From a virus (Duplodnaviria; Caudoviricetes): a stretch of DNA of 63,921 nucleotides. Location: positions 1-63,921 of the IMG/VR virus record IMGVR_UViG_3300045806_000080. One strand, written 5' to 3'. A model generated the notes under the pieces. That model was not told the DNA's origin, ran no database searches, and saw only the letters and a list, made by a program, of their open reading frames with translations. How positions within the stretch are numbered: the stretch's first letter is position 1; each line of letters starts with the position of its first letter. A program made the position numbers and the translations under genes. Of the stretch, positions 1 to 63,921 are shown piece after piece.

Positions 1-247
1 CGACTGGCTGCTGTGGGGCCACGGCGCGAACTTCGACAACGCCCTGCTGCAAACCGCCTACGAGGTGTGCGGCATCCCGGTGCCGTGGACCTACAAGCAG
101 GACCGCTGCTTCAGGACGCTGAAGTCGCTGTTCCCCGGTCACGAGCCGGCGTTCGACGGCATGGCTCACGACGCTCTGGCTGACGCGGTCCACCAGGCCC
201 GCTGGCTCCAGAACATCGCCCGGTCGATCTCCGACACGGTGCTGTGA
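1..247 (+). CDS. DEDDh 3'-5' exonuclease (Rv2179c/exoVIII-like), C-terminal part
   Basis: Frame from nt 2 reads LWGHGANFD...RCFRT...HDALADA; N-terminal part is at 63705-63921. Confidence 0.85.
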   Translation, partial: DWLLWGHGANFDNALLQTAYEVCGIPVPWTYKQDRCFRTLKSLFPGHEPAFDGMAHDALADAVHQARWLQNIARSISDTVL

Positions 248-972
248 TGAGACCGAAGCCCTGGTCGCACTCCGCGCTGGAGTGCCACGACAACTGCGCG
301 TGGTGCTACCACGAGAAGTACGTGGCCAAGAACCTGCCGCCGGAGGAAAAGTCCGACGAGCAGAACTGGGGGCTCTACGTTCACAAGCAGTTCGAGACCT
401 ACCTGTGTACGGCCCCGTCCGGCGTGGGCAACATGGCCGCCGGCAAGTCCGGCTACGAGCTGCCGGTCGACCTCCGCATCCACGAGCCCTTCCTTGGGGG
501 GCTCCTGAAGAAGGACGGGCTCCTCTGGGCCGAGCGTCAGGTGGCGCTGAGCCGCCAGCCCTTCGGCCCCTGCGCCTACTTCGGCAATGACGTCTGGTGG
601 CGCGGCGTGCTCGACGTAACCATCGTCGAGGCCGAGGAAGGCCGGGCGACCATCGTCGACCACAAGACCGGCAAGCCCCACAACAAGTGGGAGCAGCTCG
701 CGATGAGCGCGGTCTACACGTTCGTCGAGAACCCTGCGGTCAACCTCGTCAATGCCCAGTTCTACTGGACCGTCGATCAGACCGTCACCAAGAAGGTCTG
801 GGGCCGCGGCGAGATGGACGCGCTGGTCGGCATGTTCCTGCCGAGGCTCCAGGCATACGTCCATAGCTGGAAGAACGACGCCTGGCCAAAGAAGCAGTCC
901 GGCCTGTGCGCCGGCTGGTGTCCTGTAACGTCCTGCCAGTTCTGGACCGAGAAACGCCCGAGGCGGCGGTGA
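244..972 (+). CDS. PD-(D/E)XK / Cas4-like exonuclease
   Basis: WSHSALECHDNC; RGVLD...IVDHKTGK; C-terminal LCAGWCPVTSC. Confidence 0.85.
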   Translation: MMRPKPWSHSALECHDNCAWCYHEKYVAKNLPPEEKSDEQNWGLYVHKQFETYLCTAPSGVGNMAAGKSGYELPVDLRIHEPFLGGLLKKDGLLWAERQVALSRQPFGPCAYFGNDVWWRGVLDVTIVEAEEGRATIVDHKTGKPHNKWEQLAMSAVYTFVENPAVNLVNAQFYWTVDQTVTKKVWGRGEMDALVGMFLPRLQAYVHSWKNDAWPKKQSGLCAGWCPVTSCQFWTEKRPRRR

Positions 973-1295
973 GCTTCAGTGCGACGCGAGAGGTCAAGGC
1001 CGTGCGCAGAGCGCGGCCCTGCCAACACTGCCTCCTGACGATCGAGAAGGGCGAGCCGGCGCTAGTCGTCTCCGGGGTACACGAAGGCCACTTCTACTCG
1101 GATACGATGCACCACAGGTGCGAGGCCGCGGGCGCGGAATACTTCGACATCGTTTGCGGTTGCGGGGATGAGTACGTCTGGCTCCACGAGCTGGAGAACG
1201 AGGACCTGGAGTGGCTCCAGGTCGATCACTGGATAGCGATTGGCTACGTGAGGCGAGCCCGAGAGTTCGCCCGGATGAGAAGGGATGCAAGATGA
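969..1295 (+). CDS. Hypothetical Zn-binding protein
   Basis: GTG start overlaps upstream stop; CxxC...HxxC. Confidence 0.6.
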   Translation: MSFSATREVKAVRRARPCQHCLLTIEKGEPALVVSGVHEGHFYSDTMHHRCEAAGAEYFDIVCGCGDEYVWLHELENEDLEWLQVDHWIAIGYVRRAREFARMRRDAR

Positions 1296-1693
1296 GCCCG
1301 ATGCCCAAGAAGAAACACCTCGAAGGCGACACCAAGGCCGAGGTCAAGAAGGTCCTCGACGAATTCGGCTACTTCTGGTGGATGCCGCCGGCCAACAGCT
1401 TCGGCAAGTCCGGCGCGAGCGACTTCCACGCCATCAAGGCCGGGGTGTTCCTCACGATCGAGACGAAGCTCGACGCCAAGCTCACCGAGAACCAGCGCGC
1501 GTTCTGCAACTCGATCCGGGCCGAGGACGGCTTCGGCTTCGTGGTCCGCGGCAACGACGGCGTCATGTGGCTGCGCCGGTTCCTGGAGAGCTTCCAGAAC
1601 GCCACCAAGGCCACGGCCAACAAACTGACCCCGACTGCTGAGGACGGGGCCGACATGCTCAACGCCATAGCGGCGCTCACAGTGGAGCTTTGA
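1292..1693 (+). CDS. VRR-NUC / Holliday-junction resolvase-like nuclease
   Basis: GKSGASDF...IETK...LTENQ motif. Confidence 0.8.
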   Translation: MSPMPKKKHLEGDTKAEVKKVLDEFGYFWWMPPANSFGKSGASDFHAIKAGVFLTIETKLDAKLTENQRAFCNSIRAEDGFGFVVRGNDGVMWLRRFLESFQNATKATANKLTPTAEDGADMLNAIAALTVEL

Positions 1694-1694
1694 G

Positions 1695-1841
1695 ATGCTC
1701 ACCATGCACGACGCGACCATCGCACTCGCCACGCTCGGCTTCGCCGGTGTCTTCCTCGGCGCGTGGATTTGGGTCTGGGACAAGTTCTCCGACATCCCCA
1801 CAGAGTTCCGCGACGACACCCACGACTTCTGGGGGCTGTGA
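1695..1841 (+). CDS. Small membrane protein
   Basis: 48-codon ORF with one hydrophobic segment, coupled to its neighbours. Confidence 0.45.
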   Translation: MLTMHDATIALATLGFAGVFLGAWIWVWDKFSDIPTEFRDDTHDFWGL

Positions 1842-2077
1842 TGGACAACGACGACCTGTTCCACGTCATCGACGACGCACACACGGTGCTGCGCCGCAAG
1901 GGCATCTTCCGGCAGGCCAAGCTCTACCGCCGCGCCGGCAAGGTCTACGCCGGCCTCGGCGCTGGCTTCGTCCGGCTCATGACCAACGGCGGCACCTCGC
2001 ACCCGGACACGCTCTGGGAAGGCGCGCTGCCGGCGCGAGCCTCGGACCAGCGATCCTACATCGCGTGGAATGGATGA
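1841..2077 (+). CDS. Hypothetical protein
   Basis: TGATG-coupled ORF with phage-like codon usage. Confidence 0.65.
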   Translation: MDNDDLFHVIDDAHTVLRRKGIFRQAKLYRRAGKVYAGLGAGFVRLMTNGGTSHPDTLWEGALPARASDQRSYIAWNG

Positions 2078-2715
2078 CGATGCGTGACCAGACGATACTC
2101 AACGCGAAGCGTCAAGCGAAGGTGTGCCGAGGGTGTTGGGAGCTGAAGCCGTTCTCGGAGTTCAACAGCTCCAAGAGATGCGCGAACGGCCTCCGCCCTC
2201 GGTGCAAACCGTGCGAGGCAGCCTCCGCCAAGGACTACGCGAAGCGTGACCCTGAACGCTACGCCGAGGTTTCACGGCTTAGGTCCCAGAACTACCGGCG
2301 CAACCACCTAGAAAAGACGAAAGAGAAGTCGCGTGCGTACTTCCGGGGGCTGACAACCGAGCAGCTTCGCCGGCACCGCCTTAAGGCGAAGTACAAGATG
2401 ACGCCCGAGCAGTGGGACGCAATGTTCCTCTCGCAGGGATCAGTATGCGCGATCTGCGGGACAGACACTCCTGGGAGTTCGCACGGGTGGCACACGGACC
2501 ACGATCACGCGACGAAGCGGGTTCGGGGGATACTGTGCACACGGTGTAATCATCTCCTGGGAAACGCGTTGGATAGCCCACGAGTGCTGTCCAACGCCAT
2601 CATGTACCTGGACACTCGGGGAGGCCGCGATGTACGTCCACACACCGAGCCAGTCGTTACTACTCAAAGTGCGCGACCCGCTCTACGTCAGAGAGCTGAT
2701 CCCAGGGGCCAGTAG
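2074..2715 (+). CDS. Endonuclease VII-family (homing-type) nuclease
   Basis: CAIC...DHDHAT..VRGILC..CN..LG motif; N-terminal CxxC pairs. Confidence 0.85.
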   Translation: MTMRDQTILNAKRQAKVCRGCWELKPFSEFNSSKRCANGLRPRCKPCEAASAKDYAKRDPERYAEVSRLRSQNYRRNHLEKTKEKSRAYFRGLTTEQLRRHRLKAKYKMTPEQWDAMFLSQGSVCAICGTDTPGSSHGWHTDHDHATKRVRGILCTRCNHLLGNALDSPRVLSNAIMYLDTRGGRDVRPHTEPVVTTQSARPALRQRADPRGQ

Positions 2716-4234
2716 GACGATCAGCCTCCCGGACGGGCACAACATCCAAATCAAGTGGAGTATCGACACTGCGAAGTTGTTACGGAACATCGGCATCTCC
2801 GCGCCGTCGCCGATCACCAGCTTCTACAACTGGCCCGGCATGTACCGTCCGCTCGATCATCAGGTCGACATGGCGGGGTTCATGACCCTCCACGATCGCT
2901 GCTTCAACCTCAGCGAGATGGGCACGGGCAAGACCTACGCCTGCCTCTGGGCGATCGACTACCTGATGAACATCGGTGCGCTCAAGCGGGCGCTGATCAT
3001 GTGCCCGCTCTCCAGCATGAAGGCGACCTGGAGCGGCGACATCTTCAAGGTGCTGCCACACCGCACCTGCGCGGTCCTCCACGGCTCCGTCGAGCGGCGG
3101 CTCAAGGCGCTCAGCCTGCCGCACGACATCTACATCATCAACCATGACGGGATCGACATCGAGAAGGTGGCCAAGGAGCTGCGCAAGCGCAGCGACATCG
3201 GCCTGATCGTGGTGGACGAGGCGGACGTCCTGATCAACGCCCAGACCGACGTCTACCGCTTCCTCAAGTGGATCGCTGAGCGCAAGCAGCGCCTGTGGCT
3301 GATGACCGGCTCGCCGACGCCGAACGCTCCGACCGACGCCTGGGCCTTGAGCAAGATGGTCAGCCCCGAGCTGAGCCCCCAGTTCTTCGGTCGCTTCCGC
3401 GACGAGACGATGTACAAGGCGTCGGAGCACAGATGGGTGCCGAAGCTCGGGGCGACGGCGCGGGCGTTCGAGATCATGCAGCCGGCGATCCGGTTCAAGA
3501 AGCGGGAGTGCATCTCGCTGCCGCCGCTGATCGGCCCGCGCGACGTCACCACAACACTCTCCAAGGAGCAGAAGGATGCCTTGAAGCAGATGCGCGACGA
3601 GATGACCATGTTCGCCAAGACGTCGCAGATCACCGCGGTGAATGGGGCGGACAAGATCACCAAGCTACGTCAAATCCTCGCAGGCTCCGTCAAGGACCCG
3701 GTTACAGGGGAGTACCACTTACTCGACTGCCACGAGCGAGTGCGCGACCTGCGCCGTGTGATGGCCCGGTCCGCCTCGAAAGTTCTTGTAATCGCGCCGT
3801 TTAAGGGTATAGTTCGGCACCTCTCCGAGGAGCTGCCGAAGGACGACAAGGCGGCAGGATTACGCGGTGTCAGTGTTCTCATGATGAACGGCGACGTGTC
3901 GCCGGCCAAGCGCCCAGACATCATCGCGCGGTTCAAGGAGGACCCCGACGTCAAGGGCATGATCTGCCACCCGCAGGTCATGTCGCACGGCCTCAACCTC
4001 AGCGAGGCTGACATCACGGTGTTCTTCGCTCCGATCTACTCCAACCGGCAGTACAGCCAAGTGATCGAGCGGTTCAACCGGATGGGGCAGAAGCACACCA
4101 TGTATCTCCTGCGCATGCTCGCGCACCCGATCGAGGCTTCGATCTACAGGGTTGTGGACGAGCGCGGCACGATGCAGAACAACATCCTGGAACTCTACAA
4201 GGAGTTCATCAGCGGAAAGGACGAGGAACTATAA
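2630..4234 (+). CDS. SNF2-like SF2 helicase
   Basis: EMGTGKT, VVDEAD, MTGSP, HGLNL, QVIERFNRMGQ motifs. Confidence 0.92.
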   Translation: MYVHTPSQSLLLKVRDPLYVRELIPGASRTISLPDGHNIQIKWSIDTAKLLRNIGISAPSPITSFYNWPGMYRPLDHQVDMAGFMTLHDRCFNLSEMGTGKTYACLWAIDYLMNIGALKRALIMCPLSSMKATWSGDIFKVLPHRTCAVLHGSVERRLKALSLPHDIYIINHDGIDIEKVAKELRKRSDIGLIVVDEADVLINAQTDVYRFLKWIAERKQRLWLMTGSPTPNAPTDAWALSKMVSPELSPQFFGRFRDETMYKASEHRWVPKLGATARAFEIMQPAIRFKKRECISLPPLIGPRDVTTTLSKEQKDALKQMRDEMTMFAKTSQITAVNGADKITKLRQILAGSVKDPVTGEYHLLDCHERVRDLRRVMARSASKVLVIAPFKGIVRHLSEELPKDDKAAGLRGVSVLMMNGDVSPAKRPDIIARFKEDPDVKGMICHPQVMSHGLNLSEADITVFFAPIYSNRQYSQVIERFNRMGQKHTMYLLRMLAHPIEASIYRVVDERGTMQNNILELYKEFISGKDEEL

Positions 4235-4671
4235 TGGCCGAGATGGTCGACATGGAGAAACTCGCGCGAGTGTGGCGCAAGATGGAGGACAAGCGGGACG
4301 AGTTGAAGCACGCCTGGGAGGCGGCAGACAAGGTGATCGAGGACCAGCAGAAGATCGTGGGCACGGCGCTCCTGTCCGCGATGAACGGCATCAAGGGAAA
4401 CAAACTGACGACGGCTGCCGGCGTCATCGAGAAGCAGCAGAAAACCCGCGTCAGTGGCGCGGACTGGAGCGCGATCTACCGCTTCGTCGCCGACAACGAC
4501 GCGTGGGAGATGCTGCACAAGCGGATCAGTTCCACGTTCGTGGAGAAGTACGCGGAGACCCACCAAGACGCCGAGGGCGCACCGATCTTGCCTCCAGGCG
4601 TCAACGTGTTCCGCTACTTCGAGGTGACGGTGAAGAAACCCGGAGCGAAGTCGCTCCCAAAAGACGAGTGA
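4234..4671 (+). CDS. Conserved phage replication-region protein (coiled coil)
   Basis: ORF between helicase and SSB-like gene; DW..IY.F...LPPGV pattern. Confidence 0.6.
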   Translation: MAEMVDMEKLARVWRKMEDKRDELKHAWEAADKVIEDQQKIVGTALLSAMNGIKGNKLTTAAGVIEKQQKTRVSGADWSAIYRFVADNDAWEMLHKRISSTFVEKYAETHQDAEGAPILPPGVNVFRYFEVTVKKPGAKSLPKDE

Positions 4672-4678
4672 GGATCAA

Positions 4679-5962
4679 ATGGCCAACGAAGTCGCTACCC
4701 AGAAGGCTGCAAACGGTTTGTCGTTCGCGGTGCCCGCACACCTCCAGTCCGCCATGGCGCAAGCCGGTCACGGCAACATCGTCGAGAAGGCAAGCGTTCC
4801 GTCGCTGACATATGGCGGCAAGGTCTGGACGATCTCGACCGGCGGCGAGAAGAAGGTCCTCCAGCGGAAGAACGAAGACGGCGAAATGGAGAACGTGCAA
4901 ATTCTCCGGGTCGTCGTGCTCGACTACGCCAAGCAGCGCGGTCGCGCCCTCTACGAAGGTGCCTACGACGACGCCAATCCGCGGCAGCCCGAGTGCTGGA
5001 GCGAGGATGGCAAGAAGCCGCATGTGGCGGTCGAGGCTCCTCAGTGCAGCTCGTGCGAGGTGTGCCCCAAGGCAGCCAAGGGCTCCAAGGTCGTGGACGG
5101 TCGCGAGATGATCGCCTGCGCCCAGCACCGCATGCTCGCGGTGGTGCCGGCGGCGAACCTCGACTTCGAGCCCCTGCGGCTCAAGATCGCGGTGACGTCC
5201 GACTGGGACAAGTCCGACGAGGAGAGCATGGCCAACGGCTGGTACGGCTTCTCGAACTACGTCGACTTCCTCCGCGCCAACGGCTGCGCCTGGAGCAACG
5301 CGCTGGTCACCCGGATGCGGTTCGCCAACACTAAGTACCCCAAGGTGCAGTTCGCCCGCGGCGACTTCCTGGACGCCGACGACTTCCAGAAGACGCTGGC
5401 GATCGGCCAGGGCGAGGGCGTGAAGAAGCTGCTCTCCGCCTGGACGCCGGCCGGCGCGGACGGCAAGCCCGCGACCAAGGGCAAGGCGTTGCCGGTGGAC
5501 GACGAGACGCCAGCAGCCGACCCGGTGTTCTCGAAGACCGGGGCCGACGCACAGGCGGCGCAGGCCGAGGAAGCCGCGAAGGCCAAGGCGAGGGCTGTGA
5601 TCATAGCGGCTGGAGAGGCCGCCAAGCAGAAGGCGCAGGAAGCTGCCCAGGAGGCGGAAGCCCAGGCCGAGGCCGCCAAGGTCGCCAAGAAGGCCGCCAA
5701 GGTCGCCGCCGCCAAGGCTGCCGCCGAGGCCGCTGCGGCTGCCGCCGCTGCCGCCATCAAGGCTGCGGAGGAAGACGAGGACGACGGGGCGTCCGGGTTC
5801 GATGAGCCCGCCGCGCCGCCCACCGCGCCTGTCAAGGCCCCCGCCGCTCTCGACGCCGCGCCGCCGAAGAAGGCCGCCAAGAAGGAGCCGCCGGCCGCGC
5901 CGGCCTCAGCCCCCGCCGAAGTCCCCCCTGCCCTCACCGGCATCCTCGGCGAGTGGGAATGA
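4679..5962 (+). CDS. Putative ssDNA-binding/annealing protein with Ala/Lys/Pro-rich tail
   Basis: PECWSEDG...CSSCEVCP...AC Zn motif; low-complexity tail ending GEWE; replication-module position. Confidence 0.6.
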   Translation: MANEVATQKAANGLSFAVPAHLQSAMAQAGHGNIVEKASVPSLTYGGKVWTISTGGEKKVLQRKNEDGEMENVQILRVVVLDYAKQRGRALYEGAYDDANPRQPECWSEDGKKPHVAVEAPQCSSCEVCPKAAKGSKVVDGREMIACAQHRMLAVVPAANLDFEPLRLKIAVTSDWDKSDEESMANGWYGFSNYVDFLRANGCAWSNALVTRMRFANTKYPKVQFARGDFLDADDFQKTLAIGQGEGVKKLLSAWTPAGADGKPATKGKALPVDDETPAADPVFSKTGADAQAAQAEEAAKAKARAVIIAAGEAAKQKAQEAAQEAEAQAEAAKVAKKAAKVAAAKAAAEAAAAAAAAAIKAAEEDEDDGASGFDEPAAPPTAPVKAPAALDAAPPKKAAKKEPPAAPASAPAEVPPALTGILGEWE

Positions 5963-6064
5963 CGCACGAATAGGGCTTGTGTCCCTAGCGTGTCAGTGTA
6001 CTGTGGCCTCGCAGAAATGCGGGGCCATTTCTTTCTCGACATAGCGAAACCAAGGAGGCCCACC

Positions 6065-6454
6065 GTGGCCGACGCTATCTTCCCCCACGCGCTTTACGAC
6101 CAGATCATCGAGCAGACAATCGGCGAGATCAGGAAGCTCGGTACACTGAAGGGCGGCGAATACGCGGGTGACGTCGACCGGCTCGCGAACTTTCGGCGCA
6201 ACGGCAAGCAACTGGATTTGCCCATGGAGACCGTCTGGGCCGTGTACTACAACAAGCACCACGACAGTGTGATGCAGTACATCCAGGACCTGAAGAACGC
6301 CAAGCAGCGCACCCGCCTCGAAGGGATCGAGGGACGCGTGGACGACATGCTGACATATCTCATGCTGTTCAAGTGCATACTGCGCGAGCGCGCCGAAAAC
6401 ACGGACCTGCGCGGCTTGCCGCCCGGCACCCAGTCCTCCGACTACCCAGGCTGA
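6065..6454 (+). CDS. DUF1599/Nmad1-like MazG-fold (all-alpha NTP pyrophosphatase-like) protein
   Basis: KGGEY...DRLANF...KH...DDMLTY pattern; GGAGG RBS. Confidence 0.55.
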   Translation: MADAIFPHALYDQIIEQTIGEIRKLGTLKGGEYAGDVDRLANFRRNGKQLDLPMETVWAVYYNKHHDSVMQYIQDLKNAKQRTRLEGIEGRVDDMLTYLMLFKCILRERAENTDLRGLPPGTQSSDYPG

Positions 6455-6464
6455 GCCCCCGCTC

Positions 6465-9404
6465 ATGGACACTCGTGCCTTCCTGGAGGCCGTGTGGCCG
6501 GCGCAAGGCACCTACTGTCTGGCCACGCCGTACACGCCCCCCAACGCCGCGCCGACCTACGCGCACACCATCGTCCACTCGATCGCCGAAGCTGTGCGCG
6601 CGATCGAGCTGAACCGCTCCAAGGTCAACCTGTTCTTCTGCGTCCACACACTCGCCTCCGACAAGGTCTGGAACCCCAATAAGCTGGACCCCCGGACCAA
6701 GAAGCCGGGCGCGTTCGAGAAGCGCACCCACGCCAACATGAAGGAGGCTCGCTGCTTCTTCTTCGACCTGGATGTCGGGGAGAGCACAGCCACCTGCCCG
6801 AAATACCCGACCCGCCAGGAGGCGCTCGATGGACTTGATCAGTTTCTGTTCCGCACCCGACTACCTGACCCGCTGGTTACGTCGTCCGGTGGCGGATACC
6901 ATGTCTACTGGAGACTGTCGCAAGCTCTTGGCTCCCCGGAGTGGCGCGGTTACGCCACCGCCCTCCACGCTGTCGCGAGACGTGAGGGACTTCGTGCGGA
7001 CCCAGCTCGAACTAACGACCAAGCGTCGGTCCTGCGCGTTGTCGGCACATCCAACCTCAAGCCCGGTCGTGAACCGCGCCCGTGCGTCGCGATACAGGAA
7101 GGCGTTGAGACAAGCACGGGATCGTTCCTGGGCCAACTACGCGAACTCGTCGGGGTAGACATCCAGCCGGCCGTCGCCCACCAGCCGCAGCAGGGCAACC
7201 TGGCCCAGGGCTGGGACGGCCCGAGCGCCACGCTCGACGAGCTGAAGGGTCTCTGCGAGCACGTCAGAGACTACTGCGACCGGCCAGTCGGCGAGCGCGG
7301 AGAGCCCATCCTCTACCACATCGGCTGCGGCCTCATCCCGCTCCTTGAGGATGGCGATGACTGGTTCCACGAGCTGGCCAGCCGGCACCCAGATTACGGT
7401 GACCCCGACAAGACGGCGGCCAAGCTCGACCAGTACATCGCCGTGACCGGGGGCATCCCGCCCAACTGCGCGACGCTCGACGCCAAGTGCGGCGGCGACA
7501 ACTGCGCCCGCTGCCAGAACGCCAAGCTCGGCAAGAACCCCCTGCTGATCGCCTCCGCGCTGCGCAAGAAGACCGCGCTGCCCCCGCCGACCCTGAGCCT
7601 GGCGCTCGCCAGCACGCAGCCGGTGGCGATCGTCGCTCCGCCGTTCCCGTACCGCCGCACGGCTGAGGGCATCTTCATGACGAAGGTGTCCAAGGACAAG
7701 GACGGCAACGAGGTCAGCGAGGACATCCGGGTCCTGCCCTACGACTGCTTCCCGTTCGAGGACTGCCGGCGCACCGACCTGGAGCGCGCTTTCACGCTCT
7801 GGGCGTTCGAGGTCCCGCACGAGGGACAGGTCGTCGTCAAGATCAGCAGCGCCTCGATGCAGGACGTCCGCGCCCTGCACGCGCAACTCTACGACTACGG
7901 CATCAAATGCAACCGCTTCGAGGTGGAGAAGCTCTCCATGTTCATGAACCACTACGGCAGGACCTTGCAGGAGAAGCTAGCCGCCAGCCGCCAGTACGAC
8001 CACCTCGGCTGGGCGGACGCGAAACACACCGAGTTCATCATGCCGAACGTGCTGCTCAAGACGGATGGCACGACGAAGCCCTGCGTGATGAGCGCCGCCG
8101 TCCGCGACGTCTCGGCCCACATCCACACCGCCGGAACGATGGCTGATCAGATCGAGGCCCTGCGCTTCTACGCCGACGACAAATACTTCCGTCATCAGTT
8201 CGTCGTCCTCTGCGCGCTGGCGGCTCCCGCCTTCCACGCGACCGACTTCTTCGGCTGCGTCGTCAACGCGGCAGGAGAGAGCGGCGGCGGGAAGTCATCG
8301 GCTGTGTTCACCGGAGCCGGCTTGTGGGGCAGCCCCCGCGACTACACCGTGAACGGCGCGGGGCGGCTCGGTGCCTCGTTGCTCGGCCAACAGCAGAAGG
8401 TGTTCACCCTCGCCAACCTGCCCTACTGCATCGACGAGATCACCAACACCGACGACGACAAGATCAGGGACTTCTGCCTTGCCTCCTCGCAGGCGACCGA
8501 GCCCGACAAGCTGAAGAACGACGGCACGCCGCGGCCGAAGCGCGAGACGTTCAAGTCGACGATCTACCTCGCCTCGTCCAACAAGAGCTTCCACAATCTC
8601 CTCGGACAGGGTGCGGAGATGGGCGGGGCCAGCGCCATGCGGGTGTTCGAGCTGTGGTTCGAGAAGTTCGTCGACGGCGCGGCGGAGGCCAAGGCGCAGC
8701 AACACGCCATCCTGCACAACTACGGATGGGTCGGGCCGGCAGCGCTAGAGCGCTACATCAAGCACCGTGACTACATTGACGGCTGCATCCGGCAGGTGAT
8801 GACCAAGATCGACGCGAAGTACGCGCTGACCGGCCCTGAGCGGTTCTGGTCGGCGGTGATGGCGGCCGTCCTCGTCTACGGTGAGTTCGCCGCCTCGTTC
8901 GGCCTCGTCCCCTACGACATCGCCCGCCTGCGCGAGTGGCTGCTCAACGTGCAGCTTCCCGCCATGCGTGGCGCGATCAAGCTGGCCGCCTCGTCGCAGA
9001 CCCCGGCCGATCTGCTCGGCGCGTTCATGAACGACAACCAGGCCAAGATCATCCTGACCAACAGCGACGTCGTGCAGCAGACCCAGTTCTCGGTCACGGA
9101 CCCGAGGGGCGAGCTGGTCGGCGAGTACGACCGGGCGATGTCGCTCATCTACATCCGCCGTGACGTCTTCAGGAAGTGGCTAACCGACCGCAAGCAGAAC
9201 GCGGTCAAGGTCATCTGCGACCTGCGCGCCTCCGGTGGCGTCTCCAACGTCGAAGTTCAGCGCGTGCTCGGCGAGGGCACGCTCTACGCCCGCCTGAAAG
9301 TGTCCTGCCTCGTGGTGGACATGACCAAGGTCTCCGTGCCCTGCGTGCTTGGCGCGGCCCCGGCATCCAACGTAATCCCCCTGCGCAAAGGAGTGAAAGC
9401 ATGA
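6465..9404 (+). CDS. Primase-helicase (AEP-like primase + DUF927 + P-loop)
   Basis: FFDLD and SSGGGYHVYW primase motifs; GESGGGKS Walker A; CIDE Walker B. Confidence 0.88.
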   Translation: MDTRAFLEAVWPAQGTYCLATPYTPPNAAPTYAHTIVHSIAEAVRAIELNRSKVNLFFCVHTLASDKVWNPNKLDPRTKKPGAFEKRTHANMKEARCFFFDLDVGESTATCPKYPTRQEALDGLDQFLFRTRLPDPLVTSSGGGYHVYWRLSQALGSPEWRGYATALHAVARREGLRADPARTNDQASVLRVVGTSNLKPGREPRPCVAIQEGVETSTGSFLGQLRELVGVDIQPAVAHQPQQGNLAQGWDGPSATLDELKGLCEHVRDYCDRPVGERGEPILYHIGCGLIPLLEDGDDWFHELASRHPDYGDPDKTAAKLDQYIAVTGGIPPNCATLDAKCGGDNCARCQNAKLGKNPLLIASALRKKTALPPPTLSLALASTQPVAIVAPPFPYRRTAEGIFMTKVSKDKDGNEVSEDIRVLPYDCFPFEDCRRTDLERAFTLWAFEVPHEGQVVVKISSASMQDVRALHAQLYDYGIKCNRFEVEKLSMFMNHYGRTLQEKLAASRQYDHLGWADAKHTEFIMPNVLLKTDGTTKPCVMSAAVRDVSAHIHTAGTMADQIEALRFYADDKYFRHQFVVLCALAAPAFHATDFFGCVVNAAGESGGGKSSAVFTGAGLWGSPRDYTVNGAGRLGASLLGQQQKVFTLANLPYCIDEITNTDDDKIRDFCLASSQATEPDKLKNDGTPRPKRETFKSTIYLASSNKSFHNLLGQGAEMGGASAMRVFELWFEKFVDGAAEAKAQQHAILHNYGWVGPAALERYIKHRDYIDGCIRQVMTKIDAKYALTGPERFWSAVMAAVLVYGEFAASFGLVPYDIARLREWLLNVQLPAMRGAIKLAASSQTPADLLGAFMNDNQAKIILTNSDVVQQTQFSVTDPRGELVGEYDRAMSLIYIRRDVFRKWLTDRKQNAVKVICDLRASGGVSNVEVQRVLGEGTLYARLKVSCLVVDMTKVSVPCVLGAAPASNVIPLRKGVKA

Positions 9405-9904
9405 CGCGTATTCTAGTCTGCGGCGTCGCCGACGAGGACCCCATCTTCGTTCACAACAAGCTCTGTGAGGTCAACCGGATTTACGGCCCGGTGACCTGCG
9501 TCATCCACAACAACCACGTCCAGGCGCTCGCGTGGCAGCAGTGGGTCTCTCGTAGGCAGCCGCAGACGCGTCACCTGCCGGTGAACGAGGACTGCGTCCA
9601 CGACGGCGTCGCGGCCGGCGAGCGGTGCCGCAATCGGATGTTCGCAGCGAGGCCGGACTACGTCGTCATGTTCCGGGCGAACGACAGCGACGACGGCGGC
9701 GTCGCCAAGAAGACGTCGCACATCGTCTCCCGCGCCGAGCGCGCCGGCATCCCCGTGCTGGTCTACGACCTGTACCCGCGCCGGCACATCCGGGCGGCGA
9801 CGATCGCTCGCGACGATCTGGACACCCGGCTGACCGTGGACGAGTTCGTGGCCGAGAAGAAGCGCGGCAGGAAATCTTCCCAGCCCATCCAGTACGCGGC
9901 CTGA
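9401..9904 (+). CDS. Degenerate SLOG (YspA/DUF2493-like) protein
   Basis: RILVCG...VIH...G.AAG..RN.M...PDYVVMF...A..AGIPV scaffold. Confidence 0.6.
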   Translation: MTRILVCGVADEDPIFVHNKLCEVNRIYGPVTCVIHNNHVQALAWQQWVSRRQPQTRHLPVNEDCVHDGVAAGERCRNRMFAARPDYVVMFRANDSDDGGVAKKTSHIVSRAERAGIPVLVYDLYPRRHIRAATIARDDLDTRLTVDEFVAEKKRGRKSSQPIQYAA

Positions 9905-9907
9905 GCC

Positions 9908-10219
9908 ATGAGCCCGGCCGAGGACGTCGCCATGAGGGCGCTCAAGCTCAAGGTCGGCGACGAGGTGTCCAGGAAGACGTGGCAGCTCGCGGTGGAGGTC
10001 GCCGAGATCGTGCTGGAAGCGCTCCGGGCCGACGCGCCAGTACCCGCTGGGAAGGAGCCCGTCGCCAAGGTCCAGGCGACGGGCTCCTCCGATCGCAAGA
10101 TCAGCCAGCTCAAGGGCTACACCGGGGACGAGTGCCCCGATTGCGGCAAGTTCACGATGGTCAGGAACGGGACCTGCCTGAAGTGCGACGACTGCGGCTC
10201 GACCACCGGCTGTAGCTGA
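9908..10219 (+). CDS. Protein carrying a class II RNR (NrdJ)-like C-terminal Zn-ribbon tail
   Basis: Ends KGYTGDECPDCGKFTMVRNGTCLKCDDCGSTTGCS. Confidence 0.7.
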   Translation: MSPAEDVAMRALKLKVGDEVSRKTWQLAVEVAEIVLEALRADAPVPAGKEPVAKVQATGSSDRKISQLKGYTGDECPDCGKFTMVRNGTCLKCDDCGSTTGCS

Positions 10220-10222
10220 CGT

Positions 10223-10253
10223 GAAAAGGGCGGCCCGAGAGCCGCCCCCTTTC
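10223..10253. terminator. Bidirectional intrinsic terminator between convergent operons
   Basis: gaaaaGGGCGGC-ccgaga-GCCGCCCcctttc. Confidence 0.75.
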
Positions 10254-11261
10254 TCACACCATCCCGCCTCTGGAAGGCGGCATCGGCGGACCACCGCCCC
10301 CTGCGGGACCCCCCATCCCCGGCATGCCCCCGCCCCCGCCGCCCTGGCTCATCATCCCCATCAGCGCCTGGAGCGCCTGGGGGTCGATCTGGGGCGTCTT
10401 GGCGGACTTGCCTGACTGGACATGATGCGTGCCCTTGGAAAGTTCCTGGGGCTTGCCCTTCCCTGCCGGCGCAGGCTTCGCGCCGTGACCGCTGGCAGGC
10501 TTCGCGTCTTTGGCCGGTGCCTTCGCGCCCGGCTTGCCCGGACCCCCTCCAGCGGGCTTCTCCGGGGCTTTGTGAGCAGGACCCCTCTGGGGCTGCTCCT
10601 GGCCAGGCTTCGCGGCAGCCGGCACCTGCGCCGCCTCCCCCACCATCTTCGCATGCCCGATCGCGTTCAGCGCGGCGATCTTGTCGCGGCCGAAATGCTC
10701 GGCGGCTCCCTTGTTCAGCACGGCCTCACCGGGAGCCAGCATCGCCGGCACCTTGTCGACCATGCCGGAGCCCTTACCTGGGACGCGCTTGGTGCCCTTG
10801 TCGTAGTGCTGCGGCGCAGCGGCCTGCGCCGGCACGTTCGCCGTCCCGCCCGCGTAGCCGTTGACCTGGTCCCAGTGTTCCCCGAGCATCTCCGGCGACG
10901 CCGGGGCATGCTGCGGCTGCACGTTCGCCGTGCCGGCCGCGTGACCCTGAATGGTCGGGGTCGTGATCAGGTTCCGGTCGTAGTTTCCGTGGAGGAAGTC
11001 CGCGAAGCCGTTCGAGAACGGCTGCGACTTCATGTCTGTTAGGCGGCTCTCGGCCCCGTAGAGCCCAGCGCGCGCTCTCGCCTCCGCGATCTGCGCCGCC
11101 GCCGTGCCGGGGACCGCAGCGGCCTGCGCCCCCATCAGCCCGGCGTCCGCGTCCGCTCGCGTCACAGCGGCCTGCGCCGCGGTCGTGGCCGCGTTCGCCT
11201 GCTGGCCGATGGCCCCGTATTTCTGGCCCATCCAGCCGTTGAAAGTGCCTTGGTCGAACAT
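10254..11261 (-). CDS. Putative internal virion/ejection protein
   Basis: Gly/Ala/Pro-rich; GSGMVDKVPAMLAPGEAVLN motif; last gene of the late operon. Confidence 0.6.
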   Translation of the reverse strand: MFDQGTFNGWMGQKYGAIGQQANAATTAAQAAVTRADADAGLMGAQAAAVPGTAAAQIAEARARAGLYGAESRLTDMKSQPFSNGFADFLHGNYDRNLITTPTIQGHAAGTANVQPQHAPASPEMLGEHWDQVNGYAGGTANVPAQAAAPQHYDKGTKRVPGKGSGMVDKVPAMLAPGEAVLNKGAAEHFGRDKIAALNAIGHAKMVGEAAQVPAAAKPGQEQPQRGPAHKAPEKPAGGGPGKPGAKAPAKDAKPASGHGAKPAPAGKGKPQELSKGTHHVQSGKSAKTPQIDPQALQALMGMMSQGGGGGGMPGMGGPAGGGGPPMPPSRGGMV

Positions 11262-11273
11262 GGGGGGCTCCCG

Positions 11274-13169
<1,896 letters not shown>

Positions 13170-13232
13170 CCGCTCCGTACACTGACAGGACAACTATCAT
13201 CCGCGTGCCAGGACGACAACCCTGGGGCTCGA

Positions 13233-14813
13233 TCAGACGGGCTCCTTCTTCGGGTCTGGGACCGTCACCGTATCGTCAGGAACCACCTCCTGCGGGTCGG
13301 TCTGCGGGTCGCCATTCAGCGTAAAGGTGAACGGGTTGGCGACGACCGACAAGCCAAAGTTCATCTGGATGTCGCCGTACCAGTACCGCGGCTTGTCGTT
13401 CACAAGCACCCCGGCCCTCACCCTGCGGAACCCCACGGACACAGGCCGGGCGTTGCGGAAGTCTCGATCGAAGAACTCGACATAAATCTCTGCGTTCCCC
13501 ACCCCGTCGCTTGTCGTGACCCCGATCGTGTTCTGGCCGTTGTTGACGAGCTTCAGGCTCACTACAGGGGCCGTGATCACGACCTGCTTCGGCAGCGTGT
13601 AGCCGCCGTCGCTGCCGACGCTCACTCCAACCTGGCAGCCTCCCATCCCCGGCGCGTTCTGAGGCCCATAGCCGGGGGCCAGCACAGACCCATTCCAGCC
13701 CCAGCATGCCCACCGCCACCCCCGCGAGCTGTCAGTCGAGTACCTGTTCCACGCCGACGCTGTCCAGAAGTTCGCGGTTTCGTTCGTGTGCGACGCCGCG
13801 CACCAGAAGATGTCGCCGGTGATCTTCAGGGCGAACGGGAACAGCGCCGGCAGCAGCTTGTCCTTGCGCGCCGGCTTCACCCAGTTGAACCTCCCATCCG
13901 TCGAGTTCGTCAGGTCGCAGTACGACCGCGCTTTGAAGTAACTGCCACCGATCGGGATGACGACGATCTGGTCGACGGGGGTGCTCGGGTCCGGATACCG
14001 TCCTGTCGGTGGCGAGCATGTGTGCGTGTAGATCGTCTCCCCGTTGAGCTTGATATCGTAGACCGCGGGATGGCCGGGATTGCTGTTGTGCGACCCTGCT
14101 TCGCCATACAGTCCTTTTTGTACCCAGGCGGACGCTCCTACATCCCAGCCCCACCAGTCGTCTTCCCACACGCCAGTCTCGCTCTGGCCAATCGTTACGT
14201 AATTCGTCCAGTCCATCACCAGACTTGGGTCCTCCACCGTGCCCGCAGGGAACCTGTACCCGATACGTCCGTGCCCCACGTAGCCCCCGTGAGGGGCGCG
14301 ATCGACCCACCCGTAAGTGGGCACGATATACAGGACCCAGTCCTCTCCGCACAGAATATGCTCGACCACCCAAACCGTGCTTGGTGACGTCGGGTAGTCG
14401 GCAGTGCGGAACATGACGTAGCCGTCGAAGATGAAGTCCTCGACCTGAACGCCAGGCGCTCCAGGCAGCGGCTCCTGCCGCTCTGACGGTTGTGTGGTCG
14501 GAGCGCACTCAGGCCGCACGATATAGTGAATGGCCTCGCAACCGAACTGGGTCATATACATGACATCGAGGTTGCCAAATGACGCCACGCGGCGATGCAC
14601 GGCGAGTTCGCTAATCTCGCCCTGACGCCGCTGCGCGCCGACGAACTGCTCGATGACGCCGGCGTTCTGGTTAATGATGTCGCCGGCCGCAGTCGACGCG
14701 TCTTTCTCGGAGTTGTCGGCCCACCACGCTGGCGACGCGTCCACCGTGATCTTCACGGAGGGTGGCCGCACCTGCTGGCCGAATGGCCCGGTCAGCGGCG
14801 GTCTGTACGCCAT
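13233..14813 (-). CDS. Putative tail/receptor-binding protein
   Basis: Trp/Tyr/Gly-rich beta-type sequence; appears lower in GC than its neighbours. Confidence 0.5.
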   Translation of the reverse strand: MAYRPPLTGPFGQQVRPPSVKITVDASPAWWADNSEKDASTAAGDIINQNAGVIEQFVGAQRRQGEISELAVHRRVASFGNLDVMYMTQFGCEAIHYIVRPECAPTTQPSERQEPLPGAPGVQVEDFIFDGYVMFRTADYPTSPSTVWVVEHILCGEDWVLYIVPTYGWVDRAPHGGYVGHGRIGYRFPAGTVEDPSLVMDWTNYVTIGQSETGVWEDDWWGWDVGASAWVQKGLYGEAGSHNSNPGHPAVYDIKLNGETIYTHTCSPPTGRYPDPSTPVDQIVVIPIGGSYFKARSYCDLTNSTDGRFNWVKPARKDKLLPALFPFALKITGDIFWCAASHTNETANFWTASAWNRYSTDSSRGWRWACWGWNGSVLAPGYGPQNAPGMGGCQVGVSVGSDGGYTLPKQVVITAPVVSLKLVNNGQNTIGVTTSDGVGNAEIYVEFFDRDFRNARPVSVGFRRVRAGVLVNDKPRYWYGDIQMNFGLSVVANPFTFTLNGDPQTDPQEVVPDDTVTVPDPKKEPV

Positions 14814-15979
14814 CAGACCCTCCGGTCGCTGAGCATCGGCACGAACTCCATGGTGTCGAGATCGAAGTCCTGACCCGTGGTCGTGAGCTGGAACGAGATG
14901 TACCGCGCGCGGATGCCCTTGCCGACCTTGATTTTCGTGTTCACGAGCCCTGGCTGGATGGTCGCCAGATAGGTGTAGCTGCGCCCGCCACCCACGATGA
15001 TCTTCAGATAAACCTCGCCGGTTCCGCGCATGGCGATATACACACCCTTCAGCCCGGAGAGCTTGGTGCCGTTGATCTGGAGCAGCCCAGAGACGACGTC
15101 GGCGATGACGCTCTCACCGGCGTCAGTGTCCCCGCCCAGCTCGTAGACCCCGGAGGGTGACGTCGCGACATACTTCGTCCCGAGCTGGGCGAAGCTGTTG
15201 AAGTCGAAGTTGGTGTACTCGGTGACGGCGTTGGTCCTGGTGTTTACCGCCCAGGTCGTGACCATGCCGCTGGGGGAGACGTAAAGGCCGCCCAGGTTGA
15301 CCCCGTCCAGGAGCACGTCGCCTTGGTAGATCGCCCTGACGAGCTGGGCGTCATCGAGGTCGAAGTCCTGCGACAGCACCAGCACGAGCGTGTTCTTGAG
15401 GGCTGAGTTCAGGACGACGTTCTGCGACAAGTCGCCGCACCACCGCATGACTGGGGCGTGCGTCTGGTGTGCATGGAGCGCCTGCGTCAGCATGGCGGCC
15501 ACAGCCCGCGAGAACGACGACGAGAGCAGGAACTCCTGCGCCAAAGCATGGTGGTAGCGGGTCGCCGGCTGCGCTGCGTCCCTGGCCTTGATCGACCCGA
15601 GGAGCGCGAGCGCCAACCCCAGCGAATGGGCCTGGTGCGCAGTGACGTGCTCGGTGAGCAGCATGAGCCGCGCCAGCCGGATCGTCCCGGCCAGATCGGC
15701 GACCTGCGCCAGCGTCACCCGGTACATGGCCCCCAGGCTGCTCGTCTGGTGCGCCCGGATTATCTCGACGAGCGCCCGCCCCCAGCGGTAGCGCTGGGCC
15801 TGGGAGTGACCGACCGTTACAGCCTGGGTCAGGCTCAGCGACTTGACGAACGTCGGAAGAAGCCGCTCGCGCAGAACTGCGCGCTGGGCGACACCGGAGT
15901 GCGGACCGAGCCTGTAGCTCGGTCCGGTCCTGGAGACCGTTAGCGCGTCAGCAAGCGTGTCTGAATACACGGTGCCCAT
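14813..15979 (-). CDS. Virion tail protein
   Basis: Repetitive N-terminal half; C-terminal WAVNTRT.AVTEY.NFDFNSF domain. Confidence 0.65.
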   Translation of the reverse strand: MGTVYSDTLADALTVSRTGPSYRLGPHSGVAQRAVLRERLLPTFVKSLSLTQAVTVGHSQAQRYRWGRALVEIIRAHQTSSLGAMYRVTLAQVADLAGTIRLARLMLLTEHVTAHQAHSLGLALALLGSIKARDAAQPATRYHHALAQEFLLSSSFSRAVAAMLTQALHAHQTHAPVMRWCGDLSQNVVLNSALKNTLVLVLSQDFDLDDAQLVRAIYQGDVLLDGVNLGGLYVSPSGMVTTWAVNTRTNAVTEYTNFDFNSFAQLGTKYVATSPSGVYELGGDTDAGESVIADVVSGLLQINGTKLSGLKGVYIAMRGTGEVYLKIIVGGGRSYTYLATIQPGLVNTKIKVGKGIRARYISFQLTTTGQDFDLDTMEFVPMLSDRRV

Positions 15980-15991
15980 GCGGACACCTCA

Positions 15992-16555
15992 TCAGGCCGA
16001 AGCGGCGGTGTAGGTGTAGGTGAGCAGGAGCTGGTCTCCGGACACCACCGACTTGCTCGCGCCGAACTGCGCTCCCGAGAACAGCGTGCCCCCGGTGCCG
16101 CTGATCGTCGCCGAGCTGATCAGGAACGCGCCGTAGATGTTGAGCGCCGCGTTGAAGGTGAAGCTCGCCTGGCTCGCCGAGTTGGTGACCGACTGGCCGG
16201 ACGGCTCCGCCGCGGTCCACGCCTGCCGAGCGCCGGCTCCGTAGCCGCTGACTTCGGTGGCGTTCGCGGCGATCGTGGACGCGGTATCCGCCGCGATAAC
16301 CGTGTAGTTGCCGCTGAACAGCCCGATGTACCAGCTCGTGACCACCGTCTGCGCCGCGAGCGCCGCGCCCAGCAGGTAGTCCAGGCCCTGGTTGACCACG
16401 AGGTTCGAGCACTCGAACTCGTCGATCACGTCTCCGCAGCGAATGATCTTTCCAGTGTACCGGCCCGCGCCGAGCAGTTGGCCGCCATCCGGGACCAGGA
16501 GCCCCGAGTTGCGCCGCGTAAAGCCCTCTAGGGCCTCATGATCCGGGGTAAGCAT
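15992..16555 (-). CDS. Tail-fibre-associated structural protein
   Basis: NLVVNQG...WYIGLF...GGTLFS...SGDQL.LTYT pattern. Confidence 0.65.
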   Translation of the reverse strand: MLTPDHEALEGFTRRNSGLLVPDGGQLLGAGRYTGKIIRCGDVIDEFECSNLVVNQGLDYLLGAALAAQTVVTSWYIGLFSGNYTVIAADTASTIAANATEVSGYGAGARQAWTAAEPSGQSVTNSASQASFTFNAALNIYGAFLISSATISGTGGTLFSGAQFGASKSVVSGDQLLLTYTYTAASA

Positions 16556-16599
16556 GCCGCACTCCTCCGCGCCGCGAATTTCGCTGCCTGTCTACACCC

Positions 16600-16630
16600 T
16601 TGTCAGTGTAATGACAACCGTGATAGACCC
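16600..16630 (+). promoter_or_regulatory. TTGTCAGTGTA-type promoter for the inverted tail module
   Basis: TTGTCAGTGTA at 16600-16610, weak -10 (TAGACC), upstream of AGGAGG RBS. Confidence 0.5.
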
Positions 16631-16655
16631 AACGCGAAGTTTCTAGGAGGCCAGA

Positions 16656-17033
16656 ATGACCGCCCGCACCCAAAATGCCGGCCTTGCCCGCATGACGTCG
16701 CTGCTCGCGGCGGCGAACTGGTATCTCCAGTGGGGGACCGGGTCGGGCGCAGCGGCGACCGCCAACGTCGTCACGACCACGACCACGACCGAGGCGAGGG
16801 TTGCAGCTTCCGCGTCGCAGGCGACCGTGAGCGTCACGAACGACACGCTCCAGCTCACGGGGACGATCACCGCCGCCGGGACCAGAGCGCTCACCGAGAT
16901 CGGCGCGTTCGACGCCGCGGGCTCCAGCTCTCCGCCGACCGGCGGTAACCTGGACCTCTACAGCGACTTCGCGGTGATCAACCTGGCCTCGGGCGACAGC
17001 ATCGCGTTCACGATCAAGGTGACCTACACCTAA
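16656..17033 (+). CDS. Tail-fibre-associated protein (apparent paralog of 15992-16555)
   Basis: NAG...QWGTG...TEIGAFDA...GGNL...SGDSIAFT; strong RBS. Confidence 0.7.
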   Translation: MTARTQNAGLARMTSLLAAANWYLQWGTGSGAAATANVVTTTTTTEARVAASASQATVSVTNDTLQLTGTITAAGTRALTEIGAFDAAGSSSPPTGGNLDLYSDFAVINLASGDSIAFTIKVTYT

Positions 17034-17043
17034 AGGTGACGCC

Positions 17044-18552
17044 GTGGCCGACTGGTACGTCTCCTCGACCGCCTACGCGGCTGTTCCGCAGTGGGCGGCG
17101 ACCACCGCCTATACGGTTGGACAGTTCGTGCGCCCGCTCGCTACACCTACGTCCGCCAAATACCACGTTCAGCGGTGTACGGGACCGGGTACTTCGGCAG
17201 CCGGGGAGCCCTCGTGGTCGGCAACTAATAACGGAACGACAGCAAGCGGTACAGCGACGTTCACGAATGTGGGCGGCCAGTCTGCCTACGGTTGGAGCGC
17301 GGCGCTGGGGTCCCTGTACTCCATAACGAACATTGCAGGCAAAAATGCCGCGGCAGGGGATCGCATCTTCGTATCCAGTGATCATACCGAAACCTTGGCG
17401 GCGAGTTACGCGTTCGGCGCTATCGGGTGGGGTGTGATCAAGATTATGTCCGTGAATAAAGCCGGGTCGGTGCCGCCGGTTACAGCCGATCTAGCCGCAG
17501 GGGCAACGATCACATGTCTCTCAAGCTCCTTTGTTCTGGACGCCTTGTGCAATCTGTTCTGGTACGGACTCACGTTTGTTCAACCGAACAACGCCAGCTT
17601 GTTGTTTAACAGTGGTGGATTTAAGGCGAACTACCTGAAGAACTGCGCTTTACAGCTCACGTACAGCTCCGGTACGGCAAAGATCAGTAACAGCGGCCCC
17701 GCAACCGTGACGCTAGACAACACCACGGTACAATTCGGCGCGGTAGGCCAATCTATTTCTTCGTCTACCTATCCTTTTGAGATTACGTGGATCAACACCG
17801 CGGCAGCGGTACAAGGTGCGATCGTCCCAACATCTTTGTTCGTTTCACCAACTCAAGCGACACTTCTAGCAACGTGTCGAGGCGTTGATTTAAGCGCAGC
17901 CTCGGGGAGCCTTCTCGGAGCTTCAAATTACGGCTCAAAAGTGTTGCTTGACGGATGCACACTACCCAGCAGCTACACCGCGTACGGCACTCCTAGTACC
18001 ACAACGTGTGCCAATGACGCCGTCGAGATAGTCAACTGTCTCTCCGGCTCCACAGTTGTGAACTCGCGGAATACGCCCGCAGGAGCCGTGACGACGGACA
18101 CCACAACGACGATGTCCGGCGGAGCGGCCGACGACGTCGGGGCGTTCAGCCACAAGATGGTCTCCAGCAGCCGTAGCGACATCGTTGCGATGCCCCTGGA
18201 GAGCTTCTGGTTCGAGGTCGAGAACACGCTCACGGGCTCCTCGAAGACCGCGACGATCCAGATCGTCTCGTCCGCGAGCCTGAACAACACCGACATCCAC
18301 ATGCTCCTGGAGTACCCAGGGACCTCGTCCTCCCCCGTGGCCTCGTGGGCGGACAGCCTCCCGACGCAGCTCGACGCGTCGGCCGCGGTGACGACGTCGT
18401 CCTCGACTTGGACCAGCCCACCCTCGACGCCGGTCTACCAGCAGCTCGCCGTGACGTTCACGCCGCGAACGGCGGGCCGCGTCCGGGCGCGGGTGCTGCT
18501 CGGTAAGCCCTCGGCCACGGTTTGGGTCAACCCGCAGGTCATCATCACATGA
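17044..18552 (+). CDS. Tail fibre/tailspike with N-terminal carbohydrate-binding-like motif
   Basis: WAATTAYTVGQ...C...GTS...EPSW; Ser/Thr-rich beta body; atypical codon usage. Confidence 0.65.
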   Translation: MADWYVSSTAYAAVPQWAATTAYTVGQFVRPLATPTSAKYHVQRCTGPGTSAAGEPSWSATNNGTTASGTATFTNVGGQSAYGWSAALGSLYSITNIAGKNAAAGDRIFVSSDHTETLAASYAFGAIGWGVIKIMSVNKAGSVPPVTADLAAGATITCLSSSFVLDALCNLFWYGLTFVQPNNASLLFNSGGFKANYLKNCALQLTYSSGTAKISNSGPATVTLDNTTVQFGAVGQSISSSTYPFEITWINTAAAVQGAIVPTSLFVSPTQATLLATCRGVDLSAASGSLLGASNYGSKVLLDGCTLPSSYTAYGTPSTTTCANDAVEIVNCLSGSTVVNSRNTPAGAVTTDTTTTMSGGAADDVGAFSHKMVSSSRSDIVAMPLESFWFEVENTLTGSSKTATIQIVSSASLNNTDIHMLLEYPGTSSSPVASWADSLPTQLDASAAVTTSSSTWTSPPSTPVYQQLAVTFTPRTAGRVRARVLLGKPSATVWVNPQVIIT

Positions 18553-19586
18553 CGACCAAGACCCAGGTCATCAGCGGCTCACGCGCCGGGGTGGGCTCGG
18601 TCGTCGTCACGGACCCCGGCACCGGCAAGACACAGGTCACGTCGAACGTCGGCGTGTCGCAGTCCCCGACAGGGGGGACGACCACCAATCAAGACCTCAC
18701 GATCACAGCCGCCAGCGTGCTCGGGGCCGCGCGCAGCGCCGGCCGGGGGATCGCGGTCTCAACGGCATCGGCGCTGTCCGCGGCAAAGCAGGCGACCCGC
18801 GCTCTCGCGGCCTCTACCGGCTCGGCGCTGGTATCGGCAAAGGGGGTGGCTCAAAAGCTGGCTCTCTCCACGACCTCGGCGCTGTCCGCGGCAAAGCAGG
18901 CGACCCGGACCCTCACAGCTTCCACGGCATCGGCGCTCAGCATGGCGTCCGGGAAAGCCTACCTGCAAACTCTCGCGGTCTCAACGGCATCGGCGCTGTC
19001 CGCGGCAAAGCAGGCGACCCGGACCCTCACAGCTTCCACGGCATCGGCGCTCAGCATGGCGTCCGGGAAAGCCTACCTGCAAACTCTCGCGGTCTCAACG
19101 GCATCGGCGCTGTCCGCGGCAAAGCAGGCGACCCGGACCCTCACAGCTTCCACGGCATCGGCGCTGGGGGCCGTCGCCTCCGTGGTCTTGGGGATAGTGG
19201 TTTACGCCTTGGCGCTGGCGATCTCCACGGTCTCGGCGCTGTCGGTGGCGAAGCAGGCGGCCCGCGCTCTCGCGGCCTCTACCGGCTCGGCGCTGGTATC
19301 GGCAAAGGGGGTGGCTCAAAAGCTGGCTCTCTCCACGACCTCGGTGGTAGCCGCCATCGTCTCTGCGTCCTCGGGAGTGACGCTGTACACCCTGAAGCTG
19401 ATCGTCCCCACGGTATCAGCAGTCTCCATGACCACTTCGACGATCAGGTCCCGCATCGTGGCGTTCGCCTCCGCTTCGACGCTGTTCGCGACGACCTTCG
19501 TCACCATCACCGGGCAAACGGCGCTCTACCTTCTCGGGCGCGGGTCGGCGCTGATCCTGTCGGCGCTGGGTCGGAAGAATTGGTAG
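18549..19586 (+). CDS. Repetitive Ala/Ser/Thr-rich fibre-like protein
   Basis: 17-21 aa repeats L..STASALS..K. Confidence 0.65.
   Translation: MTTKTQVISGSRAGVGSVVVTDPGTGKTQVTSNVGVSQSPTGGTTTNQDLTITAASVLGAARSAGRGIAVSTASALSAAKQATRALAASTGSALVSAKGVAQKLALSTTSALSAAKQATRTLTASTASALSMASGKAYLQTLAVSTASALSAAKQATRTLTASTASALSMASGKAYLQTLAVSTASALSAAKQATRTLTASTASALGAVASVVLGIVVYALALAISTVSALSVAKQAARALAASTGSALVSAKGVAQKLALSTTSVVAAIVSASSGVTLYTLKLIVPTVSAVSMTTSTIRSRIVAFASASTLFATTFVTITGQTALYLLGRGSALILSALGRKNW
18875..19166 (+). repeat. Intragenic tandem repeat, 114-bp period
   Basis: Identical units begin at 18971 and 19085; 18790-18877 also recurs at about 19255-19343. Confidence 0.85.
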
Positions 19587-19589
19587 CCG

Positions 19590-19618
19590 TTGTCAGTGTA
19601 CCGCCGCCATGGTAAATC
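19590..19618 (+). promoter_or_regulatory. Predicted promoter TTGTCA-N17-TAAATC
   Basis: TTGTCAGTGTA motif with a 17-nt spacer. Confidence 0.6.
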
Positions 19619-19640
19619 CGGCGGGACCCAGGAGCCGCTC

Positions 19641-19799
19641 ATGAGCAACGCAATCATCCGTGGGAAACCCTGTGAAGCCTCGATCGAGGCGACCATCACC
19701 CGCGCTGACGGACGGGTCGAGAAGCTCGGAACGATCGCCTACTGGAACCGCAACCCGCTCAGGCGCTGGTGGTTCTCGCTGACCCGCGGCCGAAGATGA
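19641..19799 (+). CDS. Small tail-module protein
   Basis: ITRADGRVEKLGTIAYW.RNPL; AGGAG RBS. Confidence 0.6.
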   Translation: MSNAIIRGKPCEASIEATITRADGRVEKLGTIAYWNRNPLRRWWFSLTRGRR

Positions 19800-20290
19800 C
19801 GCAGGAGATAGTCACGCTGGCGATCTCCACGTCCGGTGCGGTGTGCCGCGCCCCGACCGCGATCCACCTCCGAGCGATCGCCGCGCTCGACCTGGTCCTC
19901 CGCACAACCGGCCGCCGCGCCCAACTGGAGCTACCCGGCATGAGCACGCGAATTGACGGAACCTTCCACGCGGGGGAGACTTGGCTGATCCGCGGGACCG
20001 CCTGTGACGAGAACGGCGAAGCCCTGGACTTGACCGGGGCAACGGTCCAGCTCAGGGTCACGAGCAGTTCCGCCATCGTCCTCGATCTGGCGTCTCCCCT
20101 CACCGGCTCGATCACGCACGCCACCGCCGGCCAGTACCGCTTCGTGATCACCCCGGCGCAGCAAGCCGCCCTGACCCTGACCAGCTACGACTACGAAGTC
20201 CGCATCGAGCTGATCGACGGCACGGTCAGCGTGCAGAACAGCGGCCGGATCATTATCAAGCCGTCGAAGTTCGTCCACTTCCCGACTTAG
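19796..20290 (+). CDS. BppU-like baseplate/Ig-like protein (start may be 19940)
   Basis: GET...D.NG.ALDLTGATV...G.Y.F.IT.....YDYEV motif. Confidence 0.65.
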   Translation: MTQEIVTLAISTSGAVCRAPTAIHLRAIAALDLVLRTTGRRAQLELPGMSTRIDGTFHAGETWLIRGTACDENGEALDLTGATVQLRVTSSSAIVLDLASPLTGSITHATAGQYRFVITPAQQAALTLTSYDYEVRIELIDGTVSVQNSGRIIIKPSKFVHFPT

Positions 20291-21381
20291 GCGTGGCTCG
20301 CGCGGATGATCGTCGCGTCCAGATGGTCACCGATCGCTGCGTTGGTCGTCGGGCCTCCGTCGCTGCGCATGGCCGCAACGTACTGGTTCATGCCATCCTG
20401 CCGGCGATAGAGCGCAGCGGCGCTGGCGGCGTTCGGGAAGAAGAACTTGCTCTCGGTGAGGTTGGTCGCCGTGCCCCCGTTCGCCGCGACACACGCCCCG
20501 TTTGTCGTCATGAACATGAGCGCGACCTGAACGGGTGTGTCGGCGGTGGCCGGAACCTGTGGGGGGTTCCCCAGCTCGGCAGGGATCGTGACCAGCGAGC
20601 CAGGGACCACCGGACTGTCCATCACCCTGACCCGCTTCATACCGCTGGACGACCCATCCATCCTGATCTGGGGGCTCACGAACCACAGGCCCTCGTCAGT
20701 CCCGACGTAGACGCCGTCCCCCACCGCGCCGACCATCGTGACCTCGCCCTCGAAGGGGTAGAAGCCCTTGGTCGCGTCCACCCAGTCGTAGAGATAAAGC
20801 TCCGTGGTCCAGACTACCTTGTTCACGGCGAGGTAGATGCGCCCGTTGAACCAGGTGATCCATGAGGCGTTCGGAGGCTTCCTGAGCAGCTTGCCGGCGA
20901 TCGGTTGCAGCGTCTTCGTCGGCAGCACGACCGGGCTCAGCCACAAACTCTCTGGGACGCCCCAGGCGCTCACCGCAAGGCTTGACAGGCTGACCTTGCC
21001 GCTGTCGGCAGGGCTGCTGAAATAGACCGTGTCGTCGATCTGCACGTAGGAGAGCCCAGTGGCCCCAGCGCTCGGGCCTGCGCCGACCACCGGGCGCAGC
21101 GGCGTGAAGCCGTAGCCGGTGCTGAGCACCCCGAGCACGCTGTCTATGACGACAAGCGCCCGCCCGTCTGTCAGCGTGAACAGGCTGTGGGCATCGCCGC
21201 TGATCCTCTTGGTGAAGCCGCGTCGGCGCGATAGTTGCCCCACGTCATCGAGCGTCACGTTCCTGGCGCGCACGAGATCGCGGGGCGTCATCCGCTCGGC
21301 CTGGACGGTGTTCTTGAGCCCGTCGAACCCGTTGAGAACGAGCGACTGCGGGGGGCCTTGCGGCTGCTGCTGATCAGGCAT
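20287..21381 (-). CDS. Tail tubular/nozzle-like protein
   Basis: FDGLKN...ARNV.LDD.GQL.RRRG N-terminal motif; beta-propeller-like body. Confidence 0.6.
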   Translation of the reverse strand: MPDQQQPQGPPQSLVLNGFDGLKNTVQAERMTPRDLVRARNVTLDDVGQLSRRRGFTKRISGDAHSLFTLTDGRALVVIDSVLGVLSTGYGFTPLRPVVGAGPSAGATGLSYVQIDDTVYFSSPADSGKVSLSSLAVSAWGVPESLWLSPVVLPTKTLQPIAGKLLRKPPNASWITWFNGRIYLAVNKVVWTTELYLYDWVDATKGFYPFEGEVTMVGAVGDGVYVGTDEGLWFVSPQIRMDGSSSGMKRVRVMDSPVVPGSLVTIPAELGNPPQVPATADTPVQVALMFMTTNGACVAANGGTATNLTESKFFFPNAASAAALYRRQDGMNQYVAAMRSDGGPTTNAAIGDHLDATIIRASHA

Positions 21382-21697
21382 GTGCGTCTCCTGCCGCCAG
21401 CCGATAGGGGCACTTTGCGCAGCGTTCCAGCATGAGCTGCTGGAGATCGCGGACCTCGGCACGTAGCCCCTGCACCTCGGCGGTCAGGGATTGGATGTGA
21501 CCCTCGTAGCCGTCGAGCAGCACCTGAAATCGGCGTGTCAGCGAGCCGGTGGAGGCGTCGTCCCCTCTCTCCGGCTCGTGGTTGATCCGCGCGACCCGTT
21601 CGGCCGATCGCGCCATCCGGTTGGCGACCGCGTAGCCGCCGAAACCGGAGACGATTGGGGCGGAGAGGGCGGCGATCAGCGGGAGATAATCGAGCAT
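21374..21697 (-). CDS. Membrane-anchored coiled-coil protein (holin candidate)
   Basis: N-terminal TM followed by coiled coil; downstream of lysis genes. Confidence 0.5.
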   Translation of the reverse strand: MLDYLPLIAALSAPIVSGFGGYAVANRMARSAERVARINHEPERGDDASTGSLTRRFQVLLDGYEGHIQSLTAEVQGLRAEVRDLQQLMLERCAKCPYRLAAGDAHA

Positions 21698-21756
21698 GGC
21701 GGCCCCCAACGGTGCGCCCTCTGGTCTACCACAGCCGGCCATGTCAGTGTAGTGGG

Positions 21757-21975
21757 TCACACCGCGCGGAACGGCAGGACCTCGGGTCCGCGCTTCGGCG
21801 TCTGCGGCGTGACGGCGCGCTCGATGCCGTCGTTCAGCAGCTCCATCGCCCGCAGCATCAGCTTGCGGGCGGCCACGTTCTTCACATTGTCCATGTTGAG
21901 CGCGATGTCTAGGAGCGCCGCAGCTCGCTCGCTGGCGACGTCCCCGCAGCCGTAGGCTTCGACGTCGTCGCACAT
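21757..21975 (-). CDS. Hypothetical protein
   Basis: ORF in operon context. Confidence 0.5.
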   Translation of the reverse strand: MCDDVEAYGCGDVASERAAALLDIALNMDNVKNVAARKLMLRAMELLNDGIERAVTPQTPKRGPEVLPFRAV

Positions 21976-21979
21976 GGGC

Positions 21980-22300
21980 TCAGGCCCCCACGCCGTGGAC
22001 AGCCACCCAGACCCGCGCCGAGACGACCGCCGCGCCGTTGACGCAATGATCCTTGTCCAGGCCGATCAGGAGCACCGTCTGGGTCAGCTCTCCCGTCACG
22101 GCGACGATGCTGACGACCTCGACTGGGAAGGCGTGGCCCGTGGTCTCCCAAATCCCACGTACCGTCGTGATCTCGTCCGCGGTCAGCGTGACCTGCGCGC
22201 CGGCAGGGACGCCCTCCAGCGCCACGTCGAGCGGGATCGAGCACTCGGCCGCGGCGACTGGCGAGGCGGCAAGCATGAGGGCGAGGAGCAGGCGTTTCAT
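21980..22300 (-). CDS. Secreted protein
   Basis: Signal peptide MKRLLLALMLAASPVAAA; two Cys. Confidence 0.6.
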   Translation of the reverse strand: MKRLLLALMLAASPVAAAECSIPLDVALEGVPAGAQVTLTADEITTVRGIWETTGHAFPVEVVSIVAVTGELTQTVLLIGLDKDHCVNGAAVVSARVWVAVHGVGA

Positions 22301-22614
22301 CGGCAGTCTCCTGTCAAGAGGTCCCAGTACGGCGCAACCTTGATCCCGAGCGCCAGCGCCGCGCCGCGCTCGGCGCACGCGCCCTTGCTCTCCGGCCAGC
22401 CATCGAGCAGCGCGACGGCGTCGGCATGCAGGCAAATCCACTGGAGGTCCTGCGCCATCCACGCGCGCAGCCGGACGTCGTCGGCCTTCTCGCTGTGGGC
22501 GGCCGGGTTGAACACCTCGTGACCCACCTCGCGCAGGAGATGCGCGACGCGGTGAAACTCGGGGAAGTTGAGGTCCGCATACCCGCGCATGGGGCCGGCG
22601 ACATAGACCTTCAT
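22297..22614 (-). CDS. DUF4406 / nucleoside 2-deoxyribosyltransferase-like protein
   Basis: VYVAGPMRG...NFPEF...FNPA...L.GW.ESKGA.AE. Confidence 0.8.
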   Translation of the reverse strand: MKVYVAGPMRGYADLNFPEFHRVAHLLREVGHEVFNPAAHSEKADDVRLRAWMAQDLQWICLHADAVALLDGWPESKGACAERGAALALGIKVAPYWDLLTGDCR

Positions 22615-23807
22615 CAGACGATCTCCACGACTTGGCGGGACCTCAAGCCCCGCTCTTTGTGATAGGTGATGGCGAGCAGCTCTCGGCCGGCTGTCCAGCC
22701 GTGCTGGTGGGCGTAGGCGTCTTTCGGGGAGAGGGTCCTGAGCGTCTCCCAGCGGGCACCGTTGGCCTCGCCTGACGTCGTGTGGTGGATGTGGCCCGAG
22801 AACGCCTGGCGGACTTTGGTGCGGCCCCACATCTCGGGGCGGTACGACGCCATCACGCCGGGGAGCTGGTCGGGCTTGGTCTTGTGCCCGTGGTTGCCGC
22901 AAAGCATTACGGTGCCATGCTCGTAGAACCAGAAATCCCCTGGGTCTGCGTCCACGGTCACCCGCGGGTTGTTCTCGAAGAACAGCTCCAGCGCGATGCC
23001 GAGCATCTGCGCGACCTCTGGGTCATGGTTGCCCGGCAACCCTCGGTAGATGACGTGGTCGTGGCGTTCTAGCGCCAGCTCGATCATGAGCTTGCGGAGG
23101 CGCAGCGCCTCGCGGCCGATCTTCGGGAACCGCCCGTCCACGTCGAGTTGAAAGCCGCTGGCCGGCGTCGTATTCGTCTGGCTGTTCGCATGGGTCTGAT
23201 CGCCAAGATCGAGCAGCACCGCCGTCTGGCTGACCGGCGTGCAGTCCATCAGGTCCTCGATCGACCTCTCGACCGTCTCGCGAGCGATGGCCAGGTCCCA
23301 CGAGGTCCCGGTCTCGCGCCCCCAGGCCAGCATCCCAAGATGCAGGTCGCTGGTCGGGTAGACGGTCAGGAGCTGGTCGTCGACGTCCCTCGGCCGCGCC
23401 TTGATCTGCGACTGCCCGCGGATCGGGCCGAACACGTCTAGCAGGTCTTCGCGCGTGACCTCCGGCCGCTCACCCTCTCCGGTCTTGACCCACTTCTGGA
23501 TGACCCGGCCGTCCTCGTCCACGAGGGCGCTCTCGCCCTTGACGATGTGACCCTGGGGGACCTGGAACGCCTCGCCGTGCTCGCGCGCCTGTTTGATCCA
23601 GGCCCCGTCCCGCTTTGACGCGATCGACTTGATCTCGAACCCATCCACGACGGGTTCGACGCCGAGGCACCCGGAGACGCCGGCCCGCTTGGCGATGTTC
23701 CTCACGGTGTTGTAGCAGACGCCTGTGGCCGCCACGATTTGCGAGTAGCTCTGGCCCGCCTTGCGCTGGGCGATGATCTGCTCGGCGATGTCCGCGCCGA
23801 TCGCCAT
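22614..23807 (-). CDS. HTH + calcineurin-like metallophosphoesterase
   Basis: DLHLG, LGD, GNHD, HGH, GHIH motifs; N-terminal HTH. Confidence 0.85.
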   Translation of the reverse strand: MAIGADIAEQIIAQRKAGQSYSQIVAATGVCYNTVRNIAKRAGVSGCLGVEPVVDGFEIKSIASKRDGAWIKQAREHGEAFQVPQGHIVKGESALVDEDGRVIQKWVKTGEGERPEVTREDLLDVFGPIRGQSQIKARPRDVDDQLLTVYPTSDLHLGMLAWGRETGTSWDLAIARETVERSIEDLMDCTPVSQTAVLLDLGDQTHANSQTNTTPASGFQLDVDGRFPKIGREALRLRKLMIELALERHDHVIYRGLPGNHDPEVAQMLGIALELFFENNPRVTVDADPGDFWFYEHGTVMLCGNHGHKTKPDQLPGVMASYRPEMWGRTKVRQAFSGHIHHTTSGEANGARWETLRTLSPKDAYAHQHGWTAGRELLAITYHKERGLRSRQVVEIV

Positions 23808-24043
23808 CAGCGTGACCAGCAGCCGGCGGAGACGCCGCGCTCGAAGTGGCCGGAGATGCGGCGCTCGCCGTCACGGGTGGTGGCGTGGACGTCCTTCAGC
23901 GGGTCCACGATGACGCCGCAGGGGCGGTCAACGGGCTGCGGAGGCGTTGCACACCCCGCGATCGCGATCCCAGTCGCCGTCACGAGCGAAGCAATCGTCA
24001 ACGCTTTTCGCGCCCGAGGCGGCGCGTAGCCGAGCTTGGTCAT
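23807..24043 (-). CDS. o-spanin-like lipoprotein (Rz1-like)
   Basis: Lipobox IAGC; overlaps upstream TM gene. Confidence 0.65.
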   Translation of the reverse strand: MTKLGYAPPRARKALTIASLVTATGIAIAGCATPPQPVDRPCGVIVDPLKDVHATTRDGERRISGHFERGVSAGCWSR

Positions 24044-24194
24044 TGGCCTGCTCCACCTTCTGGACGGCGGCCTGCTGGCCGCTCGTGTATGCCTCGTGCT
24101 GCTTGACCTCGAACCACGCGACGGCGGCGAGGGCGGCGGCACCCAGCGCGAAGTACCGCCAGTTCTTGATGATGAAGGGGACGAGCGCGAGCAT
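23928..24194 (-). CDS. i-spanin-like protein (Rz-like)
   Basis: N-terminal TM plus short helical periplasmic part, directly after the endolysin. Confidence 0.65.
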   Translation of the reverse strand: MLALVPFIIKNWRYFALGAAALAAVAWFEVKQHEAYTSGQQAAVQKVEQANDQARLRAASGAKSVDDCFARDGDWDRDRGVCNASAAR

Positions 24195-24195
24195 C

Positions 24196-25083
24196 TCAGG
24201 CCGCCATCACGATGGGGAAGTCGGCGTCTGCGTCGAGGTCGACGTGCGCCTCGCCATCGCCCTTTACAGCCGCGTCGCGGATGCTGGAGACGAGCTTGAC
24301 AGCGACGCCAGCGATGATGCCGGCGAGCATCAGGGCCGCGCAGCCCCACTTGATCCACTCCCAGGTGTCGCTGAGCGGCCGGAGCTGCTCAGCGGTCTGG
24401 GACGCGAACGCGCCGGCGGCCGACACCGCGGTCGTGGCGTGGGTCGCGATCTCGGAGATCGGGGCCGGCTTGATGTCGGCGATGAGCGCCTTCCGGTGCC
24501 CGCCAGCGGAGGTGACGTCCACGGAGGCCCCGGCCTCAGCCTGCTTCGCCCACGCGCAGGCGACCTTCTGGCAGTTGGCGATCCGCGCGCCCCAGCCCTT
24601 GCCGAAGTAGCGCCAGGTCTTGAGGGACTGGAGGGTGGCGAGCCTGCGGGAGCTGAACCCGATGATCAGGTCCTCGACGTCCTCCTCGGACTGGCAGAAG
24701 TCGAGAACGGCCTGCAAGGTCTTGCCGCCGACGATGCCGTCGTTCGCTCCCTGATAGTGCGAGCCCAGCGCCCGCTGGAGCCACTTGCCCGCCTGCCCGA
24801 CGCCCGAGTTCACCGCAGCGTCGAACACCGCGAAGCTGAGGCCGGTCGGCAGCTCGTCGCCGTGGACCGGAGCCCAATAGTGGACGGTGTAGATTTCGTC
24901 GCGCTCGGCCGCGTCCATCAGCCAGACGTCGCGGACCGCGAGCCCCTTCGAGCGCCGGTACATATTGTAGGTGCCCTGGGTGACGCCCTGATTGGTGCGC
25001 CCGCCCGGATCGTGGGCGTCCTGACACTTGCCGCCCTCGTAGACGAGGACCCGAGGCATAACCCTTTGAAAATCGGCTTTCAT
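24196..25083 (-). CDS. Endolysin, glycoside hydrolase family 108 with PG-binding domain and C-terminal TM
   Basis: YEGG...DPGGRTNQGVT; FDAAVNSG; FGKGW..R. Confidence 0.9.
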   Translation of the reverse strand: MKADFQRVMPRVLVYEGGKCQDAHDPGGRTNQGVTQGTYNMYRRSKGLAVRDVWLMDAAERDEIYTVHYWAPVHGDELPTGLSFAVFDAAVNSGVGQAGKWLQRALGSHYQGANDGIVGGKTLQAVLDFCQSEEDVEDLIIGFSSRRLATLQSLKTWRYFGKGWGARIANCQKVACAWAKQAEAGASVDVTSAGGHRKALIADIKPAPISEIATHATTAVSAAGAFASQTAEQLRPLSDTWEWIKWGCAALMLAGIIAGVAVKLVSSIRDAAVKGDGEAHVDLDADADFPIVMAA

Positions 25084-25113
25084 GGCCCAGCCTCGCTACA
25101 CTGACATGAGGAT

Positions 25114-25142
25114 GGGATACAGCCGTAGCACTGCACTGACAA
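25114..25142 (-). promoter_or_regulatory. Predicted lysis promoter TTGTCA-N17-TATCCC
   Basis: Motif copies at 25097-25106 and 25132-25143. Confidence 0.55.
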
Positions 25143-25187
25143 GATGGCCGGTTTCAGACTTTCCAGAGCCGCGGATTTCCGGGAGTA

Positions 25188-25417
25188 GCCACAGGTGCCT
25201 GTGGCGAACCTGTGGCGGTCAGTGTGCTCGGTGGACCGGATTTCGGTGTAAGTTATTGATTTTATTGGTGGGCGGTGACGGGCTCGAACCGCCGACCCTC
25301 TCGGTGTAAACGAGGGCCGCCATTATAAGTCTTTGATATTATTGACGTCGCCTGTCAAGTTCGGCCCCGTTCTTCGCGTTTTGTTCCGCTCAACCTGTGG
25401 CGAACCTGTGGCGGTCA
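25188..25417. other. attP: tRNA core, arm-type repeats and IHF sites
   Basis: Exact 24-bp direct repeat CCTGTGGCGAACCTGTGGCGGTCA at 25198 and 25394; inverted GCCACAGG at 25188; WATCAANNNNTTR matches on - at 25249-25261 and 25326-25338. Confidence 0.88.
25266..25314 (-). tRNA. 3' part of tRNA-Val(UAC) = attP core (not a full tRNA)
   Basis: - strand CTCG-TTTACAC-CGAG AGGGTC GGCGG-TTCGAGC-CCGTC ACCGCCC A CCA; 5' half absent. Confidence 0.9.
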
Positions 25418-26501
25418 CTGTGTTGGGCCGCGCCGTGACCGCCGCGAGTACACCGCTTTGGTAGTCTGGGTGGTGGTGGCCGTACACATCCACGATCAGC
25501 TTAGGGGATACCCCGAAGAAGCCGGCGGCCTGGTAGATGTCGGCCCCGTTCTGCATCGCCCAGGTTATCGCTGTATGTCGGAGGGTGTGCTGGGTGACGT
25601 CTGCGAGCCCGGCGTCGGCCACCGCATTGCCGAACGCCTTCTTGATGCTGGCCACCGGCTGGTCGTCGAACTCGATCACGGAGTGCTTGCAGAGCCCCCG
25701 GTCCTTCCAACGCCGCATGTGCGCGAGGAGCCTGGGCGGTAGGCGGATGGTCGGCTGGAGCTTGTTCGTCCGGCGCTTGCCTTTGGGCTGCCGGTAGAAG
25801 ACGCCCCGCTCCAGATCGACGCGGCCCCTGCCCTCCTCTGGCTCGAACGACGCCGTGCAGATCGCCGAGGCGCGGGTCCCGGTGTAGAGCCCCACTAATA
25901 CAAAGCGTGCCACATGCCTCCGCATGCGCCGCTCGGTCAGGACCTCACGCTGCGGCTGACGGTAGCGCCAAGCCCCCCAGATCAGCCGGGCGGCCTCGGA
26001 CCGGGTGAGCCACCGCTCGCGCGGGATAGCCTTGTCTGGCATCTCGACGCGCGTCTCGTAGGTGCAGCGCCCCTGCTTCCAGTGGTAGCGGATCGCCGCC
26101 CGGAAGTCCTCAAGCTCGCGCCGCGCCGCCTGCTCGGACGTGCGTTGCGCGGCGTAGGCTCTGCACAGCTCGCCATTGACCTGGGCTAGTTTGTGGCTCC
26201 CGAAGAACTCGTTGAGGAAGCCGACGCGCTGAAGGAGCGCCCTCGGTCTCGCGACTTTCTTCGCCCCGACGTACAGATCGAGGACGTCGGAGACTTCGAC
26301 GGCGGCTGGGTCGCGGGTGTCGGTTGGCGGCGCGTGCTTCTTGCCGACGTACCGTGCGAGGCACTGCTCAGCTCGGCCAACTTCATCCGCAGCGCATCCT
26401 GTGCTTCTTTGGACGACCCCGTCCCGGATGATCCAGACTGCGGGGCGGCCCTCGCGGGCTGGACGGAGCCAGAGACGCGCTCCCTTGGCTTGGTTCGACA
26501 C
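25323..26501 (-). CDS. int: Tyrosine integrase
   Basis: YTGTR, HTLRHT, VYGHH catalytic residues; adjacent to attP. Confidence 0.95.
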   Translation of the reverse strand: MSNQAKGARLWLRPAREGRPAVWIIRDGVVQRSTGCAADEVGRAEQCLARYVGKKHAPPTDTRDPAAVEVSDVLDLYVGAKKVARPRALLQRVGFLNEFFGSHKLAQVNGELCRAYAAQRTSEQAARRELEDFRAAIRYHWKQGRCTYETRVEMPDKAIPRERWLTRSEAARLIWGAWRYRQPQREVLTERRMRRHVARFVLVGLYTGTRASAICTASFEPEEGRGRVDLERGVFYRQPKGKRRTNKLQPTIRLPPRLLAHMRRWKDRGLCKHSVIEFDDQPVASIKKAFGNAVADAGLADVTQHTLRHTAITWAMQNGADIYQAAGFFGVSPKLIVDVYGHHHPDYQSGVLAAVTARPNTVTATGSPQVERNKTRRTGPNLTGDVNNIKDL

Positions 26502-26674
26502 CTATCCCTCATAGCCTCGATCGCGGCCAAGGTTGTGAAGTCCTTGCCCGCGATCCGTTCGGCAGCGAGGTTACCTTTTGCAATCTCTTTACGCAAACCG
26601 GACGCGGTCATTCCCCCGAGAGGGAACGCCAATTCGGCTGCGACTTTGAGGCGCAAAGGAGCGTCTCTTTCCAT
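26186..26674 (-). CDS. xis: Excisionase-like protein overlapping int
   Basis: PLRL..AAELAFP.G.MT.SGLR.E...G.L..ERIAGKDFTTL HTH-like segment upstream of int. Confidence 0.7.
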   Translation of the reverse strand: MERDAPLRLKVAAELAFPLGGMTASGLRKEIAKGNLAAERIAGKDFTTLAAIEAMRDRCRTKPRERVSGSVQPARAAPQSGSSGTGSSKEAQDALRMKLAELSSASHGTSARSTRRQPTPATQPPSKSPTSSICTSGRRKSRDRGRSFSASASSTSSSGATN

Positions 26675-26752
26675 GGGTGCCTGATCCCTTGCCCCCCTGC
26701 GGCTTCGCCGTCTCGGGGAAGTGCCCCCTGTACACTGACAAGGGGCGATCCG

Positions 26753-29700
26753 TCAATAGTCGAGCATCCCGCGGCCTGCGATATTCTTGGGCGACAGCCC
26801 GATAGGCATCCCCACTGCACTGGCGTAGCCCGCGCGGCGGTAGTGCTCGCTCATGTAGCCCCCCAGCCCCTGCAACGGCCCAGGCATGCCGGGGTGGTCC
26901 TGCTGATACTTGGTGGCCTGTTCGATCCAGTAGCGGAAGTTCTCGCTGTCGCCTCGGGTGAGCGCGAGCGACATATGCTGGGTGATGTTCTGCGAGCGCA
27001 CCTGAGCGAGCGTGTTGATCCCGGTGATCGTCCGCTTCTTCTCGTCGAACTCAGCCTCGTCGCCTGGGTCGAGCCCGACCGCGGTCTTGACGATGTCGCC
27101 CGTCGTCGCAGCGCCAGCCGGCATGCCGGGGTGAACCGCCTGCGCCATGCCGGACTTGTCACGGTAGCCGTAGAGGCCGAGCCGCGTCGCCTCGATCGGC
27201 CCGCGGAGCAGCTCGGGGACCAGCTTCTGCGCGCCGTTGAGATAGTCGCCGTTGGCGATGTCCCGAGCCGCGAAGGCGAAGTTGCCGACGAGCCCGAACG
27301 AGTGCCCGGCCTCGGCTTTCAGCCAGTCGCGTTGAGCATCTTCGAGCTTGCGCTTCTCGAACAGGTAGGTGAGCGCCGTCGAGCCCGGCGCGATCCGCTG
27401 GTCCCCGAGGTGCGACAGATCGACCCCGAAGGCGCGCGGCACGCCGCGGGCGATGATCTCGCCGACGTCCTTGCCGAAGATGTGCGCCAGGTAGCCCCGG
27501 TACGACGCTGTGATGTCGTGGTCGTCTCGGTTGGTCGCCCAGTCGGCGAGCCTGTCCCAGACGGCGCTGAACACCTGCGCCATCGGCATGCCGAGCGATC
27601 CCGCGATCGCGCCCGTGACCGCCAGATGCCCGAGCAGGAACTTGCGCGCCTCCGCCTGCGCCGCTGGGCCTTCACGACCGATGGAGTTGGCCGCCTCGCG
27701 GTACAGCATCTCGGTGAGGCGGGTGCTGTAGCCCATGAACTGATTGATGAGCGGGCTCATCGGGCCGAACACGCCCCCGCGGGTCATCTGCCGGGCGTTG
27801 AAGGTGGGGTTCCAGTTGAGCTGGCTGTCCTCCACCATGCGGTGAGCGAAGTCGTGGACGCTCTCGTGCGCCTGGAGCTTCTGGTTCGCCGACCACATAT
27901 CGCGCGCCGCGAGCGCGGTGAGCACGCGGGGCATCATCTCCGAATAGCGCCCCATGGCGCTGGCCCAGCCCCGCGCCTTGCCGAGCGCGCTGTCCGGGTC
28001 GCCGCGCTCCGCGCGCATCGCCTCGGTGAAGCTGCCGTGGTTGAACGCGCCCATGGCGTCCATCCGCATCAGGAACTCGGTGTCGCGCTTGGAGATGCCG
28101 GCCTTCAGGAGGTCGCTCTCACGCATGCCGAACCGCAGCCCATCGGTGCCGCCGGCCACGGCGCGCATCACGTCGAAGGTGCGCTTGGTGACGCCGGCCA
28201 TCGCCCGCGCCGCCTTCATGTAGCCGCCCGCGGCCCCGAGGCGCGGCAGCGTCAGGGTGCCTACCTGCGACAGAAGCGCGACGGTGTAGGCCGGGCTCGC
28301 CCCGACCTCCATGGCGTTGCCCATCTCGCGGATCGCCTGCATCGGAGCGCCAGGCGTCGCCACGGCCCGCTGCGCCTCGCGGCGGATCAGCTCCTGCGCG
28401 GCCTGGTGCATCCCGATCCGCTCGGGCGCGTTGGCCTCATTCGCGGCCTTCACGTCCTCACGCATCTTGACGACGCTGTCGGCCAGCCGCGGCATCGCGG
28501 CGATGTTCGCGAGCGCGCCGGACGTCGCCGACATGCGCTGGCGGACATTCTGGAGCATCTCCTTGGAGAACCCCTGCACACCCTCGCGCCGAGCCATGAT
28601 CCGGTTGAGGCTCGATGGAGGCAGAAGGTCGAGGAACTCGCGCTTGGCCTCGGCGATCCGCTGCTCGATCAGCGCCTTCGAAGCGTCGTCCACGCCGCTG
28701 AACCGCTCCAGGTTCGAGCGCATGATTTGCATGGCCCGCTCCTGCCACTGAGGCGTGATGCCGGCCTTGAGCGAAGCGATCGAGCCGCTCGACAGCGACT
28801 TGGGCTCGAAGACGCCCTGGTCGTGCGCGGCCTGGAAAATCTTGTTCAGGCGCTCCATCTGGCCCGGCGTCTCGACGCGGGCGTAGACCGTGGGGTTCTC
28901 CAGGTTGCGGTCGATCGTCAAGTGGCCGAAGCCCCCGGCGTTCAGCATCCTCTGGAGCTTGTCGACAGCCTTTGCAGACGGAAGCCCGTCGTCGCTCAGC
29001 TTGAGCTTGGCGGCCGAAAAGAACTCGCCGTTCCGCCCCATCGGGAAGTTGGGCAGCCGATCGAGTTCGGCGAGGCGCGTGACGCGGTCGCTCAGCAGCG
29101 AGCTGAGCGGCGAGATGCTGTCGGCGAGGCTCTCGCCACGCTTGGTGATCACCCCTGCATCCGGGCCGGTCGCGCCAGCCTTGACGCCCTTGAGCTTGGC
29201 GAGCGCGCCCTTGACCGTGTCGATATGGTTGCCGGCGAGTTTCGCGAGCTGGTCTCCTGCCGACTTCCAGTACGCCAGGTTCGCGGCCGGGTCGTCGTGC
29301 AGCGTCGGGTTTAGGCGGAACTGCTCGCTCGGGTCCAGCCCCGGAGGCAGCGGGATGTCCTTGGCGTAGTCGCTCTTGATGAAGTTGTAGAGCTGCGTCG
29401 CAAAGAGCTGCTCCATGTGCGCCCGCTGCGCCGTGACAAGGCCCTGGAACGCGCCGCGCTCCTCGCCGGACATCGACTTCCAGATTTGCGCCAGGCGCAT
29501 GTGGCTCTTGCCAAGCTCGGCCGCGTTCGGCGCGTCGAACAAGTCCTTGTGGGCCGACCAATCGAGCATGCCGTTGACCCCGGTGTGGAGCCCGGTGACC
29601 AGCTTGTTGAACTTCTCCTGGCTCGCCTCCGGCAACGCAGCCGCGCGGTCGATCGACGCGGACGACGCCTTGGTGTTGACCTCCTTCATGAGGTCGCGCC

Positions 29701-32700
29701 ATTCGAGGTTCTCGGTGTGGGTGAGGAAAGACGGGGCGTATTTTCCGTACCACTTCGCGATGGTCTGGCTGTTGACCCAGCCGAGCACCGTCGAGCGCAG
29801 ATGCGGCATGAAGTTCGTCAGGTGCTCGACCGGCATCTCGGAGACGCGATCGCGCATCTCGTCGAGCTTGAGGAAGGCCGGCTTGAGCGCGGCGTCGGAC
29901 CCAGCGGGGGTGTGCGCCAGCGCACGGTCGTAGTGCTGATCCTCGGCGAGAACCGCTGACCCACGCTCCATGAACTGGTCGAGCAGCGTGCGCTTGCTGC
30001 CGCCGAACCCGAGCAGGTTCGCGACGCCGTCCTTGAACCGCTGCCACAAGGTCTTGCCAGCTTCCTTCTGGCCGCGCATCCACTCCTGGAACTGCGCGTT
30101 CGACATGCCCTCGGCGAGGAACTCCTTGGGCTCCGTCAGACCGTAGGCGTCGTCGTTCGGAGACCGCTTCTTCACGGCGTCGAACAGGCTCTTGAACGCG
30201 CGTGAGGCCGGATTGTCTTCTCCCAGCGCCCTGACGGAGCCGGCATGCGCCGCCTCGTGGACAACCGCATGCTCCAGGCCGGAAGCGCCGAACAGGTTGA
30301 TGCCATCGGTGCGGGCCGTGTACATGCCCCGAGCGCCAGCGGTGAGTGACGATGGAGGCCAACGACCCTGCGTCCGTGCGATCCGCGCCGGGTCCCTGAA
30401 CGAGATGCTCGGGTCTACGCCGCTGTTGGACAACAGCCTCGCGACCGCACGGACCAGCGGGTCGGAGCCGCTCTGAGCAATGTGTTCCAGCGCAGGCTTT
30501 GTCTGCCCGCTGGCCCGGACGATGCCTGTCAGGTCCACGTCCATCTGGTTACGCTGAGCGTCCGACGACGCGCCGCGCAGGAACCAGTCGTTCTCGTTCG
30601 GCGGCAGCTCGCGGCGGATCGCGTCGATGACGCGCTGCTCCAGCTCGGCGTGGCTCTCGGCCGCCTTCATGGCGTTCCATTGCAGCACGCCGTCCGGGTA
30701 GTCGTTGTTCTTGGTCTCGGAGTACAGCTTGTCCCATAGCGGGCCGTAGAAGTGATCGTCGGAGAGGTACCGAAGCTGCTCCGGGTTCTCGTTCAGCGCC
30801 TGCTCGATCTTGTCGAGCCGCTCCTTCTGGATCGCCATCGCGGCCTTCCAGTCCCTGGTGACAACCGTGTCGTGCTTCGGGTGGTTCGGCGTCCACGACG
30901 GCTCGACGTTCTCCATGATCTTGCCGGAGGCGCGAACCCGCGCGATCGCGTCGCGGACCGACTGATACGGCGCTGCCGGCTCCTTGCCGCCCATCACCTC
31001 GGCGACGAGCTGCTTGAACCGCTCAACTGCGTTCGCCCCCTTGGGCGTCGTGATCTTGGCTGAGGTCTCCTCGGCGGCGACGGGCGCGGCCGGCTTCCCC
31101 TCTGGGCTCAGCGGGCGCAGCACGTCGAACGCACCTCCCTCGCGCGGGGTGAGCACACCGGCGAACCTGAGCCGGCTGACGACGTCGTCGAGCCCTGCCC
31201 GGTTGATGCCTGGCATCGCTTTGGCGAGATCGGCGAGCGACACCGTGCCCTGTCGGTCGATCAGGCCGCGGAGCCCTTCGATGTGTTCCGGGGCGATCGG
31301 CGTCGGCGCTTCCGCCTTTTTCCCTGACGGGTTCTCAGCCACGCCTCGGAACTGCTTGATCAGCTCATCCACCTTGGCCGTAGCTGTGGGTGACGGCGCG
31401 GGCTCCTGAGCGACAGGCGCAGCCGGTGCCGGTTGTGCCTGACCCGGTTTCTCTGCGGCGGGAGCTTCGACGGGAGCCGCCGGCTGAGCCGCGGCAGCGG
31501 CCTCGCCACGGGCAGCCGCGCGCTTGGCACGAGCCACCCCCTCGGCGACGGTGCGCTGAAACTCCGCGATCGTAGCATCCACCATGGAAACAGTGCCACG
31601 TCCACCATTCGCAAGAGCGACCTGAGCATCCTCGACGTCCTTTCTGTCGGCCTCTGGCACCTTGGCCTTGATGTCTTCGAGCTTGTCGAACCGGGCCTGA
31701 TGCTGCTCCGGGACCGCCTCGCGGATCGAGGGCGCACCCCTCGGCGCGTTCAGGTTGCCGGCCTCGTCGACCATGTCGAGCAGCCGAGCGACCGGCATCA
31801 GTCGATCCTTCAGCCGCTCGTTCGGGGTCTTGTCTGCCCAGTCGGCCCGGATCACGGCCTCGGCCCCCTCGGGCGTCAGCTTGGCCGACCCGCGCAGGAT
31901 CGAGGGGATTTTGCCCCCGTTGGCGTCCATGGCGGTCTTGGCGATCGTTTGCGGCAGCGGCGCGCTGCGATCCGGCATCTTCGGGACTTCGCCCGACATG
32001 ACGCGCGGCGGCCCGAGCGGCTCGTTCACCGGGTCCGTCGACCGCTCGATCGTCTCCTGCGCCCGCTCCGCCTCTTTCGTCGGGGACGGCAGCCCGAGCG
32101 GCCCCTTGGGCGGCTCGACGGGCTCGCCAGCGACCGTCTGGCTCATCTCGATCGGGGCGCGGGTTGAGAGCGGATTGTCGCGCTTGTCGAAGACGAGGTT
32201 CCCTGCCTCGTCGCGCTTGGGCACAACGGCGACGGACGGCTCGTGAACGGGCTCGTCCTCCCCGCGCGGCATGCGCAGCATCTCTGGGGACGGCAGCCCG
32301 AGCATCGGCTGAACCGCCCTGGGCGACGTCGCCCAGGCGCTCTCCAGCCGGTCTGCCTCCGAGCCCGGAAGCACCCGCTCTGCCTCGTTGGTGAGCCCGG
32401 ACTTATCCTGCCACGCGGTGTGCAGCGCCGCGTCGGGGTCCGGCCCCGGCTCTGGGGGCGACCGGCGCAGCTCCATCTCCTTGGCCACGTCCATCAGCGC
32501 CGGGTGGTTCGGGTCCCTGAGCTGCAAGGTTTGTGCGTGGTCCAGCAGCGCCTCGTTCGAGAGGCCCTCGTAGGGCCGCGCGGCGTTCATGGGCATCGTT
32601 GGCGACTGGAGCAGCCCGGCGATCTGCGGCTTCTGGGCCGGATCGAGCGCGTCCTTGACCGCAGTCGTCAGGTCGTCGTCTGTGATGGTGTGAACGGGCT

Positions 32701-33523
32701 TCTTGGCGAGCATGTGCAGCCCGCCGCCCATCACGCCGCCCATCGCGCCGCCGGTCAGCGCGGCCTCGACCATCTGCTGCGCTCGGTTCGCGATCGGCCG
32801 GTTCGGGTCGCCCATCTGCTGCCCAATGAAGTCTTGGCCAGCGGAGGCGACAGCCTGCGTCCCTGCCTGCTTCGAGGCGGCCTTCCACAGCGGCTCGGCG
32901 ACGCCCTTGGCAACCGTACCAAAGAGGCGCTCCGCCGGGAGCGCGCCGACCGCGGCCATGGGGACAGCGAGCCCAGCCGCCTTGGCGGCCTCGCCCTGGG
33001 TGACATCCTTGCCGGTGTACTGCTCCTGCGTCTGGACGTTGCCGCCGAACATCTGTGGGTAGGCGGCGAGCGCGCCACCGATGAGGCCGCCGACAGTCGC
33101 GCCGACCGGAGCCGCCGGGCCTGTGAGCGCCCCACCGATCGCTGCACCGCCCATCGCGCCTCCGAGCACCGGCACCATGCCAGGCATGCCCTTGGCCACC
33201 CGATAGGCGAGCCCGGACGGAGAGAAGGCGCTGGTGGCTTCCCACGCGGGGTTCTCGGCCGCCGTGGCGGCGGCCTGCTGGCCCTGCGCCGCCCGCCCAC
33301 CCCACTGGGTGAGCGCAGTCGACCCAGTCAGCGCGCCGAGGCCCTTGGCCGCACTCGCGACCTGCCCCAACGCCTCGTGGGTTCCCCCTACGAGCGCTGA
33401 GCTGAGGAACCCGCTCTGGCTCGGCGCGACCATCCCGGCTGGGTGCCCTTGAGCGTAAGCCTGGTCGACAGCCTGCCAAAAGTTCGCGTAGCGCGGATCG
33501 CCGACATCAGCCATTGCACCCAC
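26753..33523 (-). CDS. Giant internal virion/ejection protein (PLxRFG-like, zincin motif)
   Basis: 2256 aa; FPMGRNGEF; HEAAH...EFLAEG; hydrophobic Gly-rich N-terminus. Confidence 0.75.
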   Translation of the reverse strand: MGAMADVGDPRYANFWQAVDQAYAQGHPAGMVAPSQSGFLSSALVGGTHEALGQVASAAKGLGALTGSTALTQWGGRAAQGQQAAATAAENPAWEATSAFSPSGLAYRVAKGMPGMVPVLGGAMGGAAIGGALTGPAAPVGATVGGLIGGALAAYPQMFGGNVQTQEQYTGKDVTQGEAAKAAGLAVPMAAVGALPAERLFGTVAKGVAEPLWKAASKQAGTQAVASAGQDFIGQQMGDPNRPIANRAQQMVEAALTGGAMGGVMGGGLHMLAKKPVHTITDDDLTTAVKDALDPAQKPQIAGLLQSPTMPMNAARPYEGLSNEALLDHAQTLQLRDPNHPALMDVAKEMELRRSPPEPGPDPDAALHTAWQDKSGLTNEAERVLPGSEADRLESAWATSPRAVQPMLGLPSPEMLRMPRGEDEPVHEPSVAVVPKRDEAGNLVFDKRDNPLSTRAPIEMSQTVAGEPVEPPKGPLGLPSPTKEAERAQETIERSTDPVNEPLGPPRVMSGEVPKMPDRSAPLPQTIAKTAMDANGGKIPSILRGSAKLTPEGAEAVIRADWADKTPNERLKDRLMPVARLLDMVDEAGNLNAPRGAPSIREAVPEQHQARFDKLEDIKAKVPEADRKDVEDAQVALANGGRGTVSMVDATIAEFQRTVAEGVARAKRAAARGEAAAAAQPAAPVEAPAAEKPGQAQPAPAAPVAQEPAPSPTATAKVDELIKQFRGVAENPSGKKAEAPTPIAPEHIEGLRGLIDRQGTVSLADLAKAMPGINRAGLDDVVSRLRFAGVLTPREGGAFDVLRPLSPEGKPAAPVAAEETSAKITTPKGANAVERFKQLVAEVMGGKEPAAPYQSVRDAIARVRASGKIMENVEPSWTPNHPKHDTVVTRDWKAAMAIQKERLDKIEQALNENPEQLRYLSDDHFYGPLWDKLYSETKNNDYPDGVLQWNAMKAAESHAELEQRVIDAIRRELPPNENDWFLRGASSDAQRNQMDVDLTGIVRASGQTKPALEHIAQSGSDPLVRAVARLLSNSGVDPSISFRDPARIARTQGRWPPSSLTAGARGMYTARTDGINLFGASGLEHAVVHEAAHAGSVRALGEDNPASRAFKSLFDAVKKRSPNDDAYGLTEPKEFLAEGMSNAQFQEWMRGQKEAGKTLWQRFKDGVANLLGFGGSKRTLLDQFMERGSAVLAEDQHYDRALAHTPAGSDAALKPAFLKLDEMRDRVSEMPVEHLTNFMPHLRSTVLGWVNSQTIAKWYGKYAPSFLTHTENLEWRDLMKEVNTKASSASIDRAAALPEASQEKFNKLVTGLHTGVNGMLDWSAHKDLFDAPNAAELGKSHMRLAQIWKSMSGEERGAFQGLVTAQRAHMEQLFATQLYNFIKSDYAKDIPLPPGLDPSEQFRLNPTLHDDPAANLAYWKSAGDQLAKLAGNHIDTVKGALAKLKGVKAGATGPDAGVITKRGESLADSISPLSSLLSDRVTRLAELDRLPNFPMGRNGEFFSAAKLKLSDDGLPSAKAVDKLQRMLNAGGFGHLTIDRNLENPTVYARVETPGQMERLNKIFQAAHDQGVFEPKSLSSGSIASLKAGITPQWQERAMQIMRSNLERFSGVDDASKALIEQRIAEAKREFLDLLPPSSLNRIMARREGVQGFSKEMLQNVRQRMSATSGALANIAAMPRLADSVVKMREDVKAANEANAPERIGMHQAAQELIRREAQRAVATPGAPMQAIREMGNAMEVGASPAYTVALLSQVGTLTLPRLGAAGGYMKAARAMAGVTKRTFDVMRAVAGGTDGLRFGMRESDLLKAGISKRDTEFLMRMDAMGAFNHGSFTEAMRAERGDPDSALGKARGWASAMGRYSEMMPRVLTALAARDMWSANQKLQAHESVHDFAHRMVEDSQLNWNPTFNARQMTRGGVFGPMSPLINQFMGYSTRLTEMLYREAANSIGREGPAAQAEARKFLLGHLAVTGAIAGSLGMPMAQVFSAVWDRLADWATNRDDHDITASYRGYLAHIFGKDVGEIIARGVPRAFGVDLSHLGDQRIAPGSTALTYLFEKRKLEDAQRDWLKAEAGHSFGLVGNFAFAARDIANGDYLNGAQKLVPELLRGPIEATRLGLYGYRDKSGMAQAVHPGMPAGAATTGDIVKTAVGLDPGDEAEFDEKKRTITGINTLAQVRSQNITQHMSLALTRGDSENFRYWIEQATKYQQDHPGMPGPLQGLGGYMSEHYRRAGYASAVGMPIGLSPKNIAGRGMLDY

Positions 33524-34339
33524 TCACTGAGCCTTGTTCATCCCCGCGAAGGGGACGTAATTGCCTCCGAGCCCGAAGGCCCGCAGCAGTTCGGTCACCA
33601 AGTCGCGCCCACCGGAGTGGGCCGCGGCGTCTACCGACAACGACCTGGCCTGGTCCTCCATGGAGGGCGGCCTGGCGACCTGAAGCGCCTCGATCAGCAT
33701 CTGCGCCGGCACGCCGCGGAAGGCGTTGACGAACTGATCGCGCGGCATCGCGCCAGCGGCGGCGGTGAGCATGTTGCCGCCGCTCGGGGCGGCAGGTGCC
33801 TGGCCGCCGGGCGCAGGACCCACGTACCCGACTGGGCCTGGCGTGATCGAAACGCCGTCGCCATTGTAGCCTGGGAAGTTCCCGCGGGCGTCGGGACGGC
33901 CACCGAGCGCGTTGGGGTACTGGACCTGGTAGCCTGGGGTCGGCGTATGCGGGGGTGTGGGTGTGGGTGCTGGCGGCGGAGCCTTCGACGCCCCCTCCGC
34001 GTGGCCTGTCAGGTACGCCATCGCGGTGGCTGCGGCGTGCTTCAGCCCATCAGTCGCAGCCTGCTGCTGCGGCGTGTTCATGTACGCGGAGACCCCAGCG
34101 CCGACCAGACGCCCAGTCTCCGCGGCTGCGCGCCCGAGCGAAGCAGGGAAGACGTTTTGCGGCTGAGGCCAGCCAACTTCGACGAGATTGCCCTGCGGCA
34201 GGTACTGGCCGATCGCGCCGCGGTCAACCATCCCGCCCGTATTCGCGTTGGTCTGGGTCGCGCCCGAAGAAACAACCGGATGCGCCGGGAGCGCCTGATC
34301 CCGGCCCTGCGGCGGCTGGGTGACGTCGAACACAGGCAT
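33524..34339 (-). CDS. Putative internal virion protein
   Basis: Pro/Gly/Ala-rich; coupled to the giant gene. Confidence 0.55.
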   Translation of the reverse strand: MPVFDVTQPPQGRDQALPAHPVVSSGATQTNANTGGMVDRGAIGQYLPQGNLVEVGWPQPQNVFPASLGRAAAETGRLVGAGVSAYMNTPQQQAATDGLKHAAATAMAYLTGHAEGASKAPPPAPTPTPPHTPTPGYQVQYPNALGGRPDARGNFPGYNGDGVSITPGPVGYVGPAPGGQAPAAPSGGNMLTAAAGAMPRDQFVNAFRGVPAQMLIEALQVARPPSMEDQARSLSVDAAAHSGGRDLVTELLRAFGLGGNYVPFAGMNKAQ

Positions 34340-34340
34340 C

Positions 34341-35114
34341 TCAGCTCTCCCAGGACCAGCCCGATCTCCCGAAGCCCCACTGCTGCGGCGTGAACAGCTT
34401 GCGCATCACGTCCTTGCGGGCGTCAGTACAGTGCTGCTCGAAGCTCGCCTTGAACTCCATCGCCCGCTGTGGTGCGCCTGCTCCCGCCACGTCAGTGTCA
34501 ACGCCTCGCAGCGCAAGATACGCCGCCCAATCCAGCATGTCGAGGTGGTGATCCTCGGGAACCTCTGGAACCGCGCCGAGATTTGAGGTTTCGAGCCGCA
34601 CGAGCGGCAAGCGGATGACGCGAAGCTGCCCCGTGACGCCGTCGTATGGGGCGGCGATTACAGGGTAGAGCGTCAAGTTGATCGACTGGAACGACCCCGT
34701 CTCGTCCGCGAGGACGCTCTCGTCAGTGCTCCATGCGCGGGCCTTGCCCGGAGGCAGGCTATCCAGGATCGCGGCGTCGAAGAACAGTGGATCAGGGGTG
34801 TGGTAGGCGTTCAGCGCGTCATGGCCGGCGCGCGGTAGGTCCTGGTGGTCGCCCGCCATCCTGACCGACAGGACGGCGCGGATCGCCGGATCGAGCCGAT
34901 AGGAGGCCGTGCCAGCCTCGGTCTCGATGTGCGTGACGTCGGAGGTGTTGTCGCGGATTACGAGCGCGCGGCGCGCGAGCCTGCGCTGCGCCTGGTCAAT
35001 ATAGCGAACGAGCGTCTCGTCGCTCCATAGGTAGTCCGAGGCCCCGGAGACCTGGTCGCTCTTGTCGCGCAGCAGGTTGCCGCGCAGTTCGTCAAGCAGG
35101 TCGCCGAGGGTCAT
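34341..35114 (-). CDS. Head-tail adaptor / tail tubular A-like protein
   Basis: MTL..L....R..L.D...YLWSD..L..Y...PE.PE.HH..L.DWA.Y.A. Confidence 0.7.
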   Translation of the reverse strand: MTLGDLLDELRGNLLRDKSDQVSGASDYLWSDETLVRYIDQAQRRLARRALVIRDNTSDVTHIETEAGTASYRLDPAIRAVLSVRMAGDHQDLPRAGHDALNAYHTPDPLFFDAAILDSLPPGKARAWSTDESVLADETGSFQSINLTLYPVIAAPYDGVTGQLRVIRLPLVRLETSNLGAVPEVPEDHHLDMLDWAAYLALRGVDTDVAGAGAPQRAMEFKASFEQHCTDARKDVMRKLFTPQQWGFGRSGWSWES

Positions 35115-35129
35115 CTGAGTATCTCCCCG

Positions 35130-35504
35130 TTACGCGGCGCGGTCGGCCACCCGGTAAGGATACCGCAGCTTCTTGCGGTAGCCGATGACCTGCATGTTGT
35201 CCGGGCTCACGACGGGCACGTCCATGACGGCGTTGTCGAGGATGTCGAGGATGCCGCGCGGTACGCTGACTGCGACGCCCGGCCGCAGGAGGAAGCCCGC
35301 GCCGTTGACACCGAAGAATTGCCCACCCGGCGGGATGTTGTCGTTCTCCTCCAGGAGGATGCGGACCCGATCCGGCTTGGCGTCGACCGCCCCCGGCTCG
35401 ACTGTCTTCTTGTTGGCCTCGTTCTCGGCCTTCACCTGTCTCCAGTTGCGCCGGGTTTTCGGCGTCACGGTCGCTTCAGCGGCCGGGGTTTCTTCCTCGT
35501 GCAT
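35130..35504 (-). CDS. Virion/head completion protein
   Basis: F.GVNG..F....G..V.VP....IL.NA motif; after capsid genes. Confidence 0.65.
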   Translation of the reverse strand: MHEEETPAAEATVTPKTRRNWRQVKAENEANKKTVEPGAVDAKPDRVRILLEENDNIPPGGQFFGVNGAGFLLRPGVAVSVPRGILDILDNAVMDVPVVSPDNMQVIGYRKKLRYPYRVADRAA

Positions 35505-35518
35505 GGTGTCGGTCTCCA

Positions 35519-35546
35519 CAAAAAAGCGGGGGCACGAAGGCCCCCG
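35519..35546 (-). terminator. Intrinsic terminator after capsid genes
   Basis: - strand CGGGGGC-cttcgt-GCCCCCG-cTTTTTT. Confidence 0.8.
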
Positions 35547-35586
35547 AGTTGACCGGCCGCGGGGACAGGGCGCGACCGGAATGGGG

Positions 35587-36063
35587 TTAGCCTTCGATGC
35601 GGAAGGACAGGACCTTGGCGTTGACCGCGAGGGCCGCCGCGAAGCTGACCGAGGCGTTGCTGCCGGGGGTGCCGTCGGAGGTCGTCACGACGATCAGCGA
35701 GTTGGCGTCCTCCAGCTCGTCCGCCGGGACGGTGCCGCCGCCTGCGCCGACGACCGTCGCCGCGTTGGTGATGGTCTTGATGGTCTTCGTCGCCGGAGCG
35801 CCGTAAGCCCATTCGACCTTGATGCCGTCCGTCCAGTTCCAGACCTCGATCTTCGTCGGGTTGAAGCCGATCGGGATCGTGATGTCGTTGCCGAGCGCGG
35901 TGAAGGTCCCGTTGATCTCGTCGTCTTCGAGATCGGCCATGATGCTCGCGGCGAGCATGTTCGTCGTGGTCGTGACGCCGATCGCGCGCAGCGCGCCGGG
36001 GACCGTGTACGTCGCCGGGAAGGCCGAGCCGTGGAAGGCGACGTCGATGTAGTTGGTGGTCAT
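35587..36063 (-). CDS. Capsid decoration/minor head protein
   Basis: Directly after MCP; strong RBS; IGFNP.KI.V.N.TD. Confidence 0.65.
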   Translation of the reverse strand: MTTNYIDVAFHGSAFPATYTVPGALRAIGVTTTTNMLAASIMADLEDDEINGTFTALGNDITIPIGFNPTKIEVWNWTDGIKVEWAYGAPATKTIKTITNAATVVGAGGGTVPADELEDANSLIVVTTSDGTPGSNASVSFAAALAVNAKVLSFRIEG

Positions 36064-36132
36064 GGTGCCCTCCTGGGGCGAAGATCAGAGGTGGGAGAGG
36101 GGGCCTAAACCCCCTCCGGCGCCTGTTGTTCG

Positions 36133-37182
36133 TTACGCGGTGCAGCCCACTTCGAGACGGCCCATGAAGGCGTCCTGGAGGATCACCGTCGCGGTCCAGA
36201 GCTTCCAGCCGACCGTCCCGCGCTGGCCGAGCGGGTCGCCCGGAGCCGGCTTGGGGTTCACGACCATCGGCGTCATCGCGGACTTGCCCTTGAGGGGCAC
36301 GATGCCGAAGGCGTCGCGGCCGAAGTAGAGCACCGGGTAGACGTCCACATTCGTGCTGGTCGAGCGCAGGCCAGTCGACCCGACCGAGCCGCCGGCTCCG
36401 GTCCAGGGCAGCAGGATCGTCGAGGTCAGGTAGCGCACCTGCTCGACCGAACCGACTTCGCCCTCGAACGGCGAGGTGTGCGGGCCGTATTTCGCGACGG
36501 GAACGAAGCCGGTCATGTCGCGGATGTCGGTCTCCAGGTCCGGGTGGCAGACCGCCATGTAGGCCGCTTCGACCGACGTCGTGTTGAAGTCGGGGTTCGA
36601 GGAGACCACCGAGGTGATCTTCTTGGCGTTCTGGCGGTTGAGGCCGGTCGTCACATGGCGCTGGTCGCCCTGCACGATCTTGGTGACGATGCTGTCGCGG
36701 CCGGCGACGCTGCCGGCGTACCAGACGTTGGTGCCCGCCTTGAGGACGTTGAACCGCAGCGTCTCGACCGTCTGGGCCGCCTGCTCGCCGAGGATGTCGG
36801 TCGCCTGCGCCAGGATCGGGTCGGTGTGGGTGTCCATGACGACGTCGGTGATCGTGATGTAGTCGCCGTACTGGGCCAACGTGACCGTGTAGTCGGTGTT
36901 GGCGAGCGTCGAGCCCGAGGGGGTCACGCCTTCGATCAGCGGCGTGGTGGCCAGCGGCATGCTGAAGCCATCCGAGCCGATCGCGTCGGGTCCGGCCGCG
37001 CCAGCCGAGCCCTTCATGTAGTAGCGGCGGAACTTGGCGGTCTGCGTCGAGTTCGTCGGCAGCGGGTAGGTCTGGCCGAAGCGTTCGAGCTGGAGCAGCG
37101 GCAGCGCGCGCTTCAGCATGCGGACCACCGCGTAGGCGGCGATTGCCGGCGAGATGTCGCCGTAGCCGGTGATGACAGTCAT
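36133..37182 (-). CDS. Major capsid protein, N4-gp56 family
   Basis: YGDISP...LP.NST.T.KFRRY...L.EGVTP...DPLGQRG.VGWK. Confidence 0.92.
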   Translation of the reverse strand: MTVITGYGDISPAIAAYAVVRMLKRALPLLQLERFGQTYPLPTNSTQTAKFRRYYMKGSAGAAGPDAIGSDGFSMPLATTPLIEGVTPSGSTLANTDYTVTLAQYGDYITITDVVMDTHTDPILAQATDILGEQAAQTVETLRFNVLKAGTNVWYAGSVAGRDSIVTKIVQGDQRHVTTGLNRQNAKKITSVVSSNPDFNTTSVEAAYMAVCHPDLETDIRDMTGFVPVAKYGPHTSPFEGEVGSVEQVRYLTSTILLPWTGAGGSVGSTGLRSTSTNVDVYPVLYFGRDAFGIVPLKGKSAMTPMVVNPKPAPGDPLGQRGTVGWKLWTATVILQDAFMGRLEVGCTA

Positions 37183-37224
37183 GATCGTGCTCCCAGGCAC
37201 ATCCGCGCTCTGGGAGCGCGGGGG

Positions 37225-38118
37225 TTAAGCCTTGGCGAAGGCCGCGAACGCGGTGTCGAAGTCGATGAGTTCGCTGGGGACGTTCGCCGTCCGTTTGGAG
37301 CTGACTGGTGCCAGGGCTTCTGCCGCCTGCTTGGCAGCCTGGGATAGTCCGGTCTCCACCTTCGCTGGGACATCGGTCGCCGGTTTCGGCTGTGCCGTTC
37401 CGGTCGCTTGTCTCCAGCGTCCGACGAGGTCACTGATCTCGCCGACGTCTCCACCCTCGATAACACTGTTGTAGGCGGTGCGCAAGTATCCGGGGATGTT
37501 GCGGTCCTCGCGAGCCCACTTGACTACAGGGTCACGCACCGTGTCGTAGTCCGGGATCGCCGCCTTCAGCGCCATGTAGTGATGGTCGGTCTGCACCGTC
37601 TGGAGGTTCTGGAGCTGCGGGCCGATCGCTTTCGCGACCTCCTGGAACACGAAGGCGTTGTTCTGCGCCGAGGTGCCGCGCGCCATGAGCGCGAACGCGT
37701 CGAAGATGTCCGGCCAGTCCTCGCGGAACTTCGCTATGCGGCCCTCCTCGTCGTCAGTGTACAACGGCGGAGCCTGCACCGGCTGTGGCTGCGGCTGCTG
37801 GACGACCGGCTGGCGCTTGTCGAGAATGTCGGCCAGCCGCGTCAGCAGGTCAGTGTCCCCGGCCACAGGTGCCGATGGGGTCTCTACGGGCGCGACGACC
37901 GGCGTCTCGACCGGAGGCGTGACCCCATCGGCACCTGTGGCCGGCACTTCGCCCTTGGGCACATCCGTGGCCGGTGGGTCGGTGACGACGGGGGTCTCTA
38001 CTGGCGGCGTGACCGCCACAACTGGATCGACCACCGGCTGACCAAAGCTGACCGGAGGCTTCTCGTCGGGTTTGAGCCGTGCGAGCTGGTCGAAATACTG
38101 TTCAAACTCGTCAGCCAT
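37225..38118 (-). CDS. Scaffolding protein
   Basis: Acidic, Pro-rich protein between portal and MCP; ends DFDTAFAAFA. Confidence 0.7.
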   Translation of the reverse strand: MADEFEQYFDQLARLKPDEKPPVSFGQPVVDPVVAVTPPVETPVVTDPPATDVPKGEVPATGADGVTPPVETPVVAPVETPSAPVAGDTDLLTRLADILDKRQPVVQQPQPQPVQAPPLYTDDEEGRIAKFREDWPDIFDAFALMARGTSAQNNAFVFQEVAKAIGPQLQNLQTVQTDHHYMALKAAIPDYDTVRDPVVKWAREDRNIPGYLRTAYNSVIEGGDVGEISDLVGRWRQATGTAQPKPATDVPAKVETGLSQAAKQAAEALAPVSSKRTANVPSELIDFDTAFAAFAKA

Positions 38119-38380
38119 TGCTGGTCTCCTTCGGGATCATGGGCCGCGGCGTGGTCAGCCGCGTGAGCAAGTGGCGAAGCGCGGTGGCCTCGCCTTGTAG
38201 GGGCGCAAATCGGGTGGGATCGGCGGTCAGGAGCGCGTCGCGCGCCTCCTCAAACTCCAGGCGGAGGAGCCTGATCATCGCCGCCACCTCCGGGCTGCTG
38301 TCCTTCAGCCTCTGGAGGCTGTCCGCCAAGGCCGCTATCTCCTGGCGGCGGGAGAGCGGCGGGTTGTTGGGCTGCGCCAT
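38111..38380 (-). CDS. Small portal-adjacent protein
   Basis: Helical, ..LQGEA.AL..L motif. Confidence 0.6.
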   Translation of the reverse strand: MAQPNNPPLSRRQEIAALADSLQRLKDSSPEVAAMIRLLRLEFEEARDALLTADPTRFAPLQGEATALRHLLTRLTTPRPMIPKETSNG

Positions 38381-40475
38381 TGATGTTCAGTCCCCGTTCG
38401 AGAATGTCGAGGAACGCCCCGACCGTCTGCGCATCGGCCGCGGCTGTATTCTTCGAGCCTGCGGAGATGTTCTTGTAGGCGTCGGAGAGCAGCTTCCTGA
38501 GCGTGGCCTGGGCCAGCTCCTTCTGCTGGTTCTCCTGCTCCTCCTGCTCCTGGGTCTGGGCCTGCTGCCGGCGCTGCGCCTCGCTGTCGCTGACCAGAAC
38601 GTCGTCCATGTCGCGCGAGCGGAGCCGGTAGGTGAGCAGCTTTTTGCTGTCGACGTAGACCTTCTCCTCGGGGGTCATGGTCTGCACGAGCTGGTCGGCC
38701 TGCATCCCCTTCACTTCCTTGGCGATGAGGCTCGTCGCGCCGCGGGCGATCACGTTGTAGTCGCCGGCATGCACCTTCTTCGGGTTGAAGACCCGGTTGA
38801 ACTGGACGATCGAGGTGACTACGGACTGGGTGAGACCGTCGAAGGCCCGGACCATGTCCTTGAAAGGCAGAGCCGCGTTGCCGCGCAGCATGGACGCGCC
38901 CGCTGCCGTCCGCATTGGCTCACTCGGGGCCTGCGAGGGGTCGCCCCCGTTCGCCGGCCCGACAAACGTCTCCGTGTCAGCGAATTTGAGCCCAAGGGTG
39001 ATGACCTCCATCAGCTCCTTCATGTGGCTGTCGATCTGGACGTTGCGCACCGCCGGCCACTGGGCGGCCATGTCGGTGCCCTCGCGATACCAAATCTTGT
39101 AGGAGGAGATGCTGGAGAGGTCCTGGTCGGCCCGGAGCAGATCGGTGTTCAACTCGACGTTCGGCCCGCAGGTCACCGAAGCGTTGTCGAGCAGCATGCG
39201 CGTCGCCGCGGCGACCATCATCTGGCTGTCGCGGATCGCGTTGGGCAGCCCGAAGCCGATCGGCGAGGTGTCGTCCTTGTCGTAGAGGAACGGATGCAGC
39301 GTCTTCACGTCGTGGCCGAGCTTCTTCCACGGGTCGAGCGCGCACTTGATGACGTTGCCCGCCACGAACCAGATTTCGGCGTCCAGCTCGTCGGTGATCT
39401 TGTCCTCGGGCACGTCGCCGCCGCAGTCGGCGAGGCTCTGCCCATCGAGCTTGCCGTACCATGCGAGCACCTCGTATTTCTGGCTGTCGGCCTTCATGTC
39501 GTTGACATTGGCCTTCACGCCCATGACGCGCAGCTCTTGCTCGTACTCCAGTGGCTTATAGTTGCCGACCGGGTACATCCGCAGGTAGGTCTTGATCACG
39601 TCGCTCATGAAGTCGGAGCGCTTGGCCAGCGCGACGAGTTGCGACTTGGACATCACCTTGCGGAGGAAATAGCCGTCCATCGACGCGAAGGTCTTGGCCG
39701 CCAGGTCGGGGAAGAAGTCCCACACCGGCACGAACTCGAACAGCGGTCGGAAGCAGTCCACCTTGGTCGGTGTCGGGATTTGCTGCCCCGTCTGCGGGTC
39801 CGGCGTCATGTCCCAGATGACCGTCTTCGACTTGCGCGCGAAGGGGCCGCGCAGGAGCCCCAGGCCGTACTGGATGCCCGACTGGAGCACCTCGCGGTTG
39901 AGGGCGATGTAGTCGTAGTCCTGGCCGCCCCCTAGCTCCTGGAGCTGGTCGTCGATCACGACGCTGAGCTTCTCGGCCCGGTCGATCATGAGCTGGTGGA
40001 TCGCGTCCATGGCGTAGTCGAGCGTCATGGGCTTGGGCTGGACACCGGCCGCCTGGTCCTTCGTCTGCGCCGCCTGGACCGCCTCCTTGACGTCGTCCAT
40101 CGTGATGTCGGGGTCCGGCGCGGGCTGAAGCTCCCAGTTCCGCTCGTTGCCGGGGAACATCAGGTTCATCAGGTGCGAGAGCACTGTAATGCACTTCACG
40201 CGGGTGATCCGCGGATACGCCTTCGAGCGGTTCGGGCTCATCAACTGCTCGACCTCGGGATCGTAGATGCCGAGGTACTGGCGCTGATTGCGCAGCCAGC
40301 GCAGCTCGGCGATCCGGCGATCGCTGCGGTACTGATCGAACAGCGACATGAGCCGCACGCCGAGCATGCGGAGCTGCTCCGACTTCACGACCGTGACCGG
40401 CGCGTCGGCGGTCCCGCCCGGAACGGGTACATTCGGCGGCTCGATCTCGGAGGGGACTGTCGCTGGGACTGGCAT
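38250..40475 (-). CDS. Portal protein
   Basis: 741 aa directly after terL; WDFFPD, G.G.P..IRDSQ, RTA.G.SML motifs. Confidence 0.88.
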   Translation of the reverse strand: MPVPATVPSEIEPPNVPVPGGTADAPVTVVKSEQLRMLGVRLMSLFDQYRSDRRIAELRWLRNQRQYLGIYDPEVEQLMSPNRSKAYPRITRVKCITVLSHLMNLMFPGNERNWELQPAPDPDITMDDVKEAVQAAQTKDQAAGVQPKPMTLDYAMDAIHQLMIDRAEKLSVVIDDQLQELGGGQDYDYIALNREVLQSGIQYGLGLLRGPFARKSKTVIWDMTPDPQTGQQIPTPTKVDCFRPLFEFVPVWDFFPDLAAKTFASMDGYFLRKVMSKSQLVALAKRSDFMSDVIKTYLRMYPVGNYKPLEYEQELRVMGVKANVNDMKADSQKYEVLAWYGKLDGQSLADCGGDVPEDKITDELDAEIWFVAGNVIKCALDPWKKLGHDVKTLHPFLYDKDDTSPIGFGLPNAIRDSQMMVAAATRMLLDNASVTCGPNVELNTDLLRADQDLSSISSYKIWYREGTDMAAQWPAVRNVQIDSHMKELMEVITLGLKFADTETFVGPANGGDPSQAPSEPMRTAAGASMLRGNAALPFKDMVRAFDGLTQSVVTSIVQFNRVFNPKKVHAGDYNVIARGATSLIAKEVKGMQADQLVQTMTPEEKVYVDSKKLLTYRLRSRDMDDVLVSDSEAQRRQQAQTQEQEEQENQQKELAQATLRKLLSDAYKNISAGSKNTAAADAQTVGAFLDILERGLNINGAAQQPAALPPPGDSGLGGQPPEAEGQQPGGGGDDQAPPPGV

Positions 40476-40481
40476 TGCACT

Positions 40482-40510
40482 GACATACAGCCACGTCAGT
40501 ACACTGACAA
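40482..40510 (-). promoter_or_regulatory. Predicted portal promoter TTGTCA-N17-TATGTC
   Basis: Motif copies at 40476-40485 and 40500-40509. Confidence 0.6.
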
Positions 40511-40517
40511 GATGGGG

Positions 40518-42035
40518 TCAGCGCATGTGGTATTCGCTGCCCTGCGGCCTCGGCGGGGTGAACGCCTTGCCGCCCCGGTCGTCGCGCATCACGCCCTTGT
40601 GGAAGTAGCGGAGCCCGTAGCCAAAGGCGTCACCGGGATGGCTCCACTGGTTCTTCTCCGGGTCGGCGTCCTTTATCTGGTCCTTCTTGATGTCCATCGC
40701 GAAGCGCCAGCCGCCCTTCAGCGCGCGGACCAGCACCGGGCAGTGGATCGGGTCGATCAGCAGCGCCGGCCCGCCCTCGACCAGCGTCGAGCAATAGTGG
40801 TCGATCGCGTTCAGACGCAGCGGCAGGCGGTTGTTGGTCTCGATCTTGACGTTCTCGTTGCCGAACTCCGAACGGAAGGTGGCGACGATCGTCTTTTCGT
40901 CGTTGGCCGAGCGGTTGGCCGCCGCCGGGTCCGGGGCGAACATGAGCCGCGCCTCCGGGAACCGCTCGCGAACATAGGGGCGGAGCCGCTCGGTGATCAG
41001 GCGCTTGGCCCCGTAGCCGCTCTGGACCAGCTCTCCGAGCACCACGATGCGCCCGAACAGGTCCTGCTGCATGAAGATCAGCGCCGAGCCTGCCAGGCCT
41101 GGGTCGAGCCCGACGATGAGGCGCAGGTGGCGGTTGAAGCGCAGCTCGCGCGGGGCGACGTGCAACTCGGGCCGGAAGGTCTTGACCACCGCGGTGCCGC
41201 CGACGCTGAAGCCCCACTCTGCGTCGATGAACTGCTTGACCCACTCCTTCGACTTCCCCTTCGCCAGGTTCTTGTAGTAGCCCTTGGGCAGGTGCTCGAT
41301 GTTCTCAGCGTCCGGGGCCGTGCCTGACGGCTGGTGGTAGTACCAGGAGCTGATGTCCTCCGGGACGTGCTCGAACGCCTCGTAGGCGGCCTGGGCCTCG
41401 TCGGTGCCGGGGAACTTGACCTGGACGCTGCCGGCCCACTCGCCAGTGTCGGCGTTCAGCTTGCCGTGCAGGTCGTCGAACCACCAGTTGTCCTCGGTGC
41501 CTGGGTTGGACGCGCCCCACATCCCGTAATTGGTGCAGCCGACGTCGCCAGGCGGCTTGTAGCGCCCGAGCCGCCCCGAGAGGCCCTCGATGATCTTCCG
41601 CGGAATTTCGACGAACTCGTCGATCAGGGCGAAGGTGATCTCCAGGCCGAGCACGCGGGTGACGTCGGCCGGCGTATCGAGCGCTCGGAACAGCACCTCG
41701 CACTCGACGTCACCGTAGCGCAGCGTGAACTTGTTCTCGCTCGCCTTCCACTCGCCAGCTACCCCGTCCTGGAACCAGTAATTCCAGGATACGAGGGTGT
41801 TGTCACGGAGCTGGGGAAAGGTGTTGCGGACGACGACGGCGCGTGAGTAGCGTATGCCGTCCGGGCTTTTGACCTGCATGCTGGCCATGAAGACCAGCTT
41901 GAAAAACATCCCCGTGGTCTTGGCCGAACCGAACGGTCCAACGATCCAGGTGTAGAACAGCTCGTCCGGCACATAGCGTTTGATGTACGCTTTGACGATC
42001 TCCGGGGGCTTGTAGTTTATGACGCTGGTGGTCAT
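40518..42035 (-). CDS. terL: Terminase large subunit
   Basis: GPFGSAKT Walker A, LIDE Walker B, ASNP, VGLDPG nuclease motif, SHPGDAFGY. Confidence 0.93.
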   Translation of the reverse strand: MTTSVINYKPPEIVKAYIKRYVPDELFYTWIVGPFGSAKTTGMFFKLVFMASMQVKSPDGIRYSRAVVVRNTFPQLRDNTLVSWNYWFQDGVAGEWKASENKFTLRYGDVECEVLFRALDTPADVTRVLGLEITFALIDEFVEIPRKIIEGLSGRLGRYKPPGDVGCTNYGMWGASNPGTEDNWWFDDLHGKLNADTGEWAGSVQVKFPGTDEAQAAYEAFEHVPEDISSWYYHQPSGTAPDAENIEHLPKGYYKNLAKGKSKEWVKQFIDAEWGFSVGGTAVVKTFRPELHVAPRELRFNRHLRLIVGLDPGLAGSALIFMQQDLFGRIVVLGELVQSGYGAKRLITERLRPYVRERFPEARLMFAPDPAAANRSANDEKTIVATFRSEFGNENVKIETNNRLPLRLNAIDHYCSTLVEGGPALLIDPIHCPVLVRALKGGWRFAMDIKKDQIKDADPEKNQWSHPGDAFGYGLRYFHKGVMRDDRGGKAFTPPRPQGSEYHMR

Positions 42036-42048
42036 GGCGCATCGCCGA

Positions 42049-42162
42049 TCACTCGTCCTCGTCCCGGCGGTCGTCCTTCGCGATCCCCCACAGGGACCCG
42101 ACGACGCTGACGACGAAGGTGAGGAGCACGTAGACGCCGAGCCCGTAGATGAAGATGGTCAT
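42049..42162 (-). CDS. Small membrane peptide
   Basis: MTIFIYGLGVYVLLTFVVSVVGSLWGIAKDDRRDEDE. Confidence 0.45.
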   Translation of the reverse strand: MTIFIYGLGVYVLLTFVVSVVGSLWGIAKDDRRDEDE

Positions 42163-42282
42163 CGGGTCCCCCGTGTCGCTCTGAGGTAGTTCGTCCACAG
42201 CTCGCTCGGTGCGAGCCAGGAGCTGGCCCAGATGCTGAAGACCGCGATCGGCCAGACGCGCCAGAAGACGAGCGGCACGGCG

Positions 42283-42606
42283 TCAGACCTTGCTGACGAT
42301 GGTCTGGACGGCGCTCTCAGCCTTGGAGACGGCGCTCTCGGCTTTGGAAACCGACGCACGCACCGACTTCGTCCCCTTGCCCAGTCTGGCCAGCAGCCCT
42401 GGGACGTACTTCTGGTAGAGGACCACGACGGCGACGCCGAGAGCGAAGATGCCGCCGAACATTAGCACGCGCTCGACGAGATCGAGCGACGGCAGGTAGC
42501 CGGAGACGTCGGGGAGGGTAGACCTGGAGCCGGCCTCCCTGAGCGCGTCGACGGACTTGGTAAGCGCGGCGAGAGCCGGGGTGACGTCCGGGCAGGCGTA
42601 GGTCAT
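42283..42606 (-). CDS. Single-TM membrane protein
   Basis: Hydrophobic segment; VSKAESA repeat. Confidence 0.6.
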   Translation of the reverse strand: MTYACPDVTPALAALTKSVDALREAGSRSTLPDVSGYLPSLDLVERVLMFGGIFALGVAVVVLYQKYVPGLLARLGKGTKSVRASVSKAESAVSKAESAVQTIVSKV

Positions 42607-42617
42607 GGCCGGCGCTC

Positions 42618-42824
42618 CTACTTGGCGGCTTCGACGAGGGCGTTGGTCGCGTTCGCCACGGCGTTCGCCACGGCGTTGAGCCGCGCGACGTGCTGCGTGA
42701 TCACAGCCTCTTTGCCCTGGTGGGTCTTCACGATATCGGACGCCGAGGCTGCGGCGGCACCGAGCGCGTTCGCCGCTGCTTCGAGCCGGGAGGCGATGTT
42801 GTTGAGGTCGTCGATGGCGGGCAT
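42618..42824 (-). CDS. Small Ala-rich helical protein
   Basis: ORF behind a predicted promoter. Confidence 0.6.
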   Translation of the reverse strand: MPAIDDLNNIASRLEAAANALGAAAASASDIVKTHQGKEAVITQHVARLNAVANAVANATNALVEAAK

Positions 42825-42858
42825 TGGTGCGAACCCCTGCGCCTGAGTGGCGGAGGTA

Positions 42859-42887
42859 TTTATACGCCCGGCTATCTACACTGACAA
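42859..42887 (-). promoter_or_regulatory. Predicted promoter TTGTCA-N17-TATAAA
   Basis: Motif copies at 42877 and 42895. Confidence 0.7.
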
Positions 42888-42931
42888 GCGACGCAACACT
42901 GACAAGTAGGTGGTGCCCCTGCCCGATTTCT

Positions 42932-43060
42932 TCACGCTGCCTTCTGCGGGAACGCGGGGTTGGCGATCGCGCGGCTCCACTCGCTGAGCGACCCGCTCCA
43001 CACGAGGGCGGTGCCTACCCAGACTTCGATGGTGTCGTCTCCGCGGACGATCTTGAGCAT
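42932..43060 (-). CDS. Small hypothetical protein
   Basis: 42-aa ORF MLKIVRGDDTIEVW. Confidence 0.45.
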   Translation of the reverse strand: MLKIVRGDDTIEVWVGTALVWSGSLSEWSRAIANPAFPQKAA

Positions 43061-43063
43061 GGC

Positions 43064-43300
43064 CTACTTCTCCGAGCCGAAGCGGGCGGCGGCGTTCGCC
43101 TTGGCCTTGCCGACAGCCCAGGCCGCGTTCACGTCGTCGAGCACCTGCTCCCGCACCTTGCGGTAGACGAAGGTGCATTTGCGCTTCCAGCCGACCTCGT
43201 AGCCGGTGGTGAAGCCGAGCATGAAGACGACGAACAGGGTCGCGATCACCGCGTAGGCGCGGATGGACGCGGGGTCTGCACTGAGGCTGATCGGTTCCAC
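43064..43300 (-). CDS. Single-TM membrane protein
   Basis: GTG start with GGGAG RBS; TM segment. Confidence 0.55.
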   Translation of the reverse strand: MEPISLSADPASIRAYAVIATLFVVFMLGFTTGYEVGWKRKCTFVYRKVREQVLDDVNAAWAVGKAKANAAARFGSEK

Positions 43301-43339
43301 GAGGCTGCTCCCTGCCCTGTTATCGGGCGTTACGGAGCA

Positions 43340-43368
43340 GTCATACCCTCGGATCAGTACACTGACAA
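43340..43368 (-). promoter_or_regulatory. Predicted promoter TTGTCA-N17-TATGAC
   Basis: Motif at 43358-43367. Confidence 0.6.
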
Positions 43369-43551
43369 GATGGTGGGTTCCTCGCGAGGTTCTAACGAGG
43401 CCCGTCTTTCGACACGTCGCTTGTGCACTGCTTTCCCGGCGACTCAGGAGCGTCCGTCGATGCACTTCGGACCCAAGCCCCTACCCAATTTCTTCACGCG
43501 ACGGTTTGAACCAGTCGTCGGGACCGAGGGCGCGGTGCGGCCTTTGGGCCT

Positions 43552-43776
43552 TTAGGTGCGCCAGGTGGCGGCCTTCACAGCCCACATCTGTGCGTCGAGG
43601 GCTCTCATCTTCGCCTCGAAGATGATGTCTGCATGGTCGACGTCGCGCGGCACCATGGCTTCGACGCAGTCGATCACCTCGGCGCACTTGCCCTTGAGGT
43701 GCGCCACCATCCGGTCGCCGGACGGGTTGAAAGTCATGCCGACAAGCCGGCCGCCGTGCGTCAGTTCTTCGCTCAT
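43552..43776 (-). CDS. Acb2/Tad1-like helical hairpin protein (candidate)
   Basis: G..VG.TFNPSG..V..LK...A..ID...A.MWAVKAAT. Confidence 0.5.
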   Translation of the reverse strand: MSEELTHGGRLVGMTFNPSGDRMVAHLKGKCAEVIDCVEAMVPRDVDHADIIFEAKMRALDAQMWAVKAATWRT

Positions 43777-43780
43777 GGTG

Positions 43781-44215
43781 TCACCCGAGGTTGATGTTGA
43801 TCTGTAGCGCGTTGCTCGCGATCGCCTTGCCGGAGGCGGCGGCCTTCTGCTCCACTGACGCGTCGAGCCCCGCCACCCGCACCACGAACTTCATGATGTC
43901 GGCCTGCACGTTCGCCGGCACGTCCTTGAGGTCGCCGTTCGCCAGCGTCCACAGCCTGGAGAGGAACATCTCTGCCATGGTGCGCGCCTTGGCCTTGAAG
44001 GAGCCACCCTCCGCCTGGACGATCTTGAGCGCCTCCGCGCACGCCATCTGGAACAACTCGTTGGTGCGCAGCGCCTCCCACTCGGGGCGGCTCAGTCCGT
44101 AGCTCTCGCACACCTCGCGGATGGTGCCGGTGCGCGCGGCCAGCTCCAGCGGGAGGCTCGGCGGGAAGCCGAGGTCCGTTGGGTCTTTGTCCAGGAGGGC
44201 GAGCGACGTGGCCAT
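43781..44215 (-). CDS. Probable terminase small subunit
   Basis: First gene of late operon; HTH-like N-terminus; C-terminal LQININLG strand. Confidence 0.6.
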   Translation of the reverse strand: MATSLALLDKDPTDLGFPPSLPLELAARTGTIREVCESYGLSRPEWEALRTNELFQMACAEALKIVQAEGGSFKAKARTMAEMFLSRLWTLANGDLKDVPANVQADIMKFVVRVAGLDASVEQKAAASGKAIASNALQININLG

Positions 44216-44776
44216 GTCAGTGTAGGTAGCACGTCGATCCACATAAGAAAAGGCGGGGGCGGGTAGCGGGGCACCGTTGCGATCGGTCCTTCTTTGATCT
44301 ACCGGCGTCCGGCTGCTGATCCTAGTCGGCCCGCAGGAGGCTCACGGTTTGTTCGCGAGCACTGAAAATCGTTTACGGGTGAACAGCGAACAACGCAACA
44401 CCTCGGACGTCCGCTCACTAAATAAACCCGTGCGACGTATCCGCGAAACGTGTTGTGTTGTCAGCGCCTTACGTCTGTCAGTGAAATCACCTACACCGCA
44501 GAAAAAGGACCAGGGGCCGTTTACGTAAACGGCCCCTGGCCAAGGTGGCCCTCGGCCCAGCATGCGGATCAGCGACATGCCCAGCTCTGTGAGGGCGACG
44601 GGCCGATATAGCACCAGACGCCCCCTCACAACAGTGCGTCAGGCTATCAGTGGCACATATGCTAGAGTCTAATTTCAAGACTTTGTATTGTATCCGTGGG
44701 GAAATTAGCCAAAATTTCATATGGGACCATGGACCCACCCACCCCTATTGAAATCTTTCCCCCCCTCGGCCCCCTG

Positions 44777-44851
44777 CCTCCCCAATAAAAGAATGCTTCT
44801 CTATAGTAGCCCTCCCCAATAAAAGAATGCTTCTCTATAGTAGCCCTCCCC
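44777..44851. repeat. 34-bp tandem repeat (2.2 copies)
   Basis: CCTCCCCAATAAAAGAATGCTTCTCTATAGTAGC twice, then CCTCCCC. Confidence 0.95.
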
Positions 44852-44992
44852 TGCCCTATGCGCCCGGCGTGCGCGCTAGGCGTCCCGATTAACGCGTTAA
44901 TCGAAGCCGGCAAGTCAGGGGAAATAGACCGCGAGACATGCTAATCTTGTTTTGTCAATCGGGATGGCCCGGTTGCTTCATTGGAGTGTGTC

Positions 44993-45745
44993 ATGACTGC
45001 TATCAATCTCTCGACGTTCGCCCCTGTGTCTTTGGACAAGGCTTTGGAATTGGTTCTCGACACGGCTCGCAATGAACAGACGTTTGCCGACGCGTCGCGC
45101 GGCGCTTTGAAGGCCGCGATCGCTTTCCTCAATGTTCCTCAGTGCGAGAAAGACGCGACTGTGTCGGCCGAAGACGAACAGCGCCTTTCGCCGATCTTTG
45201 ACGAATACATGACTGGCCGTCTCATGGGCGGATGCGGCATTGAGGAAAGCGCCGCGCGCTTGCAGTTGAGCTTGCAGCCGTATTTCTTCGCCGCGCCGGA
45301 AAAGAACAGCGACAAAAACCGGACCGAACGGGCGCAACGCGTGCTCAACTCCGCTCGCGTCACGCTTTCCCGCATCCGTGCGGCGTTCAACATTCCCGCT
45401 ATGAAGACGTCTCGCAAGCCGCGTCCAGAAGGAAACGCGACGCACGCCAAACCCGAGGATTTGGCGCACGGTTCCAGCCTCCCGACTTCGATTGCGTCGG
45501 CCACGGTTCCCCACGTCAAGACCATTGGCGACGCGAACGACTGGTTGAAAGACCTTGACGTCAAGGTCAACGACTTCGAACGCGTGAACGCCAAGGTCAT
45601 CATCGGCGACGCTGGCGAAGTGTTGCGGGAAACGTTCGCCGCTTTCCACGCTGGCATTGCCAAGGCTCGCGCGATCATGAGCGATCCGAGGGCAGCGCAG
45701 ATTGCGGCGCTGCAAGCGCAACTGGCCAAGTTGATGACCGCGTAA
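44993..45745 (+). CDS. Isolated early protein of unknown function
   Basis: GGAG RBS; extended -10 TGCTAATCT upstream; two terminators downstream. Confidence 0.75.
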   Translation: MTAINLSTFAPVSLDKALELVLDTARNEQTFADASRGALKAAIAFLNVPQCEKDATVSAEDEQRLSPIFDEYMTGRLMGGCGIEESAARLQLSLQPYFFAAPEKNSDKNRTERAQRVLNSARVTLSRIRAAFNIPAMKTSRKPRPEGNATHAKPEDLAHGSSLPTSIASATVPHVKTIGDANDWLKDLDVKVNDFERVNAKVIIGDAGEVLRETFAAFHAGIAKARAIMSDPRAAQIAALQAQLAKLMTA

Positions 45746-45762
45746 TCCAAACTGACGAAACT

Positions 45763-45790
45763 AAGGCCGCTCTTGCGAGCGGCCTTTTTT
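45763..45790 (+). terminator. Intrinsic terminator 1
   Basis: AAGGCCGCTC-ttgc-GAGCGGCCTTTTTT. Confidence 0.9.
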
Positions 45791-45804
45791 ATTGCCTTTG
45801 ACAT

Positions 45805-45836
45805 AGCCGTCAGCCGCGAGGCTTGGCGGCTTTTTT
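45805..45836 (+). terminator. Intrinsic terminator 2
   Basis: AGCCGTCAGCC-gcga-GGCTTGGCGGCT-TTTTT. Confidence 0.85.
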
Positions 45837-46021
45837 GTGCGCTTTGCAGGTTCGATTAACGCGTTAATCCGGCCGTAGCTCATAACCCAACGATATCAAT
45901 TGCAGCGCGCCCGAGCTAGTCCCCGTTAGCTCATGACACCAATGAAATCAAGCGTCGCAGTAGTTGGCGATCATACGCGTAGCCGGCGTTGCTCGTGCTC
46001 CTACCAGCCAAGTGCATGATA

Positions 46022-46221
46022 TCGTAACCAATAAGTTACCTGATACACTTATATATATGTTTTGACAATATACATATCCCCGTCAGGTAACTTTTGAGCC
46101 TTGGCCACTTATTACAACACTCCTGCCGTATCCCCCCTAAACACCTTATCCTATTCTCCATGGGGGGACTTGTATGTTGGAAAACGACCCATAAGTTAAT
46201 CAGGTAACTTATTGGTTACGA
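46022..46221. repeat. 23-bp perfect inverted repeat around an AT-rich core (candidate origin)
   Basis: TCGTAACCAATAAGTTACCTGAT at 46022-46044; reverse complement at 46199-46221. Confidence 0.85.
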
Positions 46222-46386
46222 CATCAACGCCTTGCGCGTATGACGCATCCGCTGTGTGCTGAAATAAACTAGCTCGTTCTCGCTAAGTGCAGCGTTTGCA
46301 CTTGCGGCGCGATTTCCCCTGAGAAATCAATGTCAGTGTCCAGAGCTAACGTCGCTCGATTAGCGCGTTAACGCACTGACACCCCC

Positions 46387-46415
46387 TTGACGTACACTGA
46401 CGATGGGTCTATGTC
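46387..46415 (+). promoter_or_regulatory. Promoter TTGACG-N17-TATGTC within a cluster of four CACTGAC motifs
   Basis: Motif copies at 46331, 46373, 46393, 46412. Confidence 0.65.
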
Positions 46416-46446
46416 AGTGCAATCAACCGGATAGGAGCACGAGCAA

Positions 46447-47106
46447 GTGAGCGAGGACAGGCAGCACTCCCGGTACGCCGGGCCAGATAGGCACACATGG
46501 CTCAAGACGGGCGAGCGCGTCCATAAGGGCCAGCGATGGTTCGTCGTCACGCCAGCCTACAAGCCCACGACAGTGACATGGACCCGCGGGGATCAGGCGT
46601 GGGCCGTGTCGATGGACTTCTTCGTGGAGCGTGTGCAGCCGCTCAACCAAGCGCGCCTCGTGTCTCTGGCGAAGCTGAGGCGCGGCCGGCTCGGGCTGGA
46701 GGCGAACGCCGAGCCAGAGACAGAGGCCGAGCTGTGCAACAGGCTGCTGCAAAGCCTGTTCCGTAACCCGAGCAACCAGCGCCTCCAGCGCCTGTTCGCG
46801 TTCATCGAGCAGCAGGATCACTTCGGCTGGTCGGATACCTGGGAGACGCCATCCATCGAGGCAGCGTCTCTGCCCATGCGCTGGTTGTCCGCGTGGCACA
46901 ACGACAACCGCCGCGGTGCCCAAGGCACGCAGGGCGTGGGGGCGTTCTCGCAGAGGGCGTATGACCACCTCCGAGCAGACGCCAACCGCGCCGGGCGGGC
47001 GGAGCTTGGCCTTGAGACGCGGGAGTTGCGCCGCATCTACACGGCCGGCTGCCCTTGCGCGTATTGCAAAGCACAGGCGCGCACGCTGATGGCTGAGGCA
47101 GCGTAA
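46447..47106 (+). CDS. Hypothetical protein (candidate regulator)
   Basis: AGGAG RBS; C-terminal CPCAYC. Confidence 0.65.
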   Translation: MSEDRQHSRYAGPDRHTWLKTGERVHKGQRWFVVTPAYKPTTVTWTRGDQAWAVSMDFFVERVQPLNQARLVSLAKLRRGRLGLEANAEPETEAELCNRLLQSLFRNPSNQRLQRLFAFIEQQDHFGWSDTWETPSIEAASLPMRWLSAWHNDNRRGAQGTQGVGAFSQRAYDHLRADANRAGRAELGLETRELRRIYTAGCPCAYCKAQARTLMAEAA

Positions 47107-47154
47107 TCTGCAAATCCTATCAGGTCCGTGACTGGTTTGATCCACATCCCGGAC

Positions 47155-47183
47155 TTGACTTATCCCCTTCCCTGTGCTATTAT
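47155..47183 (+). promoter_or_regulatory. Strong sigma70-type early promoter
   Basis: TTGACT-N17-TATTAT. Confidence 0.85.
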
Positions 47184-47270
47184 ACAATCTACCGGAGGCC
47201 CTGACCTACAGGGCGACGGCAACTAGGCTCGATTAACACGTTAATCAGAGCCCAAACGAAGGATCAGAAC

Positions 47271-47537
47271 ATGGGCAAGCCGATGACAACCGAAGACAAG
47301 CGTTGGCTCAAGGTCATGGCGCAGCGCGAAATCACGAGCAGCCGGAATAACCCGCTCTCCGGCGAGTTCTTCCTCAACTCGGTTGACCCCGATGGCTACA
47401 AGGAGCGCGTCGAGTGCCTCACCCTCGTGGAGGCGTTGCACTGCTTGGACGGCATGCTCTTTGAGCAGGACCCGTACATGGGCTGCATCAGCAACGCGTG
47501 GGGCGACGCCGCCAAGGGCATCCTCAATCATCGTTGA
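47271..47537 (+). CDS. Early hypothetical protein
   Basis: Palindrome + AGGATCAG leader. Confidence 0.7.
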   Translation: MGKPMTTEDKRWLKVMAQREITSSRNNPLSGEFFLNSVDPDGYKERVECLTLVEALHCLDGMLFEQDPYMGCISNAWGDAAKGILNHR

Positions 47538-47565
47538 TTAACACGTTAATCCAAGGACACACACG

Positions 47566-47928
47566 ATGGCCAAGCCCATCAACCTCAGCCTCATCGCTCA
47601 GCGCATGCGCCACGACGCGGCGGCCGAGAAGCAGCGCGAGCTGGATGCCTTCCGTCTTCGCCGCGATCGCGACGAGGCGTACCGCATGGAGCGTGAGCGG
47701 GCGATCGCTGGCGAGTGCTTCCTCCGCGCCATCAAGAGCGCCGAGTTCCCGACCACGCACACGGCGGCCAGCCGTGCGCTCCCCAAGCACGAGCGGCCAC
47801 ACCCGAGCGACGCCGGACAGCGTGCGTTCGTGTCGAACTGCATTACCGCGGAAGACTGTGCCCAGACGCGGCACCCCAAGAACATCCGCGCACACCGCGT
47901 CGGCTCCCCCGTCTGGGGCCTCGCCTGA
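47566..47928 (+). CDS. Early hypothetical protein
   Basis: Palindrome + AAGGA leader. Confidence 0.65.
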   Translation: MAKPINLSLIAQRMRHDAAAEKQRELDAFRLRRDRDEAYRMERERAIAGECFLRAIKSAEFPTTHTAASRALPKHERPHPSDAGQRAFVSNCITAEDCAQTRHPKNIRAHRVGSPVWGLA

Positions 47929-48104
47929 GCAACCAGCTAATCCAAGGAGTTTGTCATGCTTATCGTCCTGTTTCATCGCCTCCTCAGCGGCTCGCGTCAG
48001 GTGCAGTACGATGCGCATCTTTGGGCCTACTTGTATGGCACGAGCATCTAGCTGACTGGCAACCAATCGGGATTAACCCGTTAATCGAGAGAAGGATCAG
48101 CACC

Positions 48105-48287
48105 ATGTTGAATACGCAGACGCAGCCCAAGGGCTTCACCTACCGCATCGACTATTCGTGCGGCGAGGCGCGCAACCAGACGCGCTTCATCCACGGCGCG
48201 GTGTGCGCCAAGCACGCTCGCCTCATGTTCCGCGACATCCCGTGGATGACGCTGGCGATCATCAACTCGAACAAGCGCGTTGGCTAA
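48105..48287 (+). CDS. Early hypothetical protein
   Basis: Palindrome + AGGATCAG leader. Confidence 0.65.
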   Translation: MLNTQTQPKGFTYRIDYSCGEARNQTRFIHGAVCAKHARLMFRDIPWMTLAIINSNKRVG

Positions 48288-48298
48288 GGAGAACCACC

Positions 48299-48445
48299 AT
48301 GAGCGTAGCACAGTCGAGAGGCGCGGCCCGCAGGATGCGCGATCGGTACGGACGCGGGTCATTCCGCACCATCGGCGACATCGTCGCCAGCGACCGGCGC
48401 AAGGCCGCGCGCGCCGCCAGCATATCGAAGCCGAAGAAGGGCTGA
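48299..48445 (+). CDS. Small basic protein
   Basis: AAGGAG RBS; Arg/Lys-rich. Confidence 0.55.
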   Translation: MSVAQSRGAARRMRDRYGRGSFRTIGDIVASDRRKAARAASISKPKKG

Positions 48446-48533
48446 GCTGACCAGATGCCGCGAGGGACGCGCGGCATCGAGTGAGCCCAAGCATGGCTCC
48501 CCGGATTAACGGGTTAATCGAGAGGATCAGATC

Positions 48534-48926
48534 ATGGGACAGCGACATCACAACGCGATCGGCATCGCCGGGGGCGCGTGCAACCCGCTCGCCATATCAA
48601 ACGCAATCGCTCGTGGATGCCACGAGATCATGGACAACCCGGCGGGCTACGCAGGCACCGACGCCATCACCAGCGACCCGGCGATCAAGCTGATGACGAG
48701 CCAGCTCGCCTACATCACAGGCGTCTGGTCCGGCGTGTCGAACTTCTCGAAGGGCGCGGACTTCCGCGACTGCCTGACGGCGTGTCGCAACGAGGTCGCG
48801 AGCGAGCCGACCAAGAGCGACCTCATGCATGAGGCGGCCGAGGCGCGAGGCGTGCCGGTCGTGGACATCAGGATGATCCAGTTCGACGGCGCGGACCTGA
48901 GTGGCTTCCCGACGATCGACCCGTGA
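48534..48926 (+). CDS. Early hypothetical protein
   Basis: Palindrome + AGGATCAG leader; GACNP...DPA...QLA. Confidence 0.7.
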   Translation: MGQRHHNAIGIAGGACNPLAISNAIARGCHEIMDNPAGYAGTDAITSDPAIKLMTSQLAYITGVWSGVSNFSKGADFRDCLTACRNEVASEPTKSDLMHEAAEARGVPVVDIRMIQFDGADLSGFPTIDP

Positions 48927-48976
48927 CGTCAACCGCAGTACACTGACATCAAGTCAGGACTGGAAGGATCAGCACC

Positions 48977-49504
48977 ATGAAACGATACCTCCTTGCCGCC
49001 ACCATCCTCGCGGCCCTCTCGACGCCGAGCGCGGCCTCGCTCGTCAGCTTCACGTTCGCCGGGCCGTTCGGCTCGGGCTCGATCAACGGACGCGTGGTCG
49101 TGGATGTCGAGGGCGGGCTCGCCACGTCAGGCACCGCCACCATGCAGGGCTGGGGCATCGACGGCACGCAGACGCTGGCGCTCGTGACGCCGGCCGGCGC
49201 GGTCTACCGCTCGGGCAACGGCACCGACATCTGGGACGGCGACAACCGCGTGCCGATCACATGGGGCGGCATCGTGTTCGGAACCAACGCGGCCACGTCC
49301 GGGTCCGGTGGTTACAACCTCGGCATATGGGCCGAGACGCCGGCCACCTACCGCGGCTTCGCGTCTGGACCTGGCCTCTGGTCGTACACTGGCGAGCTGT
49401 CGGTCAACCCGATCCCCGAGCTGTCGACATGGGCGATGTTCGCCATCGGCGCGGCGGCGATCGCGTTCACCGGCTATCGCAAGCCCGCGCGCTACGCCCT
49501 CTGA
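48977..49504 (+). CDS. PEP-CTERM (PEPxxWA-type) exported surface protein
   Basis: Signal peptide; C-terminal IPELSTWAM + TM helix + basic tail GYRK. Confidence 0.85.
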   Translation: MKRYLLAATILAALSTPSAASLVSFTFAGPFGSGSINGRVVVDVEGGLATSGTATMQGWGIDGTQTLALVTPAGAVYRSGNGTDIWDGDNRVPITWGGIVFGTNAATSGSGGYNLGIWAETPATYRGFASGPGLWSYTGELSVNPIPELSTWAMFAIGAAAIAFTGYRKPARYAL

Positions 49505-49583
49505 AGGGACACTCGCATGCGGCGGAACCCCGAGCGCGACCTGTACGCAGGCGCGCTGGCGAGCGCCATGGAGGCCATTCGCC

Positions 49584-49772
49584 ATGCCAACTACTACGAC
49601 AAACGCGCTTGCGCACTGGCGCGACCGCGTTCCGGCTCCGGGGCAAAAGCCCCGTCCGTGCCCGTATTGCGGACATAGCTACATCATGCCCTGCAACGAG
49701 CAGCAACACGCTGCTTGCCAGAACTTCACCCACAAACGCGTCCCGATTAACGCGTTAATCAAGGAGACTTAG
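49584..49772 (+). CDS. Small Zn-finger-like protein
   Basis: GGAGG upstream; CPYC...C...C. Confidence 0.5.
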   Translation: MPTTTTNALAHWRDRVPAPGQKPRPCPYCGHSYIMPCNEQQHAACQNFTHKRVPINALIKET

Positions 49773-49773
49773 T

Positions 49774-49905
49774 ATGTTCATCGTCGTCACCAACCGCGCC
49801 GATGGCTCGGTCTACGGCCCGTTCGACACGCTCACCGCGGCCGAGAACTACGCTCACAGTCACTGTGTCGGCTGCTGCTGGCACGTCGCCATGCTGACCA
49901 AGTAG
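49774..49905 (+). CDS. Small hypothetical protein
   Basis: Palindrome + AAGGAG; YGPF.T...AE.YA. Confidence 0.6.
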   Translation: MFIVVTNRADGSVYGPFDTLTAAENYAHSHCVGCCWHVAMLTK

Positions 49906-49914
49906 GGGGCTGGC

Positions 49915-50235
49915 GTGGACCATCTGTTCAATTGCTGCACGGGCCTGGGCGGGGCGGGCATGGACCATCTGTTCAACTGCTGCACTGACGGGGCCGAGCC
50001 TGACTGGTCTACCTACAAGTCGCTGGAGGTCGGTGGCTGTGTGACTGAGCGCGAGCCCAACGGCGACACGTTCACGGTCGGCGGCAAGGACGACGACGAG
50101 GCCGAGTTCTGGACGGTCTACGGCCGGTTCGCCGATGGCGACTGCGAGGCCATCACGGATTGCAAGACGCGTCAGATCGCCGACCTCGTCCTGTCGGCGT
50201 TCACGATCGTTTCCCGTCTCAAGGCGGAGGTTTGA
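49915..50235 (+). CDS. Hypothetical protein with duplicated start segment
   Basis: MDHLFNCCT twice; AEFWTVYGR...EAITD. Confidence 0.65.
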   Translation: MDHLFNCCTGLGGAGMDHLFNCCTDGAEPDWSTYKSLEVGGCVTEREPNGDTFTVGGKDDDEAEFWTVYGRFADGDCEAITDCKTRQIADLVLSAFTIVSRLKAEV

Positions 50236-50237
50236 TC

Positions 50238-50429
50238 ATGGTCAAGACAACGAGAGCGCAGCGCGTGGCGCTGTTCAGGCTCTGGGAGCGCAAGGACAGC
50301 CGGCGGCCCGACGAGACCTACTGCCGGTTCAGGCGGCGCGTGCAGCCTGAGTTCTGCGGCAAGGCCATCATGATCGAGTGGGCCGGCATGTGGATCGGGA
50401 TCGAGCCGGACGGATACGCGCACAGCTAG
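50238..50429 (+). CDS. Conserved small phage protein
   Basis: GGAGG RBS; ends MWIGIEPDGYAHS. Confidence 0.7.
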   Translation: MVKTTRAQRVALFRLWERKDSRRPDETYCRFRRRVQPEFCGKAIMIEWAGMWIGIEPDGYAHS

Positions 50430-50439
50430 GGAGGGTCGG

Positions 50440-50673
50440 ATGACACGAGCCGAACGTCGACATCATCGCGGGCGCTTGCTGGTCAAGCGCAGGGGCTACG
50501 CGGTCGCCAAGGACGACCCGACACCCAAGCGCCTGGGCAAACTGGCGCGCACGGCGACGCCCTGCTCCTGCGAGATGTGCCGCAACCAGCGGGCGAACGA
50601 AGGCCCGACGCTCGGCGAGCGTCGCTTCAACTGCGAGCCATTGAAGGTGCCCGAGGTCTGGTTCGATGAGTGA
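50440..50673 (+). CDS. Small basic Cys-motif protein
   Basis: TPCSCEMCRNQR. Confidence 0.65.
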   Translation: MTRAERRHHRGRLLVKRRGYAVAKDDPTPKRLGKLARTATPCSCEMCRNQRANEGPTLGERRFNCEPLKVPEVWFDE

Positions 50674-51025
50674 CACGGTCACGAGCGAGATGCGCGTGAT
50701 GCTGCTGCTGCGGCTGTATGGGCGGGCGATCGCCCGTCTGACCGGCCGCAGCGCTGACGCTCAGTGGGTCGATTACTGGACCATCGGCGACAACTGTGTG
50801 TCGAACGCGGTGCTCGGCAGGCTCGTGGAGAAGGGCCTCGCCCACCGTGTGTGGGTGTCGACGAACGCTGGGCGCAACCAGTACGCCGAGTTCGTCTTCG
50901 GGAAGCAACCAAGAAAGCGGAGAGCGTCATGCAAGACGACCCCACCTATGACATCTGCCACCAGCGCAAGAAGGGCTTCCGCGTCTACGTCCGGCGCGAC
51001 CTGCGCGACCGCATCCACGTCGTGA
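50666..51025 (+). CDS. Hypothetical protein
   Basis: Coupled ORF; WTIG...V...L.RL.EKGL. Confidence 0.55.
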   Translation: MSDTVTSEMRVMLLLRLYGRAIARLTGRSADAQWVDYWTIGDNCVSNAVLGRLVEKGLAHRVWVSTNAGRNQYAEFVFGKQPRKRRASCKTTPPMTSATSARRASASTSGATCATASTS

Positions 51026-51106
51026 CGCCGAGCACGCTCAACGCGTGGGTGATCGGCGGCGCGAAGCCTGCAACCTCGAAGGGATTGTAACCATGAGTAA
51101 TTCGTC

Positions 51107-51322
51107 ATGAGCGGCGACAGCGAGTGGCGCTGCCGCTCGTGCGGCACGATCTGGATCGCCGACCACCAGCAGCTCGTCTGCCGTGTGTGCGGTGACGAGA
51201 AGGTCGCGCTTGCAGAGCGGCCGACAGCGCCCCGTCGCAAGCATCCCAACATCTGCTTCGGCGACATCATCCTCGGCGGCCTCGCGCCGCCAGCCAGCAA
51301 CAGCAAGACATTGGAGAGATAG
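51107..51322 (+). CDS. Zn-ribbon protein
   Basis: CRSC...CRVC. Confidence 0.55.
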   Translation: MSGDSEWRCRSCGTIWIADHQQLVCRVCGDEKVALAERPTAPRRKHPNICFGDIILGGLAPPASNSKTLER

Positions 51323-52048
51323 ATGCGAAACGATATGTGGTGGGCCTCGGCCTCGACGATGAACCAAGCGGTCGACCGCGGGCTCAACGCCTACCTCGGA
51401 AGCCTCGGCTTCCCGGACGCGAAGGTCCTGTTCATGGACGAGCTGCCGCCCCCCGACGCCTACTGGCGCGGCGCGCTCAAGGCCAGCTACGAGTTCCTCA
51501 AGACCCATAAGCTCGGCGACCACATCGCCGCGCCTCGCTCGTGGCGGCAGGCGTTCGGCACCGGCCAGATGATGGAGCGGACCGATGTCCCCTCGTCACT
51601 GGTCGGGCTCCTGGCTGAGTTCTACGCGTTCAACGCGCGAACTACTGCGACAAAACCCTGCAACCCACACGACGACCGCACGATCACGATCGGTCAACTC
51701 AAGGGCGTCGCTGCCGGCTTGGTGAACGACGGCGACCCGTTGGACGGCATCGAACTGTACGACGGCACCAACGAGTATATCCGAGGCATGTCCGAACTGA
51801 TCGGTCGGTCGCTGCTGGACCTGCTCGGCGTCGGCGACGGCACGGGCGAGAACGCGAAGCTGATCGCGGCCGAGATTGCCGCCAAGTTCGAGCCCGAGCC
51901 CAAGCCCGTCAAGACGACGATCACCGCGACCGTGACGATGCCGTTCTTCGGCACGACGGCCGACGCTCAGACGTGGGCCGAGAACCACACGATCTTCGAG
52001 ATGCTCGATGCGAGGGGCGTCAACGTGGACGGACCGAACATCGCCTGA
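51323..52048 (+). CDS. Hypothetical (possibly mosaic) protein
   Basis: GGAGA RBS; stop codon abuts a palindrome. Confidence 0.65.
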   Translation: MRNDMWWASASTMNQAVDRGLNAYLGSLGFPDAKVLFMDELPPPDAYWRGALKASYEFLKTHKLGDHIAAPRSWRQAFGTGQMMERTDVPSSLVGLLAEFYAFNARTTATKPCNPHDDRTITIGQLKGVAAGLVNDGDPLDGIELYDGTNEYIRGMSELIGRSLLDLLGVGDGTGENAKLIAAEIAAKFEPEPKPVKTTITATVTMPFFGTTADAQTWAENHTIFEMLDARGVNVDGPNIA

Positions 52049-52156
52049 ATTAACCCGTTAATCGGGGACGGAGCCGAGACGCAAAGCGCAGGCTCCGTAG
52101 ATAAGCCCTCGAAACACTCGGGCTTATCTCGCTCCACTTCGATAAGGATCAGAACT

Positions 52157-52675
52157 ATGTGGAATAGCTATACCGACACCTCCGCTTGGCGGGGCGTGAA
52201 CGACTATCAGCGCGCGTTTGAACGCTGGCAGAAGGCCCCACAGTGGCGCGGCGATGAGAAGTCCGACTTCACCCCGCGCAAGGTCGAGCGCAACAGCTCG
52301 AAGCGCGAGTGGACCCGACGCGGCACTGGCACCGCCGAGCTGACATACGTCTTCATCGACCGGACCCGCTGGCCCGAGCTGCTCAACATCCGCACGTTCT
52401 ACCCGGACGCCGACGAGCGCCTCCTGTGCTACGGGCGGCCGGTCACGAGCCGGTACTCTCGCGACCCCCGCCCGAACTTCGGGTCGGGAGGGTGGGAGAA
52501 AGTCCCCCCGCTCACGCTGCCCGAGCGATCAGCGCGCCAGGCCGGGCGCATTATCGAGGCCATGCGGCTCGCGCTCTACAAGGCGCACGACTGCATCGTG
52601 ACCGAGACCCTGCCCCACTACCAGAGCTGGTCGCATCTGCGGACGGTGGCTGAGGCCAACCGGAAGCTGTCGTGA
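52157..52675 (+). CDS. Hypothetical protein
   Basis: AGGATCAG leader. Confidence 0.65.
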   Translation: MWNSYTDTSAWRGVNDYQRAFERWQKAPQWRGDEKSDFTPRKVERNSSKREWTRRGTGTAELTYVFIDRTRWPELLNIRTFYPDADERLLCYGRPVTSRYSRDPRPNFGSGGWEKVPPLTLPERSARQAGRIIEAMRLALYKAHDCIVTETLPHYQSWSHLRTVAEANRKLS

Positions 52676-52935
52676 CCGACGAGCCCTACGTCGTCGGCTG
52701 GGACCACGACGAGATCGTCTCCGAGATGGAGGCGATGATCCTGTTCCGCCGGCACAAGCAGACAGCGTGGGTCGGCCACTGGACGCTCGGCGGCCGGGTG
52801 ATCAGCCACGAGCTGCTGGCGGGCATGCTCATAAAGGGCCTCATCGACCGCTTCCGAGACGACAGCTTCAGCTTCGAGCGTCGCATTAACCCGAAATACG
52901 ACAACGCAGGAGGCAACTATGCCGCGAGTGATTGA
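52672..52935 (+). CDS. Hypothetical protein
   Basis: Coupled ORF; WTLGG..IS..L...LIKGLI. Confidence 0.55.
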   Translation: MTDEPYVVGWDHDEIVSEMEAMILFRRHKQTAWVGHWTLGGRVISHELLAGMLIKGLIDRFRDDSFSFERRINPKYDNAGGNYAASD

Positions 52936-53080
52936 GAAGACCGTGTTCAAGTTCGACAAGCTGAGCAAGCGCGCCAAAGAGAAGGCGCGTGACTGGTATC
53001 GGAACGCGTCGTGCCAGGACTGGGAGCCGAACCTCCAGGAGTTCGACGACTGCGCCACGAGTACGAGTTGGCTCAATTAA
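52919..53080 (+). pseudogene. Probably truncated conserved phage gene
   Basis: AGGAGG RBS; MPRVIEKTVFKFDKLSKRAKEKARDWYR; stop codon lies inside a palindrome after 53 aa. Confidence 0.5.
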
Positions 53081-53115
53081 CACGTTAATCCAACGAAAAG
53101 AGAAGGATCAGCATC

Positions 53116-54213
53116 ATGGCTAAGGCGATCATCACCACTGGCGAGCCCACCGTCAACATCCCGCAACTCAAGCGGATCATCCGCGACGACATCATCGAGG
53201 ACAACGACGTCGGGTTCTTCTACGGCGAGGCCGGCATCGGCAAGACCTACGCCATCCGGCAGGCGTGCGAAGATGCTGGCGCGTTCCTCTGCGAGATCAG
53301 GCTCGGGCAGTACGACAGCGTCGACCTCCGCGGCTTCCCAGGCGTCGATGCGCTGAACAACACGACCTGCTGGTATCCTCCCAAGACGCTGCCGATCGTG
53401 GGCACGCCGGGCTGGCCGACCGACAAGCCGATCGTCATCTTCTACGACGAGGCGACCAGCGCGACGATGCCGGTCTGGGCCGTCATGTACCAGGCGTTGC
53501 AGGACGGCGGGATCGGCGAGCACAAGTTCATGCCGAACGTCCGTCAGTGCGCGGCTGGCAACCTCGACACTGACCGTGGCGTGGTCAACCGGACGCCGGC
53601 CCCGGTGTCCAACCGCTGCCTCAACTTCCGTGTGGCGCTCGACATCAGCGCGTGGATCAAGTACATGGCCGCGCTCGGCACGCCCCCGCTCTACCTCGCC
53701 TACCACGGCTGGCGCGGCAAGGAGGGCAAGAACATCCTCCTGAGCTGGGACCCGGACGCTGCCGTGCAGCCCAAGTCCTACGGCTCTCCGCGGTCCTGGG
53801 CACGGGCGATCCGCAAGCACGTCAAGTACGCCAACCGCGACCCCGACCACGCGTTCATCGCCATGGCGGCCTCGATCGGCGAGGGGCTGGCGCTCGACTT
53901 CCGGGGCTTCGAGCAGATTTACGAGAAGGTGCTGCGCCCCGAGGACATCATCAAGAACCCGAAGGGCGTCAAGCTGCCCGAGGACGAGAGCCTGATTTAC
54001 GCCACGGCTGTCAGTGTGAGCGGTGCAATGACCTTGACTACGGTCAAGCCACTGCATACGTTTCTCACTCGGCTCGACCCTGAATACTGTATAATGGCCT
54101 GGCAATTGGCTGTGGCTCGGGACCCGGCGATCTACATGGCCGACGAGTTCCTCGACGTCAGCCAGCGTTACAAGGCGATCTTCGACGTGGCGACGTCCAG
54201 GAGGGCTACGTGA
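53116..54213 (+). CDS. MoxR/dynein-related AAA+ ATPase
   Basis: GEAGIGKT, IFYDE, AAGN, NR, SPRSW. Confidence 0.9.
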   Translation: MAKAIITTGEPTVNIPQLKRIIRDDIIEDNDVGFFYGEAGIGKTYAIRQACEDAGAFLCEIRLGQYDSVDLRGFPGVDALNNTTCWYPPKTLPIVGTPGWPTDKPIVIFYDEATSATMPVWAVMYQALQDGGIGEHKFMPNVRQCAAGNLDTDRGVVNRTPAPVSNRCLNFRVALDISAWIKYMAALGTPPLYLAYHGWRGKEGKNILLSWDPDAAVQPKSYGSPRSWARAIRKHVKYANRDPDHAFIAMAASIGEGLALDFRGFEQIYEKVLRPEDIIKNPKGVKLPEDESLIYATAVSVSGAMTLTTVKPLHTFLTRLDPEYCIMAWQLAVARDPAIYMADEFLDVSQRYKAIFDVATSRRAT

Positions 54214-54716
54214 TAGCGATAGGACAACGCTTCGGCCGCCTCGTTACCGACGCTGAGGTGCGGCTGCCGGTAGGCTCTGGGCGGCAGATGCGGCTCCACT
54301 ACGTGTGCCTTTGCGATTGCGGTGCAGTGACAAAGCCGATAATGTCCTCGAACCTAACTTCGGGGCGTACGATGAGTTGCGGCTGCCGGCATGGCGAGGC
54401 TGTGCGTGAGAATGGGTTGGCGAACAAGCGGCACGGCCACTCTTGCGGACAGGCGCTATCTCCAACCTACTCCAGTTGGAGGTCGATGCGCCATCGCTGC
54501 GCCAACCCCAGATCGCCTGACTTCCCGGACTACGGGGGGCGAGGCATCACAGTGTGCGAGCGGTGGCGCTCGTTCGATGACTTTCTGGCCGACATGGGAG
54601 AGCGGCCAGCAGGCACGACCATAGACCGTGCCGAGAATGACGAGGGCTACCGCCCCGGCAACTGCCGATGGGCGACGCCATTAGAGCAGCGCCACAACCA
54701 ACGGCGCTGCCAATAG
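54210..54716 (+). CDS. HNH homing endonuclease-like protein
   Basis: GQRFGRL...C.CDCG...SCGC...YGGRGI.VCERW...TIDR...Y.P.NCRWAT. Confidence 0.88.
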   Translation: MIAIGQRFGRLVTDAEVRLPVGSGRQMRLHYVCLCDCGAVTKPIMSSNLTSGRTMSCGCRHGEAVRENGLANKRHGHSCGQALSPTYSSWRSMRHRCANPRSPDFPDYGGRGITVCERWRSFDDFLADMGERPAGTTIDRAENDEGYRPGNCRWATPLEQRHNQRRCQ

Positions 54717-54784
54717 TTTCTCCCCGAGGTAAGTGGGAGGAAGGCCGAGCGATCAAGCCCGGTCAGTGAGAGGATGGGACAGGA

Positions 54785-55075
54785 ATGACACAGACAGGAA
54801 CTGAGACGGGCAAAAGCAAGAAGAAACCCGTTCGCAGGTCTGTGAGGCAAATGGCGCTCCCGGAGATCAGCGAGAAGATCATGGAGCGGAGCTATCAACG
54901 CTCCGGCGTGGTCGCTGGCGGAACTCTGTTGAGCAGCGGAGCCAAGCAGGCAACAGTGGCGTTCACGCCCCCGACCTTCCGCAAACTGAAACTGGCGGCC
55001 GACCAGAACGGCGTGAGCCTTTCTGAGATGGTGCGCCAGTGTGTGGACATGGCCCTGAACAAAAAGGGCGAGTGA
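54785..55075 (+). CDS. Ribbon-helix-helix DNA-binding protein
   Basis: ATVAF.....KLK.AA...GVSLSEMVR..V. Confidence 0.7.
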   Translation: MTQTGTETGKSKKKPVRRSVRQMALPEISEKIMERSYQRSGVVAGGTLLSSGAKQATVAFTPPTFRKLKLAADQNGVSLSEMVRQCVDMALNKKGE

Positions 55076-55083
55076 CCCCTCCC

Positions 55084-55131
55084 CGTCCCCGGCTCGAACA
55101 ATAAACACAACGAGCCGGGGCGGGATTTATT
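55084..55131 (+). terminator. Hairpin/terminator after RHH gene
   Basis: CCCCGGCTCG...CGAGCCGGGG followed by ATTTATT. Confidence 0.55.
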
Positions 55132-55147
55132 AGGATCAGACCTCCCC

Positions 55148-55387
55148 ATGCCCAAGCGATTAAGCAAGCGCATCCAGCGCATACGGCTGGCTGCGATCAT
55201 GGGTATTGTGCGCCTTGAGCCCTACACTGACGCCTGCATCCGCGACCGATACACCATTAACGGCGTCGAGGTGACGGCGCAGCTCCGCTGGCTGTGCGAA
55301 CGCGACTACCTGCACATCCGAGAGTGGGAGCCACGATCCGGCAAGGGCGGCCCCGTGCGGTTCGATCCAGGCAGGAGCCCGCCATGA
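55148..55387 (+). CDS. Small protein, apparent paralog 1
   Basis: LAAIMG...Y.ING.EVT..L..L. Confidence 0.6.
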   Translation: MPKRLSKRIQRIRLAAIMGIVRLEPYTDACIRDRYTINGVEVTAQLRWLCERDYLHIREWEPRSGKGGPVRFDPGRSPP

Positions 55388-55650
55388 TCGAACTACCCGA
55401 CGATCCGTTCACGCGGATCGACCGAGGGATACTGGCTGCGCTCGCGTTCGGCGGCCTTACGATCGGCTTCGCTCCCGGCGACGACGGCTTCATCCGCGAG
55501 GAGGGCATCGTCTTCCGCGGCAAGAACGTCACCAATGAGATCGGCCGGCTGATCATCCTGATCAACGGCGGCTACGGCGACAAGGAAGCCTTGCCCAAGT
55601 TGCGTGCGCTGATGGGGCGGATCGACGCTCACCCGTTCAACAACCTCTGA
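55384..55650 (+). CDS. Small protein, apparent paralog 2
   Basis: LAALAFG...FRG.NVT..I.RL. Confidence 0.6.
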   Translation: MIELPDDPFTRIDRGILAALAFGGLTIGFAPGDDGFIREEGIVFRGKNVTNEIGRLIILINGGYGDKEALPKLRALMGRIDAHPFNNL

Positions 55651-55657
55651 GGTTCCC

Positions 55658-55888
55658 ATGGACCTGACCGACCGCGAGCGCCGCGTCTACACGGCGGCGC
55701 TGATGGGGCTCGTGCGCACGATGCTCGACCGCAGCTACCTGTCGTTCGTGATCGGTGATGACGACGTGACCGAGACGTTTGATCGGCTGCGCTTCACCCA
55801 CAGAATTTTGACATGGGAGAGCACCGAAGACTGTCGGGTCATCTGCAAACCGCGAGACCCTGACGCTTACTGGACCCGGAAGGACTAA
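55658..55888 (+). CDS. Small protein, apparent paralog 3
   Basis: TAALMG...F.IG.DDVT..F.RL. Confidence 0.6.
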   Translation: MDLTDRERRVYTAALMGLVRTMLDRSYLSFVIGDDDVTETFDRLRFTHRILTWESTEDCRVICKPRDPDAYWTRKD

Positions 55889-55892
55889 GACA

Positions 55893-57068
55893 ATGGCTAG
55901 TCAAGCAATCACCAAGATGCAGCAGGCGCGTGGTCGCCTGATCTTGCAGCACGTCTTCTGGGCGGTGCTCGCCCTGAGCCTGCCGATGGTGGAAGACCCC
56001 GGCTGCGGCACGGCGTGGACCGATCACAAGCGGATCGGCTTCGACCCCAAGTTCATCGAGAGCCTGCCGCTCGACGTGGTCCTGTTCGTGATCGCTCACG
56101 AGGTGGCTCACGTCATGTTCCTCCACGCGCTCCGGCGCGGCGACCGGGACCCCATGCTCTGGAACATCGCCTGCGATCACGCGATCAACATCCTGCTCAA
56201 GAAGTGCGGGTTCACGATCTGGTCGAAGGCGTGCTGCGACATGCGCTTCGCCGCCATGAGCGCCGAGCAGATTTACGAGCAGCTCAAGCAGGAGGCCGAG
56301 GCGCGCGGCAAGGGCAAGCCGGGCGACGAAGCCGGCGACGGCAAGGGCGGCACCATGAAGAACGGCAAGTACGTTCCCGCGCCTGGAGAGATGGACGGCA
56401 TCGGCGGCGACCTCAAGTACGTACCGATGACGCCGGAGGAGGTCCGGGAGGCCGAGCGCGACACCAAGGGCAAGGTCTCGCAGGCTGCGACGCAGGCGAA
56501 GATGTGTGGCCAGCTTCCGCAGGAGATCGCCCAGGCCGTGGGTGAGCTGCTCTCCCCGCCGCAGCCCTGGTATCGCGTGTTCGCCGAGTACATGCGCCAG
56601 GTCGTCTACGAGGACGAGAGCTGGCAGCGCCGCAACCGGCGGTACTCCGCCTACTTCATGCCCGGCCGCCAGAACTACAAGATGGGCGAGCTGGTCATCA
56701 TCGGCGACACTTCGGGCTCGATGTGCTCGCCGGACGTCTACGCCCGTATGTCAGTTGAAATCCAAGGCGTGGTAGAACAGTTGAAGCCCACCCGCACCCG
56801 CGTGATCTGGGCCGACGACACCGACTGCTCGTCGCAGCAAGTGTTCGAGTACGGCGACACCATCAAGATCGCTCCTGTCGGAGGGGGTGGTACTGACATG
56901 CGAAAGAGCTTAAAGTACGTCGAGCAGTACGAGCCGCTCGTCGTCCTGCTCATAACAGACACCTACACACCGTGGCCTGCAAGCGTCCCGTACCCGCTGA
57001 TCTGCGCGAGTACAACAGACCAGGCCATGCCAGCCAACCTCGGTCGAACGGTCCACCTCCCACGATGA
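55893..57068 (+). CDS. DUF2201-like metallopeptidase + VWA domain protein
   Basis: HEVAH zinc motif, WNIACD.AIN, MIDAS DTSGS, GGGGTD, ITD. Confidence 0.9.
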   Translation: MASQAITKMQQARGRLILQHVFWAVLALSLPMVEDPGCGTAWTDHKRIGFDPKFIESLPLDVVLFVIAHEVAHVMFLHALRRGDRDPMLWNIACDHAINILLKKCGFTIWSKACCDMRFAAMSAEQIYEQLKQEAEARGKGKPGDEAGDGKGGTMKNGKYVPAPGEMDGIGGDLKYVPMTPEEVREAERDTKGKVSQAATQAKMCGQLPQEIAQAVGELLSPPQPWYRVFAEYMRQVVYEDESWQRRNRRYSAYFMPGRQNYKMGELVIIGDTSGSMCSPDVYARMSVEIQGVVEQLKPTRTRVIWADDTDCSSQQVFEYGDTIKIAPVGGGGTDMRKSLKYVEQYEPLVVLLITDTYTPWPASVPYPLICASTTDQAMPANLGRTVHLPR

Positions 57069-57604
57069 CACCCTACAGAGAAGCCCTTGAGGCCGAAATA
57101 GGCCGGTGTTATGGCCGGCTTACAGTTATGCTGCTTGTCAAGCACGGCAAGCGGTGGGCCGCCATGTGTGCCTGTTCCTGTGGCGGCACAGCGGGGCCGA
57201 CGTTGTTCAAGCACCTGCGATCCGGTCACTCGTTCAGTTGCGGTTGCGCACAGCGCGAAGCCGTGAAGGAGACCGGCGAGACTAGCAGGCATGGCGGCGC
57301 GCGTCGCGCGGGCAGGTCACCTACCTACCGGGCATGGCAGGCAATGCGTGGCAGGTGCCGCAGCCGCGACCAACATAAGCGGCAATACTATCTCGACCGC
57401 GGTGTCACTGTCTGTGAGCGATGGGACACCTTCGAGAACTTCCGTGCCGACATGGGTGAGCCCCCGGCCGGGTTCACTTTGGACCGGATCGACCCTGACA
57501 AAGGCTACTCACCTGAGAACTGCCGGTGGGCAACTTGGGTAGAGCAACGAAGCAACCAGCGCCGGAACTACTCCGACGCGTCCAAAGCGCGATTAACGCG
57601 TTAA
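57065..57604 (+). CDS. HNH homing endonuclease-like protein
   Basis: YGRLTV..C.CSCG..SCGC..VCERW..TLDRID..KGY.PENCRWAT. Confidence 0.88.
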   Translation: MTPYREALEAEIGRCYGRLTVMLLVKHGKRWAAMCACSCGGTAGPTLFKHLRSGHSFSCGCAQREAVKETGETSRHGGARRAGRSPTYRAWQAMRGRCRSRDQHKRQYYLDRGVTVCERWDTFENFRADMGEPPAGFTLDRIDPDKGYSPENCRWATWVEQRSNQRRNYSDASKARLTR

Positions 57605-57621
57605 TCGAGAGGATCAGAACC

Positions 57622-58503
57622 ATGTCCGTAACTCAGTCCTGCATGCTCGTCAACCTGCGCATCGGCGCATGGGCCGGTCGCCGGCTCGATCGCTCGATCA
57701 GCGAGGAGATCACCGAGCAGAAGAACGCCACCGGGGACGCTCTCCGGGTCAACAAGCACCTCGTGCCCAAGGAGACGCTGGCGGCGGTCGTGAGCGCGTC
57801 CAACGCGCTGCGTGGCCACTTCTACGAGGCCACCCTGCCCTGGGCCGACCAGGGCGCGAGGGTCATCACCCGCGTCGGCTACCGCCCCTTCCTGGAGAAG
57901 CATGAGAAGCTCATGCGCAACTTCCAGGACGCGGCCACCCACCTCGTGGAGGTCGACTACCCGGCGGCGCGGGCGCAGGCCGAGTTCCGTATGGGCGACG
58001 CCTTCAACGAGGAGGACTACCCGGCCCCGTGGGAGCTGCGGGAGAAGTTCTACGTCAAGCTCGACATCGACCCGATCCCGGAGGGCAAGGACTTCCGCGT
58101 CGACATCTCGAAGGAGGACGCGGCGGCGGTCAAGCAGCAGATCGAGGAACGGCTGCGTGGCCGTGTGCAGGCCGCGGCGAAGGACGTCTGGGGCCGGCTG
58201 CGCCTCGTCATCGAGCACTATGCCAAGACGATGGCGAACACCGACATCAAGTTCAAGGACGCCACCGTCAGGAACCTCCACGACCTGGTGGAAGCCCTGC
58301 CAGCTCTGAACATCCTTGAGGACCCTGCCCTCGACGCGTTCGCCAAGGACGCGCGCCAGTCGCTCGACTGGTCGGCGAAGGAGATCAGGGACAACCCCGA
58401 GACCCGCAAGGCTGCGGCGGCCGAGGCAGAGGCCGTGCTCGATCGCATGAGCGGCTTCATGAACGCCTTCAGCGGCATGCAGCAGCTCAAGGAGGCGGCG
58501 TGA
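57622..58503 (+). CDS. DUF3150-like helical protein
   Basis: LV.L.I..W...R.D...TLPW...G...F...DYP...LP.LN; accompanies the AAA/VWA pair. Confidence 0.65.
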   Translation: MSVTQSCMLVNLRIGAWAGRRLDRSISEEITEQKNATGDALRVNKHLVPKETLAAVVSASNALRGHFYEATLPWADQGARVITRVGYRPFLEKHEKLMRNFQDAATHLVEVDYPAARAQAEFRMGDAFNEEDYPAPWELREKFYVKLDIDPIPEGKDFRVDISKEDAAAVKQQIEERLRGRVQAAAKDVWGRLRLVIEHYAKTMANTDIKFKDATVRNLHDLVEALPALNILEDPALDAFAKDARQSLDWSAKEIRDNPETRKAAAAEAEAVLDRMSGFMNAFSGMQQLKEAA

Positions 58504-58988
58504 TCACGCGACGCGAGATAGCCACGCTCGGAGGGGTCTTCTGGTCCCCTCACAGGAACGCCTGGTTCTACGACATCGCCACCGCGACCGACAACGACCT
58601 GGGCTGCGCCTTGGCGCAGTTCGACCACACGGTGAACCACATGGGAAAGCGAGTATGGGACCGCGCTCCGGTCCCGCCCCTCTACGCACTCGACAGGCCG
58701 GTGCTGCCGAAGGCTGGTAAGGCCCCGCCCTGCCGTCTTGTCAGGCTCAACAAGCGGATCACCCGACCGGATCGGCCGAGCGACCTCTACTTCGACGCTA
58801 ACGTCCTGACGTGGCGCGGCGAGTGGCTGGTCAGGCCGACCGGCGTCGTGACTGGGCCGAGCCGGATCGCCGCCATCTGGGCCGACCTGCCTATGTACCC
58901 TGAGTGGAAGGAAGTGCGGCAGCGCATCCGTCTCGCCGCCCAGCTCGGGACCTACATCACGGCGGAGCTGCCGGAGGGGTACCGATGA
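58500..58988 (+). CDS. Hypothetical protein
   Basis: Coupled ORF. Confidence 0.55.
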   Translation: MITRREIATLGGVFWSPHRNAWFYDIATATDNDLGCALAQFDHTVNHMGKRVWDRAPVPPLYALDRPVLPKAGKAPPCRLVRLNKRITRPDRPSDLYFDANVLTWRGEWLVRPTGVVTGPSRIAAIWADLPMYPEWKEVRQRIRLAAQLGTYITAELPEGYR

Positions 58989-59404
58989 GGTGGACCACCG
59001 AGAAGAAGAAGCTGTGGATCAAGACCTACCTCGCCACGGGTGGGCAGGTTTACGTCCACCGCATCCGCAAGGGGCTGACCAACGTCACGTTCGGCATCAC
59101 GAAGACGGGCATGATGCCTCTCTACGAGATCACCTTCGGCGTCCTCCACGCCAACAAGCGCGGGGACATCGTGGCGAGCCGCCGGGCCAAGAACAGGTGG
59201 GGCCAGCTGGTCTCCTACCCAGGCTCGTTCTACTCGGTGGTGAAGGCCGTCCAGTTGGCGGCCAGGATCACTGACACATCCGAAACCACATCACCGGGGG
59301 CGTCGTTCCCGGTGCGCCCCTCGATCAGCCTCCAGACCCGAGGCATCCTGCCGCCCCATGTCATCGACGTCCTGTTCGCCCGCTTGAGAGAGCGGCTGGT
59401 TTGA
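58985..59404 (+). CDS. Hypothetical protein
   Basis: Coupled ORF, GGAGG RBS. Confidence 0.55.
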   Translation: MRWTTEKKKLWIKTYLATGGQVYVHRIRKGLTNVTFGITKTGMMPLYEITFGVLHANKRGDIVASRRAKNRWGQLVSYPGSFYSVVKAVQLAARITDTSETTSPGASFPVRPSISLQTRGILPPHVIDVLFARLRERLV

Positions 59405-59441
59405 GCTACATGTCAGGGTTACACTGACATGGGGGCCAGCC

Positions 59442-59651
59442 GTGAAAGACGCCAGCACCTACGCCCAGCGGTATCTCAAGGGGCCGCCCAGCGTCCGCAG
59501 GCTCACTGACATCATCCGCGACGCCCAGACTGACGCACTCCAGGTGGGTGCGACAATCGGTCAGTCCAAGCTACTCAAAATGGCTCTTGAAGCTAACAGA
59601 CGTATCGAACGACTGTTGCCGGTAAGCCGTGACGGTAACACTGAAAACTAG
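59442..59651 (+). CDS. Hypothetical protein
   Basis: ORF after inverted TGTCAG/CTGACA site. Confidence 0.4.
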   Translation: MKDASTYAQRYLKGPPSVRRLTDIIRDAQTDALQVGATIGQSKLLKMALEANRRIERLLPVSRDGNTEN

Positions 59652-59677
59652 CTGCACGGCCTGAAGGATCAGCCACA

Positions 59678-60466
59678 ATGGCAAGCGCACGGGACATCGC
59701 CGTCAAGCGCGGCGAGACGGTGAATTATTACAGGCCGGATCAATTCGTTATCCGCCCCGACCTGAACGCCCGCGACATGAGCACGCCCGACAACGTCGAG
59801 CATGTCGAGTGGCTCGCCAACGAGATGAAGTCCAAGGGCTTCACCACCATCCTCCGCTGCATGATGTGGGAGGGACAGCTCGTCCTAACCGAAGGGCATT
59901 GCAGGACCACAGCCGTCAAGCTCTGCGTCGAGCGCGGGTGGCTGCCGGCCGACACGCTGGTGCCGGCGCTGACCGAGCCCAAGGGCACGAGCCTGCTCGA
60001 TCTCTACGCCCGGCAGATGAGCGGCAACGGCACCTCCAAGGGCCTCAACGCCGAGGAGGCCGTCGCCAACGTCAAGCGCATCATGTCGGTTGGCAAGTCC
60101 GTCGCCGAGGCCGCGGCGCTGGTTGGCAAGAGCGTGAGCTGGATCAACCAGCTCCTGGAGTTCCAGGGCGCTCCGACCGAGGTCCACAAGATGGTCGCGC
60201 AGGGCCAGGTCAGCCTCAAGACCGCGTCCGAGACGATCAAGAAGAAGGGCTCGACCGAGGGCGTCTCCGCGCTCTACAGCGCCTTGGAGAAGGCCAAGGC
60301 CGAGGGCCGCAAGAAGGTCACCGCGACCGACGTCGAGGCCAAGCCCAAGAAGCTCCGCAGCGACCTGATCGAGACCATGATCTCGTTCGTCCGCGAGGCG
60401 GCCCAGAAGGGCAACAAGGACGCCGAGCGCCTGCTCATCAGGATCGACGAGGCGCGCGGGGAGTGA
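59678..60466 (+). CDS. ParB/Srx-like N-terminal domain + HTH protein
   Basis: LNAR...LA......G...EGHCR..A; HTH AEAAALVGKSVSWINQLL. Confidence 0.8.
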   Translation: MASARDIAVKRGETVNYYRPDQFVIRPDLNARDMSTPDNVEHVEWLANEMKSKGFTTILRCMMWEGQLVLTEGHCRTTAVKLCVERGWLPADTLVPALTEPKGTSLLDLYARQMSGNGTSKGLNAEEAVANVKRIMSVGKSVAEAAALVGKSVSWINQLLEFQGAPTEVHKMVAQGQVSLKTASETIKKKGSTEGVSALYSALEKAKAEGRKKVTATDVEAKPKKLRSDLIETMISFVREAAQKGNKDAERLLIRIDEARGE

Positions 60467-60607
60467 CGGCGATGCGCGCCGGCACCCTCAACTCGATGCG
60501 CGTCACGAAGTTGACCTGGTACGCCAACGGCGGGTTCAAGAACTCGCTGTGCTGGAGACGCCAGGTCCGCGGCTCGTGGCAATACTACCTCTCCTGGAGC
60601 TGACGCC

Positions 60608-62659
60608 ATGTGGACGTGGTCTGATCAGCACGTATGTGCTTTCGACTTTGAAACTTCCGGGACCAAACCGGAATTTGCCCTACAACCTTGGAGGCGCGAG
60701 CAAGAGGACTTCTGGGCGACGTCGCTCGCATGGGTGTGGCCCGAGGGCCGACAGCTTCAAGTTGGGGGCGGCCTCGCCCCCGACGTCCGCACGATGCGGT
60801 ATCTGCTGGACTGGGCCTACGACACCGAGCGTCGGCTATGCGGCTGGAACGTCCCCTTCGACCTCTCGGTCATGCTGGCCTACGGGCTGGAGAAAGAGGT
60901 CTTCCGGCTGAAGTATCTCGACGGGCTCCTGCTCTGGAAGCACCTGGAGGTGGAGCCCGAATACGACGAGCGACCGGGCCAGAAGCGCCCGTTCGGGCTC
61001 AAGGAGTTTGTCCGGCAGTTCTTCCCAGAGCACGCCGACTACGAAGCGGAGATTGACTTCCATGACCCAGACCCAGCCGTGCGAGCCAAGCTCCACGAAT
61101 ACAACATCAAGGACGATGCCTTTACCCTGCGTGCGTGTAAGCGCCTGTGGGCCGCCCTCACTCCTCGACAGCAATCTGCCGCCCTGTTCGAGGCAGACTG
61201 TCTGCCCATGGTCGCGGATGCGAACCTCACGGGCCTCCTGGTCGACACGTTCGCATCCCACGACATCAGCCTTCGCCTGACGGCACAGGCCGCTGAGAAG
61301 CTCGCGTCGCTCGCGCCGCACATCCTGCCGCTCCTGCCGCCGCAGACAGGGCGGCGCATCCTCACGGACCAGCAGCGGGTGGAGGAGGTGATCCGCTCGC
61401 CGCAGCAGCTCGCGGTTCTTCTGTACGGGAACAAAGGGCCAACTGACCCGGTGATCCGCCCGAGCTGGGGCGTGACCCCGCTCAAGAAGTCCGACGCCGG
61501 CAACTGGTCGACCGACAAGGAGACCCTCCACGAGCTGAGCTTCCTCGATCCCCGCGCCAAGGAGCTGCGGAGCTACCGTGAGGCGTTGAACCAGCGCACC
61601 AAGTTCGCCGATGGCATCATAGCGTCGGTGGACTACTCCGACGACTGCGGCCACACGCACCCGATGGCGCGGGTGTTCGGCACCTACTCCGGGCGCTTCA
61701 CCTACTCGTCGAAGCAGACTAGCAAGGTCGACCGTCTGAAGACGTTCAAGACCAAGCCGCCGCGCGTCGAGCGCGTCAAGGTCGAGCTGCCAATCGGGTT
61801 TGCCACCCACCAGATGAAGCGCGGCGCGGAGTTCCGCGACCAGATCATCGCGCCGCAGGGCTGCACGATCGTCGAGTTCGATGCCGCCGGCCAGGAGTAC
61901 CGCTGGATGGCGATCGCATCTGGCGACCCGACGATGCTGGCGCTGTGCGAGCCAGGCGAGGACGCCCACAGCTTCATGGGTGCCCGTGTCGAGCATGGGT
62001 TCGAGTACCGGGAGCTGATCCGCCTGAACCACGAGCTGGACGACTGGCCAGCCGACCAGATCACGCCTCGGCATAAGCAGGCCAAGCAGGTGCGGTACGC
62101 GGGCAAGGTGTCGAACCTGAGCCTCCAGTACCGCACCAGCGCCAAGCGGCTGATGATCACGGCGCGCGTGGACTACGGCATCGACATGACCATGCCGCAG
62201 GCGGAGCGGAACCACGGCGTCTACCAGCGGACCTATACGCAGGTGCCTGTCTACTGGAAGCGCCAGATCGAGCTGGTTATGCAGACTGGCTACGTCGAGA
62301 CCTTTGCAGGACGCCGCGTCCAGGTGCGCGGCGACTGGAATGGGCCTCTCAAGTGGTCGATGGGGTCGACCGCCATCAACTACAGAATACAAGGCACTGG
62401 AGGAGACCAGAAATACTTGGCGTTGTCAGTGACAAAGGACTATTGCACTGACATGGGTGCCCGGTTCATGCTAGACCTCCACGACGGCCTCTACTGGGTC
62501 GTCAGGGACGACCGGGTCCACGAGTTCTGCGCCACCATGAAGCCGATGCTCGACAACCTGCCCTACGCCGAGGCGTGGGGCTTCAGCCCCCCGATCCCGC
62601 TCACCTTCGACTGCAAGGCCGGGAAAACTTGGGGCTCGCTTAAAGGAGTTCACCTATGA
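60608..62659 (+). CDS. polA: Family A DNA polymerase with 3'-5' exonuclease
   Basis: DFET, NVPFD, YNIKDD exo motifs; DAAGQEYR (motif A), R..GKVSNLSLQY (B), LHDG (C). Confidence 0.93.
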   Translation: MWTWSDQHVCAFDFETSGTKPEFALQPWRREQEDFWATSLAWVWPEGRQLQVGGGLAPDVRTMRYLLDWAYDTERRLCGWNVPFDLSVMLAYGLEKEVFRLKYLDGLLLWKHLEVEPEYDERPGQKRPFGLKEFVRQFFPEHADYEAEIDFHDPDPAVRAKLHEYNIKDDAFTLRACKRLWAALTPRQQSAALFEADCLPMVADANLTGLLVDTFASHDISLRLTAQAAEKLASLAPHILPLLPPQTGRRILTDQQRVEEVIRSPQQLAVLLYGNKGPTDPVIRPSWGVTPLKKSDAGNWSTDKETLHELSFLDPRAKELRSYREALNQRTKFADGIIASVDYSDDCGHTHPMARVFGTYSGRFTYSSKQTSKVDRLKTFKTKPPRVERVKVELPIGFATHQMKRGAEFRDQIIAPQGCTIVEFDAAGQEYRWMAIASGDPTMLALCEPGEDAHSFMGARVEHGFEYRELIRLNHELDDWPADQITPRHKQAKQVRYAGKVSNLSLQYRTSAKRLMITARVDYGIDMTMPQAERNHGVYQRTYTQVPVYWKRQIELVMQTGYVETFAGRRVQVRGDWNGPLKWSMGSTAINYRIQGTGGDQKYLALSVTKDYCTDMGARFMLDLHDGLYWVVRDDRVHEFCATMKPMLDNLPYAEAWGFSPPIPLTFDCKAGKTWGSLKGVHL

Positions 62660-62856
62660 CCGAAGCGGTGATGATCCACCTGCGGTGTACACGGACAGGC
62701 CGCCTCTACAGGGTAGTGTCCGTTGACGAAGTGGCGAAGACGGTTACACTGAAGGGCAAATCCGGCACCTTCCCGGAGAAGTGGGACCCGAAGGCGTTCA
62801 AGGCCATGGGCTACGAACGCGTCATCGGCCCGGTGGAAGGCGCGATCGAACTCTAG
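62656..62856 (+). CDS. Hypothetical protein
   Basis: AAGGAG RBS; coupled to polA. Confidence 0.65.
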   Translation: MTEAVMIHLRCTRTGRLYRVVSVDEVAKTVTLKGKSGTFPEKWDPKAFKAMGYERVIGPVEGAIEL

Positions 62857-62865
62857 GAGGCTCCC

Positions 62866-63162
62866 GTGCCCAGCTCCCCCGGCTACGTCCGTGACTACGC
62901 GCAAGAGAGCGCGACGGCCAAGGCGCGGGGGGAGAAGGGCACCGGCGCATCAGGTGAGGACGCCGAAAGGCACCGCGCGCGGCGCAAGGCTCTAAAGCTC
63001 GGCATGGTGAAGAAGGGCGAAGACCTGGACCACAAGACCCCGTTGTCTCAGGGCGGGTCGAATACCGAGGGAAACTGGCGCGCACGCTCCCCGCATGCGA
63101 ACCGTAGCTTCCCCCGCAACTCTGACGGCTCAATGAAGCCGGGCGGGAACAACAAAAAATGA
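62866..63162 (+). CDS. Small HNH endonuclease
   Basis: DLDHKTPLSQGGSN...N......NR. Confidence 0.8.
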   Translation: MPSSPGYVRDYAQESATAKARGEKGTGASGEDAERHRARRKALKLGMVKKGEDLDHKTPLSQGGSNTEGNWRARSPHANRSFPRNSDGSMKPGGNNKK

Positions 63163-63410
63163 GAACAGGATCAGAGGACAGCGTATCCACAGAAATGCGC
63201 CTCGCGCAGGGGTTCGGAAACGTCGTCAGGAGCGAGTGTCCGGGGGAAGTCCCGCTGCCCGAGTTCCTGAGAGCCTGCGCCACGTTCTTCGGCAGTTACC
63301 TCGTGCAGCTCCCGCCGAACCAGCGCGCGATCTCACTAGCCGAAATGACAGACGAGATGTTCCGCGTACTGCACGAGAACTGCGACGCGGACCTGGAGTT
63401 CTTCCAGTAG
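63159..63410 (+). CDS. Hypothetical protein
   Basis: Coupled ORF. Confidence 0.5.
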   Translation: MRTGSEDSVSTEMRLAQGFGNVVRSECPGEVPLPEFLRACATFFGSYLVQLPPNQRAISLAEMTDEMFRVLHENCDADLEFFQ

Positions 63411-63423
63411 AGGATCAGCCACC

Positions 63424-63708
63424 ATGAACGTAGCCGAAGCTCGTGCGGCGCTAGACCCGCACGTCGACCACGCCAACGCGCTCGCAGAATGGTTTCAGCA
63501 GCGGGGGCTCACGACCTACGACGGGATCAGCGTCTTCATGACCGCGATCTGCACCGCGATGATCCCGGCCGGGCTGCCGTTCGACGTGCTGTGCGAGGCG
63601 GTCGGAAACGAGTTGGGCATCGCCTACATGGCGCTGACCACCCCCGGCCTTGAGCTGGAGCTGGAGACGGTCGACATCCCGCCAACCGAGACGAGGACAC
63701 TGCAATGA
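63424..63708 (+). CDS. Hypothetical protein
   Basis: AGGATCAG leader. Confidence 0.6.
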   Translation: MNVAEARAALDPHVDHANALAEWFQQRGLTTYDGISVFMTAICTAMIPAGLPFDVLCEAVGNELGIAYMALTTPGLELELETVDIPPTETRTLQ

Positions 63709-63921
63709 AACACGTCATGCTCGACCTCGAAACCTTCGGCACCAAGCCCGGCTCCGTCATCATCTCGATCGGCGCGTGCGCCTTCGACGCGCACGGCGAC
63801 ACCATCGACAAGACCTGCCACTTGGCGATCGACGCCGCGGACAGCCAGCGCCACGGTCTGCGCATCGACGCCGGCACCGTGCTGTGGTGGATGGCCCCCG
63901 AACGCGACGAGGCGCGCAGGC
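63705..63921 (+). CDS. DEDDh exonuclease, N-terminal part (runs off window)
   Basis: MKHVMLDLETFG...IISIGAC.FD...TVLWW. Confidence 0.88.
   Translation, partial: MKHVMLDLETFGTKPGSVIISIGACAFDAHGDTIDKTCHLAIDAADSQRHGLRIDAGTVLWWMAPERDEARR

Follow-up and report, generated by a model that had tools for sequence, protein, structure and literature searches.

In this work, we have analysed a complete virus record of 63,921 nucleotides (63.9 kb; "the window" denotes this whole stretch of DNA), in which a motif scan finds 10 exact copies of the palindrome (G/A)ATTAAC-NN-GTTAATC at 44887-57606, all of them intergenic or overlapping a stop codon and confined to the early region. The features of this region are listed below, no strand being assigned to the palindromes.

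44887-44902: palindrome copy 1, GATTAACGCGTTAATC, 90 nt before the start of g1 and upstream of the -10 candidate
44942-44947, + strand: candidate -10 hexamer of g1, TAATCT, which aligns with catgcTATTGT (G016, G017, G031) and catgcTATAAC (G001)
44993-45745, + strand: g1, the first early gene (250 aa), between copies 1 and 2; its product is a candidate palindrome-binding dimer
45763-45786, + strand: intrinsic terminator behind g1, a 10-bp stem followed by TTTTATTG
45812-45831, + strand: second hairpin resembling a terminator, also with a T-run; copy 2 follows after 22 nt
45854-45869: palindrome copy 2, directly 3' of the g1 terminators
46195-46201, - strand: lone half-site GATTAAC within a long inverted repeat
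46358-46373: degenerate copy GATTAGCGCGTTAACG, with 3 mismatches, 13 nt upstream of TTGACG-17-TATGTC
46387-46392 and 46410-46415: TTGACG and TATGTC, separated by 17 nt, a promoter-type match before gene 46447
47155-47183, + strand: TTGACT-17-TATTAT with TG, a match to a sigma70-type promoter; copy 3 lies 48 nt downstream
47231-47246: palindrome copy 3, 24 nt before the ATG at 47271
47536-47551: palindrome copy 4, overlapping the stop at 47535-47537, 14 nt before the ATG at 47566
48071-48086: palindrome copy 5, 18 nt before the ATG at 48105
48504-48519: palindrome copy 6, 14 nt before the ATG at 48534
49745-49760: palindrome copy 7, 13 nt before the ATG at 49774
52048-52063: palindrome copy 8, AATTAAC form, overlapping the stop at 52046-52048, 93 nt before the ATG at 52157
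53075-53090: palindrome copy 9, AATTAAC form, containing the stop at 53078-53080, 25 nt before the MoxR-like ATPase gene (53116-54213)
57591-57606: palindrome copy 10, containing the stop of the HNH endonuclease gene (56972-57604)
57622-58503: DUF3150-like gene, starting 15 nt after copy 10

The palindrome array is neither a product of chance nor coding sequence: ATTAACNNGTTAAT has 10 exact matches, all within 44888-57605, where 0 are expected (100 dinucleotide-preserving shuffles gave no palindrome match), and the arms are invariant. With their flanks, eight copies read GATTAAC..GTTAATC and two AATTAAC..GTTAATC (52048 and 53075), and the central dinucleotide is GC in four, AC in three, CC in two and GG in one, which is exactly the set given in a preliminary description of this DNA. 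The half-site GATTAAC occurs 19 times in the window against 1.33 expected, 18 of them within palindromes and one solitary (46195-46201). Allowing 3 mismatches adds two sites, at 46358-46373 and at 47927-47942; the latter is probably a chance match (0.37 expected), and 46358 fits most plausibly the single degenerate copy that had been claimed with no coordinate. The claimed restriction to 44.9-57.6 kb is true of the whole genome, because the window is the entire virus record. The ORF ends and the sequence confirm all four stop overlaps that had been described (47537, 52048, 53080 and 57604), and the proposed palindrome-RBS-ATG unit is present at 48071, 48504 and 57591, with near variants at 47231 and 53075. 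It also holds that most copies are not beside a promoter: in a scan of 11 sites, the 10 exact copies and the degenerate 46358, the only strong sigma70-type match lies upstream of 47231 (10/12), 44887 scores 8/12, and the other nine are at background.

Our comparison with related phages provides the main novelty, namely that almost all relatives carry their own, different palindromes at equivalent places. An exact palindrome in 4-15 copies was found in the corresponding early region of 23 of the 33 loci of relatives, and four further loci have imperfect or fewer copies; the dyads of L123, L126 and L127 are imperfect, and 6 copies are present in G015, which is the complete contig of locus L131, and 15 in G008. 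There are about 14 palindrome types among the relatives, for example TTTGTGACA-NN-TGTCACAAA, GTGTTACA-N3-TGTAACAC, GAGTCAA-N5-TTGACTC and TTGGGACA-N4-TGTCCCAA. In eight whole genomes most copies are clustered in one region, which measures about 14-21 kb, or 3 kb in the case of G022; G017 and G022 each have one copy elsewhere. The orthologues of the MoxR-like ATPase in G001 and G002 are likewise preceded by their own phage's palindrome, and G001 has the same order as the window, a terminator and then a palindrome. The array architecture is thus common to a whole family of uncultured phages, with the palindrome swapped by lineage; since its sequence varies between lineages, the factor recognising it should be lineage-specific.

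Of 18 g1 genes examined, 6 have copy 1 at about -123 to -90 relative to their ATG. A promoter of the form TTGACA/TTGACT-17-TAnnnT begins 2-27 nt downstream of the copy-1 equivalent in G016, G017, G026 and G031, so that this copy lies upstream of the predicted transcription start. In the window the -10 candidate of g1 has no good -35 ahead of it, and because of this poor -35 we infer the g1 start from the relatives. Of the same 18 g1 genes, 13 have T-runs 32-51 nt past the stop codon.

We propose that the palindrome is a duplex-DNA operator, repeated along the early region, to which a dimeric regulatory protein specific to the phage would bind, a reading that we put slightly below an even chance. 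In the consensus rows of most palindrome types, each arm holds a conserved hexamer at about -8 to -3 from the dyad centre, which puts the centres of the two hexamers about 11 bp apart; read in this way, the half-site spacing would be about one helical turn in most relatives and would match the contacts of an HTH-type dimer. Both even and odd spacers occur (0-7 nt between the arms as written), which would demand some flexibility in a dimer. The alternative that the element acts in RNA, as an mRNA hairpin beside each RBS bound by a phage protein or nuclease for translational control, processing or stabilisation, resembles the suggestion made for the SAS/ESAS repeats of Cluster K mycobacteriophages. 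It would explain why a start codon follows 13-25 nt after the end of 7 of the 10 window copies, the RBS lying between, why the distances to the RBS or start are mostly 10-35 nt across 11 genomes, and why some copies in G010 abut the ATG with GAGG in the loop; in addition, copies 47231 and 48071 are spanned by RNA-library contigs, and both may therefore occur in RNA if these contigs are RNA. The hairpins of the relatives are stable (-6 to -14 kcal/mol), but that of the window has only -1.1 kcal/mol, and 0.0 in the two AATTAAC copies. Moreover, the loops vary whereas the stems do not, the opposite of most RNA-protein recognition, and deviant sites have no bias towards pairing in RNA, with 29 G·U-compatible against 30 A·C changes (210 sites, 23 loci); the G010 copies have an A·C mismatch on the sense strand and those of G007 a conserved C·C. 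In four relatives copy 1 precedes the predicted g1 promoter, and window copy 2 stands behind two terminators, which also speaks against an RNA element, as does an Rfam search, which gave 0 families above chance. The hairpin-processing alternative of the preliminary description is thus weakened by the low stability, the lack of G·U bias and the place of copy 1, yet most copies do adjoin an RBS; recognition of duplex DNA is favoured, and we consider an RNA-level role unlikely.

Each palindrome, as duplex or as extruded hairpin, might instead be a promoter for an RNA polymerase or specificity factor supplied by the phage, with transcription starting just downstream and giving short leaders, similarly to the hairpin promoters of phage N4. 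The restriction to the early region, the mostly short and uniform RBS distances and the change of palindrome with phage lineage are compatible with this, and the window, G001 and G003 share a conserved virion-module protein of 2056-2411 aa. However, this giant protein has no sequence match in Pfam or PDB; it contains an HExxH motif, and LPD39/LPD38 polyvalent-protein domains are present in the Atlas clusters nearest to it. The large + strand ORFs are a SNF2 helicase, a DUF927 protein and a DNA polymerase A, and an RNA polymerase was not detected. The presence of sigma70-like promoters at the start of the early region, the lack of direction of a perfect palindrome and the RNA-library contigs crossing copies 47231 and 48071 are further arguments that make phage-specific promoters very improbable.

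Which protein could bind the palindrome as an operator? The g1 product is the best candidate, albeit a tentative one that we put well below an even chance. All 11 complete array-bearing genomes have the g1 family, which gives no hit at E up to 10 in the array-less G013, a comparison whose negative side is one genome and whose profile was built from these same genomes. A g1 homodimer was predicted with a score of 0.60, against 0.00 for the best of three controls, with the interface at residues 165-234, at least 53% of contacts in agreement between runs and a partner pLDDT of at least 58. Of the proteins solved as one-chain pairs, 20 of 30 attain this homodimer mark, compared with 1 of 23 among those solved as single chains; the counts are only a rough calibration because our own alignment was used. 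The g1 protein has no match in Pfam, PHROG or NCBIfam, and Foldseek gave none in PDB or BFVD with an E of 0.001 or below; it has no recognisable DNA-binding fold, the best VIA match of its central domain having Z 5.3. Nor does g1 covary with palindrome type: identity is 15-27% within a shared type, except for the closely related trio G015/G017/G031 (73-78%), and its median is 17.5% for 208 pairs of differing type.

Of the proteins put forward earlier as binders, those at 54785 and 46447 have relatives in just seven sources each, the window included. The ParB-like protein (59678-60466), for its part, might load at the palindromes as parS/OB sites and spread, for silencing or partition: it matches phrog_1033, 'ParB-like partition protein', at 4.6e-31 and, weakly, a ParB HTH, and about 10 palindromes of 16 bp resemble the operators of KorB and the sopC repeats of F. 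This protein is absent from most relatives, with a match in 1 of 31 records (1 of the 15 that are at least 90% complete) and also in G001, G002 and G003; G008 has its 15 palindromes and no detectable ParB-like gene, and the ORF scans showed no ParA-type ATPase. We regard this proposal as extremely improbable.

A host transcription factor or nucleoid protein could also have been borrowed by the phage, such as a CRP-family protein, since the palindrome type of G001, G008 and L120 holds a perfect TGTGA-N6-TCACA core, which we take to be the CRP consensus. In line with this, neither the g1 covariation nor the comparison of G001 proteins, none of which is more conserved among TGTGAC-type phages than among others, picks out a phage binder, and phages with MoxR-like proteins of only 42-53% identity still share one palindrome type. 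Nevertheless, the TGTGAC type spans phages of 55-67% G+C, and therefore probably different hosts; L125 and L128, with N5 between the TGTGAC arms (TGTGA-N7-TCACA), break the CRP spacing; about 14 different palindromes exist within one phage family; and among the viral stretches with the 16-mer of the window (99 found, 84 of them listed), 83 of those listed have it just once. A host factor is thus distinctly improbable.

The main function of the palindromes could also be that of recombination junctions at which early genes are gained, lost or swapped, either by homologous recombination as in PeSLs or by an integron-type site-specific reaction. Recombination between repeats is documented for the PeSLs of T4-type phages, and has been proposed for the palindromes of Cluster O. 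In the pair L126/L127 (97.5% identical), homology blocks end exactly at palindromes (L126 4270 and 5807; L127 4682/4685 and 5044), so that the copies would also be junctions of exchange; in total, palindromes coincide with 5 of 43 internal block ends against 1.0 expected, and the genes between copies are hypervariable, 11 of the 14 window genes at 46447-52935 being without a relative in the genomes and loci compared. But all five hits come from that one pair and represent about three events, 0 of 23 block ends lie at palindromes in the other three near-identical pairs, and the six contig divergences of DNA run X4 (49204, 53302, 53346, 56023, 56392 and 56820) are inside genes and not at copies, with no joints reported. 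The positions before orthologous core genes such as that of the MoxR-like ATPase (window, G001, G002) are conserved, and the conserved placement at the first promoter speaks for a regulatory role. No recombinase accompanies the arrays, the integrase (25323-26501) being without a homolog in G001, G002, G003 and Rollin, and 16 bp is far from the size and structure of attC. The breakpoints of L126/L127 thus lend some support to the recombination alternative of the preliminary description, whereas its integron-style version is unsupported because no dedicated recombinase co-occurs, and recombination as the main function is improbable.

Of the three alternatives first offered, an operator or roadblock for a dimeric protein is the best-fitting, the roadblock effect being something that we purely infer. 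Under this operator reading, the regulator, once made, would occupy all palindrome copies; at copy 1 it would control the first early promoter, and at the other copies, between early cistrons, it would block or attenuate RNA polymerase, so that expression of the early ORFan genes could be shut off or graded in a stoperator-like manner. As a by-product, the identical copies may offer short patches of homology for the exchange of early gene cassettes. The palindrome array of the window is comparable to three known systems: the stoperators, the Cluster O palindromes and the PeSLs.

A 16-bp palindrome, (G/A)ATTAAC-NN-GTTAATC, recurs between the early genes of this phage, and it is a real, non-random regulatory repeat. 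The sequence ATTAACNNGTTAAT has 10 exact matches in the window, all at 44888-57605, and none in 100 shuffles; since the window is the whole of a complete virus record (63,921 bp), the confinement to 44.9-57.6 kb noticed in the preliminary description holds genome-wide. Its picture of fixed arms around a variable centre is borne out as well: eight copies read GATTAAC-NN-GTTAATC and two, at 52048 and 53075, AATTAAC-NN-GTTAATC, with GC at the centre of four, AC of three, CC of two and GG of one. The half-site GATTAAC was found 19 times against 1.33 expected, 18 times within palindromes and once alone at 46195-46201. Allowing three mismatches adds a degenerate copy at 46358-46373, and a match at 47927 is probably due to chance. 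All 10 exact copies are intergenic and none reaches into a coding region beyond a stop codon; the four stops said to overlap the element (47537, 52048, 53080 and 57604) do so. The palindrome-RBS-ATG unit described earlier is present in that seven of the 10 copies end 13-25 nt 5' of a start codon, with the RBS in the gap; a shared RBS-side motif, GAGAGGATCAG, was seen at only three to five. Most sites do lie away from promoters, as nine of the 11 (the exact copies plus the degenerate one) had no upstream match above the background distribution, and copy 47231 is 48 nt 3' of the sole strong sigma70 match. The exact 16-mer was found in 99 IMG/VR stretches, and 83 of the 84 listed hold a single site; therefore the array sequence of the window is not common to other viral contigs. 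The one listed stretch with two sites, a provirus contig of 49% G+C (L068), carries them 43 nt apart at 8002-8060; it is the only such contig besides the window among the matches listed, and comparison with the window gave no TerL match.

The array occupies one of two divergent gene sets. The minus strand at 10254-44242 is the virion and lysis module, with TerL, a head-tail adaptor, the major head protein, a 2256-aa protein, a GH108 lysin and an integrase. The plus-strand genes run from 44.9 kb across the record end to 10.2 kb and encode a putative MoxR-like ATPase, a DUF2201 metallopeptidase/VWA protein, a DUF3150-like protein, two HNH endonucleases, a ParB-like protein, DNA polymerase A, an SNF2 helicase and a DUF927 protein. 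The features used below are:

25323-26501, minus strand: tyrosine integrase, inside the virion/lysis module and about 18 kb from the array
26753-33523, minus strand: 2256-aa virion-module protein, kept in relatives at 27-30% identity
53116-54213, plus strand: putative MoxR-like AAA ATPase, in 32 of 33 relatives' loci
54210-54716 and 56972-57604, plus strand: paralogous HNH endonuclease genes (phrog_374, 2e-50; 48% mutual identity)
55893-57068, plus strand: DUF2201 metallopeptidase/VWA protein, in 31 of 33 relatives' loci
57622-58503, plus strand: DUF3150-like protein, in 26 of 33 relatives' loci

We read the product of 53116-54213 as MoxR-like from a Walker A motif in its consensus; it has no family match. 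Together with the DUF2201 and DUF3150-like genes it forms the early/middle-region core of nearly all relatives. The HNH genes lie directly 3' of the MoxR-like and DUF2201 genes, their number varies among relatives (three in the relative G016), and the stop of the second falls within palindrome copy 10. Among the genes at 46447-52935, 11 of 14 have no relative in any genome or locus fetched, and none of 10 had a Pfam match. An Rfam scan gave chance-level matches only, and no tRNAs were found. The integrase has no homologue in the four relatives compared (G001, G002, G003 and Pseudomonas phage Rollin); the phage of the window may be temperate.

The same architecture extends to relatives, each lineage with a palindrome of its own. 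No phage record matched 44000-58000 by megablast. In the nearest cultured relative, Rollin (TerL 44%), AAGGTAG-N7-CTACCTT occurs four times, clustered within the first 500 bp, and a dispersed array is lacking. The 60.8-kb contig G001, whose TerL is 58% identical to that of the window, carries nine copies of TTTGTGACA-NN-TGTCACAAA at 42871-54704, the counterpart of the array region; an RBS and ATG come next in most, and copy 2 stands directly behind a terminator, as in the window. Searching viral contigs with the single protein of 53116-54213 turned up no relative; a profile of the MoxR-like ATPase recruited a set of 33 loci, which includes redundancy (L148 is G001, L137 is G002, and three pairs are near-identical: L120/L121, L128/L145 and L126/L127). 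Of these 33, 23 carry an exact palindrome, in 4-15 copies; L149 has three copies and L137 two, L123, L126 and L127 have imperfect dyads, and the whole contig of L131 has six copies. No palindrome array was found in L129 (G013, which has a 2-copy palindrome only), L141, L142 or L151. Altogether about 14 palindrome types were distinguished among relatives. In eight whole genomes most copies fall within a single block, which spans about 14-21 kb (3 kb in G022); G017 and G022 each have one copy outside it. The orthologous MoxR-like gene has the local palindrome upstream in the window, G001 and G002; the positions are the same and the palindromes differ, therefore the architecture is conserved and the sequence is lineage-specific.

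Other repeats were observed in these genomes. In the window, TGTCAGTG(T/C)A occurs 27 times on both strands, genome-wide (for example at 40485, 40509, 42886, 42904, 43367, 44215, 46412 and 59429); several copies fit a TTGTCA-17-TATnnn promoter-like arrangement, and others, on the opposite strand, lead straight into ATG (ACACTGACATGG). G003 has a different genome-wide 12-mer, CACAGTTACTAT, with up to 16 copies of its 9-mer core. G022 (L165) has three multi-copy palindromes, AACGCCC-NN-GGGCGTT nine times, GGGACA-N3-TGTCCC seven times and TTTGGG-N9-CCCAAA six times, and two TTTGGG-N9-CCCAAA copies enclose a promoter-like TTGACA site at about 1080-1210, upstream of the first early gene.

The first early gene, g1, lies at 44993-45745 in the window, in the order copy 1, g1, two terminators, copy 2. 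Copy 1 is at about -123 to -90 relative to the g1 ATG in the window and in five relatives (G001, G016, G017, G026 and G031), and in the last four of these a TTGACA/TTGACT-17-TAnnnT promoter starts 2-27 nt 3' of it. In these four, copy 1 is upstream of the predicted transcription start and therefore does not act in the g1 mRNA. For the window, TAATCT at 44942-44947 is a candidate -10 of g1, as it aligns with the relatives' promoters; its -35 is poor. Ahead of gene 46447, the degenerate copy at 46358 likewise lies 13 nt 5' of TTGACG-17-TATGTC. In G008, g1 is preceded by two copies 60 nt from each other, the apparent four including the 126-nt terminal duplication of the contig.

The surroundings of g1 hold further sequence features. 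An exact 34-bp tandem duplication with AATAAAAGAATGCTTCTCTATAGTAG lies at 44777-44844. A similar box, AAGAAT(T/G)(A/C)CT, follows a C-rich run upstream of the first palindrome in eight relatives (G001, G002, G007, G010, G016, G017, G026 and G031), about 60-150 nt 5' of copy 1 and irrespective of palindrome type; it may serve as a conserved signal for packaging or entry, or as a promoter. The gap that separates the divergent modules contains a hairpin at 44508-44541 (perfect 15-bp stem, minus-strand T-run), which could end a short leftward transcript begun near copy 1. After copy 2, some 580 bp (45870-46446) have no convincing ORF and contain 36-nt inverted arms (46017-46052 and 46191-46226, 92% complementary), an inner 26-nt inverted repeat, an AT-rich core and, at 45989-46003, 15 nt that repeat the RBS region of gene 46447 exactly in inverted orientation; G001 likewise has a hairpin-rich stretch after its copy 2. 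Is this a replication origin or a non-coding RNA?

Does the palindrome work as DNA or as RNA? An RNA element could be suspected from its placement, most of about 80 measured distances from palindrome to RBS or start being 10-35 nt and some G010 copies abutting the ATG with GAGG in the loop; however, packed genomes force every intergenic element near an RBS, and copies 44887, 45854 and 52048 are not near one. The predicted RNA fold of the element is -1.1 kcal/mol, that of the AATTAAC form 0.0, and those of relatives -2.4 to -13.7. Deviations from consensus at 210 sites of 23 loci keep a sense-strand G·U pair in 29 cases and give A·C in 30, with 10 compensated and 44 other, so there is no sign of selection on pairing in the transcript. 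A sense-strand A·C mismatch is present in all G010 copies and C·C in G007 copies. As we read the consensus sequences, the conserved hexamers of most types are separated by one helical turn and occupy positions of about -8 to -3 relative to the dyad centre. These fold energies, deviation counts, mismatches and hexamer spacing favour duplex DNA, and an operator array on DNA, bound by a dimeric phage regulator, is our leading reading, to which we give a little less than an even chance. Three metatranscriptome runs gave short, low-depth early-region contigs, two bridging copy 47231 and one bridging 48071; contigs of RNA libraries may contain DNA and show neither ends nor levels. One contig starts inside copy 48504 and DNA contigs stop near copies 45854 and 49745, begin and end points and uncovered parts being uninterpretable in such runs. 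A CRISPR-repeat mimic (RNA anti-CRISPR) was set aside, as the conserved unit is only 16 nt, the loop variable and the hairpin negligible. N4-type hairpin promoters depend on a virion-carried RNA polymerase, and a polymerase of this kind is unsupported here: the 2256-aa protein has no polymerase family match and no PDB sequence match, and its nearest Atlas clusters bear LPD39/LPD38 'large polyvalent protein' domains. The same protein has an invariant HExxH (residues 1089-1093) and Gly/Ala-rich ends.

Which protein could bind such operators? The KorB operators of RK2 and the sopC/parS repeats are sets of about 10 short palindromes to which a dimeric HTH protein binds, with silencing on a global scale. 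The window resembles them in having short palindromes in about 10 copies and in encoding a ParB-like protein (phrog_1033, 4.6e-31), which had been named among the possible binders. Its homologue, however, was found in only one of 31 relatives' records, plus G001-G003; the array-bearing relatives thus mostly lack the gene, and the ParB-like protein was rejected as a universal binder. A scan of the early ORFs showed no repressor-like family, and a screen for a protein specially conserved among phages with TGTGAC-type palindromes gave none. By iterated profile, a member of the g1 family, in some cases two, is present in each of the 11 complete genomes with an array and in several partial genomes; in G013, with its 2-copy palindrome, nothing was found at E up to 10, and a search of metagenome contigs with g1 found no relative. 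One basic helix of the protein is conserved (RT..Q...Y.AAR...SR), and an RGGAR-like motif often comes after it. Its model (pLDDT 77.5 in full, 88.7 in the central domain) ends in a C-terminal helical hairpin. A homodimer through residues 165-234 was predicted with a score of 0.60, against 0.00 for the best of three controls, a mark reached by 20 of 30 proteins solved as one-chain pairs and by one of 23 solved as single chains; contact agreement between runs was at least 53% and partner pLDDT at least 58. No known fold or family was matched: Foldseek gave nothing at E 0.001 or better against PDB and BFVD, the best Z of the wide VIA search was 7.1, from generic matches of helical hairpins to the C-terminal part, while the central domain reached 5.3, the profile hit only CENP-S (E 0.065) among PDB sequences, and a homology search returned five proteins, none named. 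Covariation of g1 with the palindrome was not seen: identity is 15-27% between phages of the same palindrome type (73-78% in the closely related G015/G017/G031 trio) and a median 17.5% over 208 pairs of different types, so that, the trio aside, same-type g1 proteins are no more alike than different-type ones. On the strength of its predicted dimer and its distribution, g1 may be the palindrome binder, a lead and not a finding.

The preliminary description had also proposed that the palindromes let small genes be swapped. In L126/L127 (97.5% identical) homology breaks off precisely at the edges of palindromes, and the intervening segments are replacements or insertions. Over four near-identical pairs, five of 43 internal block ends fall at palindromes against 1.0 expected, all five from L126/L127; this part of the proposal has some support from one pair, and the other three show no such ends. 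Contigs of the DNA sequencing run X4 diverge from the window inside genes, and no joints were seen. The integron-style version of the proposal is not supported. An integron attC array has imperfect 57-141-bp attC sites and an adjacent integron-type tyrosine recombinase, whereas the sites of the window are 16 bp and its only integrase is about 18 kb away on the other strand, without homologue in the four relatives compared. The palindromes may thus have a secondary role as exchange junctions, all the end-matches coming from L126/L127, and we read exchange at the copies as a consequence of repeated identical sequence, which has been proposed for Cluster O phages and demonstrated for PeSLs.

Our working model for the DNA operator is that a phage regulator on palindromes between early genes would stop elongating RNA polymerase, in the manner of stoperators. 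In its fullest form, which we consider improbable, g1 would be a dimeric DNA binder of unseen fold that is made first and then binds the lineage-specific palindromes at its own promoter and in front of every early ORFan gene, so that it sets when the whole early region is shut off, with the operators doubling as between-phage gene-swap junctions; g1 and the arrays would be a regulator-operator pair of a new kind whose specificity changes fast. A few phage clusters have been described with intergenic palindromes in many copies, mostly with no function assigned, and here one architecture is found throughout an uncultured family, whose phages measure 57-66 kb and come from metagenomes of soil type. 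Two handles are new relative to single-cluster descriptions: the site sequence shifts by lineage while positions stay, and the sites always frame g1. If the binder is found, it would explain the control and shut-off of a fast-changing early gene block, show how operator specificity drifts and could supply orthogonal DNA-binding parts; if the reading of g1 is true, the roughly 14 natural specificities would be ready-made orthogonal operator-binder pairs. The junction behaviour of L126/L127 ties regulation to early gene turnover.

Four known systems resemble the array. Cluster O mycobacteriophages have a 17-bp palindrome, 5'-TGTTCGGNNNCCGAACA, with 34 copies genome-wide in Corndog, of which 10-11 fall in coding regions; the authors propose that a dimeric protein binds it, note deletions between copies and describe the function as unknown (Cresawn et al. 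2015, PMC4351075). As in the window, 7-bp invariant inverted arms enclose a short variable centre, many copies per genome lie in short intergenic gaps in one transcription direction and mostly off promoters, and the palindrome sequence is reported to be absent from other genomes. The Cluster O sequence is unrelated, however, and its carriers are siphoviruses of Mycobacterium, whereas the 10 copies of the window are all intergenic and in the early region only, and its family has its own palindrome per lineage, with one copy at the first early promoter. Cluster A stoperators (L5 gp71 type) are bound genome-wide by the monomeric immunity repressor of temperate phages (PMC9283540, PMC6550527) and are asymmetric 13-bp sites (PMC3203893) that keep a single orientation with respect to transcription. 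Like the array of the window, they consist of one short site repeated many times, in small gaps between genes and mostly off promoters, and a phage regulator bound to them stops elongating RNA polymerase, as proposed here; the window differs in its perfect 7-2-7 palindrome, its early-only placement, the lack of a recognised repressor gene and an integrase without homologue in the relatives compared.

Cluster K ESAS have imperfect 17-bp arms and a 4-13-bp spacer and always accompany an asymmetric 13-bp SAS (Pope et al. 2011, PMC3203893). They are like the window in setting an inverted repeat just 5' of a conserved RBS-containing motif and start codon, with function unknown, and like its family in being limited to the non-structural half and differing in consensus between subclusters; in contrast, the window has exact 7-bp arms, a 2-bp spacer and the RBS-side motif at a minority to half of its copies. 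SAS lie 3-8 bp before start codons. PeSLs (promoter-early stem-loops) of T4-type phages combine a strong sigma70 promoter with a G/C-rich terminator stem-loop, and genes are shuffled when copies recombine (Arbiol et al. 2010, PMC2839356). They too are repeated intergenic motifs directly 5' of ORFan early genes in hyperplastic regions and end in SD and start codon. A PeSL-like promoter before every copy is rejected by the promoter scan, with nine of 11 sites at background, and the stem of the window, unlike that of PeSLs, is A/T-rich, too weak to terminate and without a T-run; relatives do have stable stems, but without T-runs in the G001 contexts shown. The Cluster O palindrome is thus closest in form, stoperators in proposed working, ESAS/SAS in placement and PeSLs in evolutionary behaviour, and the array is a member of none of these systems. 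What is new here is that the array extends across an entire uncultured family, that the site has been re-specified lineage by lineage, that the copies keep to the early region and that they constantly frame one conserved first gene.

Follow-up and report, generated by a model that had tools for sequence, protein, structure and literature searches.

The window analysed here, the whole 63,921-base stretch of DNA, is a virus record that contains a real, conserved, phage-borne gene homologous to bacterial proteins with PEPxxWA tails. We consider it probable that this is an accessory gene from a bacterial, exosortase-associated envelope family, and that the tail of its product is read by the exosortase of the host, with remodelling of the cell surface or matrix as its most likely use. 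The gene begins with an ATG, encodes 175 amino acids that end in the C-terminal tail NPIPELSTWAMFAIGAAAIAFTGYRKPARYAL, and has a GC3 of 0.90, similar to that of the neighbouring genes. The gene and the parts of its product are as follows:

48977..49504, + strand: gene for a 175-residue predicted secreted beta-barrel protein with a PEPxxWA-type (PELSTWA) sorting tail (open reading frame, GC3, homologues, AlphaFold model)
48977..49036, + strand: signal-peptide-like N-terminus, residues 1-20, with predicted cleavage after S-A-A (sequence, conservation of A20, model helix 2-14)
49037..49411, + strand: mature domain, residues 21-145, modelled as an eight-stranded beta-barrel (AlphaFold model, composition)
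49412..49501, + strand: sorting tail, I-P-E-L-S-T-W-A followed by a hydrophobic helix (149-167), R168, K169, R172 and the C-terminus (sequence, alignments, model)

The N-terminus, MKRYLLAATILAALSTPSAA with a serine directly after the predicted cut, carries a basic n-region and a hydrophobic core, with S-A-A as the putative cleavage site. Residue A20 is invariant in all eight close sequences and at least 90% conserved across 32 sequences. This pattern, the conserved alanine and the model helix at residues 2-14 suggest that the N-terminus resembles a Sec signal peptide. Residues 21-145 are composed of 20% G, 11.2% T, 8.8% S and 4.8% N and contain no Cys, which is absent from the whole 175-residue protein. 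This composition fits the description of PEP-CTERM proteins as having abundant Thr, Ser and Asn and hardly any Cys, as given in the available part of Haft et al. (2006; PMC1569441). The tripeptide of the tail is P147-E148-L149, that is, PEL where a near-invariant PEP would be expected. The hydrophobic stretch after the motif, STWAMFAIGAAAIAFTGY, is long enough for a membrane helix of about 14 residues and is modelled as a helix at 149-167. The motif begins 29 residues from the end and the basic residues R168, K169 and R172 lie within the last eight, although this cluster of three falls short of the 'strongly basic five-residue region' of PEP-CTERM in the same part of that paper (PMC1569441). 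The translation and composition of the open reading frame therefore agree with the sequence-only reading, which had described a signal-peptide-like N-terminus, a Gly/Thr/Ser-rich body and a C-terminal tail.

AlphaFold2, run with a 32-sequence alignment, gave a model with a mean pLDDT of 90.2 and a pTM of 0.79, comprising an N-terminal helix (2-14), a beta domain (21-145) and a C-terminal helix (149-167). In the model the beta domain forms a small up-and-down eight-stranded barrel and residues 149-167 a putative C-terminal membrane helix. A wide structural search returned small eight-stranded barrels at Z 6.5-8.4, including PliC, avidins, OmpA, OmpW and NHBA. The top rows were PliC (4mir, Z 8.4; 3oe3, Z 8.0), PhiA (Z 7.9) and ACP (Z 7.2), at the level of the tool's stated background of Z = 7-8. 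Foldseek searches against the PDB and viral models gave nothing at E <= 0.001, and the modelled barrel appears to have no specific structural relative.

In a word-indexed search, eight of 805 candidates reached E <= 0.01, namely the window's own protein and seven homologues that are 56-74% identical to it. An alignment of these eight close sequences has 68 invariant columns, P147 and E148 included. Five of the seven homologues have PEP in their tails and four pass the cut-off of TIGR02595; NF035944 scores only 20-27 bits on them against a cut-off of 35 bits. An exhaustive phmmer search extended the set to 66 representatives at E <= 1e-3, with 10 at <= 1e-10 and two at <= 1e-30. Most of these alignments span residues ~2-170, demonstrating full-length homology to an unnamed beta-barrel family, and some are confined to the tail, where they match the C-termini of longer unrelated proteins with canonical VPEPSTWAMM tails. 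Among 32 aligned family members, NF035944 (PEPxxWA-CTERM) and PF07589 (PEP-CTERM) each match 26 at E <= 0.01, and the PepA model gives weak matches in 21, all far under its cut-off. The nearest clusters in the ESM Atlas are bacterial proteins of 174-185 residues, with PF07589 on 49-83% of their members. The homology is clear, and these alignments place the phage protein in an unnamed bacterial family of ~175-210 residues with PEPxxWA tails. Close and distant homologues, and the matches of NF035944 and PF07589 across the family, thus back the earlier assignment of the tail to the PEPxxWA type of PEP-CTERM signal.

The HMM check that had been proposed for this assignment failed on the phage protein itself, which matches none of TIGR02595, NF035944 and PF07589. 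Neither NF035944, for which 35 bits would have been needed, nor PF07589 matched it at E <= 10; Pfam returned nothing relevant, and TIGR02595 matched nothing in the virus record at E <= 10. Curated models gave sub-cutoff matches to three PEP-CTERM family models over residues 129-169, the best at 26 bits against a cut-off of 50. The protein misses the curated tail models because its tripeptide is PEL, not PEP. Among GenBank phages, megablast of positions 46000-52000 found no match; tblastn of the phage protein gave one chance-level row (E 0.4) and, with the canonical family member P0021 as the query, nothing at E <= 10, in both cases with a low-complexity filter that may hide tails. Pattern scans of IMG/VR, species-representative genomes and JGI metagenomes brought up no close relative.

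To place the PEL tripeptide, we compared tails across the family. A script recognised tails in 61 of 73 proteins (P0001-P0073); the other 12 are without a recognisable tail and several of them are fragments. The tripeptide is PEP in 42 of the 61 and PEL in seven, one being the window's own. The remainder are PEA (three), PEI, PES and PLP (two each), PET and PEV (one each) and a single, doubtful PLN. Two of the PEL-tail clusters include proteins from contigs 350,045 and 101,585 bases long, and these contigs are taken to be cellular. Protein ends of the form VPELSTWAML... are encoded in three exosortase-positive metagenome-assembled genomes (MAGs), where PEM, PEA and PEG tails also occur, and a search of IMG/VR with the pattern PE[L/F]xTWAM yielded 17 matches, 11 of them genuine PELSTWAM tails. 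Judged from these tails, PEL is an ordinary variant of the sorting signal and not a phage-specific change. The sequence-only reading had raised the option that the protein competes with host substrates, with PEP changed to PEL. That suggestion is not supported, given the finding of PEL in six other family representatives, in exosortase-positive MAGs and in 11 other IMG/VR tails: since PEL is ordinary in the family, in bacteria and in IMG/VR, it lends no special support to a competitor.

A locus search found bacterial members of the family in a Roseiarcus MAG and in three MAGs of uncultured Alphaproteobacteria, with 37-43% identity to the phage protein across almost its full length. All four of these MAGs contain an exosortase above the TIGR02602 cut-off, and they carry between 3 and 29 tail matches each. 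When the best candidates per genome were scored in 401 genomes from the class of one MAG and 301 from its order, the sole match was the centre genome; the distribution of the family among bacteria is patchy. In the virus record, TIGR02602 has no match at E <= 1, consistent with the earlier statement that no exosortase is visible in the phage genome. The sequencing runs that contain the window sequence are labelled as permafrost or peat metagenomes, and the window may itself derive from one of them.

The virus record is 100% complete according to CheckV, has ends classed as 'linear' by IMG/VR and a G+C content of 65%. Its large open reading frames match a phage helicase, primase/helicase, DNA polymerase, large terminase and head-tail adaptor/portal-like protein. 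Packaging and virion genes occupy the - strand within ~10.2-44.2 kb of the window, and + strand genes run from ~44.9 kb to the window end and then from 1 to 10.2 kb, where the replication genes are found. The PEL-tail gene is placed in a run of small + strand open reading frames that starts the + strand block, with phage genes flanking it on either side, and this position upstream of the replication genes implies that it is probably expressed early. PHROGs contain no family for the 175-residue protein, and two of nine neighbour genes match families, both of unknown function. No tRNA genes were found in the window, and promoter and terminator scans of it gave counts at chance level. Elsewhere in the window, an open reading frame of 2256 residues (26753-33523, - strand) matches PHROGs only in its C-terminal third, all of them families without a known function, and is 28% identical over 317 residues to an open reading frame at the end of a related phage, G703. 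In the replication region, a 391-residue open reading frame (55893-57068, + strand) matches phrog_1314 ('HNH endonuclease') from end to end with an E-value of 5e-86.

Three DNA motifs accompany the gene:

48965..48972, + strand: AGGATCAG, extended Shine-Dalgarno sequence 4 nt ahead of the ATG (over-representation, position before ATGs)
48939..48948, + strand: TACACTGACA, over-represented 10-mer in the 50-nt intergenic space ahead of the gene (26 sites against 1.48 expected)
48506..48518, unstranded: palindrome TTAACGGGTTAAT at the start of the three-gene block that contains the gene (repeat of palindromic sites)

There are 15 exact sites for AGGATCAG in the window compared with 2.06 expected. 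Since it lies 3-7 nt 5' of an ATG at ten of its 11 + strand sites, it can be read as an extended ribosome-binding site of the window phage. The count for TACACTGACA, which allows up to one mismatch across the window, is a 17-fold excess. Its sites (for example 13178, 25097, 26731, 40500, 42877, 43358, 48939 and 59420) are mostly intergenic, occur in both orientations relative to genes, are frequently extended to TACACTGACAAGATGG and include the tandem pairs 40476/40500, 42877/42895 and 25097/25132. Both of these motifs, which the sequence-only reading had placed at 48939 and 48965 and called regulatory, are present there and strongly over-represented. It had taken the gene to be apparently domesticated. 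By the counts of AGGATCAG and its spacing from the ATG, the gene uses the window phage's own ribosome-binding-site consensus and, with its phage-type GC3, is written in the phage's own 'dialect'. The palindrome, TTAACNNGTTAAT and often ATTAACNNGTTAATCGAG, has 10 sites (44889, 45856, 47233, 47538, 48073, 48506, 49747, 52050, 53077 and 57593) and a degenerate copy at 46359-46371, with 0.03 expected; the next copy downstream of the one that precedes the gene is at 49747-49759. It is confined to the + strand small-gene region (44888-57605), mostly just 5' of a ribosome-binding site. It resembles an operator to which a dimeric DNA-binding protein would bind, dividing the small-gene region into cassettes.

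Contigs from a second DNA run, X2 (records 10 and 11), span 46996-55120 with zero differences and an identical gene context. A contig of the same run fuses 50097 to 51259, omitting 1161 bases, at a depth of 3.3 and with a shorter side of 20 letters; it may, on this slight basis, represent a deletion variant of the small-gene region. The longest contig for a homologue of the window's phage ATPase (P0128, 56% identity) and that for a homologue of the PEL-tail protein (P0005, 63%) are both 8,038 bases long and share a source, and the two genes are 3.6 kb apart in the window. From this coincidence we infer that a related phage probably carries homologues of both. Another homologue of the PEL-tail protein, P0077, is on a contig of 49.6 kb. 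No longest-contig size is common to homologues of the upstream neighbour and the PEP-CTERM homologues. The nearest complete relative in IMG/VR, G703 (63,185 bases, direct terminal repeats), has 56% G+C compared with 65% for the window. Its terminase is 49% identical to that of the window, and it possesses the window's virion and replication genes at 25-63% identity (L021-L024). The family was not found in G703, and none of the window's open reading frames between 44.9 and 62.8 kb are shared with it. The absence of the gene from this relative, and of the region around it, indicates that it is dispensable for this type of phage; the gene is accessory and the region variable.

Three metatranscriptomic libraries contain contigs that match the stretch from 44 to 56 kb at scattered places, with no or few differences (for example 47154-47349, 47874-48277, 48512-48677 and 49472-49766). 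One RNA contig of 151 nt (49472-49622) covers the last 33 nt of the gene, in libraries where DNA carry-over is possible. The body of the gene is not covered by the RNA contigs listed for the three libraries, which speaks neither for nor against its expression.

A survey of phage genomes for such tails had been proposed earlier. A scan of IMG/VR for DNA able to encode PEPxTWAM gave at least 120 loci. In the 120 listed, 117 of 125 pattern matches were genuine tails, defined as in-frame matches after which come a hydrophobic stretch, two or more basic residues and, 18-45 codons on, a stop. With the PELSTWAM tails included, there are at least 128 genuine tails in IMG/VR loci, some of them in genomes with direct terminal repeats. 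The median open reading frame length is 223 residues among the matches listed. Most of these proteins have N-terminal domains unrelated to the family, and three reach E <= 0.01 with the family N-terminal profile. The loci concerned (L025-L161, with at least 117 PEPxTWAM and 11 PELSTWAM tails) encode diverse proteins of ~150-300 residues with signal peptides, and 13 of the 117 tails have the ending R-[FYL]-A-[FLIVM], like the ...ARYAL of the window protein.

For 50 of the 120 loci, picked among those listed for contigs of ~15 kb or longer, the corresponding 48 records were checked as a whole. NF035944 matches were present in all 48 at E <= 0.001 and above the cut-off in 33; 19 of the records are at least 90% complete, and they comprise seven with direct terminal repeats, nine classed as provirus and 32 as linear. 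The tail genes lie well inside the record in all seven repeat-bounded genomes. For three repeat-bounded genomes, seven of 10 neighbouring open reading frames match PHROG families at E <= 1e-5, and the PHROG neighbours of tail genes include a DNA primase, a virion structural protein and a DNA ejection protein. Judging by these sequences, phage-borne PEPxxWA tails are recurrent.

In the literature on PEP-CTERM, exosortase or PEPxxWA in combination with phage, prophage or viral, as far as the accessible portions of these sources extend, we found no description of phage-encoded exosortase substrates. The available part of one preprint describes a PEP-CTERM domain protein, HOG10, in the virus-like IME1 elements of Dehalococcoides (bioRxiv 10.64898/2026.09.15.751708), and that of a Microcystis preprint a mutation that is associated with phage resistance and lies upstream of a PEP-CTERM gene, which only hints that PEP-CTERM proteins can matter in phage infection. 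The tails in phages look like a recurring, undescribed route to altering the host cell surface. We tentatively suggest, as a possibility that falls short of the expected outcome, that phages of exosortase-bearing bacteria commonly encode exosortase substrates. These would constitute an undescribed class of accessory gene through which the host pathway places a protein of the phage's choosing at the surface or within the exopolysaccharide layer, changing adsorption, superinfection or aggregation.

The mechanism that we propose for the window protein is based on the accessible parts of Haft et al. (2006; PMC1569441) and of the CrtB study. The protein would be exported by Sec and its signal peptide cut off; the C-terminal helix would then anchor it so that the barrel occupies the periplasm and P-E-L is positioned at the periplasmic face of the membrane. 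Recognition of the tail by the host exosortase would pass the domain to the cell surface or the exopolysaccharide layer. In the least certain step, the surface or matrix of the infected cell would be remodelled, for example blocking further phage adsorption or protecting progeny. The benefit that we favour, speculatively and on the analogy of phage exclusion lipoproteins, is a remodelling that limits further adsorption.

The step that depends on exosortase would be superfluous if the tail were a plain C-terminal membrane anchor, giving an inner-membrane protein with a periplasmic barrel directed, for instance, at phage DNA entering the cell or at enzymes of the envelope. A signal peptide, a domain and a C-terminal helix would confer this topology by default, all the tail HMMs failed on the phage protein, and the motif is PEL instead of PEP. 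However, the P, the E, the xTWAM stretch and their spacing are kept in the homologues exactly as in exosortase substrates, and PEL tails co-occur with exosortase in bacteria; we regard a plain anchor as unlikely. The P-to-L difference from the consensus is the one observation that speaks for a decoy, in which the PEL tail would occupy or inhibit the host exosortase and leave host PEP-CTERM proteins unsorted. The occurrence of PEL in seven of 61 family tails, in the large-contig clusters, in exosortase-positive MAGs and in 11 of 17 IMG/VR matches, together with that of A, I, S, T, V, M and G at the third motif position, renders a decoy very improbable.

A different objection is that the gene may be a recent host-derived passenger with no role in infection, as could be expected from its absence in the nearest complete relative and its location in a variable region with no shared open reading frames. 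Against this, its codon bias is that of the phage, as is its ribosome-binding-site consensus, and its product is only 37-43% identical to the bacterial members compared with 56-74% to a tight metagenomic clade. One homologue is also probably on the same contig as a phage-ATPase homologue, as the length of 8038 bp in both suggests, and the 68 invariant columns among eight sequences likewise argue against a passenger, which we consider quite unlikely. Finally, the PliC, PhiA and ACP rows that head the structural search could be taken to indicate a periplasmic protein of the PliC/MliC fold that inhibits lysozyme, modulating lysis or giving protection from muramidases. Their Z values are at the tool background, outer-membrane barrels and avidins score equally, Foldseek is empty at its threshold and there is no Pfam match, and we give scarcely any credence to an inhibitor of this kind. 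We retain sorting by the host exosortase as the probable fate of the protein.

Exosortase sorting is widespread in environmental bacteria and poorly understood, with few substrates of known role. Phage-borne substrates would provide small, portable test proteins for the pathway, and would draw attention to steps at the cell surface or in the matrix that are important when soil and peat bacteria are infected.

With the PEP-CTERM/exosortase (EpsH) system the window protein shares a signal-peptide-like N-terminus, a Cys-free Thr/Ser/Gly-rich domain, the motif, the helix and a basic C-terminus; its homologues match TIGR02595, PF07589 and NF035944, and the bacterial ones occur in genomes that contain exosortase. 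It differs from that system in being encoded by a phage without an exosortase of its own, in its PEL motif and in scoring below every curated cut-off. HOG10 of the Dehalococcoides IME1 elements is comparable as a protein annotated as PEP-CTERM on a virus-like mobile element, although the type of element and the host phylum are different and the likeness is one of description, taken from the accessible part of that preprint, and not of sequence. PepA of Zoogloea (NF033554) represents a type of small PEP-CTERM protein needed for flocculation or matrix attachment. The window protein resembles it as a short, predicted-secreted protein with the same kind of tail, but its domain belongs to a distinct, unnamed beta-barrel family whose matches to PepA are far under the cut-off. 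Llp of T5 and Cor of phi80 and N15 are phage lipoproteins that block receptors or superinfection and depend on a lipobox and the Lol pathway. Like these, the window protein is predicted to be a small exported phage protein that would use a host sorting pathway to reach the envelope. Unlike them, it contains no Cys, so that the lipobox Cys after the signal peptide is absent (the LPAM_1 match, at E 0.14, is below its cut-off), and it has a PEP-CTERM-type tail in place of a lipobox. If phage-borne exosortase substrates block adsorption, they would represent a new route to superinfection exclusion beside the lipoprotein route.
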